NCBI RefSeq assembly: GCF_900167395.1
Contig: NZ_FUWK01000004.1
Span: 30,001-62,000 of the forward strand
Length of the DNA stretch: 32,000 bases
Reading direction: 5' to 3'
Origin: Nitrosomonas europaea
Lineage (GTDB): Bacteria; Pseudomonadota; Gammaproteobacteria; Burkholderiales; Nitrosomonadaceae
The notes beneath the pieces were generated by a model. That model did not search any database, was not told where the DNA came from, and saw nothing but the letters and a program-made list of their open reading frames with translations. Shown piece by piece: positions 1-32,000 of this stretch. The number at the start of each line of letters is the position of its first letter. The first letter of the stretch is position 1. The position numbers and the translations under genes are program-made.

Positions 1-590
1 GTGTTACTTTTCATGTGGGTTCTCAGTGTCGCAATCCGCAGAACTGGCGAGTAGGAATCGAGCGTGCCCAGACTGTGTTTGCCAGCATGCGCGAAGCCGG
101 TCTCAAGCCACGTCTGCTGAATCTGGGAGGGGGTTATCCGGTACGCCACGTCAAGCCGATTCCTTCTATCGAGGTTATTGCAGAAGTCATCAACGAGGCT
201 ATCGCCGACTTGCCGGAAGATATTCACGTCATGGCTGAACCCGGACGTTATCTGGTCTCTGATTCAGCCTGTTTTGTATGCCGTGTGGTCGGTACAGCCA
301 CGCGTAACGGTAAACGCTGGATGTACTGGGATGCCGGAATATTCGGCGGCATCATCGAAGTGAGCGAAGGACTGCGTTACGAGATTCTGACACAGCGTAA
401 CGGCTCTTTGATTCCCTGGTCGGTTGCCGGCCCTACCTGTGATTCTGTAGACGTCCTCATGCACGATGAAATGCTGCCTGAAGATATCCAGGAAAACGAT
501 TTCATCTTTATTCCCAACGCAGGGGCTTACACAACTTCCTATGCAAGTAACTTCAATGGCTTTCCGTTACCGGATGTCGTTGTAATTTGA
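1..590 (+). CDS. PLP-dependent ornithine/lysine/DAP-type (alanine-racemase-fold) decarboxylase, C-terminal part; the 5' end lies upstream of the window
   Basis: The frame is open from base 3 (VTFHVGSQC...), so the GTG at 15 in the track is internal. FHVGSQ and GGGYPV motifs and a C-terminal beta-barrel-like region (GPTCDSVD) are typical of this family. Confidence 0.8.
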   Translation, partial: VTFHVGSQCRNPQNWRVGIERAQTVFASMREAGLKPRLLNLGGGYPVRHVKPIPSIEVIAEVINEAIADLPEDIHVMAEPGRYLVSDSACFVCRVVGTATRNGKRWMYWDAGIFGGIIEVSEGLRYEILTQRNGSLIPWSVAGPTCDSVDVLMHDEMLPEDIQENDFIFIPNAGAYTTSYASNFNGFPLPDVVVI

Positions 591-615
591 TCACCCGGAA
601 AATGCTATTACTGTG

Positions 616-653
616 GAAATGGCGGCAATTCTCATACTGATCTGCCGCCATTT
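616..653. terminator. Perfect 12-bp stem hairpin between convergent genes
   Basis: GAAATGGCGGCA (616-627) pairs with TGCCGCCATTTC (642-653). It lies between the decarboxylase stop and the fghA stop. The U-tract is weak. Confidence 0.45.
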
Positions 654-739
654 CTGATCAACCCAGAATGACCGTTTTAGCTGGTTTTATCGGACGAGAG
701 CTCCAGTCGTTTTGCCTTGATTGTTTCCCTCATTTTGTA

Positions 740-1606
740 TCACTGGCCATTTGATGTCAGCCAGGTGTAGTGGTGTCGCAGATGATCTTCAATGAAAGTG
801 CTGATAAAGAAATAGCTGTGATCATACCCGGCATGGCGGCGCAGGATGACAGACTGCCCGGCTTGCTGACAGGCCGCTTCAAAATAGCCGGGGTGCAGCT
901 GATCCTTAAGAAATGGATCGTTCAACCCCTGATCGATCAGCGGGATCGGTAATCGGCAGCCTGATTCGATCAGTGCGGTAGCATCATGTTTACGCCAGTT
1001 TGCAGGAGATTCTCCCAGATACCGGCTGAATGCTTTTTGCCCCCAGAGACATTGAGTCGGCGCTGCGATCGGCGCAAATGCCGAGACTGACCGATAATGT
1101 CCGGGGTGGCGCAGTGCCAGTGTCAACGCGCCATGTCCTCCCATGGAATGGCCGAAAATTCCAACACGTTCAGGGTCAACCGGAAATCGGTCCAGGATAA
1201 TGTCATACAATTCCCTCGTTACATAGCTCTCCATGTGAAAATATCTGGACCAGGGCGATTCTGTCGCATCAAGATAGAATCCTGCTCCCGTTCCGAATTC
1301 CCAATCATCTGCTTCCCCCGGAATGCCGGTATTGCGCGGACTGGTATCCATGCTGACCAGTATCAGACCCAATTCAGCAGCGTAGCGTTGAGCGCCGGCC
1401 TTGATCATGAAAGTCTCTTCTGTACAAGTCAGTCCGGCGAGGAAGAACAATACCGGGAGTCGCTGTCCTCCAGCTTCTTGGACCTGTGGCGGTTCATACA
1501 CTGAAAAGCGCATCGGCAGGCCGATAATTTCCGAATGATGCTGATAGTAGCTCTGAACGCCATCAAAACAGCGATGCTGGTTCCGGGTTTCCAGTTTGAC
1601 AGTCAT
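740..1606 (-). CDS. fghA: S-formylglutathione hydrolase (esterase D family)
   Basis: GHSMGGHGAL serine-hydrolase motif, the right length, and full-length resemblance to FrmB/YeiG. It sits directly downstream of the class III ADH. ATG at 1606 is preferred; the track start at 1618 is a GTG. Confidence 0.9.
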   Translation of the reverse strand: MTVKLETRNQHRCFDGVQSYYQHHSEIIGLPMRFSVYEPPQVQEAGGQRLPVLFFLAGLTCTEETFMIKAGAQRYAAELGLILVSMDTSPRNTGIPGEADDWEFGTGAGFYLDATESPWSRYFHMESYVTRELYDIILDRFPVDPERVGIFGHSMGGHGALTLALRHPGHYRSVSAFAPIAAPTQCLWGQKAFSRYLGESPANWRKHDATALIESGCRLPIPLIDQGLNDPFLKDQLHPGYFEAACQQAGQSVILRRHAGYDHSYFFISTFIEDHLRHHYTWLTSNGQ

Positions 1607-1618
1607 GGTACCGGCCAC

Positions 1619-2725
1619 TCAGAAAACCACCACTGAACGAATCGATTCGCCTGCTTCCATCAACTTGAAGCCTTCATTGATTTCTTCCAGCTTCAATATG
1701 TGTGTGATCAACGGATCAATGCTGATTTTGCCATCCATGTACCAGTCGACGATTCGTGGCACATCCGAACGGCCGCGCGCTCCGCCAAAGGCAGAGCCTT
1801 CCCATTTTCTGCCGGTAACGAGCTGGAATGGACGGGTACTGATTTCGGCGCCGGCTTTGGCTACTCCAATGATGATGCTGCGCCCCCAGCCTTTATGTGT
1901 GCATTCCAGAGCCTGACGCATAACTGTGGTATTACCGATGCATTCAAAGCTGTAGTCTGCACCACCGTCAGTCAGTTGTATCACAGCATCCACCACGTTT
2001 TCCACCTGGCTTGGATCGATGAAATGCGTCATACCAAATTGGCGGCCCAATGCTTCCCGTTCAGGATTGAGATCAATACCGATGATTTTGTCAGCGCCCG
2101 CCATGCGTGCACCCTGAATGACGTTCAGGCCGATTCCTCCCAGTCCGAATACAGCGACATTTGCTCCGACTTCCACTTTGGCAGTAAACAGTACCGCACC
2201 AATGCCAGTAGTCACACCACAGCCGATGTAACAGGCTTTATCAAAAGGGGCATCTTCACGAATCTTTGCCAAAGCAATTTCAGGAACGACAATATAGTTG
2301 GAAAAAGTCGAAGTACCCATATAGTGCATAATGGCCTTGCCATCGAGTGAGAAGCGTGAAGTGCCATCCGGCATTAGGCCGCGTCCCTGCGTCGCACGGA
2401 TGGCCTGACATAAATTGGTTTTGCGTGATAGACAGAACTTGCATTCCCGGCATTCCGGCGTGTACAGAGGAATGACATGATCCCCCGGACGGAGTGATTT
2501 GACGTCTGCACCAACTTCAACCACGATACCGGCACCCTCATGGCCAAGGATGGCGGGAAACAAACCTTCCGGATCGGCACCGGAAAGCGTGTAATAATCG
2601 GTATGGCAGATGCCCGTTGCCTTGATTTCGACCAACACCTCGCCAGTACGAGGGCCGGCGAGATCGACTTCTTCGATGGTAAGTGGCTGGCCAGCTTGCC
2701 AGGCAACTGCTGCACGTGTTTTCAT
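1619..2725 (-). CDS. adhC: S-(hydroxymethyl)glutathione dehydrogenase / class III alcohol dehydrogenase
   Basis: [15 protein letters not shown]... N-terminus, the GHEGAGIV zinc-ADH motif and a GLGGIGL Rossmann motif. The ATG at 2725 (codon 27 of the track ORF) gives the canonical length. Confidence 0.9.
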
Positions 2726-2884
2726 TACGGGTAATCCTTTGTTGAATTTGTTGTCGAAAGCAGTCATTGTATGTAACTGATACGATCGTGCAACCTGGAG
2801 CAAAGATCCGTTTTGGATTTTCCTTCACCCTGTATGGTCCACAGCCATACGGAACAATAAAATCAGAGAAAAGAGAGAGGAACC

Positions 2885-4744
2885 ATGAATAACCAGTCAC
2901 CCATGGACAAGAAGGCGCAGATCAACTTCTGGTACGTGCTGATTGCAGTACTCAGCATTCTCTTCATCCAGAACCTTTACAATCAGTATACGCGAATAGA
3001 GCCGATTCCCTACAGCCGCTTCCAGTCTCTGTTGGAGCAGGACAAGGTGTCCGAAGTGGCCATCACTGATCAACAGATCTTCGGCAAGCTCAAGGAATCG
3101 ACCAGTGAAAAATTCACCGAATTCGTCACCACCCGGGTTGAATCGGATCTGGCAGAAATGCTGGATAAGCACAATGTTACTTATACTGGTGTCGTCCAGA
3201 GTACCTGGTTGCGCGATCTGCTTTCCTGGATCGTACCGATGGCCGTTTTCGTTGGTATCTGGCTGTTTATCATCCGACGAATGAATAAAGGCATGATGGG
3301 AAGCGGCCTGATGTCGATCGGCAAAAGCCGCGCCAAGGTCTACGTGGAAAAAGAAACCAAGGTAACCTTTGCCAATGTTGCCGGGGTGGATGAGGCCAAG
3401 GAAGAGTTGGTCGAAATCGTCAATTTTCTCAAGAATCCCAAGGAATACAGCCGGCTGGGCGGACGGGCACCCAAAGGTATCTTGCTGGTTGGTCCGCCTG
3501 GTACCGGTAAAACCCTGTTGGCGCGCGCAGTGGCAGGTGAGGCAGGTGTACCGTTTTTCTCGATTTCCGGCTCTGAATTTGTCGAGATGTTCGTAGGCGT
3601 TGGTGCTGCCAGAGTGCGTGATCTGTTTGAACAGGCTCGCCAGATGGCGCCGGCAATCATTTTCATCGATGAGCTGGATTCACTCGGGCGCGCGCGCGGT
3701 GCAGGCGGATTTGGCGGCCATGATGAAAAAGAACAGACACTGAATCAATTACTGGCCGAACTCGATGGATTCGATCCTTCCAGTGGAATTGTCCTGCTTG
3801 CCGCGACTAACCGTCCGGAAATCCTGGATGCAGCCTTGCTGCGCGCCGGGCGTTTCGATCGTCAGGTACTGGTGGACCGGCCTGATAAAAAAGGTCGTCA
3901 GCAAATCCTGGGTGTTCATATTGGCAAAATCACACTGGCGCCCGATGTTGATACCGAACAGATCGCAGCACTGACACCTGGCTTCACAGGTGCTGATCTG
4001 GCTAATTTGATCAATGAGGCTGCGCTGCTGGCGACCCGGCGTGGTGGTCAGGCAGTCAGCATGGACGACTTCAATAATGCAATCGAGCGGATCGTAGCTG
4101 GCCTGGAAAAGAAAAATCGTCTGCTCAATCCGGAAGAAAGGCGTACCGTTGCTTACCATGAACTGGGCCATACCATGGTGGCACTTGCTCTGCCGGGATC
4201 GGATGAAGTACATAAAGTTTCGATCATCCCACGTGGTATTGGTGCACTTGGCTATACCATTCAGCGTCCCACCGAGGATCGCTTTCTTATGACACGCAAG
4301 GAGCTGGAAAACAAAATGGCGGTATTGCTGGGTGGGCGTGCAGCGGAAAGGTTGGTATTCGACGAGATTTCCACCGGTGCTTCCGATGATCTGGCGCGTG
4401 CTACCGATATCGCCCGTGCCATGGTTTTACGCTATGGCATGAGCGAGGCAATCGGGAATGTGGTTTATGATCGCGAACAAATGGCGTTTTTGCAACCTGG
4501 TTTTCCCATGCCCCAAAGCCGTGATTACAGTGAAGAAACTGCCAATAAAATTGACCAGACTGTACGTTCACTGCTTGATTTGGCGCTTGAACGTGCCATT
4601 AAAATTCTGGATAAAAATCGGGAACTGCTTGATCGAACTGCGCAGCAATTGCTGGAAACTGAAACACTGAATCAGCCGGAGTTACTGGAGCTGAAACGCA
4701 ACTTGCGTGCGGAGGAAACCAATCCGTCAACACAGCAGAACTAA
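2885..4744 (+). CDS. ftsH: ATP-dependent zinc metalloprotease FtsH
   Basis: Two N-terminal TM segments, Walker A GPPGTGKT, Walker B IIFIDELD, the SRH region and an HELGH zinc motif. An AGAGAGG SD lies upstream of the ATG. Confidence 0.9.
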
Positions 4745-5152
4745 GTGGGGAATCGCGGCAGAATCTATCCAGACGATTGCATTCTGCCCGAATTCATCAC
4801 CAATTTTCTTGGCGATGGAGAGGTCAATGCCCAGTGCAAGCAAACTTTCCTCGGCAGGCCATTCTCCGGAGGGATCGATACCTGTTCCCCGGTATATGTG
4901 GTTTGAATAACAGGCAAGTCTTTCATACAATCGAGCCATGGCAGACTGGTTTTCCTGGGAAGTTGCTACCTCGCTGGCCGGGTTGCAGGCAGTAACATAT
5001 ACTGCACTCCGATTACCGGTTGCTTGCAACAGTGCTGCCAGTGGTGCGGATTGGCAGCCAATCTGCAGGGTGACCACAGATGTATCGATCCATACCTGAT
5101 ACTGCGCGGCAAGATATTTACCAACTAATTCTTCCGAAAGGGTGGATGGCAT
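4727..5152 (-). CDS. Hypothetical protein, DUF3293-like
   Basis: 141-aa ORF with a VYVTACNPASE...N motif that matches my recollection of DUF3293. Its 3' end overlaps the ftsH stop by 18 nt (convergent). Confidence 0.55.
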   Translation of the reverse strand: MPSTLSEELVGKYLAAQYQVWIDTSVVTLQIGCQSAPLAALLQATGNRSAVYVTACNPASEVATSQENQSAMARLYERLACYSNHIYRGTGIDPSGEWPAEESLLALGIDLSIAKKIGDEFGQNAIVWIDSAAIPHLVLLC

Positions 5153-5231
5153 TATATTTTTATGTAAATTCCTGTGTGAAAGCTTGTTGATTTACAAATC
5201 TTTCTGATTATTTTTCATTGGTTGAATGTAA

Positions 5232-5951
5232 ATGAAGTTTATTGTGTTTATTCTGTTAGCGATAGGATCGGGCCTAGTCAGTGCGCAGGAACCGGTATTG
5301 TCTTCAGTTCCCGATACGCTGGAACAGCGTGTAAAACCCTGTACGATCTGTCATGGTGACGAAGACAAAGCAGGGCGGGACGCGTATTACCCGCGGATTG
5401 CAGGCAAACCTGCCGGTTATCTGTTTAATCAGTTACGCAATTTCCGCGATGGGCGGCGCTACTACCAGGCCATGGCAATTTTGCTGGAAAACCTTTCGGA
5501 TGAATATCTGCTCGAAATTGCTCATTATTTCTCTTCCCTGAAATACCCTTATCCAGAACCGGCAGCGAATACGCTTTCACCTGAGGAGATACAGGCGGTA
5601 GAAACGCTGGTTCATTCGGGTGACCCTGAACGAGATATTCCTGCATGCGGTGCTTGCCATGGAAAAGCCCTGATGGGTGTAGAACCATTTATTCCCAGTC
5701 TGCTCGGCCTGCCTCATGCCTATGTAGCAGCACAATTCGGCGGTTGGCGTAATGGCGGGATCATGCGGGGACAAACACCGGATTGCATGTCTGAAATTGC
5801 CAAAAAACTATCCCAGGAGGAAGTCAATGCGCTGACTGTGTGGCTGCCTGCTCATCCGGTAACGGGTGAACCCGCAGAAGCAGAAACACTACCCCCGGAA
5901 CTTGCTCAACGTTGTCAGACTATTTTATCCGGAGAGGGTTTTACCCGATGA
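5232..5951 (+). CDS. Dihaem cytochrome c (c4-like), periplasmic
   Basis: Signal peptide MKFIVFILLAIGSGLVSAQ and two CxxCH motifs (CTICH, CGACH). Confidence 0.85.
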   Translation: MKFIVFILLAIGSGLVSAQEPVLSSVPDTLEQRVKPCTICHGDEDKAGRDAYYPRIAGKPAGYLFNQLRNFRDGRRYYQAMAILLENLSDEYLLEIAHYFSSLKYPYPEPAANTLSPEEIQAVETLVHSGDPERDIPACGACHGKALMGVEPFIPSLLGLPHAYVAAQFGGWRNGGIMRGQTPDCMSEIAKKLSQEEVNALTVWLPAHPVTGEPAEAETLPPELAQRCQTILSGEGFTR

Positions 5952-7225
5952 AACAGCCAAGTAAATTCAGATCTGCTGAAAAAAAGCAGGTCGCAGTTTT
6001 CATAGCGAGCATGCTGCTGTCGCTATCATCTATTGCAGCAACTCAGCCTTCAGCTAATTCCGATGCGGAGCAGGTGCTGCGGGGGGAATATCTTACCCGT
6101 GCCGGTAACTGCATGGGTTGCCATACCACCCGAGGAGGGAAACCTTATGCCGGCGGGCGTGAGCTGGTAACTCCTTTCGGCAAGTTTGTCACACCGAATA
6201 TCACACCAGACAATGAAACAGGTATTGGCCACTGGAGTGAAGAAGATTTTTGGCAGGCGCTTCATTATGGTAAGGGCAGGGATGGCAGCTACCTGTATCC
6301 TGTTTTCCCGTATACAGAATATACGAAAGTCACACGCCAGGATGCTGATGCAATTTTTGCTTATCTGCGTTCACTGACACCTGTAGCGCAAACCAATCCG
6401 CCACACAAAATCACATCTCCCTATGATAACCAGTTTCTCCTGTTTCTCTGGCGTACCTGGTATTTCAAGGAAGGAGTCTATGAGCCGGATGATTCCAAAA
6501 GTGAAGAATGGAATCGCGGTAATTACCTGGTGCAGGGGCTGGGGCACTGTAATGCCTGCCATACTCCCCGCAATGTATGGGGAGCAAGTCAGGATGACAA
6601 ATTGGCAGGTGGCGAAATCATGGGTACTTACTGGTATGCACCTTCTCTGATTTCCCATCGGGAAGCAGGTATGGGGGAATGGCCAGTCGACGAGATTGCC
6701 AAACTGCTTTCTACCGGGGTGACTGGTCATGCAGTGACTTCCGGCCCGATGGCGACGATCGTCCGGCAGAGTCTGCAATATCTGTCAAAGGATGATATGC
6801 GTGCGGTAGCAGTTTACCTGCAATCACTGGGTGAAAAGCGTGGCGAGGAAGCACCGAGAAAAATCCCACCCATGCCTGAACGCGTAAGCAGATATCTGGC
6901 TCTGGGAGAACCCGTGTATATAAAACACTGTCAGGAATGTCATGGCAAATCAGGGGAAGGTGTACCGGGAGTCTATCCCCCCTTGGCGGGAAATCGCAGT
7001 GTTACCATGACTTCCCCCCTTAATACTATCCGCAGCGTGCTGTATGGAGGATTCTCACCTGCCACAGCCGGCAACCCTCGTCCTTACGGGATGCCACCTT
7101 TCCAGCACATCATTCGTGATCATGAAATTGCCTGGGTGGTTTCCTATATCAGAAATGCCTGGGGTAATTTTGGCAGCCTGGTCAGCCCGGAAGATGTCGA
7201 TAGTAGTCGAGGAAATGAATTCTGA
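5948..7225 (+). CDS. Trihaem cytochrome c (alcohol/gluconate dehydrogenase cytochrome-subunit-like)
   Basis: Three CxxCH motifs (CMGCH, CNACH, CQECH) and a signal/anchor segment. The ATG at 5948 overlaps the upstream stop (ATGA), which suggests translational coupling. Confidence 0.85.
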   Translation: MKQPSKFRSAEKKQVAVFIASMLLSLSSIAATQPSANSDAEQVLRGEYLTRAGNCMGCHTTRGGKPYAGGRELVTPFGKFVTPNITPDNETGIGHWSEEDFWQALHYGKGRDGSYLYPVFPYTEYTKVTRQDADAIFAYLRSLTPVAQTNPPHKITSPYDNQFLLFLWRTWYFKEGVYEPDDSKSEEWNRGNYLVQGLGHCNACHTPRNVWGASQDDKLAGGEIMGTYWYAPSLISHREAGMGEWPVDEIAKLLSTGVTGHAVTSGPMATIVRQSLQYLSKDDMRAVAVYLQSLGEKRGEEAPRKIPPMPERVSRYLALGEPVYIKHCQECHGKSGEGVPGVYPPLAGNRSVTMTSPLNTIRSVLYGGFSPATAGNPRPYGMPPFQHIIRDHEIAWVVSYIRNAWGNFGSLVSPEDVDSSRGNEF

Positions 7226-7385
7226 GCATATGCTCCAAATTTTATAATTGTCGTTCATTGACGCTGTACTGGGGGTAAGGTGCTGGCGCTTTATCGTTAC
7301 GTTTTCCAGTAGAGCATTACGTGCTTCATCAGTCCATTCAGGATGCCGGTGCAGTTGAACTTCCTGACCGACATCCTTTTGTACT

Positions 7386-8504
7386 TTATTCCAAGCCCAG
7401 ACTCTCCAGTGCTTTTTTGTGATCCCACTTTCCATGAAACAGACGACCTTTATGATCGGGTGTGCGATCACTGGTCCAGGTAATGTATTGACCATCCGGG
7501 GTAAATACCGGCAACCCGTCGAATCCTTCCTCGTCTGTTACCCGCACTGGTTCTTTCTTGCCATCGATATCGACGATATAGAGCTCGAAATTACGATGTC
7601 CATGAACGTTGGTTGCGAAAATGATGTATTGATTCGATGGATGATAAAAAGGCGCCCAGGACATTTTGTTGAGTCGGGTAATCTGTTTCTGATCCGATCC
7701 ATCGGTGTTCATAGTGAATATCTCCGCTTCCTGTCCGTTTTCCGAGAAACGTCGCCAGACGATTCTTTTTCCATCCGGGCTGAAAAATGGGCCACCATCA
7801 TAACTGTTGGTATGGGTTAATCTTTTTACATTGGAACCATCCGCATCCATAATGTAAATATCGATCATGGAAGAGGGGTCATTGCTGAAAAGTACAGTTT
7901 CTGCTTCGGATAGTGGTTCGCTGTAAGCTCTGCGATTGGAAGCAAAAGCAATCAGTCTACCATCAGGAGACCATGAAGCTTCTGCATCATAGCCTTTCGT
8001 ATGGGTTAGATTTCTGATGTTTCCGCCCGCAAAATCCGTTTCGTAGATATCATAAAACTCATCATAGTCCCAGGCATAAGATCGGCGCTGGCCGGATTTT
8101 CTCTGCTCGATTTCAGTAGTCATTTTGGCTTTTGCTTCAGGATCTTCATGTGTCGAGGAAAATAGTACTTTCTCCTGGATAGGATGCACCCATGAGCAGG
8201 TTGTTTTACCGATACCAGGTGAAACCTGTTGTACCTCTCCGCTTGCGATATTTTTCAGATAAATCTGATAAAAAGGATTTTCACCGGCGACTTCAGCCTG
8301 ATAAACCAGCCATTTGCCATCAGCACGATAGTAACCTTCACCAGATCTGACTTCCTGATCCGAAATTTGTTTGACATCGCTAATGAAACCGGCGGCACTT
8401 GCCTGTGTCATAGCAAAGAAGCAGGCAGCTGCCAGTAAATTGCGGGTAAGTGGCAAGCTGCCGGGAAAATTGATCGACTGTGTAAAATTTGTCATTTGGT
8501 TCAT
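7386..8504 (-). CDS. Periplasmic PD40/WD40-like beta-propeller protein (TolB-like)
   Basis: Signal peptide ending AMTQASAAG, and repeated SPDG(R/K)...F(A/S)S..(D/G) PD40-type repeats (SWSPDGRLIAFASNR, FFSPDGKRIVW, VFTPDGQYITW). Confidence 0.8.
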   Translation of the reverse strand: MNQMTNFTQSINFPGSLPLTRNLLAAACFFAMTQASAAGFISDVKQISDQEVRSGEGYYRADGKWLVYQAEVAGENPFYQIYLKNIASGEVQQVSPGIGKTTCSWVHPIQEKVLFSSTHEDPEAKAKMTTEIEQRKSGQRRSYAWDYDEFYDIYETDFAGGNIRNLTHTKGYDAEASWSPDGRLIAFASNRRAYSEPLSEAETVLFSNDPSSMIDIYIMDADGSNVKRLTHTNSYDGGPFFSPDGKRIVWRRFSENGQEAEIFTMNTDGSDQKQITRLNKMSWAPFYHPSNQYIIFATNVHGHRNFELYIVDIDGKKEPVRVTDEEGFDGLPVFTPDGQYITWTSDRTPDHKGRLFHGKWDHKKALESLGLE

Positions 8505-8664
8505 AATCCCTGTTAGTGAATAAAAATCATTTAAACACAGCTTCCGAAAAAAAGTAAACCGATCCTTCCGCTGGAAAATGGCTGATATCTACCAGACGCT
8601 TACAGCCACACACGATTGCACAGGCTCAATAGGATCGGATCAATAACCTTATCCATAATCTATC

Positions 8665-11600
8665 ATGACGAAATCAGCCAGACTCTTTTCCTTATGCTGC
8701 CTCATCGCAGTCAGCCTGTTTCACAGCATCAATGTATCAGCCAATGATCAAACTTTTCATCACCGGATGGAGGTAATTCTTTCACCTGATAATTCAGAAC
8801 TCCAGGTGAAAGATCAGATTCAGGTACCGAAAAATAATCTGAATCAGACTGCAGCCACTCGCCTGGAATTCAGTTTGCATGCCGGTTTGTCGATTATGGC
8901 AAACAAAGATGTGGATATCGTTGCTCAGACGGTAAATGAAGCCGATGTACACGCTGGCCCGGTACCATTGAAGCGATATATGGTAACCCTGCCTGCAGGG
9001 CAGAATACTTTTACTCTCACTTTCAGCGGGCGTATTCACCATGCTGTGCAGGACCCCAGTCTGGAATATGCACGCAGTTTCAGCTACTCGCCAGGATTGA
9101 TTTCCGCAGAAGGAGTATTTCTTGCCAATTCTACCGCCTGGTACCCTCAATTTGATGAAGGTATGGTGTCATTTAATCTGGATGTTCGGCTGCCAGCCGA
9201 TTGGGATGTTGTCAGTCAGGGCAGTCTGATACAGGAGCACATTACCGAAACCACTCGACGCGTTACTTGGGAAGAGAAAAAACCTCAGGATGATATTTAT
9301 CTGGTAGCCGGGCGTTATCAGCGTTATCAGCAATCCACCGGGCCGGTGGCAGCTTATGTTTATCTGCGCAGTCCGGATAAAGCGCTGGCGCAGAAATATC
9401 TGGATGCAACTGGACAATACATCGCTATGTACAGCAAGCTGATCGGGCCTTACCCCTATCCGAAATTTGCATTGGTCGAAAACTTCTGGGAAACCGGTTA
9501 CGGCATGCCGTCATTCACCCTGCTGGGACCAAAAGTCGTGCGTTTTCCGTTCATTCTGCACACTTCTTATCCACACGAGATTTTGCACAATTATTGGGGA
9601 AATGGCGTATTCGTCGATTACAGCAAAGGAAATTGGTCGGAAGGGTTGACAGCCTATCTGGCAGATCATCTCGTCAGCGAGCAGGGAGGTAAAGGTGAAG
9701 AATACCGCCGTGATGTGCTGCAGAAATACACGGATTTCGTGAACCAGGAAAAAGATTTTCCGATTGCCCGGTTCACTTCGCGTCACAGCCCCAGTTCAGA
9801 AGCGGTTGGCTATGGCAAAACCATGATGATGTTCCACATGCTGCGGCAGGAACTGGAAGATAAGGATTTCATCAGCGTATTGCGCAGCTTTTATAAACAA
9901 TACCAGTTCAAACAGGCAACTTTTGAAGATTTGCAAACGACTTTCAATACCCTTACCGGCAGAGATTTTTCTCCGTTCTTTCAGCAGTGGATATATCAGA
10001 GCGGTGCTCCCGATATCTCACTGGAAAGTGCGCAGGCTGAGCCCTGGAATCGGGGTTATCGGCTCAAAGCAATCATCAGGCAAACTCAGCCGGGTACACC
10101 TTATCAATTGACTGTGCCGATTGCGGTTCATCTGGAAGGAGAAACCGCTGCCTGGCAAACGCAGATTAAAATCGATCAGCCGGACAATATCATTGAACTG
10201 GATTTACCGGCACGCCCGGTACGTATCGATATCGATCCGCAGTTCGATGTATTCCGGCGCCTGGACAGCCGTGAAATTCCTGCCGCCTTGTCGCAAGGTT
10301 TCGGTGCGGAAAAACCATTACTGATTCTACCGGCCAATACCGGCAACGCGCAATTGTCGCAGGCGTATCAACTACTTGCTTCCACCTGGCAAAAAACTCA
10401 ATCCGGTTCGCTAAAAATCATCCGGGATGATCAATTGGAAGCGCTACCTGCAGATCGTACAGTCTGGATTCTGGGCTGGCAGAATAAATTCAGCAATCAG
10501 ATAATCGATACACTGTCAGAGCACGGCGTCGCCAGAAAAGAGGGTGAATTGCAGCTGGGAGGGCAGATCTATCAACAGGATAAACATGCCATCGTATTGA
10601 CGGCCCGTCAGTCGGCTAATCCTGCTTCAACGTTGCTGTGGGTGGCATCGGATCAGCCTGCAGCAATCACAGAGCTGGCCAGAAAACTGCCGCATTACCG
10701 CAAATACAGTTATCTGGTATTTGAAGATAGCGGTAAAAGTGAAGAACTGAACAACATCAATAAGGGCCAGTGGCCGGTAACTCGCTCTCCTCTGACACAA
10801 CTGGTCAAACAGAAGGATGATGCTTCATTTACCTCCAGTCACACCGGCACTCTGGCACCCCGTCATGCACTGGCAGAACTGCCACCGCTATTTTCCGAAA
10901 ACCGCATGCTGGAGGATATTACCTTGCTGGCCAGTGAGGTATTCAAGGGGCGCGAGCTGGGCAGCCCGGAACTGGACAAGGCAGCAGAATACATCGCGCA
11001 ACAGTTTCAGCAGGCGGGATTGCAGCCGGGCGGGGAAAGCGGGAGCTATTTTCAGATCTGGCAGCAGGATGTAGGGGCGCCAAAAGGAAAAATCACCTTG
11101 CGCAACGTCATTGGAATCCTGCCCGGCACCAATCCACAACTGGCAGAGCAGAGCCTGGTGATCGGTGCGCATTACGATCATCTTGGACTGGGCTGGCCGG
11201 ATGTGCGCGCAGCCAACCGTGGCAAGATTCACTATGGTGCAGATGATAATGCCAGCGGGGTAGCTGTCATGCTGGAATTGGCACGCCAGATCGCCACCCG
11301 GTGGCAACCGCAGCGCACCATCATTTTTGCTGCTTTTACCGGTGAAGAATCCGGGTTGCTGGGGTCAACCCATTATCTTGGCAATCCATCCGGTTATCCC
11401 ACCGAAAAAATCATCACCATGCTGAATCTGGATACAGTCGGCCGGCTCGGTAACAACCCAGTCACCGTATTTGGTACAGGTACAGCAAGCGAGCTGGTAC
11501 ATGTATTCCGTGGTGCCGGTTTTGTCACGGGCATTCCTGTCAATACAGTAGCGAATGATTTTGGTTCCGGTGACCAGACTGCCTTTATCAAGGCCGGGAT

Positions 11601-12081
11601 ACCGGCAGTTCAATTCTTTGGCAGCGCACACGAGGATTATCATGCACCCGGCGATACGGCCGATAAAATCGATGCTGCCGGGTTGATCAAAGTGGCTGCC
11701 ATCCTCAAGGAAGGTGCTGAGTATCTGGCCAACCGCCTTGAACCGCTGACGGTTACACTGGATGCTGGTAACCGATCATCCGACATGCCTCAGGCAACGG
11801 CCCAAACGAGAGATAAACGTAAAATCATCATCGGTACAGTCCCGGATTTTTCCTGGCAAGGAGAGGGTGTGCGTGTGGACGATATACTTCCTAATTCTCC
11901 AGCACAGCAGGCACAGTTACAGCAAGGCGACATCCTGATTCGGCTGGCAGGGCAATCCATTACCGATTTGAAGTCATACGCTGATATTCTGCGGGTGTTG
12001 AAAGCAGGAGAGAAAATCGAACTACAGTTCCGACGAGGAAAAGATATCAAATCGATTGAAATCGTACCAGTTGAGCGCTAA
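8665..12081 (+). CDS. Secreted multidomain metallopeptidase: M1 (gluzincin) domain + M28 aminopeptidase domain + C-terminal PDZ
   Basis: Signal peptide; HEILH...WSEGLTAY (M1 HExxH plus distal E); [25 protein letters not shown] and HAPGD (M28 metal ligands); a C-terminal PDZ-like [13 protein letters not shown]...GDILIRLAG. Confidence 0.85.
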
Positions 12082-12108
12082 TACCTGAGGATCTTAGGGA
12101 GTAATGAC

Positions 12109-12546
12109 ATGATCAGCAAACCTGGAAGAATAGTGGGGCTCGGAATAATCCTGTCAGGATTATCTGCCTGTGCAACCTATCAGCCTGTTTTGTACCCCAA
12201 TTCGTATTATCAATCTGTTGGAAAAGTTGCTGCAGAACGAGATATCAGAGAATGCAGACAGCTGGCTGAATCAGCCGGTGCCAGGGAAGGGAGCGGAAGT
12301 ACCGGCAATACAGCGAGGAGAACAGCAATTGGAGCAGGTGCTGGTGCGGCCAGTGGTGCCGTTGGCGGGGCCATTGCCGGTGCAGCTGGACGGGGCGCCA
12401 TGGTTGGCGCTGCCAGTGGCGCCACCTGGGGATTATTGTCAGGTCTGCTGGGTTCAGGAAGTGCTTCGCAACCTGCACCAGCCTATATGAATTTTGTAAA
12501 TCGCTGTTTGCGTGAGAAAGGTTATGAAGTTACCGGCTGGCAGTAA
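12109..12546 (+). CDS. Glycine-zipper outer-membrane lipoprotein
   Basis: Lipobox LSGLSAC and a Gly/Ala-rich GxxxG zipper segment. It starts 27 nt after the peptidase stop with an SD (GGGAG), so it is probably co-transcribed. Confidence 0.7.
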   Translation: MISKPGRIVGLGIILSGLSACATYQPVLYPNSYYQSVGKVAAERDIRECRQLAESAGAREGSGSTGNTARRTAIGAGAGAASGAVGGAIAGAAGRGAMVGAASGATWGLLSGLLGSGSASQPAPAYMNFVNRCLREKGYEVTGWQ

Positions 12547-12548
12547 AA

Positions 12549-13541
12549 TCAGATTTTTACTTCGTTTGCCGGTATTTCTCCAGCTACGAATCGTTTTATA
12601 TTAGCGAATGTCGTTAGTGCAATCTGATCAAGTGCTTCTTGCGTGAAAAATCCCTGGTGTGCAGTGATCAGCACATTCGGAAAAGTCATGAGCCGTGCGA
12701 TGGTGTCATCAAGAATGATCTGCTCGGAAAGATTCTGAAAAAACAGATCTGCTTCCTGCTCATAAACGTCGATACCAAGATAGCCAATCTTGCCTGATTT
12801 CAACCCGGCGATCACGGCTTTGGTATCGATCAGTCCACCCCGGCCGGTATTGATCAGCATGACACCTGTTTTCATTTGTGCAATGACGCTGCTGTCGATG
12901 AGATAGCGAGTTTCTTCATTGAGCGGACAATGCAGTGAGAGAATGTCGCACCGGGAAAAAAGCTCATTCATGGGAACATACGGAATACCCATTTTCTCGA
13001 TCTCCAGCTTCTTTACCGGGTCACAGGCGAGGATGTTGCAGCCCAGACCATGCATGATCCGGCAAAAAACTTCACCGATATGACCGGTACCAATCACACC
13101 AACCGTTTTTTTGTGAAGATCGAAGCCGAGCAGCCCGTTCAGCGAAAAATTCTGTTCACGAACACGGTTATAAGCTTTGTGTGTTTTGCGGTTCAACGTC
13201 ATGATCATTGCCAGCGTGTGTTCTGCCACGGCATGAGGGGAGTAGGCCGGAACGCGCACCACTCTGATATTACAGGCATGAGCTGCTTTGATATCTACAT
13301 TGTTGAAGCCGGCACAGCGCAGGGCGATGAGCTGCACATTCAATTGAGAAAGTTGGTGAATAACAGCTTCATTAAGGTTGTCGTTGACGAAAACACAAAT
13401 TGCCTGGCTTCCGCTGGCCAGTGACACCGTATGCTCGGTCAGTTTTTCTTCCAGAAAAACGAGTTCAAATTGCGTATCGATATGATGTTTGAGGAAGGAT
13501 TCACGGTCATACGGCTGGGTGCTGAAAAAAGTGATTTTCAT
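12549..13541 (-). CDS. ldhA: D-lactate dehydrogenase (D-isomer 2-hydroxyacid dehydrogenase)
   Basis: Near full-length resemblance to E. coli LdhA (ALRCAGFNNVD, VVRVPAYSPHAVAEH, MTLNRK, GVIGTGHIG). MKITFFS at 13541 is the likely start, not 13568. Confidence 0.88.
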   Translation of the reverse strand: MKITFFSTQPYDRESFLKHHIDTQFELVFLEEKLTEHTVSLASGSQAICVFVNDNLNEAVIHQLSQLNVQLIALRCAGFNNVDIKAAHACNIRVVRVPAYSPHAVAEHTLAMIMTLNRKTHKAYNRVREQNFSLNGLLGFDLHKKTVGVIGTGHIGEVFCRIMHGLGCNILACDPVKKLEIEKMGIPYVPMNELFSRCDILSLHCPLNEETRYLIDSSVIAQMKTGVMLINTGRGGLIDTKAVIAGLKSGKIGYLGIDVYEQEADLFFQNLSEQIILDDTIARLMTFPNVLITAHQGFFTQEALDQIALTTFANIKRFVAGEIPANEVKI

Positions 13542-13623
13542 TGAATGTTTTCCAGAGAGAAGCAGCAACGCTCAAGGAAAATATCGGGAAATATCCGGAA
13601 AGTCAAACGAGATAAAAGAAACC

Positions 13624-14766
13624 ATGCGTTGGGATATTTTCTGCCATGTGGTCGATAACTATGGCGACATTGGTATTTGCTGGCGCCTGGCGCGTCAACT
13701 GGTTACGGAATTTGACATTTCTGTACGCATGCTGGTAGACGATTTAGGGGCGATGCAACGCATTTGCCCGGCAATCGACCCTCGTCTGGCAGTTCAGAAT
13801 ATCCGGGGAGTGGAGATTCTGCACTGGGTTGAACCGTTCGCTGATCTCGTGCCGGCAGATGTGGTGATCGAGGCATTCGGGTGTGAATTACCGCCACGTT
13901 ATATAGCCGCAATGGCTGCTGCTTCACCCCGGTTTTCGGAGCCTGAAGGAAAAACAGATCGGATATGGATCAATCTGGAATACTTATCAGCCGAGCAATG
14001 GGTGGAAGGTTGTCACGGACTGGCTTCGCCACATCCCAGCTTACCGCTGATCAAATATTTCTTTTTCCCGGGATTTACTGCAGCAACTGGAGGGTTGCTG
14101 CGGGAAGCGGAACTGTTTACGCTGCGCGATGCATCACGCACTGATCCGGCAGGGTTGTGGCGCGAATTGGGTATCACCAATCCTGCTGCGGATGAGGCCA
14201 CCGTTTCGCTGTTTTGCTATGACAGTGCTCCGATCAGTGATTTGCTGGAAGCGTGGGCTGGCTCTATTTCACCTGTTCGATGTCTGTTACCGGAAGGCAC
14301 AGCTTCAGCATCAGCAGCCAGCTGGGCAGGAATATCACGCCTTGCGGCAGGAGATAGCATCCAACGCGGTAATCTGACTTTGCATGTCATCCCTTTTATG
14401 TCGCAGGAAAACTATGACCATTTATTGTGGGCGTGTGACTGCAATTTTGTACGCGGCGAGGATTCCTTCGTGCGTGCGCAGTGGGCAGTGCGGCCGATCG
14501 TCTGGCAAATTTATCCACAACAAGAAAACGTGCATCTGATCAAACTGGAAGCTTTCCTGGATCTCTATTGTCAGGAGCTGATCGAACCGGCAGCTGATGC
14601 AGTGCGCGCTTTTCATCGAAGTTGGAATAATAACGAACAACCGGATTGGAACTGTTTCTGGAAATATCGGGATGTGCTGCAACAGCATGCCATGGCTTGG
14701 GCTGAACGGCTTGCACAAATCCCGAATCTGGCTTCCAGTCTGGTAAATTTTTGCAGGAATCGGTGA
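13624..14766 (+). CDS. earP: EF-P arginine-32 rhamnosyltransferase EarP
   Basis: MRWDIFCHVVDNYGDIGICWRLARQL is the characteristic EarP (DUF2331) N-terminus. It lies immediately upstream of an Arg32-type efp. The ATG at 13624 is codon 46 of the track ORF. Confidence 0.85.
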   Translation: MRWDIFCHVVDNYGDIGICWRLARQLVTEFDISVRMLVDDLGAMQRICPAIDPRLAVQNIRGVEILHWVEPFADLVPADVVIEAFGCELPPRYIAAMAAASPRFSEPEGKTDRIWINLEYLSAEQWVEGCHGLASPHPSLPLIKYFFFPGFTAATGGLLREAELFTLRDASRTDPAGLWRELGITNPAADEATVSLFCYDSAPISDLLEAWAGSISPVRCLLPEGTASASAASWAGISRLAAGDSIQRGNLTLHVIPFMSQENYDHLLWACDCNFVRGEDSFVRAQWAVRPIVWQIYPQQENVHLIKLEAFLDLYCQELIEPAADAVRAFHRSWNNNEQPDWNCFWKYRDVLQQHAMAWAERLAQIPNLASSLVNFCRNR

Positions 14767-14839
14767 TTATTTACTCGTTCTGCCGGTGAAGTCAAAGTAT
14801 AATGTTCTTTTTTTTCCATGACTTATAGTAAGTAATTAG

Positions 14840-15397
14840 ATGAAAACTGCTCAAGAACTTCGTGTAGGCAATGTGTTCATGCTCGGCAAAGACCCCATGG
14901 TCGTGCTGAAAACCGAATTTACCAAATCGGGACGCAATTCCTCAGTGGTAAAAATGAAGTACAAGAATTTGCTGACTGAATCGCCTGGTGAAGCTGTATA
15001 CAAAGCGGATGATAAATTCGATATAGTAGTGCTGGATAAGAAAGAGGTGAACTATTCCTATTTTGCCAGCCCGATGTACGTATTCATGGATGCTGAATTC
15101 AATCAGTATGAGGTTGAAGAGGAAACCATGAGTGATGCACTCAGCTTTCTGGAAGATGGTATGCCCTGCGAGGTTGTGTTCTACAACGATAAACCTATCT
15201 CAGTTGAATTGCCTAATACGGTTGTACGCGAGATCATTTACACCGAGCCCGCAATCAAAGGTGATACCACAGGCAAAGTACTGAAACCCGCAAAAATTCC
15301 TACTGGTTTTGAACTGGCGGTACCCTTGTTTTGTGAAATTGGCGACAAGATCGAAATCGATACCCGGACACGTGAATACCGCAGTCGCGTCAAGTAA
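14840..15397 (+). CDS. efp: Translation elongation factor P, Arg32 type
   Basis: Full-length EF-P. The loop KSGRNSS places Arg at position 32, the EarP substrate. Confidence 0.95.
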
Positions 15398-15436
15398 GTT
15401 TTAAATAATCCCAAAAACGTTTCTCCAGATCATCAT

Positions 15437-15468
15437 GCTCCGAATGACGTCCTTATCCCGTTCGGAGC
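15437..15468 (+). terminator. Hairpin downstream of efp
   Basis: GCTCCGAA (15437-15444) pairs with TTCGGAGC (15461-15468), followed by a T-containing tract. Confidence 0.45.
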
Positions 15469-15512
15469 AGATTCTGATTTATCAGATTAACTCGGCTTTT
15501 GCTGCTTATTTA

Positions 15513-15540
15513 ATTTCGTATAATGTATAAGCAATAAAAT
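15513..15540 (+). other. dif-like hybrid recombination site 1 (putative attL): intact XerC arm and core, degenerate XerD arm
   Basis: ATTTCGTATAA-TGTATA-AGCAATAAAAT. The first 17 nt are identical to the full dif at 17203; the XerD arm matches at 5 of 11 positions. Confidence 0.65.
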
Positions 15541-15776
15541 CAATGGCTTGCACAATTACAAAATTTCCAGGAGAAAAATTCAGAGGAAAATTAGCGCGTG
15601 AAAAATTTGCATTCATGATTTAAAAAATAGTTGATCGTTGAAAAAATATCCAGAAAAAGAGGCAGCAAGAATTTCACGCCAACCCCAAAAGGGGGGGCGG
15701 CGACGGATAAACGCGGCCAAGTGCTTGCCGCATCCGTCTACGCCTAAAAACCATAAACCCCGTTTTGCAGGGTGGT

Positions 15777-15840
15777 GGATGGGGGGCGAGCGGCAGCAAT
15801 CCCGAACCGTTACGGCGTAACCCGCGACGGAAAAAGCTGC
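15777..15840 (+). repeat. Intergenic motif, copy A (homologous to 17836-17902)
   Basis: The core CGTTACGGCGTAACCCGCGACGGAAAAAGCTGC (15808-15840) aligns with 17871-17902 at about 28 of 33 columns (hand alignment). The upstream G6-containing stretch also aligns. Confidence 0.6.
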
Positions 15841-16015
15841 AACCCACGATTACTGATGACCCGTAATCGCGGGAGTCGCTTATTTCCTGCTGGCCACAGA
15901 AAGGGCTTAAAACGCGATTTAAGCGATTTTCATCATTCCAACGCCTTCGGGGTGCTGCTCGATCGCTCTATCGCTGCGCTCATCGCTTCTCGCCGCACCC
16001 AGAGGCACAAACCGT

Positions 16016-16582
16016 TCATGGTGTATCCCCCTGAATGACCTTGACCGGAACCGAAGAGATCTCCCCGCAGATCCGATCAACCATGGACGCAAGGAAATTG
16101 AGGTGGACAGGCGTAAACGCCATACCATCTGGGGAGAGCAGACGACCGTCATGACACATCCAGCCGCGCCACGCATTACCGGGTAACGCAAACGGTACCA
16201 GTGCTGTTTCCCCAGAACCGACACGACGACGGTATTCCTTATCCCACATGCGGGCTTTGTCGATCGTCCAGTTAAGCGGGTAGAGATCGCCAGGAGTAAA
16301 GGTTTTGCCTTCAGGAGAAATCAATTTGTTACGTAGTAACATCCAGTTTTTCCACTCTTTACCGGGTAGTTCATAGCCCGTCAGGATACGAAGAAGCCGG
16401 AACGCGGCATACGGCATGTGAACCAAGCCGCGTTCCCAGTACTGGACAGTACGCAGTGAAACCCGAAGCATATCGGCAACCTGTTGCCGCGTAAGACCCG
16501 CCAGCAGCCTTGTTTCACGGATGGTGTCATAGTTCACAGGCTTGTACGGCTTGCGTTTGTAGTGGCGTTTACGCATGGCCAT
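16016..16582 (-). CDS. HTH regulator, DUF3653-like phage protein
   Basis: An AGGGGG SD lies before the ATG at 16582. HTH LTRQQVADMLRVSLRTVQYWERG is followed by two W-x2-W...L-x-SP-x-G-x2-FTP repeats. It is homologous to the ORF at 17402-17836. Confidence 0.7.
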   Translation of the reverse strand: MAMRKRHYKRKPYKPVNYDTIRETRLLAGLTRQQVADMLRVSLRTVQYWERGLVHMPYAAFRLLRILTGYELPGKEWKNWMLLRNKLISPEGKTFTPGDLYPLNWTIDKARMWDKEYRRRVGSGETALVPFALPGNAWRGWMCHDGRLLSPDGMAFTPVHLNFLASMVDRICGEISSVPVKVIQGDTP

Positions 16583-16787
16583 CCCCCTTGTGAAACTTGA
16601 GGCGGAAACGATGAAAACCCGATTTACGCGGTGGTCGAATATCAAGAGACGTAATGCACCAGATGTTGTGAGAATCCTTGAATCCCTTGATCCGACCTTC
16701 AGACAGCAATCGCCGAACACGCTGGGGAGTGATTCCATGAAAATTCGCAACATCCTGAACGGTGAAATATGAAATTTGAATATGCAT
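16569..16787 (-). CDS. Small excisionase/MerR-type HTH DNA-binding protein
   Basis: YFTVQDVANFHGITPQRVRRLLSEGRIKGFK...W matches the excisionase-family HTH pattern. It overlaps the next gene by 14 nt. Confidence 0.6.
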   Translation of the reverse strand: MHIQISYFTVQDVANFHGITPQRVRRLLSEGRIKGFKDSHNIWCITSLDIRPPRKSGFHRFRLKFHKGDGHA

Positions 16788-16914
16788 CTAACCCCCCGAA
16801 ATCCGTTGAAAATATGCTGTTTGAATAATTTCAAGGCTAAAAACCTGAAAACCCAGTCTGGGAGCGGGTTTGGAGTGCTTTAAAACCGGAGAAAAATGGA
16901 CAGAATTGGCAGTA

Positions 16915-16941
16915 ACTTTACGTGTTACTGGCACGTAAAGT
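16915..16941. repeat. 10-bp-stem hairpin, copy A (same hairpin as 22811-22837)
   Basis: ACTTTACGTG-TTACTGG-CACGTAAAGT. With two flanking bases, the 29-nt TAACTTTACGTGTTACTGGCACGTAAAGT occurs exactly twice in the window. A T-run follows on the + strand. Confidence 0.8.
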
Positions 16942-16947
16942 TTTTTC

Positions 16948-17157
16948 TCAATCGCTGTCCCGGTTAACGAAGTTCTCCAGGGAACCATACTCAAGTTTGA
17001 TTTCAAGCATGGCCAGCCGACACGGCAACCACAGGAAGAAATTGATCCAAAACTGCTTGAAACCAAGTCGTTCCATAGCCTTGATGAGCCAGGATGAAAA
17101 GGAACTGTTGATAAGCGCACAGAACAGGCCGCCATAGCGGTTTTTTTGATTTGACAT
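16948..17157 (-). CDS. Hypothetical small protein (69 aa)
   Basis: Strong AAGGAGG SD upstream of the ATG at 17157, and the ORF ends just before the conserved hairpin. The function is unknown, and alternative overlapping frames exist (16788-17135). Confidence 0.35.
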   Translation of the reverse strand: MSNQKNRYGGLFCALINSSFSSWLIKAMERLGFKQFWINFFLWLPCRLAMLEIKLEYGSLENFVNRDSD

Positions 17158-17202
17158 AATGCATTTCCTCCTTTGTTTTCGTACCGGCGGCACGAGCATT
17201 GT

Positions 17203-17230
17203 ATTTCGTATAATGTATATTATGTTAAAT
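17203..17230 (+). other. dif: Complete chromosomal dif site (XerC arm - core - XerD arm)
   Basis: ATTTCGTATAA-TGTATA-TTATGTTAAAT. The core and XerD arm are identical to the E. coli dif 28-mer GGTGCGCATAATGTATATTATGTTAAAT; the XerC arm matches at 7 of 11 positions. Confidence 0.85.
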
Positions 17231-17314
17231 AGAAGATGCAGAGAACGAAGGAAGAAATTCAGAAGGAAGGCAGATTACATCGCTGATCTAATCTATAGAT
17301 TGCTGACCCCTTTC
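17231..17314 (+). repeat. dif-flank module, copy at site 2 (homologous to 23625-23712)
   Basis: It shares AGGAAGGCAGATTA (identical 14-mer), CTGATCT, (A/T)AGATT and GCTG-CCC-TT-C blocks in the same order at nearly the same distance from the dif core (33 vs 34 nt). Confidence 0.65.
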
Positions 17315-17331
17315 GGACCATTAAGGCTCGC

Positions 17332-17383
17332 GTGCTGACAGTACCAGCACTTTTTGATACCCGCCACGCGCGGGTATTTTTTT
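17332..17383 (+). terminator. Two tandem hairpin plus T-run terminators
   Basis: GTGCTG/CAGCAC (17332-17350) followed by TTTTT, then ATACCCGC/GCGGGTAT (17356-17376) followed by TTTTTTT. Confidence 0.55.
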
Positions 17384-17401
17384 GTCCGGAGAAAAATAAA
17401 A

Positions 17402-17836
17402 ATGGATGATCTGATATACGGTATTAGCGTTGAAGTATTACAGGAAATCACAGGTGAAGAGCTGCGAGTGATCAAACAATGGAAGAAAGGCACGAGAAAG
17501 CCATCAGAATCGGCAATAAGGCTGATAAATCTATTTGTGCATGGCAAGGCATGTGCATTATTAGGAAATAGCTGGAATGGCTTCTATTTCAGAAATGGAA
17601 AATTATTTGTTCCTGAATGGCGTAATGGATTCTCGGCCGGGGAAATACGCACCCTGTTCTTTCGGTGTCAGCTGGTTGTGTATCTGGAAAGTGAGATCAG
17701 ATTATTAAAGGCAGAGCTGGAGCGCAGAAACCTTGACATCGAAGAGTTGGAAATAAAGGCAGACTTCTACAGGCGGCAAATCAGCACAGAGAGCAAGTTC
17801 GGGATGATGCTGGAAAGATGCTTCGGGGTTATGTAG
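17402..17836 (+). CDS. DUF3653-like phage regulator
   Basis: LRVIKQWKKGTRKPSESAIRLI...W-x-GF...NGKLFVPE...FSAGEI aligns with the 16016-16582 protein. It has a coiled-coil-like C-terminus. ATG at 17402 is preferred. Confidence 0.6.
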   Translation: MDDLIYGISVEVLQEITGEELRVIKQWKKGTRKPSESAIRLINLFVHGKACALLGNSWNGFYFRNGKLFVPEWRNGFSAGEIRTLFFRCQLVVYLESEIRLLKAELERRNLDIEELEIKADFYRRQISTESKFGMMLERCFGVM

Positions 17837-17902
17837 GAATACGGGGGGTGTGATAGCGCGTCAGGTCAGGCGTTACGGTGAGACCCGCGACGAAAAATCT
17901 GC
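17836..17902 (+). repeat. Intergenic motif, copy B (homologous to 15777-15840)
   Basis: CGTTACGGTGAGACCCGCGACGAAAAATCTGC (17871-17902) plus the upstream ACGGGGGG stretch. It lies in the non-coding gap downstream of zot. Confidence 0.6.
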
Positions 17903-18074
17903 GTTGCGCCGGTACCCTAAAACCAACACCGGGTCCGGCGGCCTCGATATTTTCTGCTGGACAAATGAGAACCGCCAGAGGGCGAACCAACTGGCGGCTA
18001 TGATCATCATTTTTGAATCGGGCAATGGAGGTACAAATCACCCGGATATGGTATCGGCGGCAATCCGCAGGACT

Positions 18075-19061
18075 TTAGACTTTTGTCTCTTGACCAGGCC
18101 AACCGCTCGACACTGCCTTGCGGCAGGTCTCCGGAGGGACGACAAGGCGCTCCGCGCTCTTGCCGTAGCAGATGCATTTGGCTTGCGTTGCCACGCAAGC
18201 CCCTACTTTAGACCAATCAATCTGATCAGATACAAGGGCAAGAGTAACGGGACGGGCAACAGTTGTGACGGTTGTTACTGGGGCCGATGTTAATTTTTGC
18301 TGGGATAAATGAGGGTCATCCGTCTTTTGTTCATCCTTGACAACTTTTGGAGATTCTGATGATTTTGAATCAAGGAAACGATCCTTGAAGGTGAAACCCG
18401 TATAGATAAGTGCGAAGAAAGCAATCGGTACAACGTAAGCCATGAGAGGTTTACGACGTTTCTGCGTAATATGCATGCTAGCTGATCTGTAGAGTCCGTA
18501 AGCTTCTTTCGGTAGCTCGTAACGCTGTGATACTGCCTTGAGTTTGCTACTTGTGGCCCTGACTGTTGCGCAGTATTCAGGCCATTCGTAACGCTTCCTG
18601 CCATGCCAGTCTGAAAGCATATGAATGTGCTTATCGACTACTGCCAGCACATTCTTATGTATCAACTGAGGTGCCTGAGTAATCAGGACAAATTCCAACC
18701 CGTGATGGCGATGTTTGGTTAAGTATTTGATGTCTTCTCCGGGCTCCCTGGAACCAGAGGCTGGCCAAAGATACTGAACCTCATCAATTACGATAAGTGC
18801 ACCCTCAGTAATGTTCTGCAACCGCGAGGGTTTTTCATCGTCAGGAATCGGAATACCAGATGGGTTTTCAACCTCGACAAGTTCCCTGTCAGCCCATCTT
18901 TTCACCTGGCTATAACTCAGGGAAATTGCCGGGAGTTTGAGTTCAGGAATCCCGGCGGTGTAAACAACTCTATCGGCTTCAACAGCGGGCTTGATGATGT
19001 TCCAGACAGCAAAAATTGTTTTACCCGCACCCGGTGCGGCAGTAATTAAAGTAATGCTCAT
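18075..19061 (-). CDS. Zot/pI-like filamentous phage assembly ATPase
   Basis: N-terminal Walker A AAPGAGKT, Walker B-like LIVIDEVQ, one TM segment (AYVVPIAFFALIYTGFTF) and a C-terminal periplasmic part. There is a 4-nt ATGA overlap with the upstream gene. Confidence 0.85.
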   Translation of the reverse strand: MSITLITAAPGAGKTIFAVWNIIKPAVEADRVVYTAGIPELKLPAISLSYSQVKRWADRELVEVENPSGIPIPDDEKPSRLQNITEGALIVIDEVQYLWPASGSREPGEDIKYLTKHRHHGLEFVLITQAPQLIHKNVLAVVDKHIHMLSDWHGRKRYEWPEYCATVRATSSKLKAVSQRYELPKEAYGLYRSASMHITQKRRKPLMAYVVPIAFFALIYTGFTFKDRFLDSKSSESPKVVKDEQKTDDPHLSQQKLTSAPVTTVTTVARPVTLALVSDQIDWSKVGACVATQAKCICYGKSAERLVVPPETCRKAVSSGWPGQETKV

Positions 19062-19348
19062 TTGTTGAGAACACCAAGTGTTTTACGCTGTACCTGAAAA
19101 GCAACCCGAAAAGTGATAGCGGCTGTAACGATACCAAGGCACTGACCAAGGCCAGCAAGGTTAGCAAGATTCGCAACGGAAGATGGCAACCCGAAGTATT
19201 GAGTTTGCATGTAAGTCAGTGCAGCACCTACGCTGACCGTGAGGCCCGCATAGCTGATAACCCCGATACCCAGCGATGTAAGTACACGTACAGCAAGCGG
19301 CCCGGCAGCAGCTTCGAGAAATGCGCCCAGCGGGATAAGTATGTTCAT
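19058..19348 (-). CDS. pVI-like minor virion protein (DUF2523-like)
   Basis: 96-aa polytopic hydrophobic protein directly upstream of zot, the conserved inovirus position. Confidence 0.65.
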   Translation of the reverse strand: MNILIPLGAFLEAAAGPLAVRVLTSLGIGVISYAGLTVSVGAALTYMQTQYFGLPSSVANLANLAGLGQCLGIVTAAITFRVAFQVQRKTLGVLNK

Positions 19349-19405
19349 GTTGTTAATCTCATCAAAATATTAAAAGCATGTTCTTCTGCTAGTCGTAAGT
19401 GGTAG

Positions 19406-20731
19406 TTAAGTGCCAGCGCGAGATATGCCGGCAACAATAAACATCGCGGCAACAGATGCAAAAAGCACAAAGATCGGCCGCAACTGCACAGCTGTATCAC
19501 AGGCTGGTTGCCAACTGACAGGAAAAGTCACGCCCTGAACGGTAAGTATTTCATCCGGCGGACATGTCCCCTCCCCCCAGGATTCCGGAGTCTGCAAATT
19601 AAACTCTGGTTGTTCTTCTTCAAGTTGAGCTGGCGGAACATCATCAAACGATACGGTAGTTTCATCGGTGCCAGTTTTGGGCGGCGAGTTATCAGAGGTT
19701 GAAGTCTGAGTGTTGGTGATTTCGTTGTTTTCGTTGTAAGTCGTGATCGTGGTAACTTCGGTCACGTTATAAGTAACGTTATTGGTTGTGCTGGTATCTT
19801 CGACCTTGACAGATGTGGTTGCAACTTGTGTGCCGGTGATGTTGCCCTGGGCATCTTTGGTTTGTGTGGATGTCTGGGCAATCTGCTGGATTACGGGGGC
19901 AGATTGGGTTGAGGCCAAAACCGGGACGGGGGCATCAGAGTTATAGAGGGCTTCGGCGGTTTGTTGGGGTTGGGCATTGAGCTTGGTTTCAGCGTCTGTC
20001 CAGTGCGTTTCAGTAACAGGCACGGGGGCATTGTTGTGTACGCACTCGTTGCCAACTTTGGTATATCCAGTAAAGCAATTTCCACTGTTGACTTTGACGA
20101 TTGAGTAATTAGGGGGCGCTGTTTCTGTTGGCGGATTGTTAGTCTTGTCGGAGTAGATGCAATAAGAGGTACCGCCAGAGACTTCTACACGTAAGAACGT
20201 CAGATTATTCGGGGCGAAATGGACTGCCGCGCGGTAATCAAAACTTTTACAAAGAAGGTCTGCTGTAACGTGAGTCAAGCTAACATAAAACGGATGACGC
20301 CAGTAACCCGTTTCGGTGGTTACTGGGTAACCAGCCGGCATATCAGGGGCATATTCAATCTCACCCGATTGGGAATTTCGGCAGATATCAGTAAGGTCAC
20401 AAACGGTATCATAGAGAGCAATTGCGGTACCAATTGCCGGTAGAGTTTTTAGAAACCGGGTTGCGGCTTTTCCGACTTTTGAGGGTTCAACCGGAAAGGT
20501 TTTTTCAACCGGGACGAGAAATTGACCTTTTGAGGTGTTGACGGGGATATCTTTGGATATGCCGGCATTGGGATATGCGAGCGAGGTTCCACCGCCGGGG
20601 CGTTGTATATGTACCTCACCATCAATGACTTTAACGTTCGGATACGGATCGTGAAATTCGTAGGCGGAGACGACGGGAACGTAGAAAACGCCGAGTATGG
20701 CGCAGACGATCAGCTTCCGAACAGTATCCAT
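19406..20731 (-). CDS. pIII-like receptor-binding/adsorption protein
   Basis: Signal peptide, an N-terminal Cys-containing domain, a long Thr/Asn/Gln-rich low-complexity linker and a C-terminal TM anchor (IFVLFASVAAMFIVAGI). Its position is between the coat genes and the pVI-like gene. Confidence 0.7.
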   Translation of the reverse strand: MDTVRKLIVCAILGVFYVPVVSAYEFHDPYPNVKVIDGEVHIQRPGGGTSLAYPNAGISKDIPVNTSKGQFLVPVEKTFPVEPSKVGKAATRFLKTLPAIGTAIALYDTVCDLTDICRNSQSGEIEYAPDMPAGYPVTTETGYWRHPFYVSLTHVTADLLCKSFDYRAAVHFAPNNLTFLRVEVSGGTSYCIYSDKTNNPPTETAPPNYSIVKVNSGNCFTGYTKVGNECVHNNAPVPVTETHWTDAETKLNAQPQQTAEALYNSDAPVPVLASTQSAPVIQQIAQTSTQTKDAQGNITGTQVATTSVKVEDTSTTNNVTYNVTEVTTITTYNENNEITNTQTSTSDNSPPKTGTDETTVSFDDVPPAQLEEEQPEFNLQTPESWGEGTCPPDEILTVQGVTFPVSWQPACDTAVQLRPIFVLFASVAAMFIVAGISRAGT

Positions 20732-20784
20732 GTCGATCCCAATATAGCGAGCAAAACATAAAGAGCGTTTGGATCATCAAACAT
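20710..20784 (-). CDS. Candidate 24-aa hydrophobic peptide (g7/g9-like small coat protein)
   Basis: An AGGAG SD lies 6 nt before the ATG at 20784, which is 2 nt after the upstream stop. The peptide is MFDDPNALYVLLAILGSTWILFGS. It overlaps the start of the pIII-like gene and is below the ORF-track length cut-off. Confidence 0.3.
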   Translation of the reverse strand: MFDDPNALYVLLAILGSTWILFGS

Positions 20785-20786
20785 AA

Positions 20787-21101
20787 TCAACTCCTGATAA
20801 CTTCAGCGACTTTTTTAGCCATGTAAGCAACAACCCAAGCGCCCGCGATAAGCCAGGCTGCATCAATAGCATCATGCATTTGTGCGTTAGGGTCACAAGC
20901 GATCTGTTGCGGTATGTAATCAGTGCTTACTGGTACGGGTATTAAGCCAGTATTCGTACGTGTGATAACGATCTTGTCGGTAGACGGGACACACCGGATT
21001 GTGTATGCCCCGTCCGGGGAAACAGTCGGGCAATTACCGGCAATCTCTTGATGGAGGTCAAGAGTTGTGGAATAGCATTTGCCTTGGTAGTAATTGCCCA
21101 T
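20787..21101 (-). CDS. Hypothetical minor virion protein
   Basis: 104 aa with a C-terminal TM plus basic tail (AAWLIAGAWVVAYMAKKV). It lies between the major coat and pIII-like genes. Confidence 0.5.
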   Translation of the reverse strand: MGNYYQGKCYSTTLDLHQEIAGNCPTVSPDGAYTIRCVPSTDKIVITRTNTGLIPVPVSTDYIPQQIACDPNAQMHDAIDAAWLIAGAWVVAYMAKKVAEVIRS

Positions 21102-21113
21102 TTGATCAGCCTC

Positions 21114-21317
21114 TTAGAATACTCTGGTGATCCATTTCCAAACTTTGATGCCAACAACGATGGTAATTACCAAAGCGCCAGCAGCAGCAATATCAGCTTT
21201 AGCCGCTGTAATAGCCGTTGTCACATCTTCGGGCAAATCGGCACGTGCAGATGCGGCGAAAAGTACCAGCGGGGATGCGTAAGCAGCATTGGTCAGGCGC
21301 TGTTTAAAGTTTTTCAT
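21114..21317 (-). CDS. Inovirus major coat protein (pVIII-like)
   Basis: Signal peptide ...FAASARA. The mature ~41-aa protein has an acidic N-terminus (DLPED), a hydrophobic core and a basic C-terminus (KVWKWITRVF). A GGAG SD is present. Confidence 0.8.
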   Translation of the reverse strand: MKNFKQRLTNAAYASPLVLFAASARADLPEDVTTAITAAKADIAAAGALVITIVVGIKVWKWITRVF

Positions 21318-21396
21318 TTGTTACTCCTATTTAAAGTTAAAGAAAGGCGGCATGCGTAATACACACCCCCCAACCCCGCAGGCTGGGGGCTGGGTA

Positions 21397-21702
21397 CTAC
21401 CGGGCAGGAGATGCAGCAGCCGGGACGGGTCGAAGAGCATTGATCACCGTCTTGGGGCCTTTATTGCTGGATAAGGTCAGAAACTCGACTTCGCAAACCA
21501 GTGGGAAATCGTGATTCATTAAGGCTTTGGCTTCTTTGGATGATGCGAGCGGATAAGCTGTAGTCGAAGACCCTTTGGCAGTGCCTTTTCTGAAATCAAG
21601 CAGATGTTCGATAAACACCTTGCCTGAATCAATATGTTTTCCATCATCAAGGGTTCCGTCAAAAAACGTGATTCCGGTCACTTTTACTTTTTCAATTGCC
21701 AT
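21397..21702 (-). CDS. Putative ssDNA-binding protein (pV-like), assigned by position only
   Basis: 101-aa soluble ORF between Rep and the coat gene, the usual pV slot. I recognised no diagnostic motif. Confidence 0.45.
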   Translation of the reverse strand: MAIEKVKVTGITFFDGTLDDGKHIDSGKVFIEHLLDFRKGTAKGSSTTAYPLASSKEAKALMNHDFPLVCEVEFLTLSSNKGPKTVINALRPVPAAASPAR

Positions 21703-21766
21703 TTGTTTTTCCTTACGCCTGTTGAATGCCTGTTCCGGATGTGGCGGATAAACCCGGGGCAGAAAA

Positions 21767-22774
21767 TTAACCGTAGTTCTGGATGTACCAGTCGGGAGCC
21801 GTGAGTGGCTTGAGTTCTACAACGCGAACCCTTGAGGGAAGATGGTGAACGTTGTTCGGGATGGAGATATCAACGCCGTAGGCGAGTAATTCAGTGCGGT
21901 GACGATAGCGAGTAGCCCTACTGATATCTAACGGAAGCCCTAATTTCCAACTGGCATAAGTCGATCGAAGATGCTTCGGAAGATCGTTAAAGTTTTCGTA
22001 TTTCATGTCCTCTAACCTCTGAAGTTGTGTGCGGTCGGCGTATATCTGATTGAGATTGTCTTGTGTGATTGCGCCTAGATAAGCAAGGTTGTTTTGTAAA
22101 AGGAAGCGGGATTTAAGGGTGAATTCTTCCCGAAGAATGCCTTCGGTTTTGCAGTAGTCGATGACGTCATCAGAGACGTGTGAGCCGGATTTCTTGGAAC
22201 GATGCTTTTCCAGTTCTTGATATTTGGCGTAGAGCTTGCCGTAGACGTATTTAGACCCCCTGCCGTATTCAACCGTCCCGGAATCAGGAGACAGTGAACC
22301 TTTTTGACGGCCAACATGCTGGCCTGCCATGTGGCAAAGGACGGCATGCATGGATTCTTTGGAGCCAGTGCTGTAATTACAGGTCAGATCGATGCGGGAG
22401 ACACGAGCGCCTGACCATGACCAGCCGGTATCAGCGAATTTATAGAGCTTGCCGGATGTGAACGGCGGCAGACCCAGAAGCGACAGCAGATCGTTAATGC
22501 GGGCAATCGTTGTCGGCCAATCATATCCAAAAAGATTGTCACGACGGCCATAGCGGGAAATGTTACCGGTGAATTCAACCGTATTGCCATCGCAGCGAAC
22601 CTGAACGCGGGAATCATACGAACCTTCAATGATGCAGCGCACATCGGTTGAATATTCGATCTCACCATCCGCATCAACTTTGAGAACTTTTCCATCATTC
22701 AGAACCGGCAGACCCCCGCCAAAATACTCCTGACGGATGGTCACGTAGTCGATGAAAACCGGGGAAGTTTCCAT
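21767..22774 (-). CDS. Rolling-circle replication initiator (gene II/X, RstA-like, Rep_trans family)
   Basis: The IDYVTIRQ N-terminal motif, the size and a KLYAKYQE motif resemble Rep_trans proteins of CTX/Cf-type inoviruses. The ATG at 22774 lies 2 nt after the upstream stop; the track start at 22789 is a TTG. Confidence 0.7.
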   Translation of the reverse strand: METSPVFIDYVTIRQEYFGGGLPVLNDGKVLKVDADGEIEYSTDVRCIIEGSYDSRVQVRCDGNTVEFTGNISRYGRRDNLFGYDWPTTIARINDLLSLLGLPPFTSGKLYKFADTGWSWSGARVSRIDLTCNYSTGSKESMHAVLCHMAGQHVGRQKGSLSPDSGTVEYGRGSKYVYGKLYAKYQELEKHRSKKSGSHVSDDVIDYCKTEGILREEFTLKSRFLLQNNLAYLGAITQDNLNQIYADRTQLQRLEDMKYENFNDLPKHLRSTYASWKLGLPLDISRATRYRHRTELLAYGVDISIPNNVHHLPSRVRVVELKPLTAPDWYIQNYG

Positions 22775-22776
22775 GG

Positions 22777-23115
22777 CTAAAATGAGCAAAAAGTCTCACC
22801 GGTGAGACTAACTTTACGTGTTACTGGCACGTAAAGTATTTTTTGCCCTTCGCTTCCCCTTCCCTCACTCCTCGCTGGCGCTCGTCGTTCGGTCTGGTTG
22901 CGCTCGGTTTGATAGTAGAAATCGAGAACGGTTAGAAGGTTGAAAATCTGGCCGGGTGGCAGCGAACTGGTGTCGTCGAGTGCGGAGAGATAGCAGCGGG
23001 CGGCGAAGTGGTTGCCGGGTTTGGTGATATTGCGGAGTAGAAAGCCAAAAATACTGTACTGCAATGACAATTGATTAAGTGCCGGATATGGCGTAATACC
23101 TGATTCTGTAAGCAT
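22777..23115 (-). CDS. Hypothetical protein (112 aa), first gene of the leftward operon
   Basis: Strong GGAGG SD 5 nt before the ATG at 23115, and the stop is coupled to the rep ATG. Its 3' part is encoded by the two palindromes, so the true extent is uncertain. Confidence 0.4.
   Translation of the reverse strand: MLTESGITPYPALNQLSLQYSIFGFLLRNITKPGNHFAARCYLSALDDTSSLPPGQIFNLLTVLDFYYQTERNQTERRAPARSEGRGSEGQKILYVPVTRKVSLTGETFCSF
22792..22837. repeat. Perfect 18-nt palindrome plus the conserved 10-bp-stem hairpin, immediately upstream of rep
   Basis: AGTCTCACCGGTGAGACT (22792-22809) is followed by ACTTTACGTG-TTACTGG-CACGTAAAGT (22811-22837). The latter is the same hairpin as at 16915-16941. Confidence 0.8.
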
Positions 23116-23141
23116 TTTTCCTCCACATTGAATGACCCTGT

Positions 23142-23170
23142 TTGACTTGTGGAATTAAGAACCCTAGAAT
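23142..23170 (+). promoter_or_regulatory. Sigma70-like promoter for the repressor gene
   Basis: TTGACT, a 17-nt spacer, then TAGAAT. It overlaps face-to-face with a leftward TTGATG-16 nt-TATTCT candidate (23193-23166). Confidence 0.45.
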
Positions 23171-23243
23171 ATTGGGGTAATTTCACGCATCAAATTTAAT
23201 GCAGATATTAAGCGCATCAAAACCAATGCGTCAAGGAGAAAAA

Positions 23244-23621
23244 ATGAACGAACTTAAAAAATATATAGAAACCGGAACAGAAAAGGCCGGAACACAGAAA
23301 GAACTAGCAAAAATTATAGGAATCGCTGACGCAAACTTGAGAACAGCTAAATCAGGAATCAGAGGATTACCAATTGAGGTTTGTATACAGCTAGCAAATT
23401 ACCTCAAAGAAGACGAATTGAAAGTAATACTGGCAAGCGAAATGGTCACTGCAAAAGATGAGAAGAAGAGAAAAATATTAGAAAGCTGCATGCAAAAGTC
23501 AAAAGAAAGAATAAGCGCAATGATTGTAGGCGGCTTAGTTATTTCAATGCTAACCCTCTCCCCGCTTGAGTCTGCAGAAGCAAAAGTCGTTGAAAATCAG
23601 GATTCTATGTATATTATGTAA
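23244..23621 (+). CDS. XRE/Cro-C1-type HTH repressor candidate with a hydrophobic C-terminal segment
   Basis: An AAGGAG SD lies before the ATG at 23244. HTH TQKELAKIIGIADANLRTAKSG. It is divergent from the rep operon and visibly AT-rich. The stop codon lies inside the dif-like site. Confidence 0.65.
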   Translation: MNELKKYIETGTEKAGTQKELAKIIGIADANLRTAKSGIRGLPIEVCIQLANYLKEDELKVILASEMVTAKDEKKRKILESCMQKSKERISAMIVGGLVISMLTLSPLESAEAKVVENQDSMYIM

Positions 23622-23624
23622 AAT
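23597..23624 (+). other. dif-like hybrid recombination site 3 (putative attR): degenerate XerC arm, intact core, near-perfect XerD arm
   Basis: TCAGGATTCTA-TGTATA-TTATGTAAAAT. The XerD arm matches site 2 at 10 of 11 positions; the XerC arm matches at 2 of 11. Confidence 0.6.
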
Positions 23625-23712
23625 TAATTGCAAGAAATGCTATAGACGCTATAGAAAGAGGAAGGCAGATTATCTTTCTGATCTGCTTTACAGATTATTG
23701 CTGGCCCTTTTC
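23625..23712 (+). repeat. dif-flank module, copy at site 3 (homologous to 17231-17314)
   Basis: Same ordered blocks as copy 2, including the identical AGGAAGGCAGATTA at 23659-23672. Confidence 0.65.
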
Positions 23713-23816
23713 AAATCACTTGAATCAGAACTGCGTGGATATTATTGTCTGTTGCATGGCCTTTGTGGCATTCTGCTTATATCAAATGAAACGGGGGAAA
23801 ATTCGAGGAGTTGACA

Positions 23817-24308
23817 ATGAACTATTATACTTTTCTGGAAAGTCCTGTGGATCGACTGTTACTCACGAGTGATGGTGAGTTTCTTACAGGCGTGTATATG
23901 GAAATAGAGATACAGAAACTGCTGCCTCGCATGACAGATGACTGGCGGCAGGATGCCGCCCCTTTCGCAGAGGCGATTGCTCAGTTGAATGCTTATTTCG
24001 CGGGGGAACTGATTCAGTTTGATCTGCCCATGAAAGCGACTGGCACACCATTTCAGGAAGCGGTTTGGCAATCACTTAGCACTATTCCCTATGGTGAGAC
24101 TGTCAGTTATAAAAATATCGCAGAACGCCTGCACTTACCCAAGGCCGCACGTGCAGTGGGTATGGCCAATGGTCAGAATCCCATTTCGATCATTATCCCC
24201 TGTCATCGTGTTATCGGTGCCAATGGCAAGCTGACAGGTTATGGGGGGGGAATTCATCGTAAACAGTGGCTGCTGGCACATGAAGACAAGCAAACTTCTT
24301 TTGCCTGA
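23817..24308 (+). CDS. ogt: Methylated-DNA--protein-cysteine methyltransferase
   Basis: PCHRVIG active site and a GAGGAG SD 6 nt before the ATG at 23817 (the track start is a TTG at 23811). Confidence 0.9.
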
Positions 24309-24330
24309 CGCCACAGCTCAGTTGGTTCGG

Positions 24331-25104
24331 TTATTGCCTGTCCTCATAAACCTGTCTGACAATAGCTGCATACTGCGCAAGTGATAAATTCTCGGCTCGC
24401 AATCCGGAATCGATTTCCAGCCGTTCAAAATCATCGGCTGTCAGATAATGACGCAGTGTATTGCGCAACGTTTTACGCCGCTGGGAGAATGCAGCGCTTA
24501 CCAGCTCGGCAAACAGTCGTTCATGTTTCAATGGAATAGTCGGTTCTGCTTTTGGGCGCATGCATACAATGGCAGACTGAACTCGCGGAGGCGGGTCAAA
24601 CGATTCCGCTGGCACAACCAGCATTTGTTCCATTTCAAACCGGTTCTGCAACATGATTGACAAACGTCCGTAATCCGGTGTGGAGGGCAGTGCAACCATT
24701 CGTTCCACCACTTCGAGCTGCAGCATGAAGTACATATCAGTAATCAGGCTGCTGAAGCGGGAAAGATGAAACAGCAGTGGCGTGGAAATGTTGTAGGGCA
24801 GATTTCCGATGATCCGTAGCCCCTCCCCCAATTCTGAGAAATCAAATTTCAGCGCATCGATATTGTGTATAACCAGCTTACCGGGATAAGTACGGGACAG
24901 GTAATCGACGATATCACGATCTATTTCAATGACTTGAAGTTCATCCAGGACGTTCAGCAGAGGCTTGGTCAGCGCACCCAGCCCCGGCCCGATTTCGATC
25001 ATTCGATCGCCAGGTACCGGGTGAATGATATGAATGATTTCTGCGATGACAGAAGTATCAACCAGAAAATGCTGGCCGAAGCGTTTGCGGGGGGTATGCC
25101 GCAT
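24331..25104 (-). CDS. rsmA: 16S rRNA (adenine1518/1519-N6)-dimethyltransferase
   Basis: PRKRFGQHFLVD N-terminus, the SAM motif EIGPGLGALT and NLPYNIST. Confidence 0.95.
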   Translation of the reverse strand: MRHTPRKRFGQHFLVDTSVIAEIIHIIHPVPGDRMIEIGPGLGALTKPLLNVLDELQVIEIDRDIVDYLSRTYPGKLVIHNIDALKFDFSELGEGLRIIGNLPYNISTPLLFHLSRFSSLITDMYFMLQLEVVERMVALPSTPDYGRLSIMLQNRFEMEQMLVVPAESFDPPPRVQSAIVCMRPKAEPTIPLKHERLFAELVSAAFSQRRKTLRNTLRHYLTADDFERLEIDSGLRAENLSLAQYAAIVRQVYEDRQ

Positions 25105-25170
25105 ATCAGTTTACCGGATAGGTTTTGAGTGACTCGTCTGTCTGCTGGTCCAATTTCTTCAAATTTCCAG

Positions 25171-26181
25171 CTATGACAGATCGTTTCTGGCGCGGTGTGT
25201 TTTTTCGATGAGCATCAGTGCCGTTTCAATGGCGGTATTCATGCTGCCAGGATCAGCCTGCCCGGTTCCTGCCAGTTCCAGTGCCGTACCATGATCGACA
25301 GAAGTACGGATAATGGGCATTCCCAGACTGATATTCACACCATGGCCAAAGCTGGCGTGCTTGAGTACCGGCAATCCCTGATCATGGTACATGACAAAGA
25401 TACAATCGTATTCCTTGAGTTTGGGGGGATTGAACAAAGTATCCGCCGGTAACGGGCCGAGCAGATTCATCCCGTCATTACGCAGTTTTTCCAGTACCGG
25501 GATAATCACGTCGATTTCTTCCCGGCCGAGGTGCCCGGATTCTCCCGCATGGGGGTTCAGCCCTGCTACGGCAATACGTGGATTTTCAATGGCAAAACGT
25601 GTTACCAGATCGCGGTGAATGATGCGCAGTTTCTGTTCCAGCCGTTCCGGTGTAATAGCGGCAGGCACATCCTTGAGAGGCAGGTGGGTAGTGGCAAGTG
25701 TCACTCGCATCCCCCCCCCTGCCAGCATCATGACCGCGTGGCTGTTCGTCAGTTCGGACAGGTACTCGGTATGCCCGGAAAAAGGGATACCTGATTCACT
25801 GATAATGCCTTTATGTACGGGTGCCGTGACCATGGCATCGGCTTCATGAGTGGTGCAGGCTTCAACCGCAAGCCGCAGTGTCGTCAGTACATAGGCGGCA
25901 TTATTGACATCGAGCTGGCCTGCCACAACCGGATTGTTGACAGGTACATGCTGTACAGATAATTGACCGGCCCGGTGAGGCTGAACATTGTCAGGATCAT
26001 CCTCGTGCAGTTGCAAAGGTAGCCTCAGTTTTTCAGCGCGCTGATCGAGCACATCACGATCAGCAATGACAGTCAGTCGACAGGGCAAGTTTCGTTGTGC
26101 AATCTGCACACATAAATCGGGGCCGATACCGGCAGGCTCACCCGCAGTCAATACCAGTCTGGCTATGGAAGAAAGCGTCAT
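25171..26181 (-). CDS. pdxA: 4-hydroxythreonine-4-phosphate dehydrogenase
   Basis: GEPAGIGPDL, GHTEYL and the HGTA motif, with conserved position between surA and rsmA. Confidence 0.95.
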   Translation of the reverse strand: MTLSSIARLVLTAGEPAGIGPDLCVQIAQRNLPCRLTVIADRDVLDQRAEKLRLPLQLHEDDPDNVQPHRAGQLSVQHVPVNNPVVAGQLDVNNAAYVLTTLRLAVEACTTHEADAMVTAPVHKGIISESGIPFSGHTEYLSELTNSHAVMMLAGGGMRVTLATTHLPLKDVPAAITPERLEQKLRIIHRDLVTRFAIENPRIAVAGLNPHAGESGHLGREEIDVIIPVLEKLRNDGMNLLGPLPADTLFNPPKLKEYDCIFVMYHDQGLPVLKHASFGHGVNISLGMPIIRTSVDHGTALELAGTGQADPGSMNTAIETALMLIEKTHRARNDLS

Positions 26182-26233
26182 ATCGTCGATTCGGTCAATA
26201 TATTCGGCAGCTTATGAATGAAGTGCATCTGCA

Positions 26234-27580
26234 TCAGTTATCCTCAACTTTATATTCCACGTAAGCCTGGTCTCTGAGCTGTTGCAACCATTCCTGCACA
26301 ATGGCATCTGCCTTGCGCGCATGTATGGTATGGCGCGCCGCTTCCCGTTGCTGGCGTTCACTCACATCCTGTGAGCGTCGCTCGATGACCTTGATCAAAT
26401 GCCAGCCAAAAGGAGTACGCACAGGCGGGCTGACTTGCCCCGGCAACAACGCATTCATCGCCTGTTCAAATTCAGGCACGGTATCTCCCGGCGAGACCCA
26501 ACCTAAATCTCCTCCGGCAGATGCACTGGCATCCTCCGAATGTGCCTTGGCTACATCCATGAAATCTGCACCGTTATGAATACGTTCCATGAGCTGATTG
26601 ATCAACTGATGAGCATCCTCTTCCGAAACCAGTTCGCTAACCTTGATCAGAATATGCTGTGCATGGGTCTGTTCAATGATCGTCACCTTTTGTTCCTGCT
26701 GCCGACGTTCGAGTAATTTAAGGATATGAAAACCCACCGGGCTTCGTACTACCGGGGTAACCTCTCCCGGTTGCATATTCACCAGCATTTCAGTAAATGG
26801 CGAACCCAGTTGACCCAGTGGCCGCCAGCCAAGCTCTCCTCCCTGCATCGCATCCGGTGCATCAGAAAATTCAGCAGATACCCGCACAAAATCTGCCCCC
26901 TGGCGGAGACTTTCATAAGCGGTCTCGGCACGTTTATGCCTGGCTTCGATTTGCGCCTCATCCATCTGTTCCGAAATCTGCACCAGGATATGTGCAATAC
27001 GATATTCCTCATTACCGGCAGGTGAATTAGCCTGATTCTGCAGGAAATTATCGATTTCATTCTCTGTGACATTGACACGACTGTTGACTTCCTGTTCTTT
27101 CAGTCGGGACATCAGGATTTCACCGCGAATTTCCTCACGAAACCGATTCATGTCGGTTCCTTCCTGGAGAAGTACCTGCCTGAATTCATCCATGGTGAGA
27201 TGGTTATCCTGGATAATCCGGCGCAAAGTCTGGTCGAGATCATTATCACTGACCGTCAATCCGATTTCCTTGGCACGCTGTAGTTGTATACGTTTTAGAA
27301 TCAAACGCTCCAGCAGTTGTTTCTCCAGAATTTCCATGCGGGGTAACTGGGTATTCTGTCTCTGTAATTGTTGAACTGTATTTTGCAACACCTCGTTGAT
27401 TTCCTGCTGAGTGATGACTTCTTCATTGACAACCGCTACGATGCGGTCGATCGGCTTAATATCCTCTCTCGAATAAGAACTCTGGGCAAAAACATCGGCT
27501 GCCAGCATAGTGGCAAAAACGGCATAGATCAGCCAGTATTTCCTGAATTTCAATTGCCTGTCACTGCTGAATTGGATCAT
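26234..27580 (-). CDS. surA: Periplasmic chaperone / peptidyl-prolyl isomerase SurA
   Basis: Signal peptide, a SurA N-domain and two parvulin domains (GGELGW, GGDLGW). There is a 1-nt TAATG overlap with lptD. Confidence 0.9.
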
Positions 27581-29751
27581 TACAAATCTGTCCTCATATA
27601 ACCCGGAATGGTCTGTTGCAGCACACGTACCGGATTGGTGCCGATTCTCATCAAATCGTTCAACTCCAGCTGAACGAAAATATTGGTCGAAGTGCGCTGT
27701 GTCGCAGTCGTGAAATGGCTGGTCACAAATCTCAATGACCAGCAGCAGGCGTTATACTCAAGACCCAGCAGACCGGCAAGTAATTTGTCATCTTTCAGCG
27801 AGTAATTGATGGCTGCAAAACCTTGCCATTTTTTCAGGAATGGCCATTGAGTGGAAAGATCGACCTGCTCCAGCACATCCCGGGTGAAACGATAACCTGC
27901 ATTGATAACCTTTCCGGGTGCCGGACGATAGCTGATACCAGTACGTATTTTTTCGATCAGAAAATTATTCTGGTTGAGCTGTATCCCGGTATCTGTCTTG
28001 ATATTCTGTGTGATCCCACCGGAAAGCTCTGCGATGAAATCGGATCCTGCTCTCGTGACCTGAGGGGAAGTGAGTATCACCCGGCGATCACTGAAACGGA
28101 TTCTCTGCCCTGCCGAGAAACGCAGGCGTTCATTACCGGTTGCTGAATGAATCAGACGGGAACTGACTGCCAGTGTAATTTCATTGGCATCGTTGATCCT
28201 GTCTTCACCGCTGAACCTTCTTTCCAGAAATAACTGAGGGTAACTGAAATCCATTTCAGCAGAATCGAAGTTGGGCAACAACTGCTGATCTCTATAAGGA
28301 ATATAGGTATAGAAAACACGTGGTTCGATGGTTTGAACGAAATTCTCGCGCGCCAATGTCGTATCGCGTTCCAGCACTATCCCGCTATCGAAGCTGAATA
28401 TCGGTACCGTCCGGCTGAGATGTTTATCATTTGCTGCCGGATTGGCCGGCTCATTCAGGTCATAGCGGGTATGGTGCAGTGATACCCGCGGCCGGATAAA
28501 ACCAAAGGAATTTTCCAGCGGCAAGCTTACGCCTGGAAGAAATGTCGTACGCAGGCCATGTGGTAAGGTTGAATGCGAAAAATGCGTGAAACTGCCGGAA
28601 AAATCAAAATCCAGGCCATATACATTCCTTTTTGCCGCATTCAGTGTAAATCGCGGCAGGATTTTGAATGGCGAGATGATGGGAGCTCTGGGGTCCTGAA
28701 GGGTCTGGAATTGTTGCAGCAGTGTACTGAAAGTGAGCGTGCCATTGCGACCCAATTCCCTGAAATAACTGGCAAAACCCTGTTGCAGCAAGTTGGTCTG
28801 GGAGGTAAAGAGAATGTTATTGCCCAAATCGCGAAAATAATTGCGATCCGAGGCACTGTTGTAGTTGATCATGCCGAACCATCCCGCACCCAGATTGTGG
28901 AAATGATTGAGCTGCATGCCGTAGCGAGTGGTATCGGTTTCCAGATCATTCGGCAGATAATCCAGTAAGAACCGGCCATTGAGCGTCTGTCCGATATAAC
29001 GAAATTCATTATTGAGCATCACTCCACGTCGGCTCATGAGACGCGGAGTAATCGTGGCATCGTAGTTGGGCGCAATATTCCAGTAAAAAGGAACAGAAAC
29101 CTCAACCCCGCTTCTGCTGGTGTTACCCATAATCGGAGACAGAAATCCGGTTTTCCGCTCATTGCCGAAAGAGAAATTCATCCACGGCACATACAGAATC
29201 GGCACATCCTTGAAGCGAACCGAGGCATGGCGTGCGGTTCCCACTTTCTTTTCTTTATCGATTTCCAGATCATCTGCCAGGATGTACCAGTCATGATCAT
29301 CCTCGGGGCAGGTGGTATAGCGTGCCTTCTTGAATCTGTATTGATTTTCTCCTTCCAGCAGCAGCAGGTTTCCATCACCCCGGCCGTTTCCATCTTTCTG
29401 AAGATATCGCGGCTCACTCAATTGGCCTGTGTTGTCATTCAGGTTCATTTGCAGATAACTGCCCCATAAAATATCATCCGGGCGTTCGAGTTGTGCATTA
29501 CCCTCGACTTCCACATTCTCGTTACTCTGATAATATTTTACCCGGTCAGCCGTCAATGTCTGGTCGCCACGGCGCATACGCACATTGCCGATCGCTTCGA
29601 TCTCTTGCTGGTAATGTCCGTCGATGTGATCTGCTTCGATATAAATCGGCTGGCGCTCACTCGATGCAGGAGATAAGTCTGCACTCATGACCCTGACCGG
29701 CAGCAATACCAGACAGGCGTACAGTATCAGGCACAATTTAAGTGTATTCAT
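27580..29751 (-). CDS. lptD: LPS-assembly outer-membrane protein LptD
   Basis: 723 aa with a signal peptide, an OstA N-domain and a large beta-barrel. It is part of the canonical lptD-surA-pdxA-rsmA synteny. Confidence 0.9.
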
Positions 29752-29962
29752 TCAAGACTGAAACTTTAATGAAGTTTTTGCAGATGCTTTTCTGTAAAGG
29801 CGCTATTATCCGATAATTTTTCCGGAAGCTCGACCGGAACAAAGGCCTGGTTGCTGTTGATTTTGAATGTTTTCAGGTAACAGCCCGATTTTGTTCCGGG
29901 ATGAATAAAGCATATCCGGAAACTCACGCCAATCAGTTATTTTATGCACTTCCACTGTTTCA

Positions 29963-31903
29963 ATGTCTGATCTCAATACTGTTTTCTCGGCTGACGGGCT
30001 ACTTGCCCGGAATATACCAGACTACCGTCCCCGCACCCAGCAACTGGAGATGGCGCAGGCCATCGCGCAAGCCATAGAGAGTCAGGAGGTTCTGGTTACC
30101 GAGGCCGGTACAGGTACGGGTAAAACCTATGCCTATCTGGTACCGGCTTTGTTATCAGGCGGAAAGGTCATTTTATCGACGGGTACCAAAACGTTACAGG
30201 ATCAGCTTTTTCAACGCGATATCCCAACCGTGCGTGCCGCTCTGAAAATACCGGTCACTATCGCATTGCTGAAAGGACGTGCCAACTATATCTGTCATTA
30301 TCATCTTGAACGTACCCTGAATTCAGATCATATTCACTTTGCCAGCCGCACTGAAGTAAAGTATCTCAATCTGATCGAACGCTATGCCGGTACCAGCAGC
30401 CACGGCGATAAAAGCGGGCTGGATAAAGTCCCGGAACAAGCTGCCATCTGGCAGCACGTCACTTCCACACGGGAAAACTGTCTGGGATCGGATTGCCCGC
30501 ATTACCGACAGTGCTTTGTGATGGAAGCGCGCAAGCGAGCACTATCAGCCGATATCGTAGTTGTCAATCACCACCTGTTCTTTGCTGATGTCATGCTACG
30601 TGATGAGGGTCTCTCCGAATTACTGCCTGCCTGCAACACCGTGATATTTGATGAGGCGCATCAGTTACCCGAAGTGGCCAGCCTGTTTTTTGGTGAATCG
30701 GTCAGTACCGGCCAGATACAAGTTCTGGTACGTGATACCGATACTGAAGCACTACTCGAGGCAAAGGATTTTGCTCCCTTGTTCGATGCCACGGCAGCTG
30801 TCGGGAAAGCGGTGCTGGATCTGCACCTGACAATCACGGAAAAACATACACGCATGTCTTCCGCTTCCGCTGCACGCTATCCCGGTTTCAGTGAAGCGCG
30901 GCAAGTCTTACAGGAAAAACTGGTGCTACTGGCCGGATTGCTCGAAACTCAGGCGGTTCGTTCGCAAGGGTTGCAAAACTGCTGGCTGCGGGCACAGACT
31001 CTGCTCAATCGGATCAGGCAGTGGCATGAACAATCTGAATCCCGGGAATTCATCTGCTGGGTCGAGACCTACAGTCAAAGTCTGCAATTCAACACTACAC
31101 CTTTATCCGTTGCAGAAACATTCAGCAAACAACTCGATGCTTCCGCGCGCGCCTGGATATTCACCTCCGCTACCCTGTCAGTCAAAAAGGATTTCTCTCA
31201 TTACAACCGGATGATGGGATTGTTCGAGGCTAAAACGGCCAATTGGGACAGCCCGTTCGATTTTCCCAATCAGGCGTTACTCTATGTGCCTTCCCAACTG
31301 CCCGATCCAAATACGCCACACTACACTGAAAGTATCGTTCAGGCTGTGTTGCCGGTCATCAAGGCAAGCCAGGGACGGGCATTCATCCTGTGTACCAGTC
31401 TGCGCAACATGCAACAGATCCATGAATTGCTGCAGGTTGCCTTTCAACGGGAACAGCTTGAATTTCCCTTGTTGTTGCAAGGACAGGAAGCTCGCTCTGC
31501 CCTGCTGAATCAGTTTCGCCAGCTGGGCAATGCGGTGCTGGTGGGAAGCCAATCCTTCTGGGAAGGTATCGATGTAAAGGGAAATGCCCTTTCACTGGTC
31601 ATCATCGACCGGCTGCCCTTTGCTTCACCGGATGATCCGGTATTGTCTGCACGCATCGAAAAATTTACCCGTGAAGGCCGTAATGCATTCATGGAATACC
31701 AGTTACCCCATGCGATCATCAGCCTGAAACAGGGAGCCGGCCGCCTGATACGAGATGAAAAAGATCGTGGGGTGCTGATGATTTGCGACCCGCGGCTGGT
31801 ATCCAAACCTTATGGCAAGCAGATCTGGCAAAGCCTGCCACCGATGAAACGCACGCGGGATCCGGATGAAGTATTACGTTTTCTGGAAAATGTTGACCAG
31901 TAA
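29963..31903 (+). CDS. DinG/YoaA-family ATP-dependent DNA helicase (Fe-S, XPD-like)
   Basis: Walker A EAGTGTGKT, DEAH box (FDEAHQL), a Cys cluster (...CLGSDCPHYRQC) and C-terminal helicase motifs (SFWEGID, QGAGRLIR). Confidence 0.85.
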   Translation: MSDLNTVFSADGLLARNIPDYRPRTQQLEMAQAIAQAIESQEVLVTEAGTGTGKTYAYLVPALLSGGKVILSTGTKTLQDQLFQRDIPTVRAALKIPVTIALLKGRANYICHYHLERTLNSDHIHFASRTEVKYLNLIERYAGTSSHGDKSGLDKVPEQAAIWQHVTSTRENCLGSDCPHYRQCFVMEARKRALSADIVVVNHHLFFADVMLRDEGLSELLPACNTVIFDEAHQLPEVASLFFGESVSTGQIQVLVRDTDTEALLEAKDFAPLFDATAAVGKAVLDLHLTITEKHTRMSSASAARYPGFSEARQVLQEKLVLLAGLLETQAVRSQGLQNCWLRAQTLLNRIRQWHEQSESREFICWVETYSQSLQFNTTPLSVAETFSKQLDASARAWIFTSATLSVKKDFSHYNRMMGLFEAKTANWDSPFDFPNQALLYVPSQLPDPNTPHYTESIVQAVLPVIKASQGRAFILCTSLRNMQQIHELLQVAFQREQLEFPLLLQGQEARSALLNQFRQLGNAVLVGSQSFWEGIDVKGNALSLVIIDRLPFASPDDPVLSARIEKFTREGRNAFMEYQLPHAIISLKQGAGRLIRDEKDRGVLMICDPRLVSKPYGKQIWQSLPPMKRTRDPDEVLRFLENVDQ

Positions 31904-32000
31904 TTCCATTTCTAAATCAAAACTAACTTTGTCGGCTTCGCCTGGCCGTATTATTTATACTGTCTGCGGCTCGCCTTCGTGTCATTTTTGATTTGGGAAT

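Follow-up and report, generated by a model that had tools for sequence, protein, structure and literature searches.

The window, a 32,000-nucleotide stretch of a Nitrosomonas europaea contig (NZ_FUWK01000004.1, positions 30,001 to 62,000), matches the record of strain ATCC 19718 (AL954747.1) with 100% identity over 20,558 bp. Between efp and ogt it carries three dif-like 28-mers with a common TGTATA core, all on the forward strand, which delimit two elements (Table 1). A first-pass annotation had pointed out these sites and had described the interval as integrase-less; indeed, domain searches revealed no integrase or transposase domain in any ORF from efp to ogt.

Table 1. Features of the efp-ogt region, with positions in the window
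Feature	Position	Strand	Basis or sequence
efp (elongation factor P), left chromosomal neighbor	14840..15397	+	185-aa ORF; Pfam EFP_N/EFP/Elong-fact-P_C
Site 1, attL of element 1	15513-15540	+	ATTTCGTATAA-TGTATA-AGCAATAAAAT
Element 1, 1.69-kb mini-element, proposed to exploit Xer	15541..17202	.	Precise presence/absence between dif-type sites in conspecific strains
22-nt motif of element 1	15808..15829	+	CGTTACGGCGTAACCCGCGACG; family D1; also in element 2 (17871-17897) and the L086 phage
xafT-like gene of element 1, 186 aa	16016..16576	-	HTH_XRE and two DUF3653 repeats
29-nt palindrome of element 1	16914..16942	.	AACTTTACGTG-TTACTGG-CACGTAAAGTT; D3, 97%; z = -4.25
Small ORF of element 1, 69 aa	16947..17156	-	Strong ribosome-binding site; called in conspecific annotations
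Site 2, sole complete dif	17203-17230	+	ATTTCGTATAA-TGTATA-TTATGTTAAAT
Element 2, 6.39-kb filamentous (inovirus) prophage	17231..23596	-	Gene content; absent from L083, variant alone in L086
DUF3653 (XafT-like) gene of element 2, 144 aa, adjoining attP	17402..17836	+	Pfam DUF3653 E=3.9e-5, above cut-off
Zot / pI-type assembly ATPase	18075..19061	-	Pfam Zot E=1.4e-24; PHROG 197 E=1.8e-57
DUF2523 minor coat protein, pVI position	19058..19348	-	Pfam DUF2523 E=1.4e-24
441-aa protein, pIII (receptor-binding) position	19406..20731	-	Signal peptide, C-terminal anchor; PHROG 13221 E=2.8e-11
Major coat protein	21114..21317	-	Pfam Phage_Coat_B E=4.2e-18
101-aa protein, putative ssDNA-binding protein by position only	21397..21702	-	PHROG 4994 E=2.7e-23, unannotated function
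Rolling-circle replication initiator, G2P/pII type	21767..22789	-	Pfam Phage_CRI, G2P_X_C; PHROG 702 E=3e-63
Two hairpins of element 2, directly upstream of the replication gene	22795..22842	.	First is the palindrome common to element 1
Repressor-like HTH gene	23199..23621	+	Pfam HTH_3 (below its cut-off); PHROG 638 'transcriptional regulator'
Site 3, attR of element 2	23597-23624	+	TCAGGATTCTA-TGTATA-TTATGTAAAAT
ogt (O6-methylguanine-DNA methyltransferase), right chromosomal neighbor	23811..24308	+	Pfam DNA_binding_1 E=1e-36, Methyltransf_1N

Site 2 is exactly the dif predicted for N. europaea ATCC 19718 in a genome-wide survey (Carnoy & Roten, PMC2731167). The predicted site lies 9,691 bp from the GC-skew shift point (PMC2731167). 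Consistently, the cumulative skew within the window is maximal at ~25.5-26 kb, in agreement with a published dif near the skew switch. The arms of dif are AT-rich and of low complexity, the sole point in favor of a reading in which the three sites resemble each other by chance or paralogy and an ordinary island of 8 kb was inserted by some other mechanism. Shuffle statistics contradict it. The 17-mer comprising the XerC arm and core gave two matches without mismatches, a number reached in none of the shuffles (~0.09 expected at ≤3 mismatches); the 17-mer comprising the core and XerD arm gave two (0 and 1 mismatch, ~0.10 expected), and the full 28-mer gave one (0.00 expected). The lack of integrase and transposase domains also speaks against an ordinary island, a reading that we consider hardly credible and that is refuted by the strain states and junctions described below.

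We compared ten conspecific loci, all encoding an identical EF-P protein, and found the region in four states. Three loci (L084, L087, and L090) are empty, showing efp, a single dif with the XerC arm, TGTATA, and TTATGTAAAAT, and ogt, as the first-pass annotation had anticipated. Four (L081, L082, L083, and L089) contain element 1 alone, two (L085 and L088) contain both elements, and L086 contains an element 2-type phage alone, bounded by an XerC arm-TGTATA-TTATGTTAAAT site on one side and TCAGGATTCTA-TGTGTA-TTATGTAAAAT on the other. In all ten, the junction arms are exactly those expected from crossover within dif. Site 1, present in every strain with element 1 and missing from the empty-site strains, links the XerC arm and core of the chromosome with the degenerate XerD arm of element 1 (AGCAATAAAAT); site 3 links phage sequence devoid of an XerC arm (TCAGGATTCTA), together with the core, to the chromosomal XerD arm. 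The empty-site dif has the left flank of site 1 and the right flank of site 3. The native dif is ATTTCGTATAA-TGTATA-TTATGTAAAAT, and therefore the ancestral XerD arm is that of site 3, a point previously held to be undecidable. Site 2 is a chimera, with its XerC arm from element 1 and its XerD arm from element 2. The earlier suggestion that a functional dif survives between the elements holds in that site 2 is complete, with both arms element-borne; we presume that it is the active dimer-resolution site.

Strain states and junction arms support the earlier interpretation of the three sites as the borders of two separately mobile dif elements. In the metagenomic strain L083, the flanks are 100% and element 1 is 99.94% identical to the window, and only element 2 is missing, with one clean site where it would sit. 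L083 and the window differ by a recent gain or loss of element 2. Variants of element 1 are 82-94% identical, compared with 97.7-99.9% for the flanks, which suggests that this element was independently acquired or exchanged; the tandem element 1-element 1 array of L096 likewise speaks for a horizontal history. Both orders of integration yield one structure, and the first-pass annotation had called the order undecidable, but a comparison of the strains hints that in the ATCC 19718 lineage element 1 has been resident for longer.

Element 1 encodes a protein with a strong match to DUF3653 (Pfam E=5.6e-30) as well as to HTH_31/HTH_3. In the phage database its sole matches are xafT products of Vibrio TLC; BLASTP against TLC XafT gave 31% identity (E=3e-15), and the domain architecture is identical. 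The 69-aa ORF had no match in Pfam. The attP of element 1 is ATTTCGTATAA-TGTATA-AGCAATAAAAT, with a perfect XerC arm, a dif-identical core, and a degenerate XerD arm. Domain searches found no replication, coat, or assembly genes in element 1, and several strains carry it without the phage. On one alternative reading, element 1 is neither a working mobile element nor a satellite but what remains of one end of a larger phage that integrated at dif; it would be passively carried, with an occasional loss or duplication through Xer or homologous recombination. Relics in other Nitrosomonas fit such a view: L001 retains the right end of element 1 adjoining dif, and L004 has a relic beside dif with an xafT-like gene and no detectable attL. 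So does L096, a tandem element 1-element 1 array whose middle junction lies at an internal position without a clean attP. However, a unit of 1.5-1.7 kb recurs between exact attL and attR in different strains, the divergence of its variants points to independent acquisition or exchange, the xafT-like ORF is uninterrupted in every copy, and two non-coding motifs are perfectly kept amid indels. We therefore regard decay as unlikely. Judging from these population patterns, element 1 is probably a mobile, TLC-like mini-element.

Element 2 has its structural and replication genes on the reverse strand and, one at each end, the repressor-like and DUF3653 genes on the forward strand. Its gene content identifies it as a complete filamentous prophage, a new inovirus distantly related to known ones: its proteins show at most 34-39% identity to known inoviruses or any phage in the database, and its DNA had no match. 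The DUF3653 protein is small, has no clear HTH match in Pfam, and is homologous to the element 1 protein and to TLC XafT (E=3e-5). The attP, TCAGGATTCTA-TGTATA-TTATGTTAAAT, combines a dif-identical core and a perfect XerD arm with a sequence that differs from the XerC arm at 9 of 11 positions; an attP without an XerC arm falls outside the experimentally characterized classes. The repressor-like gene includes, at its 3' end, the part of site 3 that belongs to the phage, whereas its TAA stop comes from the chromosomal XerD arm. On a metagenome contig (L091), the right and left phage ends are joined at the predicted attP junction, and there the repressor ORF crosses attP to reach 161 aa. Two prophage copies in tandem, instead of a circle, could also have given this junction.

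As a filamentous phage at dif, element 2 might be expected to integrate as CTX does, irreversibly and through a single-stranded forked hairpin mimicking dif; the double-stranded CTX prophage shows only part of a site (PMC2731167). In contrast to this expectation, the whole of element 2 contains no second, inverted dif-like half-site (≤2 mismatches, either arm), its junction does not fold into a dif-like hairpin, its double-stranded attP retains core and XerD arm, and L083 fits clean excision. A CTX-like route is very improbable and already largely refuted.

The two elements have short DNA motifs in common. The 22-nt motif is perfectly kept across element 1 variants despite indels in adjoining sequence and is a candidate cis site, e.g., a packaging signal or minus-strand origin. 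The 29-nt palindrome, unchanged in all element 1 variants, has its counterpart directly upstream of the replication gene in element 2 and is a candidate origin or site of recognition by the replication protein. Both element 2 hairpins are kept in a circular IMG/VR inovirus with a 60% identical replication protein, and the palindrome precedes the replication gene in distant relatives too. Since element 1 shares two conserved motifs with the phage, it may be a satellite, conceivably replicated and packaged by element 2-type phages through them.

We propose, with a probability of roughly 85%, that efp and ogt are separated by an 8.1-kb array of two integrative mobile elements, both of which exploit host XerC/XerD and are inserted at the chromosomal dif. 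XerCD would perform the recombination of both, the DUF3653 proteins would start it by FtsK-independent activation of XerD, and each integration would exchange arms between attP and dif. Such an exchange would produce the array seen here: a chromosomal XerC arm with the degenerate XerD arm of element 1, the XerC arm of element 1 with the XerD arm of element 2, and the phage sequence TCAGGATTCTA of element 2 with the chromosomal XerD arm. XafT is known to activate XerD; in many species of beta- and gammaproteobacteria, genes for DUF3653 proteins are clustered at dif (PMC6744903). Because both elements encode DUF3653 proteins, they belong with the TLC/XafT class and not with CTX.

Alternatively, the DUF3653 proteins may be packaging-signal binders or regulators, with unassisted XerCD performing one strand exchange followed by replication. 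In the Xanthomonas phage phiLf-UK, PSB15 uses its DUF3653 domain to bind the hairpin that serves as packaging signal, and integration does not require this protein (bioRxiv 10.1101/2024.03.19.585677). The element 2 protein contains a motif, LLG..WNGFYF..VPE, similar to LTG/WAGFXF/TPE of PSB15, and a conserved ACCCGCG-containing motif lies directly downstream of its gene; this protein could have a PSB15-like role instead. On the other hand, the protein of element 1 shows all domains of XafT in their usual arrangement and direct homology to TLC XafT, element 1 alone carries nothing to package, DUF3653 genes cluster at dif as noted, and each attP lacks one arm, a case that in TLC requires XafT (PMC9226527). 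Hence a packaging or regulatory role in place of activation appears unlikely, and we favor activation of XerD.

The closest known counterpart of element 1 is the satellite phage TLC of Vibrio cholerae (Midonet 2019, PMC6744903; Miele 2022, PMC9226527), whose attP also has a degenerate XerD arm (PMC9226527). As with TLC, the element 1 attP keeps a canonical XerC arm and dif-identical core, its protein combines an HTH with two DUF3653 repeats, a complete dif remains at attR after its integration, and in the array the element lies upstream of a filamentous prophage, as TLC does of CTX. TLC is larger (~4.7 kb) and has its own replication gene, cri, which the 1.7-kb element 1 lacks; moreover, xafT of element 1 is directed toward the degenerate XerD arm, at a distance of 475 bp, whereas the TLC gene ends at the XerC arm, and the host is a betaproteobacterial nitrifier. 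The RS1 satellite of CTX and the gonococcal genetic island, non-autonomous or lacking an integrase, likewise reside at dif with a complete site on one side and a degenerate one on the other. RS1 differs in carrying replication genes, and the gonococcal island in its size (57 kb; PMC2731167) and in having no XafT-like gene (PMC6744903).

Element 2 resembles the dif inoviruses ('CTX-I' of Vibrio, phiRSS0 of Ralstonia, and XacF1 of Xanthomonas) in its gene order, in the reversed repressor and DUF3653 genes that form the prophage ends, and in lying without an integrase at dif in an array with other such elements; the protein and DNA divergence given above sets it apart. The 15-bp attP of Cf/XacF1 shares its XerC side with dif, whereas in that of element 2 nothing but the core and XerD arm is retained. 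The location of attP within a regulator or repressor ORF, which integration of element 2 truncates, recurs in phiRSS0 and XacF1 (PMC4471427, PMC5666396). VGJ-type elements with XafV (bioRxiv 10.64898/2026.06.12.731946) are likewise filamentous phages with a small putative activator gene beside attP; however, VGJ attP has both arms and exchanges XerC strands first, and the element 2 protein matches DUF3653/XafT in sequence. Xer activators have been proposed to drive orderly array build-up (bioRxiv 10.64898/2026.06.12.731946), and 'CTX-I' phages, with rstR and xafT as end genes like those of element 2, form arrays at dif (PMC12715192). Arrays at dif of elements with XafT-like proteins are already known from beta- and gammaproteobacteria.

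The first-pass annotation had placed three dif-like 28-mers between efp and ogt, and all three were found where it had put them, in direct orientation and bounding an array at the chromosomal dif. With <=3 mismatches allowed, the 17-mers made of XerC arm plus core and of core plus XerD arm each occur twice, against ~0.1 expected; the full 28-mer dif (site 2) has a single occurrence in the window. The window is identical at 20,558 of 20,558 bases to the reverse strand of the N. europaea ATCC 19718 genome (AL954747.1), and the dif predicted genome-wide for this strain by Carnoy & Roten is exactly the site 2 sequence (PMC2731167), which answers whether site 2 is the best dif of the genome. The predicted dif is 9,691 bp away from the GC-skew shift point of the same authors (PMC2731167). 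Consistently, the cumulative skew in the window is maximal at ~25.5-26 kb, in agreement with a dif at the terminus. The annotated absence of an integrase also held: no integrase or transposase domain turned up when every sizeable ORF in the efp-ogt interval was scanned against Pfam.

Features of the dif array (window positions) and arrangements of the locus in conspecific strains
Feature	Position or loci	Strand	Sequence or arrangement
Site 1	15513-15540		ATTTCGTATAA-TGTATA-AGCAATAAAAT
Site 2	17203-17230		ATTTCGTATAA-TGTATA-TTATGTTAAAT
Site 3	23597-23624		TCAGGATTCTA-TGTATA-TTATGTAAAAT
Element 1 (mini-element)	15541-17202		between sites 1 and 2
22-nt motif, element 1	15808-15829		
29-nt palindrome, element 1	16914-16942		
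Element 2 (phage)	17231-23596		between sites 2 and 3
DUF3653 gene, element 2	17402-17836	+	one prophage end
Zot/pI, element 2	18075-19061	-	
DUF2523 minor coat protein, element 2	19058-19348	-	
pIII-like protein, element 2	19406-20731	-	
Coat_B major coat protein, element 2	21114-21317	-	
Small protein, element 2	21397-21702	-	in ssDNA-binding position
G2P/pII replication initiator, element 2	21767-22789	-	
HTH repressor-like gene, element 2	23199-23621	+	other prophage end
Empty allele	L084; L087 = CP054389.1; L090		left flank, ATTTCGTATAA-TGTATA-TTATGTAAAAT, right flank, ogt
Element 1-only allele	L081; L082 = CP157069.1; L083; L089		site 1, element 1, then canonical XerC arm-core-TTATGTAAAAT
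Phage-only allele	L086, mosaic element 2 variant		canonical XerC arm-TGTATA-TTATGTTAAAT, phage, TCAGGATTCTA-TGTGTA-TTATGTAAAAT
Both-elements allele	L085, L088		as in window

The locus was compared among 10 loci encoding identical EF-P (L081-L090), and all occupancy combinations were present: empty, element 1 only, phage only, and both. The empty allele predicted by the first-pass annotation (efp, a single dif, then ogt) was thus found in relatives, and its flanks are the left flank of site 1 and the right flank of site 3. From this identity of the outer flanks we conclude that the native XerD arm is TTATGTAAAAT, the deduced attachment site (attP) of element 1 ATTTCGTATAA-TGTATA-AGCAATAAAAT, and that of element 2 TCAGGATTCTA-TGTATA-TTATGTTAAAT; site 2 is a hybrid with the XerC arm of element 1 and the XerD arm of element 2. 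The proposal that two integrase-less elements share one dif is borne out, the junctions being reciprocal arm swaps in the conspecific alleles. The structure of the array is the same whichever element integrated first. In one element 1-only strain (L083), the flanks are 100.000% identical and element 1 is 99.94% identical to those of the type strain, and element 2 is cleanly absent; hence its gain or loss must be very recent. Element 1 is common to all of the closest strains and therefore appears to be the older resident. Its variants are 82-94% identical, compared with 97.7-99.9% for the flanks, and one isolate carries two tandem copies (L096, FOID01000004.1); the divergence and the tandem copies both fit a horizontal history of its own.

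Several further features of these loci were recorded. Single-base changes in the central region of attR were seen in L086 (TGTGTA, 17026-17053) and L081 (TTTATA, 12375-12402). The core bases of the L086 attR follow the XerC-side parent, as a crossover where XerD cleaves might leave them, but a single base is too few for a conclusion, and the joined attP of L091 has TGTATA. In the tandem array of L096 (3347-6635), the middle junction reads ATTTCGTATAA-TGTATA-TCCAGAAAAAG, with the core fused to an internal element 1 position (~window 15650), which shortens the second copy by 119 bp. Such a junction might have arisen at a secondary site or through a deletion between ATA microhomologies. The peptidase region that precedes the dehydrogenase-earP-efp genes is replaced in L082 (1-7700) by an arsenic-resistance operon together with a resolvase and a transposase of the Tn3 family. 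Window 13489-14766, upstream of efp, encodes EarP, the EF-P arginine rhamnosyltransferase, as annotated by Pfam in the conspecific loci; a betaproteobacterial efp is expected to have this partner.

The flanks of site 2 are homologous to the chromosomal dif flanks of other species over ~60 bp on the left and ~100 bp on the right. This homology was considered as an argument against Xer integration, which was dropped after the conspecific empty sites had been compared; the site 2-like flanks in other genomes are best read as remnants of earlier members of the two element families. The ~100 bp right of site 2 (17231-17344, the left end of the phage) are homologous to the chromosome right of the native dif (23625-23730), and the same homology lies right of dif in another empty-site Nitrosomonas species (L002, 10777-10880). 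Once the phage ends are joined, the final ~37 codons of the repressor ORF fall within this stretch, so that the copies in the chromosome look like remnants left by earlier phages of this family. In Nitrosomonas sp. PE_soil1 (L001, 10555-11320), the distance from efp to dif is 145 bp. Before this dif stands a ~65-bp copy of the right end of element 1, itself absent, and after it the left end of an element 2-like phage, whose DUF3653 gene is interrupted by an insertion sequence. Ends of past elements seem to have piled up around dif, as in a graveyard. Between efp and dif, Nitrosomonas sp. SJ624 (L004, 10560-11660) has a xafT-like gene that is shorter, at 134 aa, and has a single DUF3653 repeat; no attL-like site was detected there, and the gene may be an immobilised copy. 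In N. eutropha Nm24 (L003, 10600-11703), an element 2-like phage adjoins efp in the opposite orientation, with a dif-like site ATTTCGTATAA-TTTACA-TTCTCGTAAAT within its repressor ORF and the contig end 1 kb beyond. Either half of dif seems to serve phages of the element 2 family.

In element 1, a 186-aa product combines an XRE-type HTH with two DUF3653 repeats, and there is also a 69-aa ORF; Pfam scans found no replication or structural gene in it. The same domain characterises XafT, the factor with which TLC, a satellite phage of V. cholerae, activates XerD independently of FtsK, and DUF3653 genes cluster beside dif in many beta- and gammaproteobacteria (PMC6744903). The only matches to the element 1 protein in the phage database were TLC xafT; in a pairwise comparison the two proteins are 31% identical (E=3e-15) and have the same HTH and two-repeat layout. 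In the deduced attP of element 1, the XerC arm is canonical, the core is that of dif, and the XerD arm is degenerate, differing from the native one at 5/11 positions. The TLC attP is of the same design, with 8/11 XerD-arm positions differing (PMC9226527), and element 1 and TLC each encode an HTH_XRE and DUF3653 protein. Because of this homology and attP design, we infer that recombination of element 1 would be XafT-driven and FtsK-independent, with XerD acting first; the excision circle would read ...GAGCATTGT-ATTTCGTATAA-TGTATA-AGCAATAAAAT-CAATGGC... A TLC-type satellite phage, however, has its own rolling-circle replication gene, and no replication-protein domain was found in element 1.

Element 2 is, judged by its genes, a complete filamentous prophage: a Zot/pI ATPase, G2P, Coat_B, and a pVI-like protein occur in the canonical order of Inoviridae, and the 6,394-bp unit fits the ~6-9 kb range of inovirus genomes. 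Protein identity to any database phage does not exceed 34-39%, and the protein searches returned only distant inoviruses, with Vibrio cyclitrophicus phages for the replication protein and Ralstonia RSS phages for Zot. The DNA had no match among 50,697 phage records, nor had the DUF3653 protein in a phage protein search. Searching IMG/VR with the replication protein retrieved one circular relative (60% identical), in which no dif-like site was present. Integration shortens the repressor-like protein: in the prophage its ORF ends at an in-frame TAA contributed by the chromosomal XerD arm TTATGTAAAAT. With the phage arm TTATGTTAAAT the frame stays open, giving a 161-aa product in the metagenome contig L091 (237-722). 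A single operon of repressor and DUF3653 genes across attP was considered and rejected, as two terminator-like hairpins intervene (17332-17350, 17356-17378). Between the DUF3653 gene and zot (~11400-11620), the phage of L086 has a 23-nt unit, GGAAAACCCGAGTAGATCCAGAC, repeated in tandem ~5 times; the phage of the window lacks these copies.

In the attP of element 2 the core and XerD arm are perfect, and only 2/11 bases match at the XerC-arm position, which is chance level. In sequence, this predicted site is the mirror image of the TLC-design attP of element 1. The excision circle would read ...GAAAATCAGGATTCTA-TGTATA-TTATGTTAAAT-AGAAGATGC... An exact search for this junction found none in IMG/VR and one contig in the metagenome collection, L091, in which the right end of the phage is joined to the left end and which represents either a circle or a tandem prophage. 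The core of this joined attP is TGTATA. Such a site is not among the experimentally characterised classes of IMEX (integrative mobile elements exploiting Xer). In the CTX type, a pair of inverted attP half-sites folds single-stranded phage DNA into a forked hairpin; a folded site of this kind was excluded for element 2 because it has no second inverted half-site. VGJ-type elements have a double-stranded attP with both XerC and XerD arms, whereas that of element 2 is without an XerC arm. The most economical reading of the sequence is that XerD would initiate the exchange. The DUF3653 protein of element 2, a weaker relative of the element 1 protein and of TLC XafT, might act in this step. A live alternative is that it binds a packaging signal and is not needed for integration, as is the case for the DUF3653 protein of phiLf-UK, which binds the packaging signal and is dispensable for integration (bioRxiv 10.1101/2024.03.19.585677).

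Element 1 and the phages have two short sequences in common and essentially nothing more. The first, a 29-nt palindrome, lies ~20-80 nt upstream of the replication gene in element 2, the L086 phage, and the circular IMG/VR inovirus, and forms a much more stable fold than shuffled controls do (z about -4). The second, a 22-nt motif, is found downstream of the DUF3653 gene in both phage variants; the regions containing it gave no structure better than shuffled sequence, and no hairpin is claimed. Both are perfectly identical across element 1 variants, within indel-rich stretches. The second hairpin of the phage is also present in one element 1 variant (L081). This pattern suggests that element 1 may be replicated and packaged in trans. 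Several strains carry element 1 without any phage. We tentatively propose, with a probability of roughly 0.3, that element 1 is a minimal satellite, consisting of an attP, an XerD activator, and two cis sites, that uses phage replication and packaging and perhaps aids the phage via XafT. It would use the replication protein of a Nitrosomonas inovirus through the common palindrome and its packaging through the 22-nt motif; in return it may provide XafT, helping a phage whose attP has no XerC arm into dif. Phage entry would then run by an exchange with XerD first, or alone, which, if true, is the mirror image of the XerC-only route of CTX and VGJ.

These results add a model ammonia oxidiser to the hosts of Xer-dependent arrays, which are well documented but have mainly been studied in pathogens such as Vibrio, Xanthomonas, and Neisseria, and they show that the published N. 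europaea dif is a two-element hybrid and not the ancestral site. The four occupancy states in public genomes, one of them near-isogenic with the type strain, form an unusually complete natural allele series, a ready-made experiment on Xer activation factors outside Vibrio. At 1.7 kb, element 1 would be about the smallest package still able to integrate via this route, and the element 2 attP is a useful test case for the abilities of XafT-like proteins. No paper describing the array, or any filamentous phage, in Nitrosomonas was found in a literature search of incomplete coverage. What is notable is the minimal XafT-carrying element without a replication gene, together with a phage attP without an XerC arm. 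Each main feature of the array has a precedent. Elements of this kind are known to form arrays at dif, among them one with a satellite located upstream of a phage (bioRxiv 10.64898/2026.06.12.731946), and prophages that have a repressor and xafT as their two end genes are known as well (PMC12715192). In XacF1 and phiRSS0, attP lies inside a regulator ORF that is split by integration (PMC4471427, PMC5666396), as in the repressor of element 2; the split regulator reported for XacF1 is of the same kind as the shortened repressor described here.

Follow-up and report, generated by a model that had tools for sequence, protein, structure and literature searches.

RS1 and TLC-phi are known satellites of filamentous phages, and each of them retains its own replication initiator. 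TLC-phi, the toxin-linked cryptic satellite of V. cholerae, is about 4.7 kb long and integrates at dif by means of the host XerCD recombinases. Its attP combines a degenerate XerD arm with a central region identical to that of dif, it encodes an XafT-type activator (HTH plus DUF3653), and a functional dif is left on one side of the integrated element. TLC-phi shares an array with a filamentous prophage and lacks morphogenesis genes, but it encodes a Rep of its own, Cri (PF05144). RS1, the satellite of CTX-phi, has no coat or assembly genes and lies in tandem with its helper at dif. It carries rstA (Rep), rstB, rstR and rstC, has long homology to CTX-phi (about 3 kb) and shares the origin and regulatory region of its helper, with matching alleles.

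Two further systems bear on the comparison. Ff miniphages and phagemids are replicated and packaged wholly in trans and depend on a short region of adjacent hairpins that serves as origin and packaging signal, of which the f1 intergenic region is the established example. Miniphages originate as deletion derivatives of the helper, are devoid of genes and do not integrate. Laboratory mini-TLC plasmids (attP and xafT on a non-replicating vector) are artificial constructs delivered by conjugation, with no phage-origin cassette.

We analysed a window of 32,000 nucleotides from Nitrosomonas europaea ATCC 19718 in which a mini-element of 1.7 kb (1.69 kb; 15541-17202) adjoins a filamentous prophage. 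A first-pass annotation had likened the mini-element to RS1 and TLC-type satellites. This parallel stands as far as retained cis-sites and absent coat genes are concerned: the mini-element has no coat or assembly genes and shares cis-sites with its candidate helper. RS1 and TLC-phi, however, have their own Rep, whereas the mini-element has no initiator of the RstA or Cri kind and is therefore not a satellite of their type. Moreover, it shares only about 65 nt and about 90 nt with the phages, unlike the long homology between RS1 and CTX-phi. We regard it as a strong candidate for a minimal phage satellite, though not a proven one.

The mini-element has three ORFs, all leftward. By family score, the 188-aa protein (16016..16582, minus strand) is an XafT-family Xer activation factor: it reaches 173.1 bits against NCBIfam NF040522 (the VC1465 family, cutoff 70), and Pfam finds HTH_31, HTH_3 and DUF3653 (E = 2.6e-30), arranged as an N-terminal XRE-type HTH and two DUF3653 stretches. 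The second protein, of 72 aa (16569..16787, minus strand), overlaps the xafT start by 14 nt and is probably a small DNA-binding protein of the excisionase/MerR-like HTH_17 type. It scores 24.4 bits against HTH_17, slightly below the cutoff of 27, and E = 0.009 against the excisionase model, while its relatives in two other loci clear the HTH_17 cutoff (28.8 bits in L018 and 27.5 in L120). Its AlphaFold model is modest (pLDDT 69.5), and the fold search returned weak matches only (Xis, BldC and a P2 DNA-binding protein, E about 0.5-1.4). The third, a 69-aa ORF (16948..17157, minus strand) with two hydrophobic stretches, has no family match in the domain search. Its homologues are confined to N. 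europaea and N. eutropha. The reading frame is undamaged in all variants, with conservation in the C-terminal half. The gene content previously described is upheld.

As the first-pass annotation had stated, replication and morphogenesis genes are absent: ORF and family searches of 15541-17202 gave no homologue of Rep, ssDNA-binding, coat or Zot proteins. There is also no Phage_CRI or G2P match in the mini-element, no ORF long enough for a rolling-circle initiator, and no integrase-like ORF or recombinase family match within these coordinates. An AT-rich non-coding block adjoining the left junction (15541..15680) is kept among divergent mini-elements (alignment of the window with L110, L109, L001, L124 and L121) and may act as a promoter or assist Xer recombination as an accessory site. 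The 244-281 aa 'ORFs' found 3' of xafT in L105 and L121 look spurious and were set aside as conserved non-coding DNA. No DNA similarity to INPHARED phages or E. coli genomes was found for the mini-element, an Rfam scan of 15300-23800 returned nothing, and the similarity between the flank of the mini-element and that of the chromosomal dif is not significant.

Because the DUF3653 protein belongs to the XafT family, TLC-phi is the closest parallel and the integration mechanism can be named. The mini-element differs from TLC-phi in having two DUF3653 stretches in its XafT and a betaproteobacterial nitrifier as host, as well as in lacking a Rep. Its minimal content for Xer integration and excision is the same as that of the mini-TLC plasmids. 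In V. cholerae, a plasmid that cannot replicate integrates at about 10^-1 when it is given just xafT and attP, and the reaction also runs in reverse (bioRxiv 10.64898/2026.06.12.731946; PMC6744903).

The junctions fit such a mechanism. Site 1, the left junction (15513..15540, plus strand), reads ATTTCGTATAA TGTATA AGCAATAAAAT, with ATTTCGTATAA as XerC arm, TGTATA as central region and AGCAATAAAAT as degenerate XerD arm; it is identical across all N. europaea loci that bear the mini-element. At the same position, the empty sites (L112, L115 and L118) have ATTTCGTATAA TGTATA TTATGTAAAAT. Site 2 (17203..17230, plus strand; ATTTCGTATAA TGTATA TTATGTTAAAT) is a full and functional dif at which the right end of the mini-element meets the left end of the prophage, and it is the dif listed for N. 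europaea ATCC 19718 (PMC2731167). Its XerD arm derives from the phage; loci with the mini-element only have the host XerD arm TTATGTAAAAT there. Site 3, at the far end of the prophage (23597-23624), reads TCAGGATTCTA TGTATA TTATGTAAAAT.

By comparing empty, mini-only and doubly occupied loci, we derived the anatomy of the att sites. Empty loci have a single dif, and in occupied loci site 1 and site 2 are exactly 1690 bp apart. The attP of the mini-element, reconstructed from the junctions as ATTTCGTATAA TGTATA AGCAATAAAAT, combines a perfect XerC arm and a degenerate XerD arm around a central region that is the same as that of dif. The same element is found at dif in N. eutropha-like genomes, next to a different flank and with the host central region TTTACA, which the attP follows. 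Related XafT elements of 1.4-2 kb in other species have the same asymmetric sites. The mini-element is located at dif with a clean empty site in relatives, has the attP anatomy and an XafT-family gene, and lacks a recombinase of its own, features that characterize a TLC-type IMEX. From these sequence comparisons, the assignment of the mini-element as a TLC-type integrative element that would integrate at dif is well supported.

The neighbouring inovirus prophage (17231..23624, minus strand) is the candidate helper. Its genes include a DUF3653 gene (17402-17836, plus strand), zot (18075-19061), rep (21767-22774) and a repressor-like gene (23244-23621, plus strand). Its ends are confirmed by a circular relative, L131, with attP TCAGGATTCTA TGTATA TTATGTCAAAT; this phage genome, whose Rep is 94% identical, thus exists in nature as a circle. 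With its repressor gene at one end and its DUF3653 gene at the other, the prophage, not the mini-element, matches the layout of CTX-I type inoviruses, which end with rstR and xafT. The DUF3653 protein of the prophage falls below the XafT family cutoff (27.5 bits versus 70) and could instead be similar to PSB15, the packaging-signal-binding DUF3653 protein of Xanthomonas phages.

Mini-element and prophage share two features, which, as had been claimed, agree in order and in orientation with respect to the leftward genes. The first is the 29-mer TAACTTTACGTGTTACTGGCACGTAAAGT, confirmed as an exact repeat with two copies in the window (16913-16941 and 22809-22837, both on the plus strand). No match was obtained in 100 shuffles, and none is expected in 32 kb. 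Its core is hairpin 1 (16915..16941, minus strand), which reads ACTTTACGTG CCAGTAA CACGTAAAGT on the gene strand and has a 10-bp stem and a 7-nt loop. The 27-nt hairpin of the prophage (22811-22837) begins 36 nt 5' of the rep start codon (ATG at 22774), in agreement with the earlier description of a hairpin just 5' of rep. In every N. europaea variant of the mini-element hairpin 1 is invariant (27/27), and its flanks vary. More distant XafT mini-elements (L105, L107, L120-L124) do not have hairpin 1, so an element of this type can exist without it.

Among 185,579 species genomes, 12 contain the hairpin, with one copy in each, and 6 IMG/VR contigs contain it as well. The contexts are mostly inoviruses, and nearly every copy belongs to an inovirus or a small integrated element. 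About half of the contexts have the hairpin just 5' of a rep gene whose product shares 34-64% identity with the Rep of the window. A scan anchored on Rep added 24 relatives with the hairpin 30-170 nt upstream of rep. Judged by this distribution, the hairpin is a module of an inovirus clade, usually located 30-170 nt 5' of rep. The stem covaries (92.7% of cells paired, three pairs changed on both sides), with a score reached by none of 500 shuffles. Within the loop, positions G, T and A are invariant and a G-T step is kept.

In M13, two neighbouring loops are recognised by pII, which nicks within the first of them (PMC11765958), and RstA of CTX-phi nicks between G and T of the apical loop (PMC4439123). 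The architecture, the covariation, the G-T of the loop and the orientation all fit an Ff-type (+) origin, although the mini-element of the window has no separate second hairpin. By this analogy, the cassette 5' of rep is probably the (+)-strand origin and the recognition site of Rep, and it possibly contains the packaging signal as well. On its plus strand the 29-mer resembles an intrinsic terminator, with a T-run after the hairpin. We rejected this as the general role of the hairpin and of hairpin 2, given that other phages have A-runs or mixed sequence after their hairpins.

Directly after the hairpin lies a hypervariable patch of about 30-34 nt, which in the window is allele D (16881..16914, minus strand; gene strand TACTGCCAATTCTGTCCATTTTTCTCCGGTTTTA). 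An A-run, the 27-nt hairpin and the patch of about 34 nt together make up a cassette of about 65 nt (16881-16946). The Nitrosomonas inoviruses have this cassette immediately 5' of rep. At least five patch alleles (A-E) occur among mini-elements, and sequence matching pairs each of the five main ones exactly or closely with a local phage. Allele A is identical to the patch of the ATCC 19718 prophage (22793-22810), allele B matches phage L114, allele D matches the circular phage L131 at 33 of 34 positions, and alleles C and E resemble the second modules of L131 and of L128/L130. In ATCC 19718 itself, the mini-element has patch allele D and the adjacent prophage allele A. Such mosaic patches show recombination between mini-elements and phages. 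Chimeras joined at the hairpin, with a mini-element left flank and a phage right flank, were not seen in about 25 contexts.

The second shared feature, motif 2 (15808..15893), had been described as a motif of roughly 65 nt. Its core indeed aligns with 28 of 33 columns identical (15808-15840 versus 17871-17902; blastn E = 0.002), with a local score of 39 compared to a mean of 18.3, a standard deviation of 2.3 and a maximum of 28 in shuffles; the motif as a whole actually consists of two conserved blocks over about 86-90 nt and corresponds to 17871-17960 in the prophage. Block 1 reads CGTTACGGCGTAACCCGCGACG(G)AAAA (15808-15840). Block 2 is ATTTCCTGCTGG at 15882-15893; this short block (ATTTYCTGCTGG) is found at both 15882-15893 and 17949-17960, which places it 74 nt past the first block in the mini-element and 78 nt past it in the prophage. 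All close mini variants and two of the phages retain motif 2. Block 1 is kept, for example, in L124 (XafT 76% identical) and in the N. eutropha-like L125, and in phage L114 it lies about 35 nt past the stop of the DUF3653 gene. Motif 2 is absent from more distant hairpin-bearing phages. Searches of IMG/VR viral contigs returned neither XafT nor motif 2, although a 1.7-kb element is hardly expected in that catalogue.

The explanation we favour, with a confidence a little short of even, is that the mini-element is a satellite of the local filamentous phages that has neither Rep nor capsid genes, integrates in the TLC manner and borrows the Rep and capsid of its helper. The XafT-family protein would activate host XerD independently of FtsK and recombine attP with the chromosomal dif, leaving a crippled site 1 on the efp side and a full dif (site 2) on the other side. 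The reverse reaction would free a circle of 1.69 kb, for which we predict the junction ...GCATTGTATTTCGTATAATGTATAAGCAATAAAATC... (also given as ...GGCACGAGCATTGTATTTCGTATAATGTATAAGCAATAAAATCAATGG...). The Rep of a co-resident or superinfecting phage could then nick the excised circle and start rolling-circle copying, and the resulting single strand could leave the cell by way of phage coat and Zot-type assembly proteins. Regulation or recognition is the probable task of the small HTH protein, of the 69-aa ORF and of motif 2. Replication and packaging wholly in trans, which we infer here, is what Ff miniphages do, and like them the mini-element would depend on a short origin and packaging region. 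Unlike them, it has three conserved genes of its own and an integration system.

An unlikely but substantial alternative is that the mini-element integrates by itself and is not mobilised by phages at all. The cassette would be the promoter, operator or leader region of rep, and it would either put the HTH-xafT operon under phage-type control or titrate a phage factor; the element would spread only vertically, by transformation or by homologous exchange. The cassette does lie directly 5' of the HTH-xafT operon as it does 5' of rep, no other sigma-70-like promoter is predicted in the mini-element outside the cassette region, and in phage I2-2 an ACGTG...CACGT palindrome precedes gene II by about 20 nt. 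A palindromic operator would also explain the covariation of the stem as well as a hairpin does, and no exact match to a circular or tandem junction of the mini-element was found in JGI metagenome contigs. Nonetheless, in four loci (L013, L014, L019 and L020) the hairpin sits after zot or next to dif, far from rep, and keeps its orientation relative to the rep strand, and in L018 it is downstream of the xafT and HTH genes. Such a conserved asymmetric loop would be unusual as the spacer of a dimer operator. In addition, L109 and L117 have identical HTH and XafT proteins with different patch alleles, so the patch is not an operator of the mini-element's own proteins.

More improbable in our view is that the mini-element persists owing to an action of its XafT on other elements at dif, where the protein would promote, reverse or interfere with inovirus integration, the shared sequences being by-products of recombination in IMEX arrays. 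[quoted passage not shown] The recombination seen in the patches agrees with this reading, as does the polarity of the att sites: those of mini-element and phage are opposite, so the two always bracket the active dif, whichever arrived first. Since either order gives the observed arrangement, we withdrew an order of integration with the mini-element first and the phage second. What this leaves unexplained is the 27/27 identity of the hairpin and the conservation of motif 2 in solitary mini-elements. PADLOC gave no meaningful defence match, and no defence family was matched. An action of XafT on other elements would be compatible with the satellite model and does not exclude it.

Sequence comparison largely refutes the alternative offered in the first-pass annotation, a decaying deletion remnant of a filamentous prophage, which we now consider very improbable. 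The mini-element has the same layout as the prophage, from small ORF through hairpin and genes to motif 2, and has no Rep or structural genes, but its similarity to phages is limited to two short islands and its att polarity is opposite to theirs. Genomes with identical EF-P show four states of the locus: empty, mini only, mini and phage, and phage only. Among 18 places recorded (10 are shown, and 8 similar ones are not), mini only is the commonest state (about 10), followed by empty (3), mini and phage (3) and phage only (2). The element is therefore alone at dif in most sampled genomes and absent from others, and it is conserved from N. europaea to N. eutropha-like genomes. Apart from L110, in which the HTH start is unclear, the variants examined all have three intact ORFs. 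Between XafT alleles dS is 0.23-0.28 and dN/dS is 0.07, pointing to purifying selection. The extended phage homology, disrupted genes and relaxed selection of a defective prophage are thus not found, and these comparisons support a discrete unit that varies independently of the prophage rather than a piece of it. Finally, we discount a generic repetitive extragenic palindrome that is shared by coincidence, despite the terminator-like plus strand, given two copies in the window against none expected and single copies in the 12 species genomes that have it, nearly always in an inovirus or small integrated element.

We therefore return to a satellite that borrows the replication and export functions of its helper. 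A broader proposal, which we put forward more tentatively still, is that the 1.4-2 kb elements of Nitrosomonas and related betaproteobacteria are the smallest self-integrating satellites known. They would encode only an Xer activation factor and one to three small proteins and would parasitise filamentous phages through a swappable origin/packaging cassette, the patch alleles tracking the specificity of the circulating phage. The hypothesis is directly testable, since the mini-element is found in the type strain of a model nitrifier beside a candidate helper and natural strains cover all four states. To our knowledge, inovirus origins are essentially unmapped outside Ff, CTX-phi and Xanthomonas phages, and the matching of alleles between mini-elements and phages provides a natural system for the recognition of origins by inovirus Rep proteins. 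If the satellite reading is true, "integrate by yourself, borrow everything else" would mark a lower limit of what a phage satellite needs, and Xer activation factors would support very small mobile elements well outside Vibrio.

Between efp (14840-15397) and ogt (23811-24308), we found three dif-like sites in the window: site 1 at 15513-15540 (ATTTCGTATAA TGTATA AGCAATAAAAT), site 2 at 17203-17230 (ATTTCGTATAA TGTATA TTATGTTAAAT) and site 3 at 23597-23624 (TCAGGATTCTA TGTATA TTATGTAAAAT). The window is from N. europaea ATCC 19718, with 100% identity to AL954747.1 over 20.5 kb, and site 2 is the dif listed for this strain (PMC2731167). Sites 1 and 2, spaced 1690 bp, bound a mini-element (15541-17202), and sites 2 and 3 bound an inovirus prophage of 6394 bp (17231-23624) with rep, ssDNA-binding-like, coat, pIII-like, pVI-like and zot genes and, at opposite ends, a repressor-like gene and a DUF3653 gene. 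As described in the first-pass annotation, the mini-element has three leftward ORFs (69 aa, a 72-aa HTH protein and a 188-aa protein with HTH and DUF3653), lacks any Rep, coat or Zot homologue, and shares two cis-elements with the prophage. One is a 29-mer, exact at 16913-16941 and 22809-22837 and matched in 0 of 100 shuffles; its 27-nt core is hereafter hairpin 1, which forms a cassette with the variable patch beside it. The other, motif 2, agrees at 28 of 33 columns (15808-15840 versus 17871-17902; blastn E = 0.002).

The 188-aa protein (16016-16582) scores 173 bits (cutoff 70) against NCBIfam NF040522, entitled 'VC1465 family Xer recombination activation factor', VC1465 being XafT of TLC-phi. 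This factor combines HTH and DUF3653 and activates XerD without FtsK; at attP sites with a degenerate XerD arm, integration is reversible and XafT-driven (PMC6744903; PMC9226527; bioRxiv 10.64898/2026.06.12.731946). When rebuilt from its junctions, the mini-element attP has a perfect XerC arm, a dif-identical central region and a degenerate XerD arm, which is the anatomy used by XafT of TLC-phi. It is firmly supported that the mini-element is a self-integrating TLC-type IMEX with a XafT-family activator. Within the proposed RS1/TLC parallel, TLC-phi is the nearest system; since the element has no Rep, it is not an RS1/TLC satellite in the strict sense.

The XafT homologue in the window contains two DUF3653 stretches (WKNWM..LISPEGKTFTP and WRGWM..LLSPDGMAFTP), and most relatives, with lengths of 137-148 aa, have one. 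The DUF3653 protein of the prophage scores only 27.5 bits against NF040522 and may differ in kind; PSB15, a DUF3653 protein of Xanthomonas phages, binds the packaging-signal hairpin.

The inovirus attP (in the prophage, L131 and L022) combines a degenerate XerC arm (TCAGGATTCTA) with a dif-identical central region and a canonical XerD arm, a polarity opposite to that of the mini-element. Consequently, mini-element and phage always flank the active dif, whichever integrates first. We know of no description of this opposite polarity for an IMEX class. About 50 nt beside the phage XerD arm (17264-17314) resemble the host dif-side sequence (23659-23712; score 43, shuffle mean 16, sd 2.2). This stretch also occurs in L131, a circular phage genome, and is thus genuine phage DNA; it could have been captured from the host flank or could function as an accessory sequence. 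On the + strand, just before the prophage DUF3653 gene, a pair of terminator-like hairpins (17332-17385) falls inside the host-flank-resembling segment.

Among contigs coding for an identical EF-P, comparison of junction sequences revealed all four locus states: empty, with a single dif ATTTCGTATAA TGTATA TTATGTAAAAT (L112, L115, L118); mini-element only (L109, L110, L111, L117 and the metagenome contigs L001, L002, L004); mini-element plus phage (L113, L116); and phage only, of a different variant (L114). The mini-only state is commonest (about 10 of 18, including similar places not displayed). Despite the identical host EF-P, xafT of the mini alleles shows a dS of 0.23-0.28 with a dN/dS of 0.07, and none of the three ORFs is disrupted in any examined variant, apart from an unclear HTH start in L110. 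N. eutropha-like genomes carry the same element at dif, between ada/ogt and cysG, with a 69-82 aa ORF, hairpin, HTH, XafT and motif 2; its degenerate arm AGCAATAAAAT is identical and its central region, TTTACA, is that of the host. It is firmly supported that the mini-element is polymorphic within N. europaea and that N. eutropha-like genomes share it. The alternative that it is an in-situ deletion remnant is ruled out by the four locus states, the xafT dN/dS, the intact ORFs and this wider occurrence. Distant XafT elements of 1.4-2 kb lie at dif with the same asymmetric site pair in other bacteria (L105, L107/L108, L120-L124). XafT elements of very small size are thus a recurrent type.

Next, we investigated the distribution of hairpin 1. 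The pattern ACTTTACGTG-N7-CACGTAAAGT is found in 12 of 185,579 species genomes, one copy each, and in 6 IMG/VR contigs of 6-12 kb. Most contexts are inoviruses, and about half have the hairpin a short way 5′ of a Rep 34-64% identical to that of the window. A Rep-anchored IMG/VR scan (alignment A1) added 24 relatives with hairpin variants 30-170 nt upstream of rep. In an alignment of 22 distinct versions, 92.7% of stem cells are paired and both partners have changed in three stem pairs (from U-A to G-C at two positions); the observed covariation is reached by 0 of 500 shuffles. The loop is asymmetric with invariant G14, T15 and A17, and most phages have a conserved TAGT and a second, sequence-variable hairpin after it. 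As single-stranded DNA, the cassette folds with z-scores of -4.4 (mini-element) and -4.6 (prophage). In L013 and L014 the hairpin lies after zot, 57-58 nt from dif, with its rep-strand orientation unchanged, and this orientation is likewise kept in L019 and L020, which speaks against a mere rep operator.

Other hairpin contexts carry additional genes. In L012 (a Sulfuritalea MAG, about 4400-7680), an island of ~3 kb beside tRNA-Pro has hairpin 1 and no Rep, along with a tyrosine integrase, an HTH_17 protein and a protein related to the 72-aa HTH protein. This island may represent another type of Rep-less element with the inovirus hairpin. In L023 (a Sulfuricellaceae MAG, 5387-6215), a BrnT/BrnA-like toxin-antitoxin pair separates a full dif from hairpin 1. 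In L013 (2979-6138), ~3 kb of prophage cargo with a DNA adenine methylase-like gene separates zot from the hairpin, which is 58 nt from dif.

The Rep of the window (21767-22774) presumably belongs to the same Pfam family as RstA of CTX-phi. RstA nicks an apical loop between G and T (PMC4439123), the M13/f1 origin has two hairpins side by side and is nicked in a loop (PMC11765958), and in phi-Lf the origin and packaging-signal hairpins adjoin within about 110 nt. By analogy with these three arrangements, the cassette is probably a (+)-strand origin, perhaps plus a packaging signal.

The hairpin is identical in every N. europaea mini variant, and the ~30 nt past it in gene direction are hypervariable. 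Allele A (TAGTCTCACCGGTGAGAC; minis L109, L003-L005) is identical in the ATCC 19718 prophage (59 nt at 98%), allele B (TAGTCTCATTT(T/C)GCGCA...; L110, L125) has its counterpart in phage L114, and allele D (TACTGCCAATTCTGTCC...; the window, L111, L001) matches phage L131 at 33 of 34. Alleles C (TAGTCCGGTGGATCGGAA; L117, L132, L133) and E (TAGTCCCATTTTTGGGAC; L126) resemble second modules of L131 and of L128/L130 on the phage side. L109 and L117 have identical HTH and XafT proteins with different patches, so the patch is not the operator of those minis. Outside the cassette and motif 2, no similarity between mini-element and phage is detectable. Two short conserved islands in otherwise unrelated DNA, together with the cassette-like sharing of alleles, are expected of cis-sites that phage proteins must recognise. 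The cassette is exchanged between mini-elements and phages, and it is well supported that the mini-element retains, under constraint, cis-elements of local inoviruses.

L131 is a circular assembly of 6618 nt with a 99-nt terminal repeat and a Rep 94% identical to that of the window. Its attP, TCAGGATTCTA TGTATA TTATGTCAAAT, confirms the prophage ends, and its circularity shows that such phages exist off the chromosome. Before rep, L131 (JAANMW010006318.1, about 4760-4930 rep-sense) has three tandem origin-like modules (hairpin 1 with patch D, GTAAAGT with a C-like patch, GTAAAGT with patch A), which suggests repeated recombination or aberrant initiation/termination at ...GTAAAGT/TAGT. In L114, a 23-nt tandem repeat (11500-11629; 5.7 copies, 99% matches) separates the DUF3653 gene from zot. 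The Rep of this phage has 79% identity to that of the window, while there is no relationship for Zot (21%) or the pIII-like protein (26%); these phages are thus mosaics with a shared replication/lysogeny module and differing structural modules.

The motif 2 core scores about nine sd above shuffles, and there is a second block, ATTTYCTGCTGG, 74 nt beyond it in the mini-element and 78 nt in the prophage. The block CGTTACGGCGTAACCCGCGACG is kept in close mini variants, L124 (76% identity in XafT) and the N. eutropha-like element among them, and in phage L114 lies about 35 nt past the DUF3653 stop, the same position as in the window's prophage. Motif 2 was found neither in more distant phages nor in IMG/VR. 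Candidate roles are a DUF3653-protein binding site, a packaging signal or a (-)-strand origin; the likeness of its ACCCGCG core to the Xanthomonas packaging-signal consensus GGX(A/-)CCG(C/T)G is only loose.

Several observations count against the satellite reading. There is no circular junction of the mini-element in JGI contigs, no copy in viral contig collections, and no mini/phage chimera joined at the hairpin was seen. The resident mini-element has a patch unlike that of the neighbouring prophage and no separate second hairpin, and hairpin 1 is absent from distant XafT mini-elements. Separately, a phage study of ammonia oxidisers described an apparent filamentous particle in one lysate, with no genome assembled; its pipeline removed host-mapping reads, ATCC 19718 being among the hosts, so reads of the resident inovirus and mini-element would be discarded too (bioRxiv 10.64898/2026.05.02.722434). 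We infer that the shared cis-elements are origin or packaging sites and that replication and packaging of the element would take place in trans. The mini-element may work like a natural, self-integrating phagemid.

Follow-up and report, generated by a model that had tools for sequence, protein, structure and literature searches.

At one end of a filamentous prophage in Nitrosomonas europaea ATCC 19718, a repressor gene runs into the site that joins the phage to the chromosome, and its stop codon lies inside that site. This raises the question of whether the repressor has another length when the phage is a circle, and what a second length could mean for the phage. We analysed the window, which is a stretch of 32,000 nucleotides of this genome, and compared it with relatives of the phage. 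Coordinates are counted from the first letter of the window.

The repressor gene and the Xer sites around it

Three Xer sites (sites 1, 2 and 3) lie in a row at this locus. The repressor gene ends in the last of them:

23142-23170 (+): promoter-like site 5′ of the repressor gene, TTGACT-17-TAGAAT (consensus scan only, 10 of 12 matches)
23244-23621 (+): repressor gene in its integrated short form, 125 aa (ORF call, start ATG at 23244)
23597-23624 (+): site 3, a dif-like site and the right prophage junction
23619-23621 (+): TAA stop in the XerD arm of site 3, made by the A at 23620

The ORF ends ...GAT TCT ATG TAT ATT ATG TAA. A sequence-only reading of this DNA had proposed that these last codons are the dif core and XerD arm of site 3, and recomputing the exact codons and coordinates gave the same result. 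The central region of the site, TGTATA, is at 23608-23613 and its XerD arm, TTATGTAAAAT, at 23614-23624, while the arm on the XerC side, TCAGGATTCTA, is highly degenerate (2/11 matches to dif). The same reading had attributed the stop to one base, and this is correct: the 17-mers of sites 3 and 2 have a single difference, A23620 versus T17226, and the ORF stops at TAA because base 23620 of the XerD arm is A.

The 125-aa protein is an exact match to N. europaea WP_041356575/NE0886. It matches phrog_638, annotated in PHROG as "transcriptional regulator", with E=4.5e-10, and HTH_3 weakly, with E=7.8e-4, a match that does not reach the Pfam cut-off. AlphaFold2 models residues 1-70 as a helical bundle, the HTH domain, with pLDDT >90. 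Residues 90-108 form a TM-like hydrophobic helix (Kyte-Doolittle hydropathy maximum 1.96), preceded by a +4 flank and followed by a -3 stretch, and the short form closes with an acidic 17-aa end. Model confidence is <50 for the hydrophobic helix and the linker, and the model does not decide the topology. The gene is divergent from rep, with promoter-like sites in between.

The features at the other prophage end are these:

17203-17230 (+): site 2, a perfect 28-bp dif and the left prophage junction, ATTTCGTATAA TGTATA TTATGTTAAAT
17225-17338 (+): tail of 37 codons and a TGA stop, joined to the repressor only across attP
17332-17350 and 17356-17378 (+): two terminator-like hairpins closing the long-form gene (hairpin search)

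In the repressor register, site 2 reads ATG TAT ATT ATG TTA AAT AGA... and stays open for exactly 37 codons (LNRRCRERRKKFRRKADYIADLIYRLLTPFGPLRLAC) up to the TGA at 17336-17338, inside the first hairpin. This extension and its stop had also been proposed, and they were recomputed exactly. The tail consists of a basic stretch followed by an amphipathic helix, with net charge +9, in agreement with its earlier description as basic and amphipathic. AlphaFold2 predicts a helix at residues 120-152 of the long form with pLDDT 58-71. The long-form C-terminus, ..GPLRLAC, has no clear ssrA-like tag, and the tail ends of other family members (..HMPA, ..HVTA, ..HMAA, ..APC and ..CPG) include no clear ..LAA or ..VAA tag. 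An open stretch of 37 codons is within chance, in that 20-33% of arbitrary start positions in the window reach the same length. Its significance therefore rests on comparative data and not on the window alone.

A search of 23621-23811, from the end of the short gene up to ogt, found no plus-strand terminator. The gene's own terminators stayed at the other prophage end. In the lysogen, transcription from the repressor promoter may run into ogt. A 59-aa ORF at 17159-17338 extends from the neighbouring element 1 across the perfect dif, which gives in-frame ATGs at 17213 and 17222, into the tail. It resembles P0042, a 113-aa left-junction ORF found elsewhere. Such left-junction ORFs are probably not real genes.

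The remaining parts of the locus are:

15511-15538 (+): site 1, left junction of element 1, in which the dif XerC arm and central region are joined to a degenerate XerD arm, AGCAATAAAAT
15539-17202 (no strand): element 1, between sites 1 and 2, without structural genes
17231-23596 (-): inovirus prophage body (Pfam and PHROG matches)
17402-17836 (+): XafT-like (DUF3653) gene, directly 3′ of attP in the circular form (Pfam DUF3653, 24.1 bits against a cut-off of 22.4)
18075-19061 (-): zot/gI (Pfam/PHROG)
19058-19348 (-): g6-like gene (Pfam/PHROG)
19406-20731 (-): g3-like gene (Pfam/PHROG)
21114-21317 (-): coat gene (Pfam/PHROG)
21397-21702 (-): ssDNA-binding-like gene (Pfam/PHROG)
21767-22789 (-): rep (Pfam/PHROG)
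23625-23720 (+): left-end remnant of an older related phage, with a tail pseudo-ORF, KINCKKCYRRYRKRKADYLSDLLYRLL... (79% repeat with 17264-17301)
23811-24308 (+): ogt, 3′ of the remnant and followed by rsmA

The prophage between sites 2 and 3 is a complete inovirus with all phage genes intact. Its XafT-like ORF reaches 27.5 bits against NCBIfam VC1465_fam, which is marginal and under the cut-off of 70; this 144-aa gene is kept in the circular relatives described below. Element 1 has an ORF at 16016-16834 (-) encoding an HTH protein that scores 171 bits against the same model (Xer recombination activation factor) and contains two DUF3653 stretches in Pfam. We read element 1 as a TLC-like satellite IMEX, and it could provide XafT in trans to the adjoining phage. 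Directly to its left, on the chromosome side of site 1, are earP (EF-P rhamnosyltransferase) and efp (13489-15397), which are ordinary chromosomal genes.

Element 1 and the phage share two further sequences. A 34-nt hairpin-forming sequence occurs with 97% identity at 16913-16946, in element 1, and at 22809-22842, just upstream of the rep start codon; the same motif is present in two other contigs (L009 and L010). It may be a common operator or origin through which the satellite exploits phage functions. The second sequence is a conserved block, GCGTTACGG..ACCCGCGACGAAAA, followed by a variable hairpin and TATTTTCTGCTGG; it is found at 15760-15910 and 17825-17975, and is common to element 1 and the xafT-zot intergenic regions of the phage and of the related elements L005 and L138. 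This block may be a packaging signal or a minus-strand origin.

The sequence of site 2 is the N. europaea dif published by Carnoy and Roten, at genome position 964528 (PMC2731167). Circular relatives of the phage have the same XerD arm, TTATGTTAAAT, and the same flank, and from this comparison we assign the arm of site 2 to the phage attP. The annotated dif is then a hybrid, with its XerC side from the satellite element and its XerD arm from the phage. The site 3 arm, TTATGTAAAAT, occurs in 25 of 120 genome hits that have the same XerC arm and central region, mostly in Methylophilaceae, Methylotenera and Nitrosomonadales. It is the listed dif arm of Methylobacillus flagellatus (PMC2731167), and the A arm recurs at independent right junctions. 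We rejected the idea that its A is a decay mutation or "attR" defect, since TTATGTAAAAT is a natural variant of the dif arm. The three sites could have arisen by successive IMEX integrations, in which site 2 would combine the XerC arm of element 1 with the XerD arm of the phage, and site 3 the C side of the phage with the resident arm. The phage would bring T (sense) and the resident site would give A (stop).

The long form and its tail in relatives

A search with the 125-aa protein found P0001, a protein of 162 aa whose first 125 residues are identical and which continues with a 37-aa tail. It is encoded on two Logan contigs, L001 and L002, of 6411 nt each. Given that these contigs have a 30-nt (k-1) terminal overlap, are differently permuted and come from different runs, a 6381-bp circle is indicated. 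A third contig, L138 (6335 nt, with ends that overlap by 30 nt), aligns with the window prophage along its length at 80-87% identity. The 37-aa tail of its long form, P0020, is one residue (K to Q) off the reconstruction from the window, and block 17261-17344 of the window is identical in DNA to the block in L138 and L139. The sequence-only reading had suggested looking for an uninterrupted ORF across attP in related phages, and such an ORF, of 162 aa, is present on these circular relatives of ~6.3 kb. In addition, the 90%-identity protein cluster of the window repressor has both 125-aa and 162-aa members.

The clearest case comes from a sister strain. Contig L140 (DRR075734) encodes a long form, P0023. 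Its positions 1-5351 match positions 2361-7706 of contig L141 at 99.4% identity, and its positions 5260-5791 match 380-911 of L141 at 99.8%. L141 belongs to a set of sister-strain chromosomal contigs (L141-L145) whose flank is 95% identical to the window, and which have the phage at the same ogt-proximal site, with the ogt/rsmA flank, and in the short form, P0017. Because the long-form contig and the short-form contigs are 99.4-99.8% identical, the same phage is seen in both states. At the junction of L140, the C side of the right site is joined to the D side of the left site, which matches the junction that had been reconstructed for the window from the C side of site 3 and the D side of site 2. 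The junctions of L001, L002 and L138 read ...GGATTCTA T(G/A)TATA TTATGTTAAAT AGAAGATGC... with no stop, and a site 3-like C side is joined to a T arm. In these three contigs and in L140, the dif-like attP is directly visible inside the 3′ end of the ORF. A metagenome scan added three further A-arm short forms and one T-arm long form, which has a different HTH allele and the same tail.

For the prophage of the window, attP is known by reconstruction from sites 2 and 3, with the predicted junction ...GATTCTATGTATATTATGTTAAATAGAAG... The earlier proposal of two isoforms holds for DNA and ORFs, as 125- and 162-aa forms in relatives, but the exact 162-aa ATCC 19718 sequence is absent from the protein collection, and neither a circular nor a tandem junction of precisely this prophage was found. 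Viral contigs scanned for the exact attP pattern gave no match, nor did 50,697 phage records searched with the whole prophage by blastn and with the long form by tblastn, and a word-indexed search with a 41-aa tail alone gave no candidates. Reconstruction of one related junction, L133, gives a stop immediately behind the arm. A circular contig and a tandem prophage array have identical junction sequences, and so do Xer excision and rolling-circle production.

Other relatives are rearranged. L005 (positions 1-3330; Nitrosomonas sp. GCA_044507425.1) is a related prophage whose left end is broken by a Tn3-family transposon (resolvase, DDE_Tnp_Tn3) and which has, beyond its right junction, 530 nt left over from the left end of another phage. 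L131/L137 (IMGVR_UViG_2737471629_000002) and L132 are distant relatives (44-48% identity) with arrays of two different phages or copies per contig. Short and long junction types stand side by side in these arrays; L132 has both, at positions 68 and 6247 of a 7-kb contig.

The tail is not limited to close relatives. With HMMER, 234 hits were obtained among 1.84 billion representatives; the profile spanned all 162 positions, so the whole repressor family was retrieved, and P0042 is the only hit to the tail alone. Among the best 150 of the 234 cluster representatives, 59 have a dif-core 4-mer peptide (patterns YIM[LS], [CFY][IV]LC and [ILMV][FY]YV), at a median residue of 120, where shuffles give an expectation of 0.55. 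Thirteen of the 59 end within 3 residues of this peptide, and 41 run for at least 20 residues further, usually 29-44, of which the first 20 carry a net charge of +3.9 on average. Other family members read dif in the reverse orientation (..NIHYTK, ..NTNYTQ). In close relatives, the variable columns of 26 conserved tail codons are distributed as 7/1/8 over codon positions 1/2/3, a bias that is suggestive of coding constraint (chi-square about p=0.07).

The tail is found in all three frames relative to dif, and its frame goes with the arm base. Tails in the "YIM" frame (ATG TTA) stand behind T or C arms, and those in the "ILC" frame (TGT AAA) behind A arms. Ten sites are concordant, 2 ("YYV") are neutral, and the 1 exception lies in a decayed junction; when sites are collapsed by lineage, Fisher's test gives p=0.03. 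In L078 and L001, the tail block is identical in DNA while the arm base and the spacer length differ, and each frame is open. The remnant at 23625-23720, which contigs L141-L145 of the sister strain have as well, is a homologue of the tail behind site 2 with its register shifted by one base; it is in the "ILC" frame and held open by the A arm. At left junctions, "ILC"-frame tails lack a start codon downstream of the TAA that lies in the XerC arm, and are therefore translatable only as the extension of an ORF that enters through attP. For the same reason, it is unlikely that the tail is an independent small gene. Judged by these comparisons, the tail is a coding feature across the family.

Explanations for the two repressor lengths

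The explanation that we favour, with a probability of roughly three in four, is a dif-integrating filamentous phage (IMEX) with attP in the 3′ end of its repressor gene, which encodes 162 aa on the circle and 125 aa when integrated. On the circle, the gene would run from the HTH through the hydrophobic helix, the acidic linker, the dif core (..MYIM), LN and a 35-residue basic amphipathic tail to the tandem terminators, with the XafT-like gene beyond. Host XerCD would recombine attP with the resident dif, with XerD probably activated by the XafT/DUF3653 factor of the phage or of element 1. Integration would move the XerD side of attP (arm, tail, terminators and xafT-like gene) to the far left prophage end and join the repressor to the resident arm TTATGTAAAAT, whose A would give ATG TAA and 125 aa. 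Excision, or a junction between tandem copies, would restore the 162-aa form. At the level of sequence, the comparisons establish that attP lies in the gene, that one allele has ORFs of two lengths, that integration costs the gene its terminators and that the arrangement is conserved throughout the family.

Three rival explanations were weighed against this one. Read-through of attP might be incidental, with the form of ~125 aa functional in both states and the 37-codon extension tolerated and functionless, its sequence being kept for DNA-level reasons near attP (as an Xer accessory sequence, a packaging signal or a minus-strand origin). An open stretch of this length is common by chance, the tail adjoins attP and structured DNA (the terminators), and the 7/1/8 codon-position bias is weak, all of which fits. 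However, such an extension would not be expected to have an arm base (T/C or A) matched to the tail frame in unrelated lineages, nor an identical tail block behind different arm bases and spacers that is open in both cases (L078 and L001). Diverged tails are still basic and amphipathic in 41 clusters, and "ILC"-type left-junction tails lack a start codon of their own. We consider incidental read-through unlikely. A different objection is that the prophage is a fixed, decaying remnant, whose TAA is a mutation in a dead att site with no regulatory meaning in N. europaea today. The exact circle junction of this strain is absent from the collection, the short form is found on 39 contigs as a stable chromosomal gene, and a decayed phage remnant lies next door. 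Against this, every phage gene is intact, independent right junctions also have the A arm, which is a natural dif variant, and the prophage of the sister strain has a matching circle junction. A dead prophage is possible for this strain and not for the family, and as the general explanation we find it improbable.

The third rival accepts both lengths, but has the long form report tandem prophage copies instead of an episome. The apparent circles would then be assembly cycles of head-to-tail arrays (compare CTX arrays), both isoforms would be chromosomal, and the switch would sense the neighbour. IMEX arrays are common. The locus itself already carries three successive elements, the sequence of an internal array junction is that of attP, and L132 has both junction types on one 7-kb contig. 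Yet three different phages each assemble cleanly into a closed circle of the length of a phage, with k-1 overlaps and without a branch into the chromosome, and the phages have complete replication and assembly modules. As a replacement for the circle, an array is in our view improbable too; the two are compatible, since the tandem-array reading is not exclusive of the dif-integrating phage with attP in its repressor.

Returning to that explanation, we infer that the two isoforms behave differently, a difference that the sequence-only reading had proposed as a readout of integration state. The short form might be a stable immunity repressor that is anchored in the membrane N-in/C-out. The +9 tail could keep the C-terminus from being translocated, or change the stability or oligomerisation of the protein, and the episomal repressor would then act differently. 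Of the possible differences we prefer the one in membrane topology, as a guess held with low confidence; it and a degradation mechanism like that of mycobacteriophage BPs appear equally compatible with the present data.

The arrangement can be extended into a more general proposal, which is tentative and which we regard as somewhat doubtful. Xer recombination would be a translational switch on a membrane-anchored repressor in a large inovirus family of Beta- and Gammaproteobacteria. The T or A at position 7 of the XerD arm would be a stop/sense toggle in two frames, ATG-TTA/TAA and TGT-TAA/AAA, and phage types would co-evolve the arm base and the tail frame. A host dif or a heterotypic neighbour would truncate the repressor, and an episome or a homotypic tandem neighbour would keep the +9 helix, flipping topology, stability or activity. 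The repressor would by this means sense both the integration state and the kind of neighbour.

Phages of this kind borrow host recombinases for integration and lack an integrase that they could regulate. Should the two isoforms differ in activity, they would amount to a minimal lysogeny switch for Xer-exploiting phages, invented in parallel to the integration-dependent immunity of actinobacteriophages. A difference in activity would also explain why attP and the repressor travel as a module. The annotated size of prophage repressors of this family, the phiRSS0 ORF13 type discussed below, will also be wrong, depending on the state of the template.

Relation to known systems

Among the ORFs and the Pfam and PHROG matches between sites 2 and 3, there is no phage-encoded tyrosine integrase; the dif junctions at the prophage ends point to host XerCD. 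XafT/DUF3653 factors activate XerD and make integration reversible (PMC6744903), and CTX-I vibriophages have an RstR-attP-XafT lysogeny module (PMC12715192). With the XafT-dependent IMEXs TLCphi and CTX-I (PMC6744903, PMC12715192), the phage of the window shares dif integration by host XerCD and a factor of the DUF3653/XafT type next to attP. Further common features are that the repressor and the xafT-like gene flank attP and are split by integration, and that a TLC-like satellite (element 1) lies beside the phage. However, attP is described as located between genes in TLCphi and CTX-I and is inside the repressor ORF here, and the DUF3653 match of our phage is weak. TLCphi has a degenerate XerD arm, whereas the attP of the window phage has a degenerate arm on the XerC side. 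We rejected a folded ssDNA attP of the CTXphi type, which has two inverted dif-like sites, because a phage unit has a single dif-like site; the one further arm-like match, at 17149-17159 (-), falls in element 1.

Integration also shortens a repressor in mycobacteriophage BPs: gp33 has 136 aa in the viral form and 103 aa in the prophage, and an ssrA-like tag leads to degradation of the longer protein (PMC4557955). With BPs and clusters G, I, N and P (Broussard et al. 2013; PMC4557955, PMC3694055), the present phage shares an attP in the repressor ORF and a shorter prophage form, which in those phages lacks ~33 C-terminal residues. By contrast, BPs is an unrelated tailed dsDNA phage of Actinobacteria with its own tyrosine integrase and a tRNA-type attB, in place of host XerCD and dif. 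The BPs mechanism was demonstrated with its ssrA-like tag, while our predicted long form ends ..RLAC with no such tag evident.

The closest precedent is phiRSS0 of Ralstonia. Its dif-type attP lies inside ORF13, an HTH regulator of 156 aa, and integration creates a stop that leaves 130 aa; the two forms were proposed to differ in function (Yamada 2013, PMC3816273). ORF13 (Yamada 2013, PMC3816273; Askora & Yamada 2015, PMC4471427) is a homologue of the window repressor: phmmer against ORF13, in a 175-sequence set, gives E=3.3e-8 for P0001 and 4.5e-6 for the 125-aa protein of the window. The window protein and ORF13 are both in phrog_638, with reported E values of 1.4e-11 and 1.4e-40. They share the HTH, the hydrophobic helix, a ..PSPAEAAP.. 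linker, the dif-core peptide, a basic helical tail and the terminator. In both phages, attP is inside the ORF, XerCD integration at the host dif makes a new stop, and the gene runs divergently to the rest of the phage genes. In Ralstonia, genomes of free phages encode 156 aa, and prophage-derived records stop at residue 130.

The two phages differ in host family, in tail length (37 aa compared with 26 in phiRSS0) and in sequence, with an identity of about 21-25%. They are also mirror images of each other. The phiRSS0 genome (JQ408219) reads ..RFILCK IARRLRERLQQALRAVQTSPKTAPC*, which is the "ILC" frame; there the phage has the A arm and the host repeat quoted for it the T arm (PMC3816273), giving TGT TAA on integration. 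In N. europaea the frame is "YIM", and the phage has the T arm and the resident site the A arm, giving ATG TAA.

The sequence-only reading had taken the arrangement to be one that had not been described before. This does not stand, given the report on the homologous ORF13 (PMC3816273) and the analogous gp33 of BPs (PMC4557955). By its sequence, the window repressor is a homologue within the already described phiRSS0 ORF13 kind. What is new is the breadth of the arrangement, together with its reciprocal two-frame toggle at one base of the arm. The phiRSS0 arrangement is not an isolated case: inovirus repressors share it as a conserved design in at least dozens of clusters at 50% identity.
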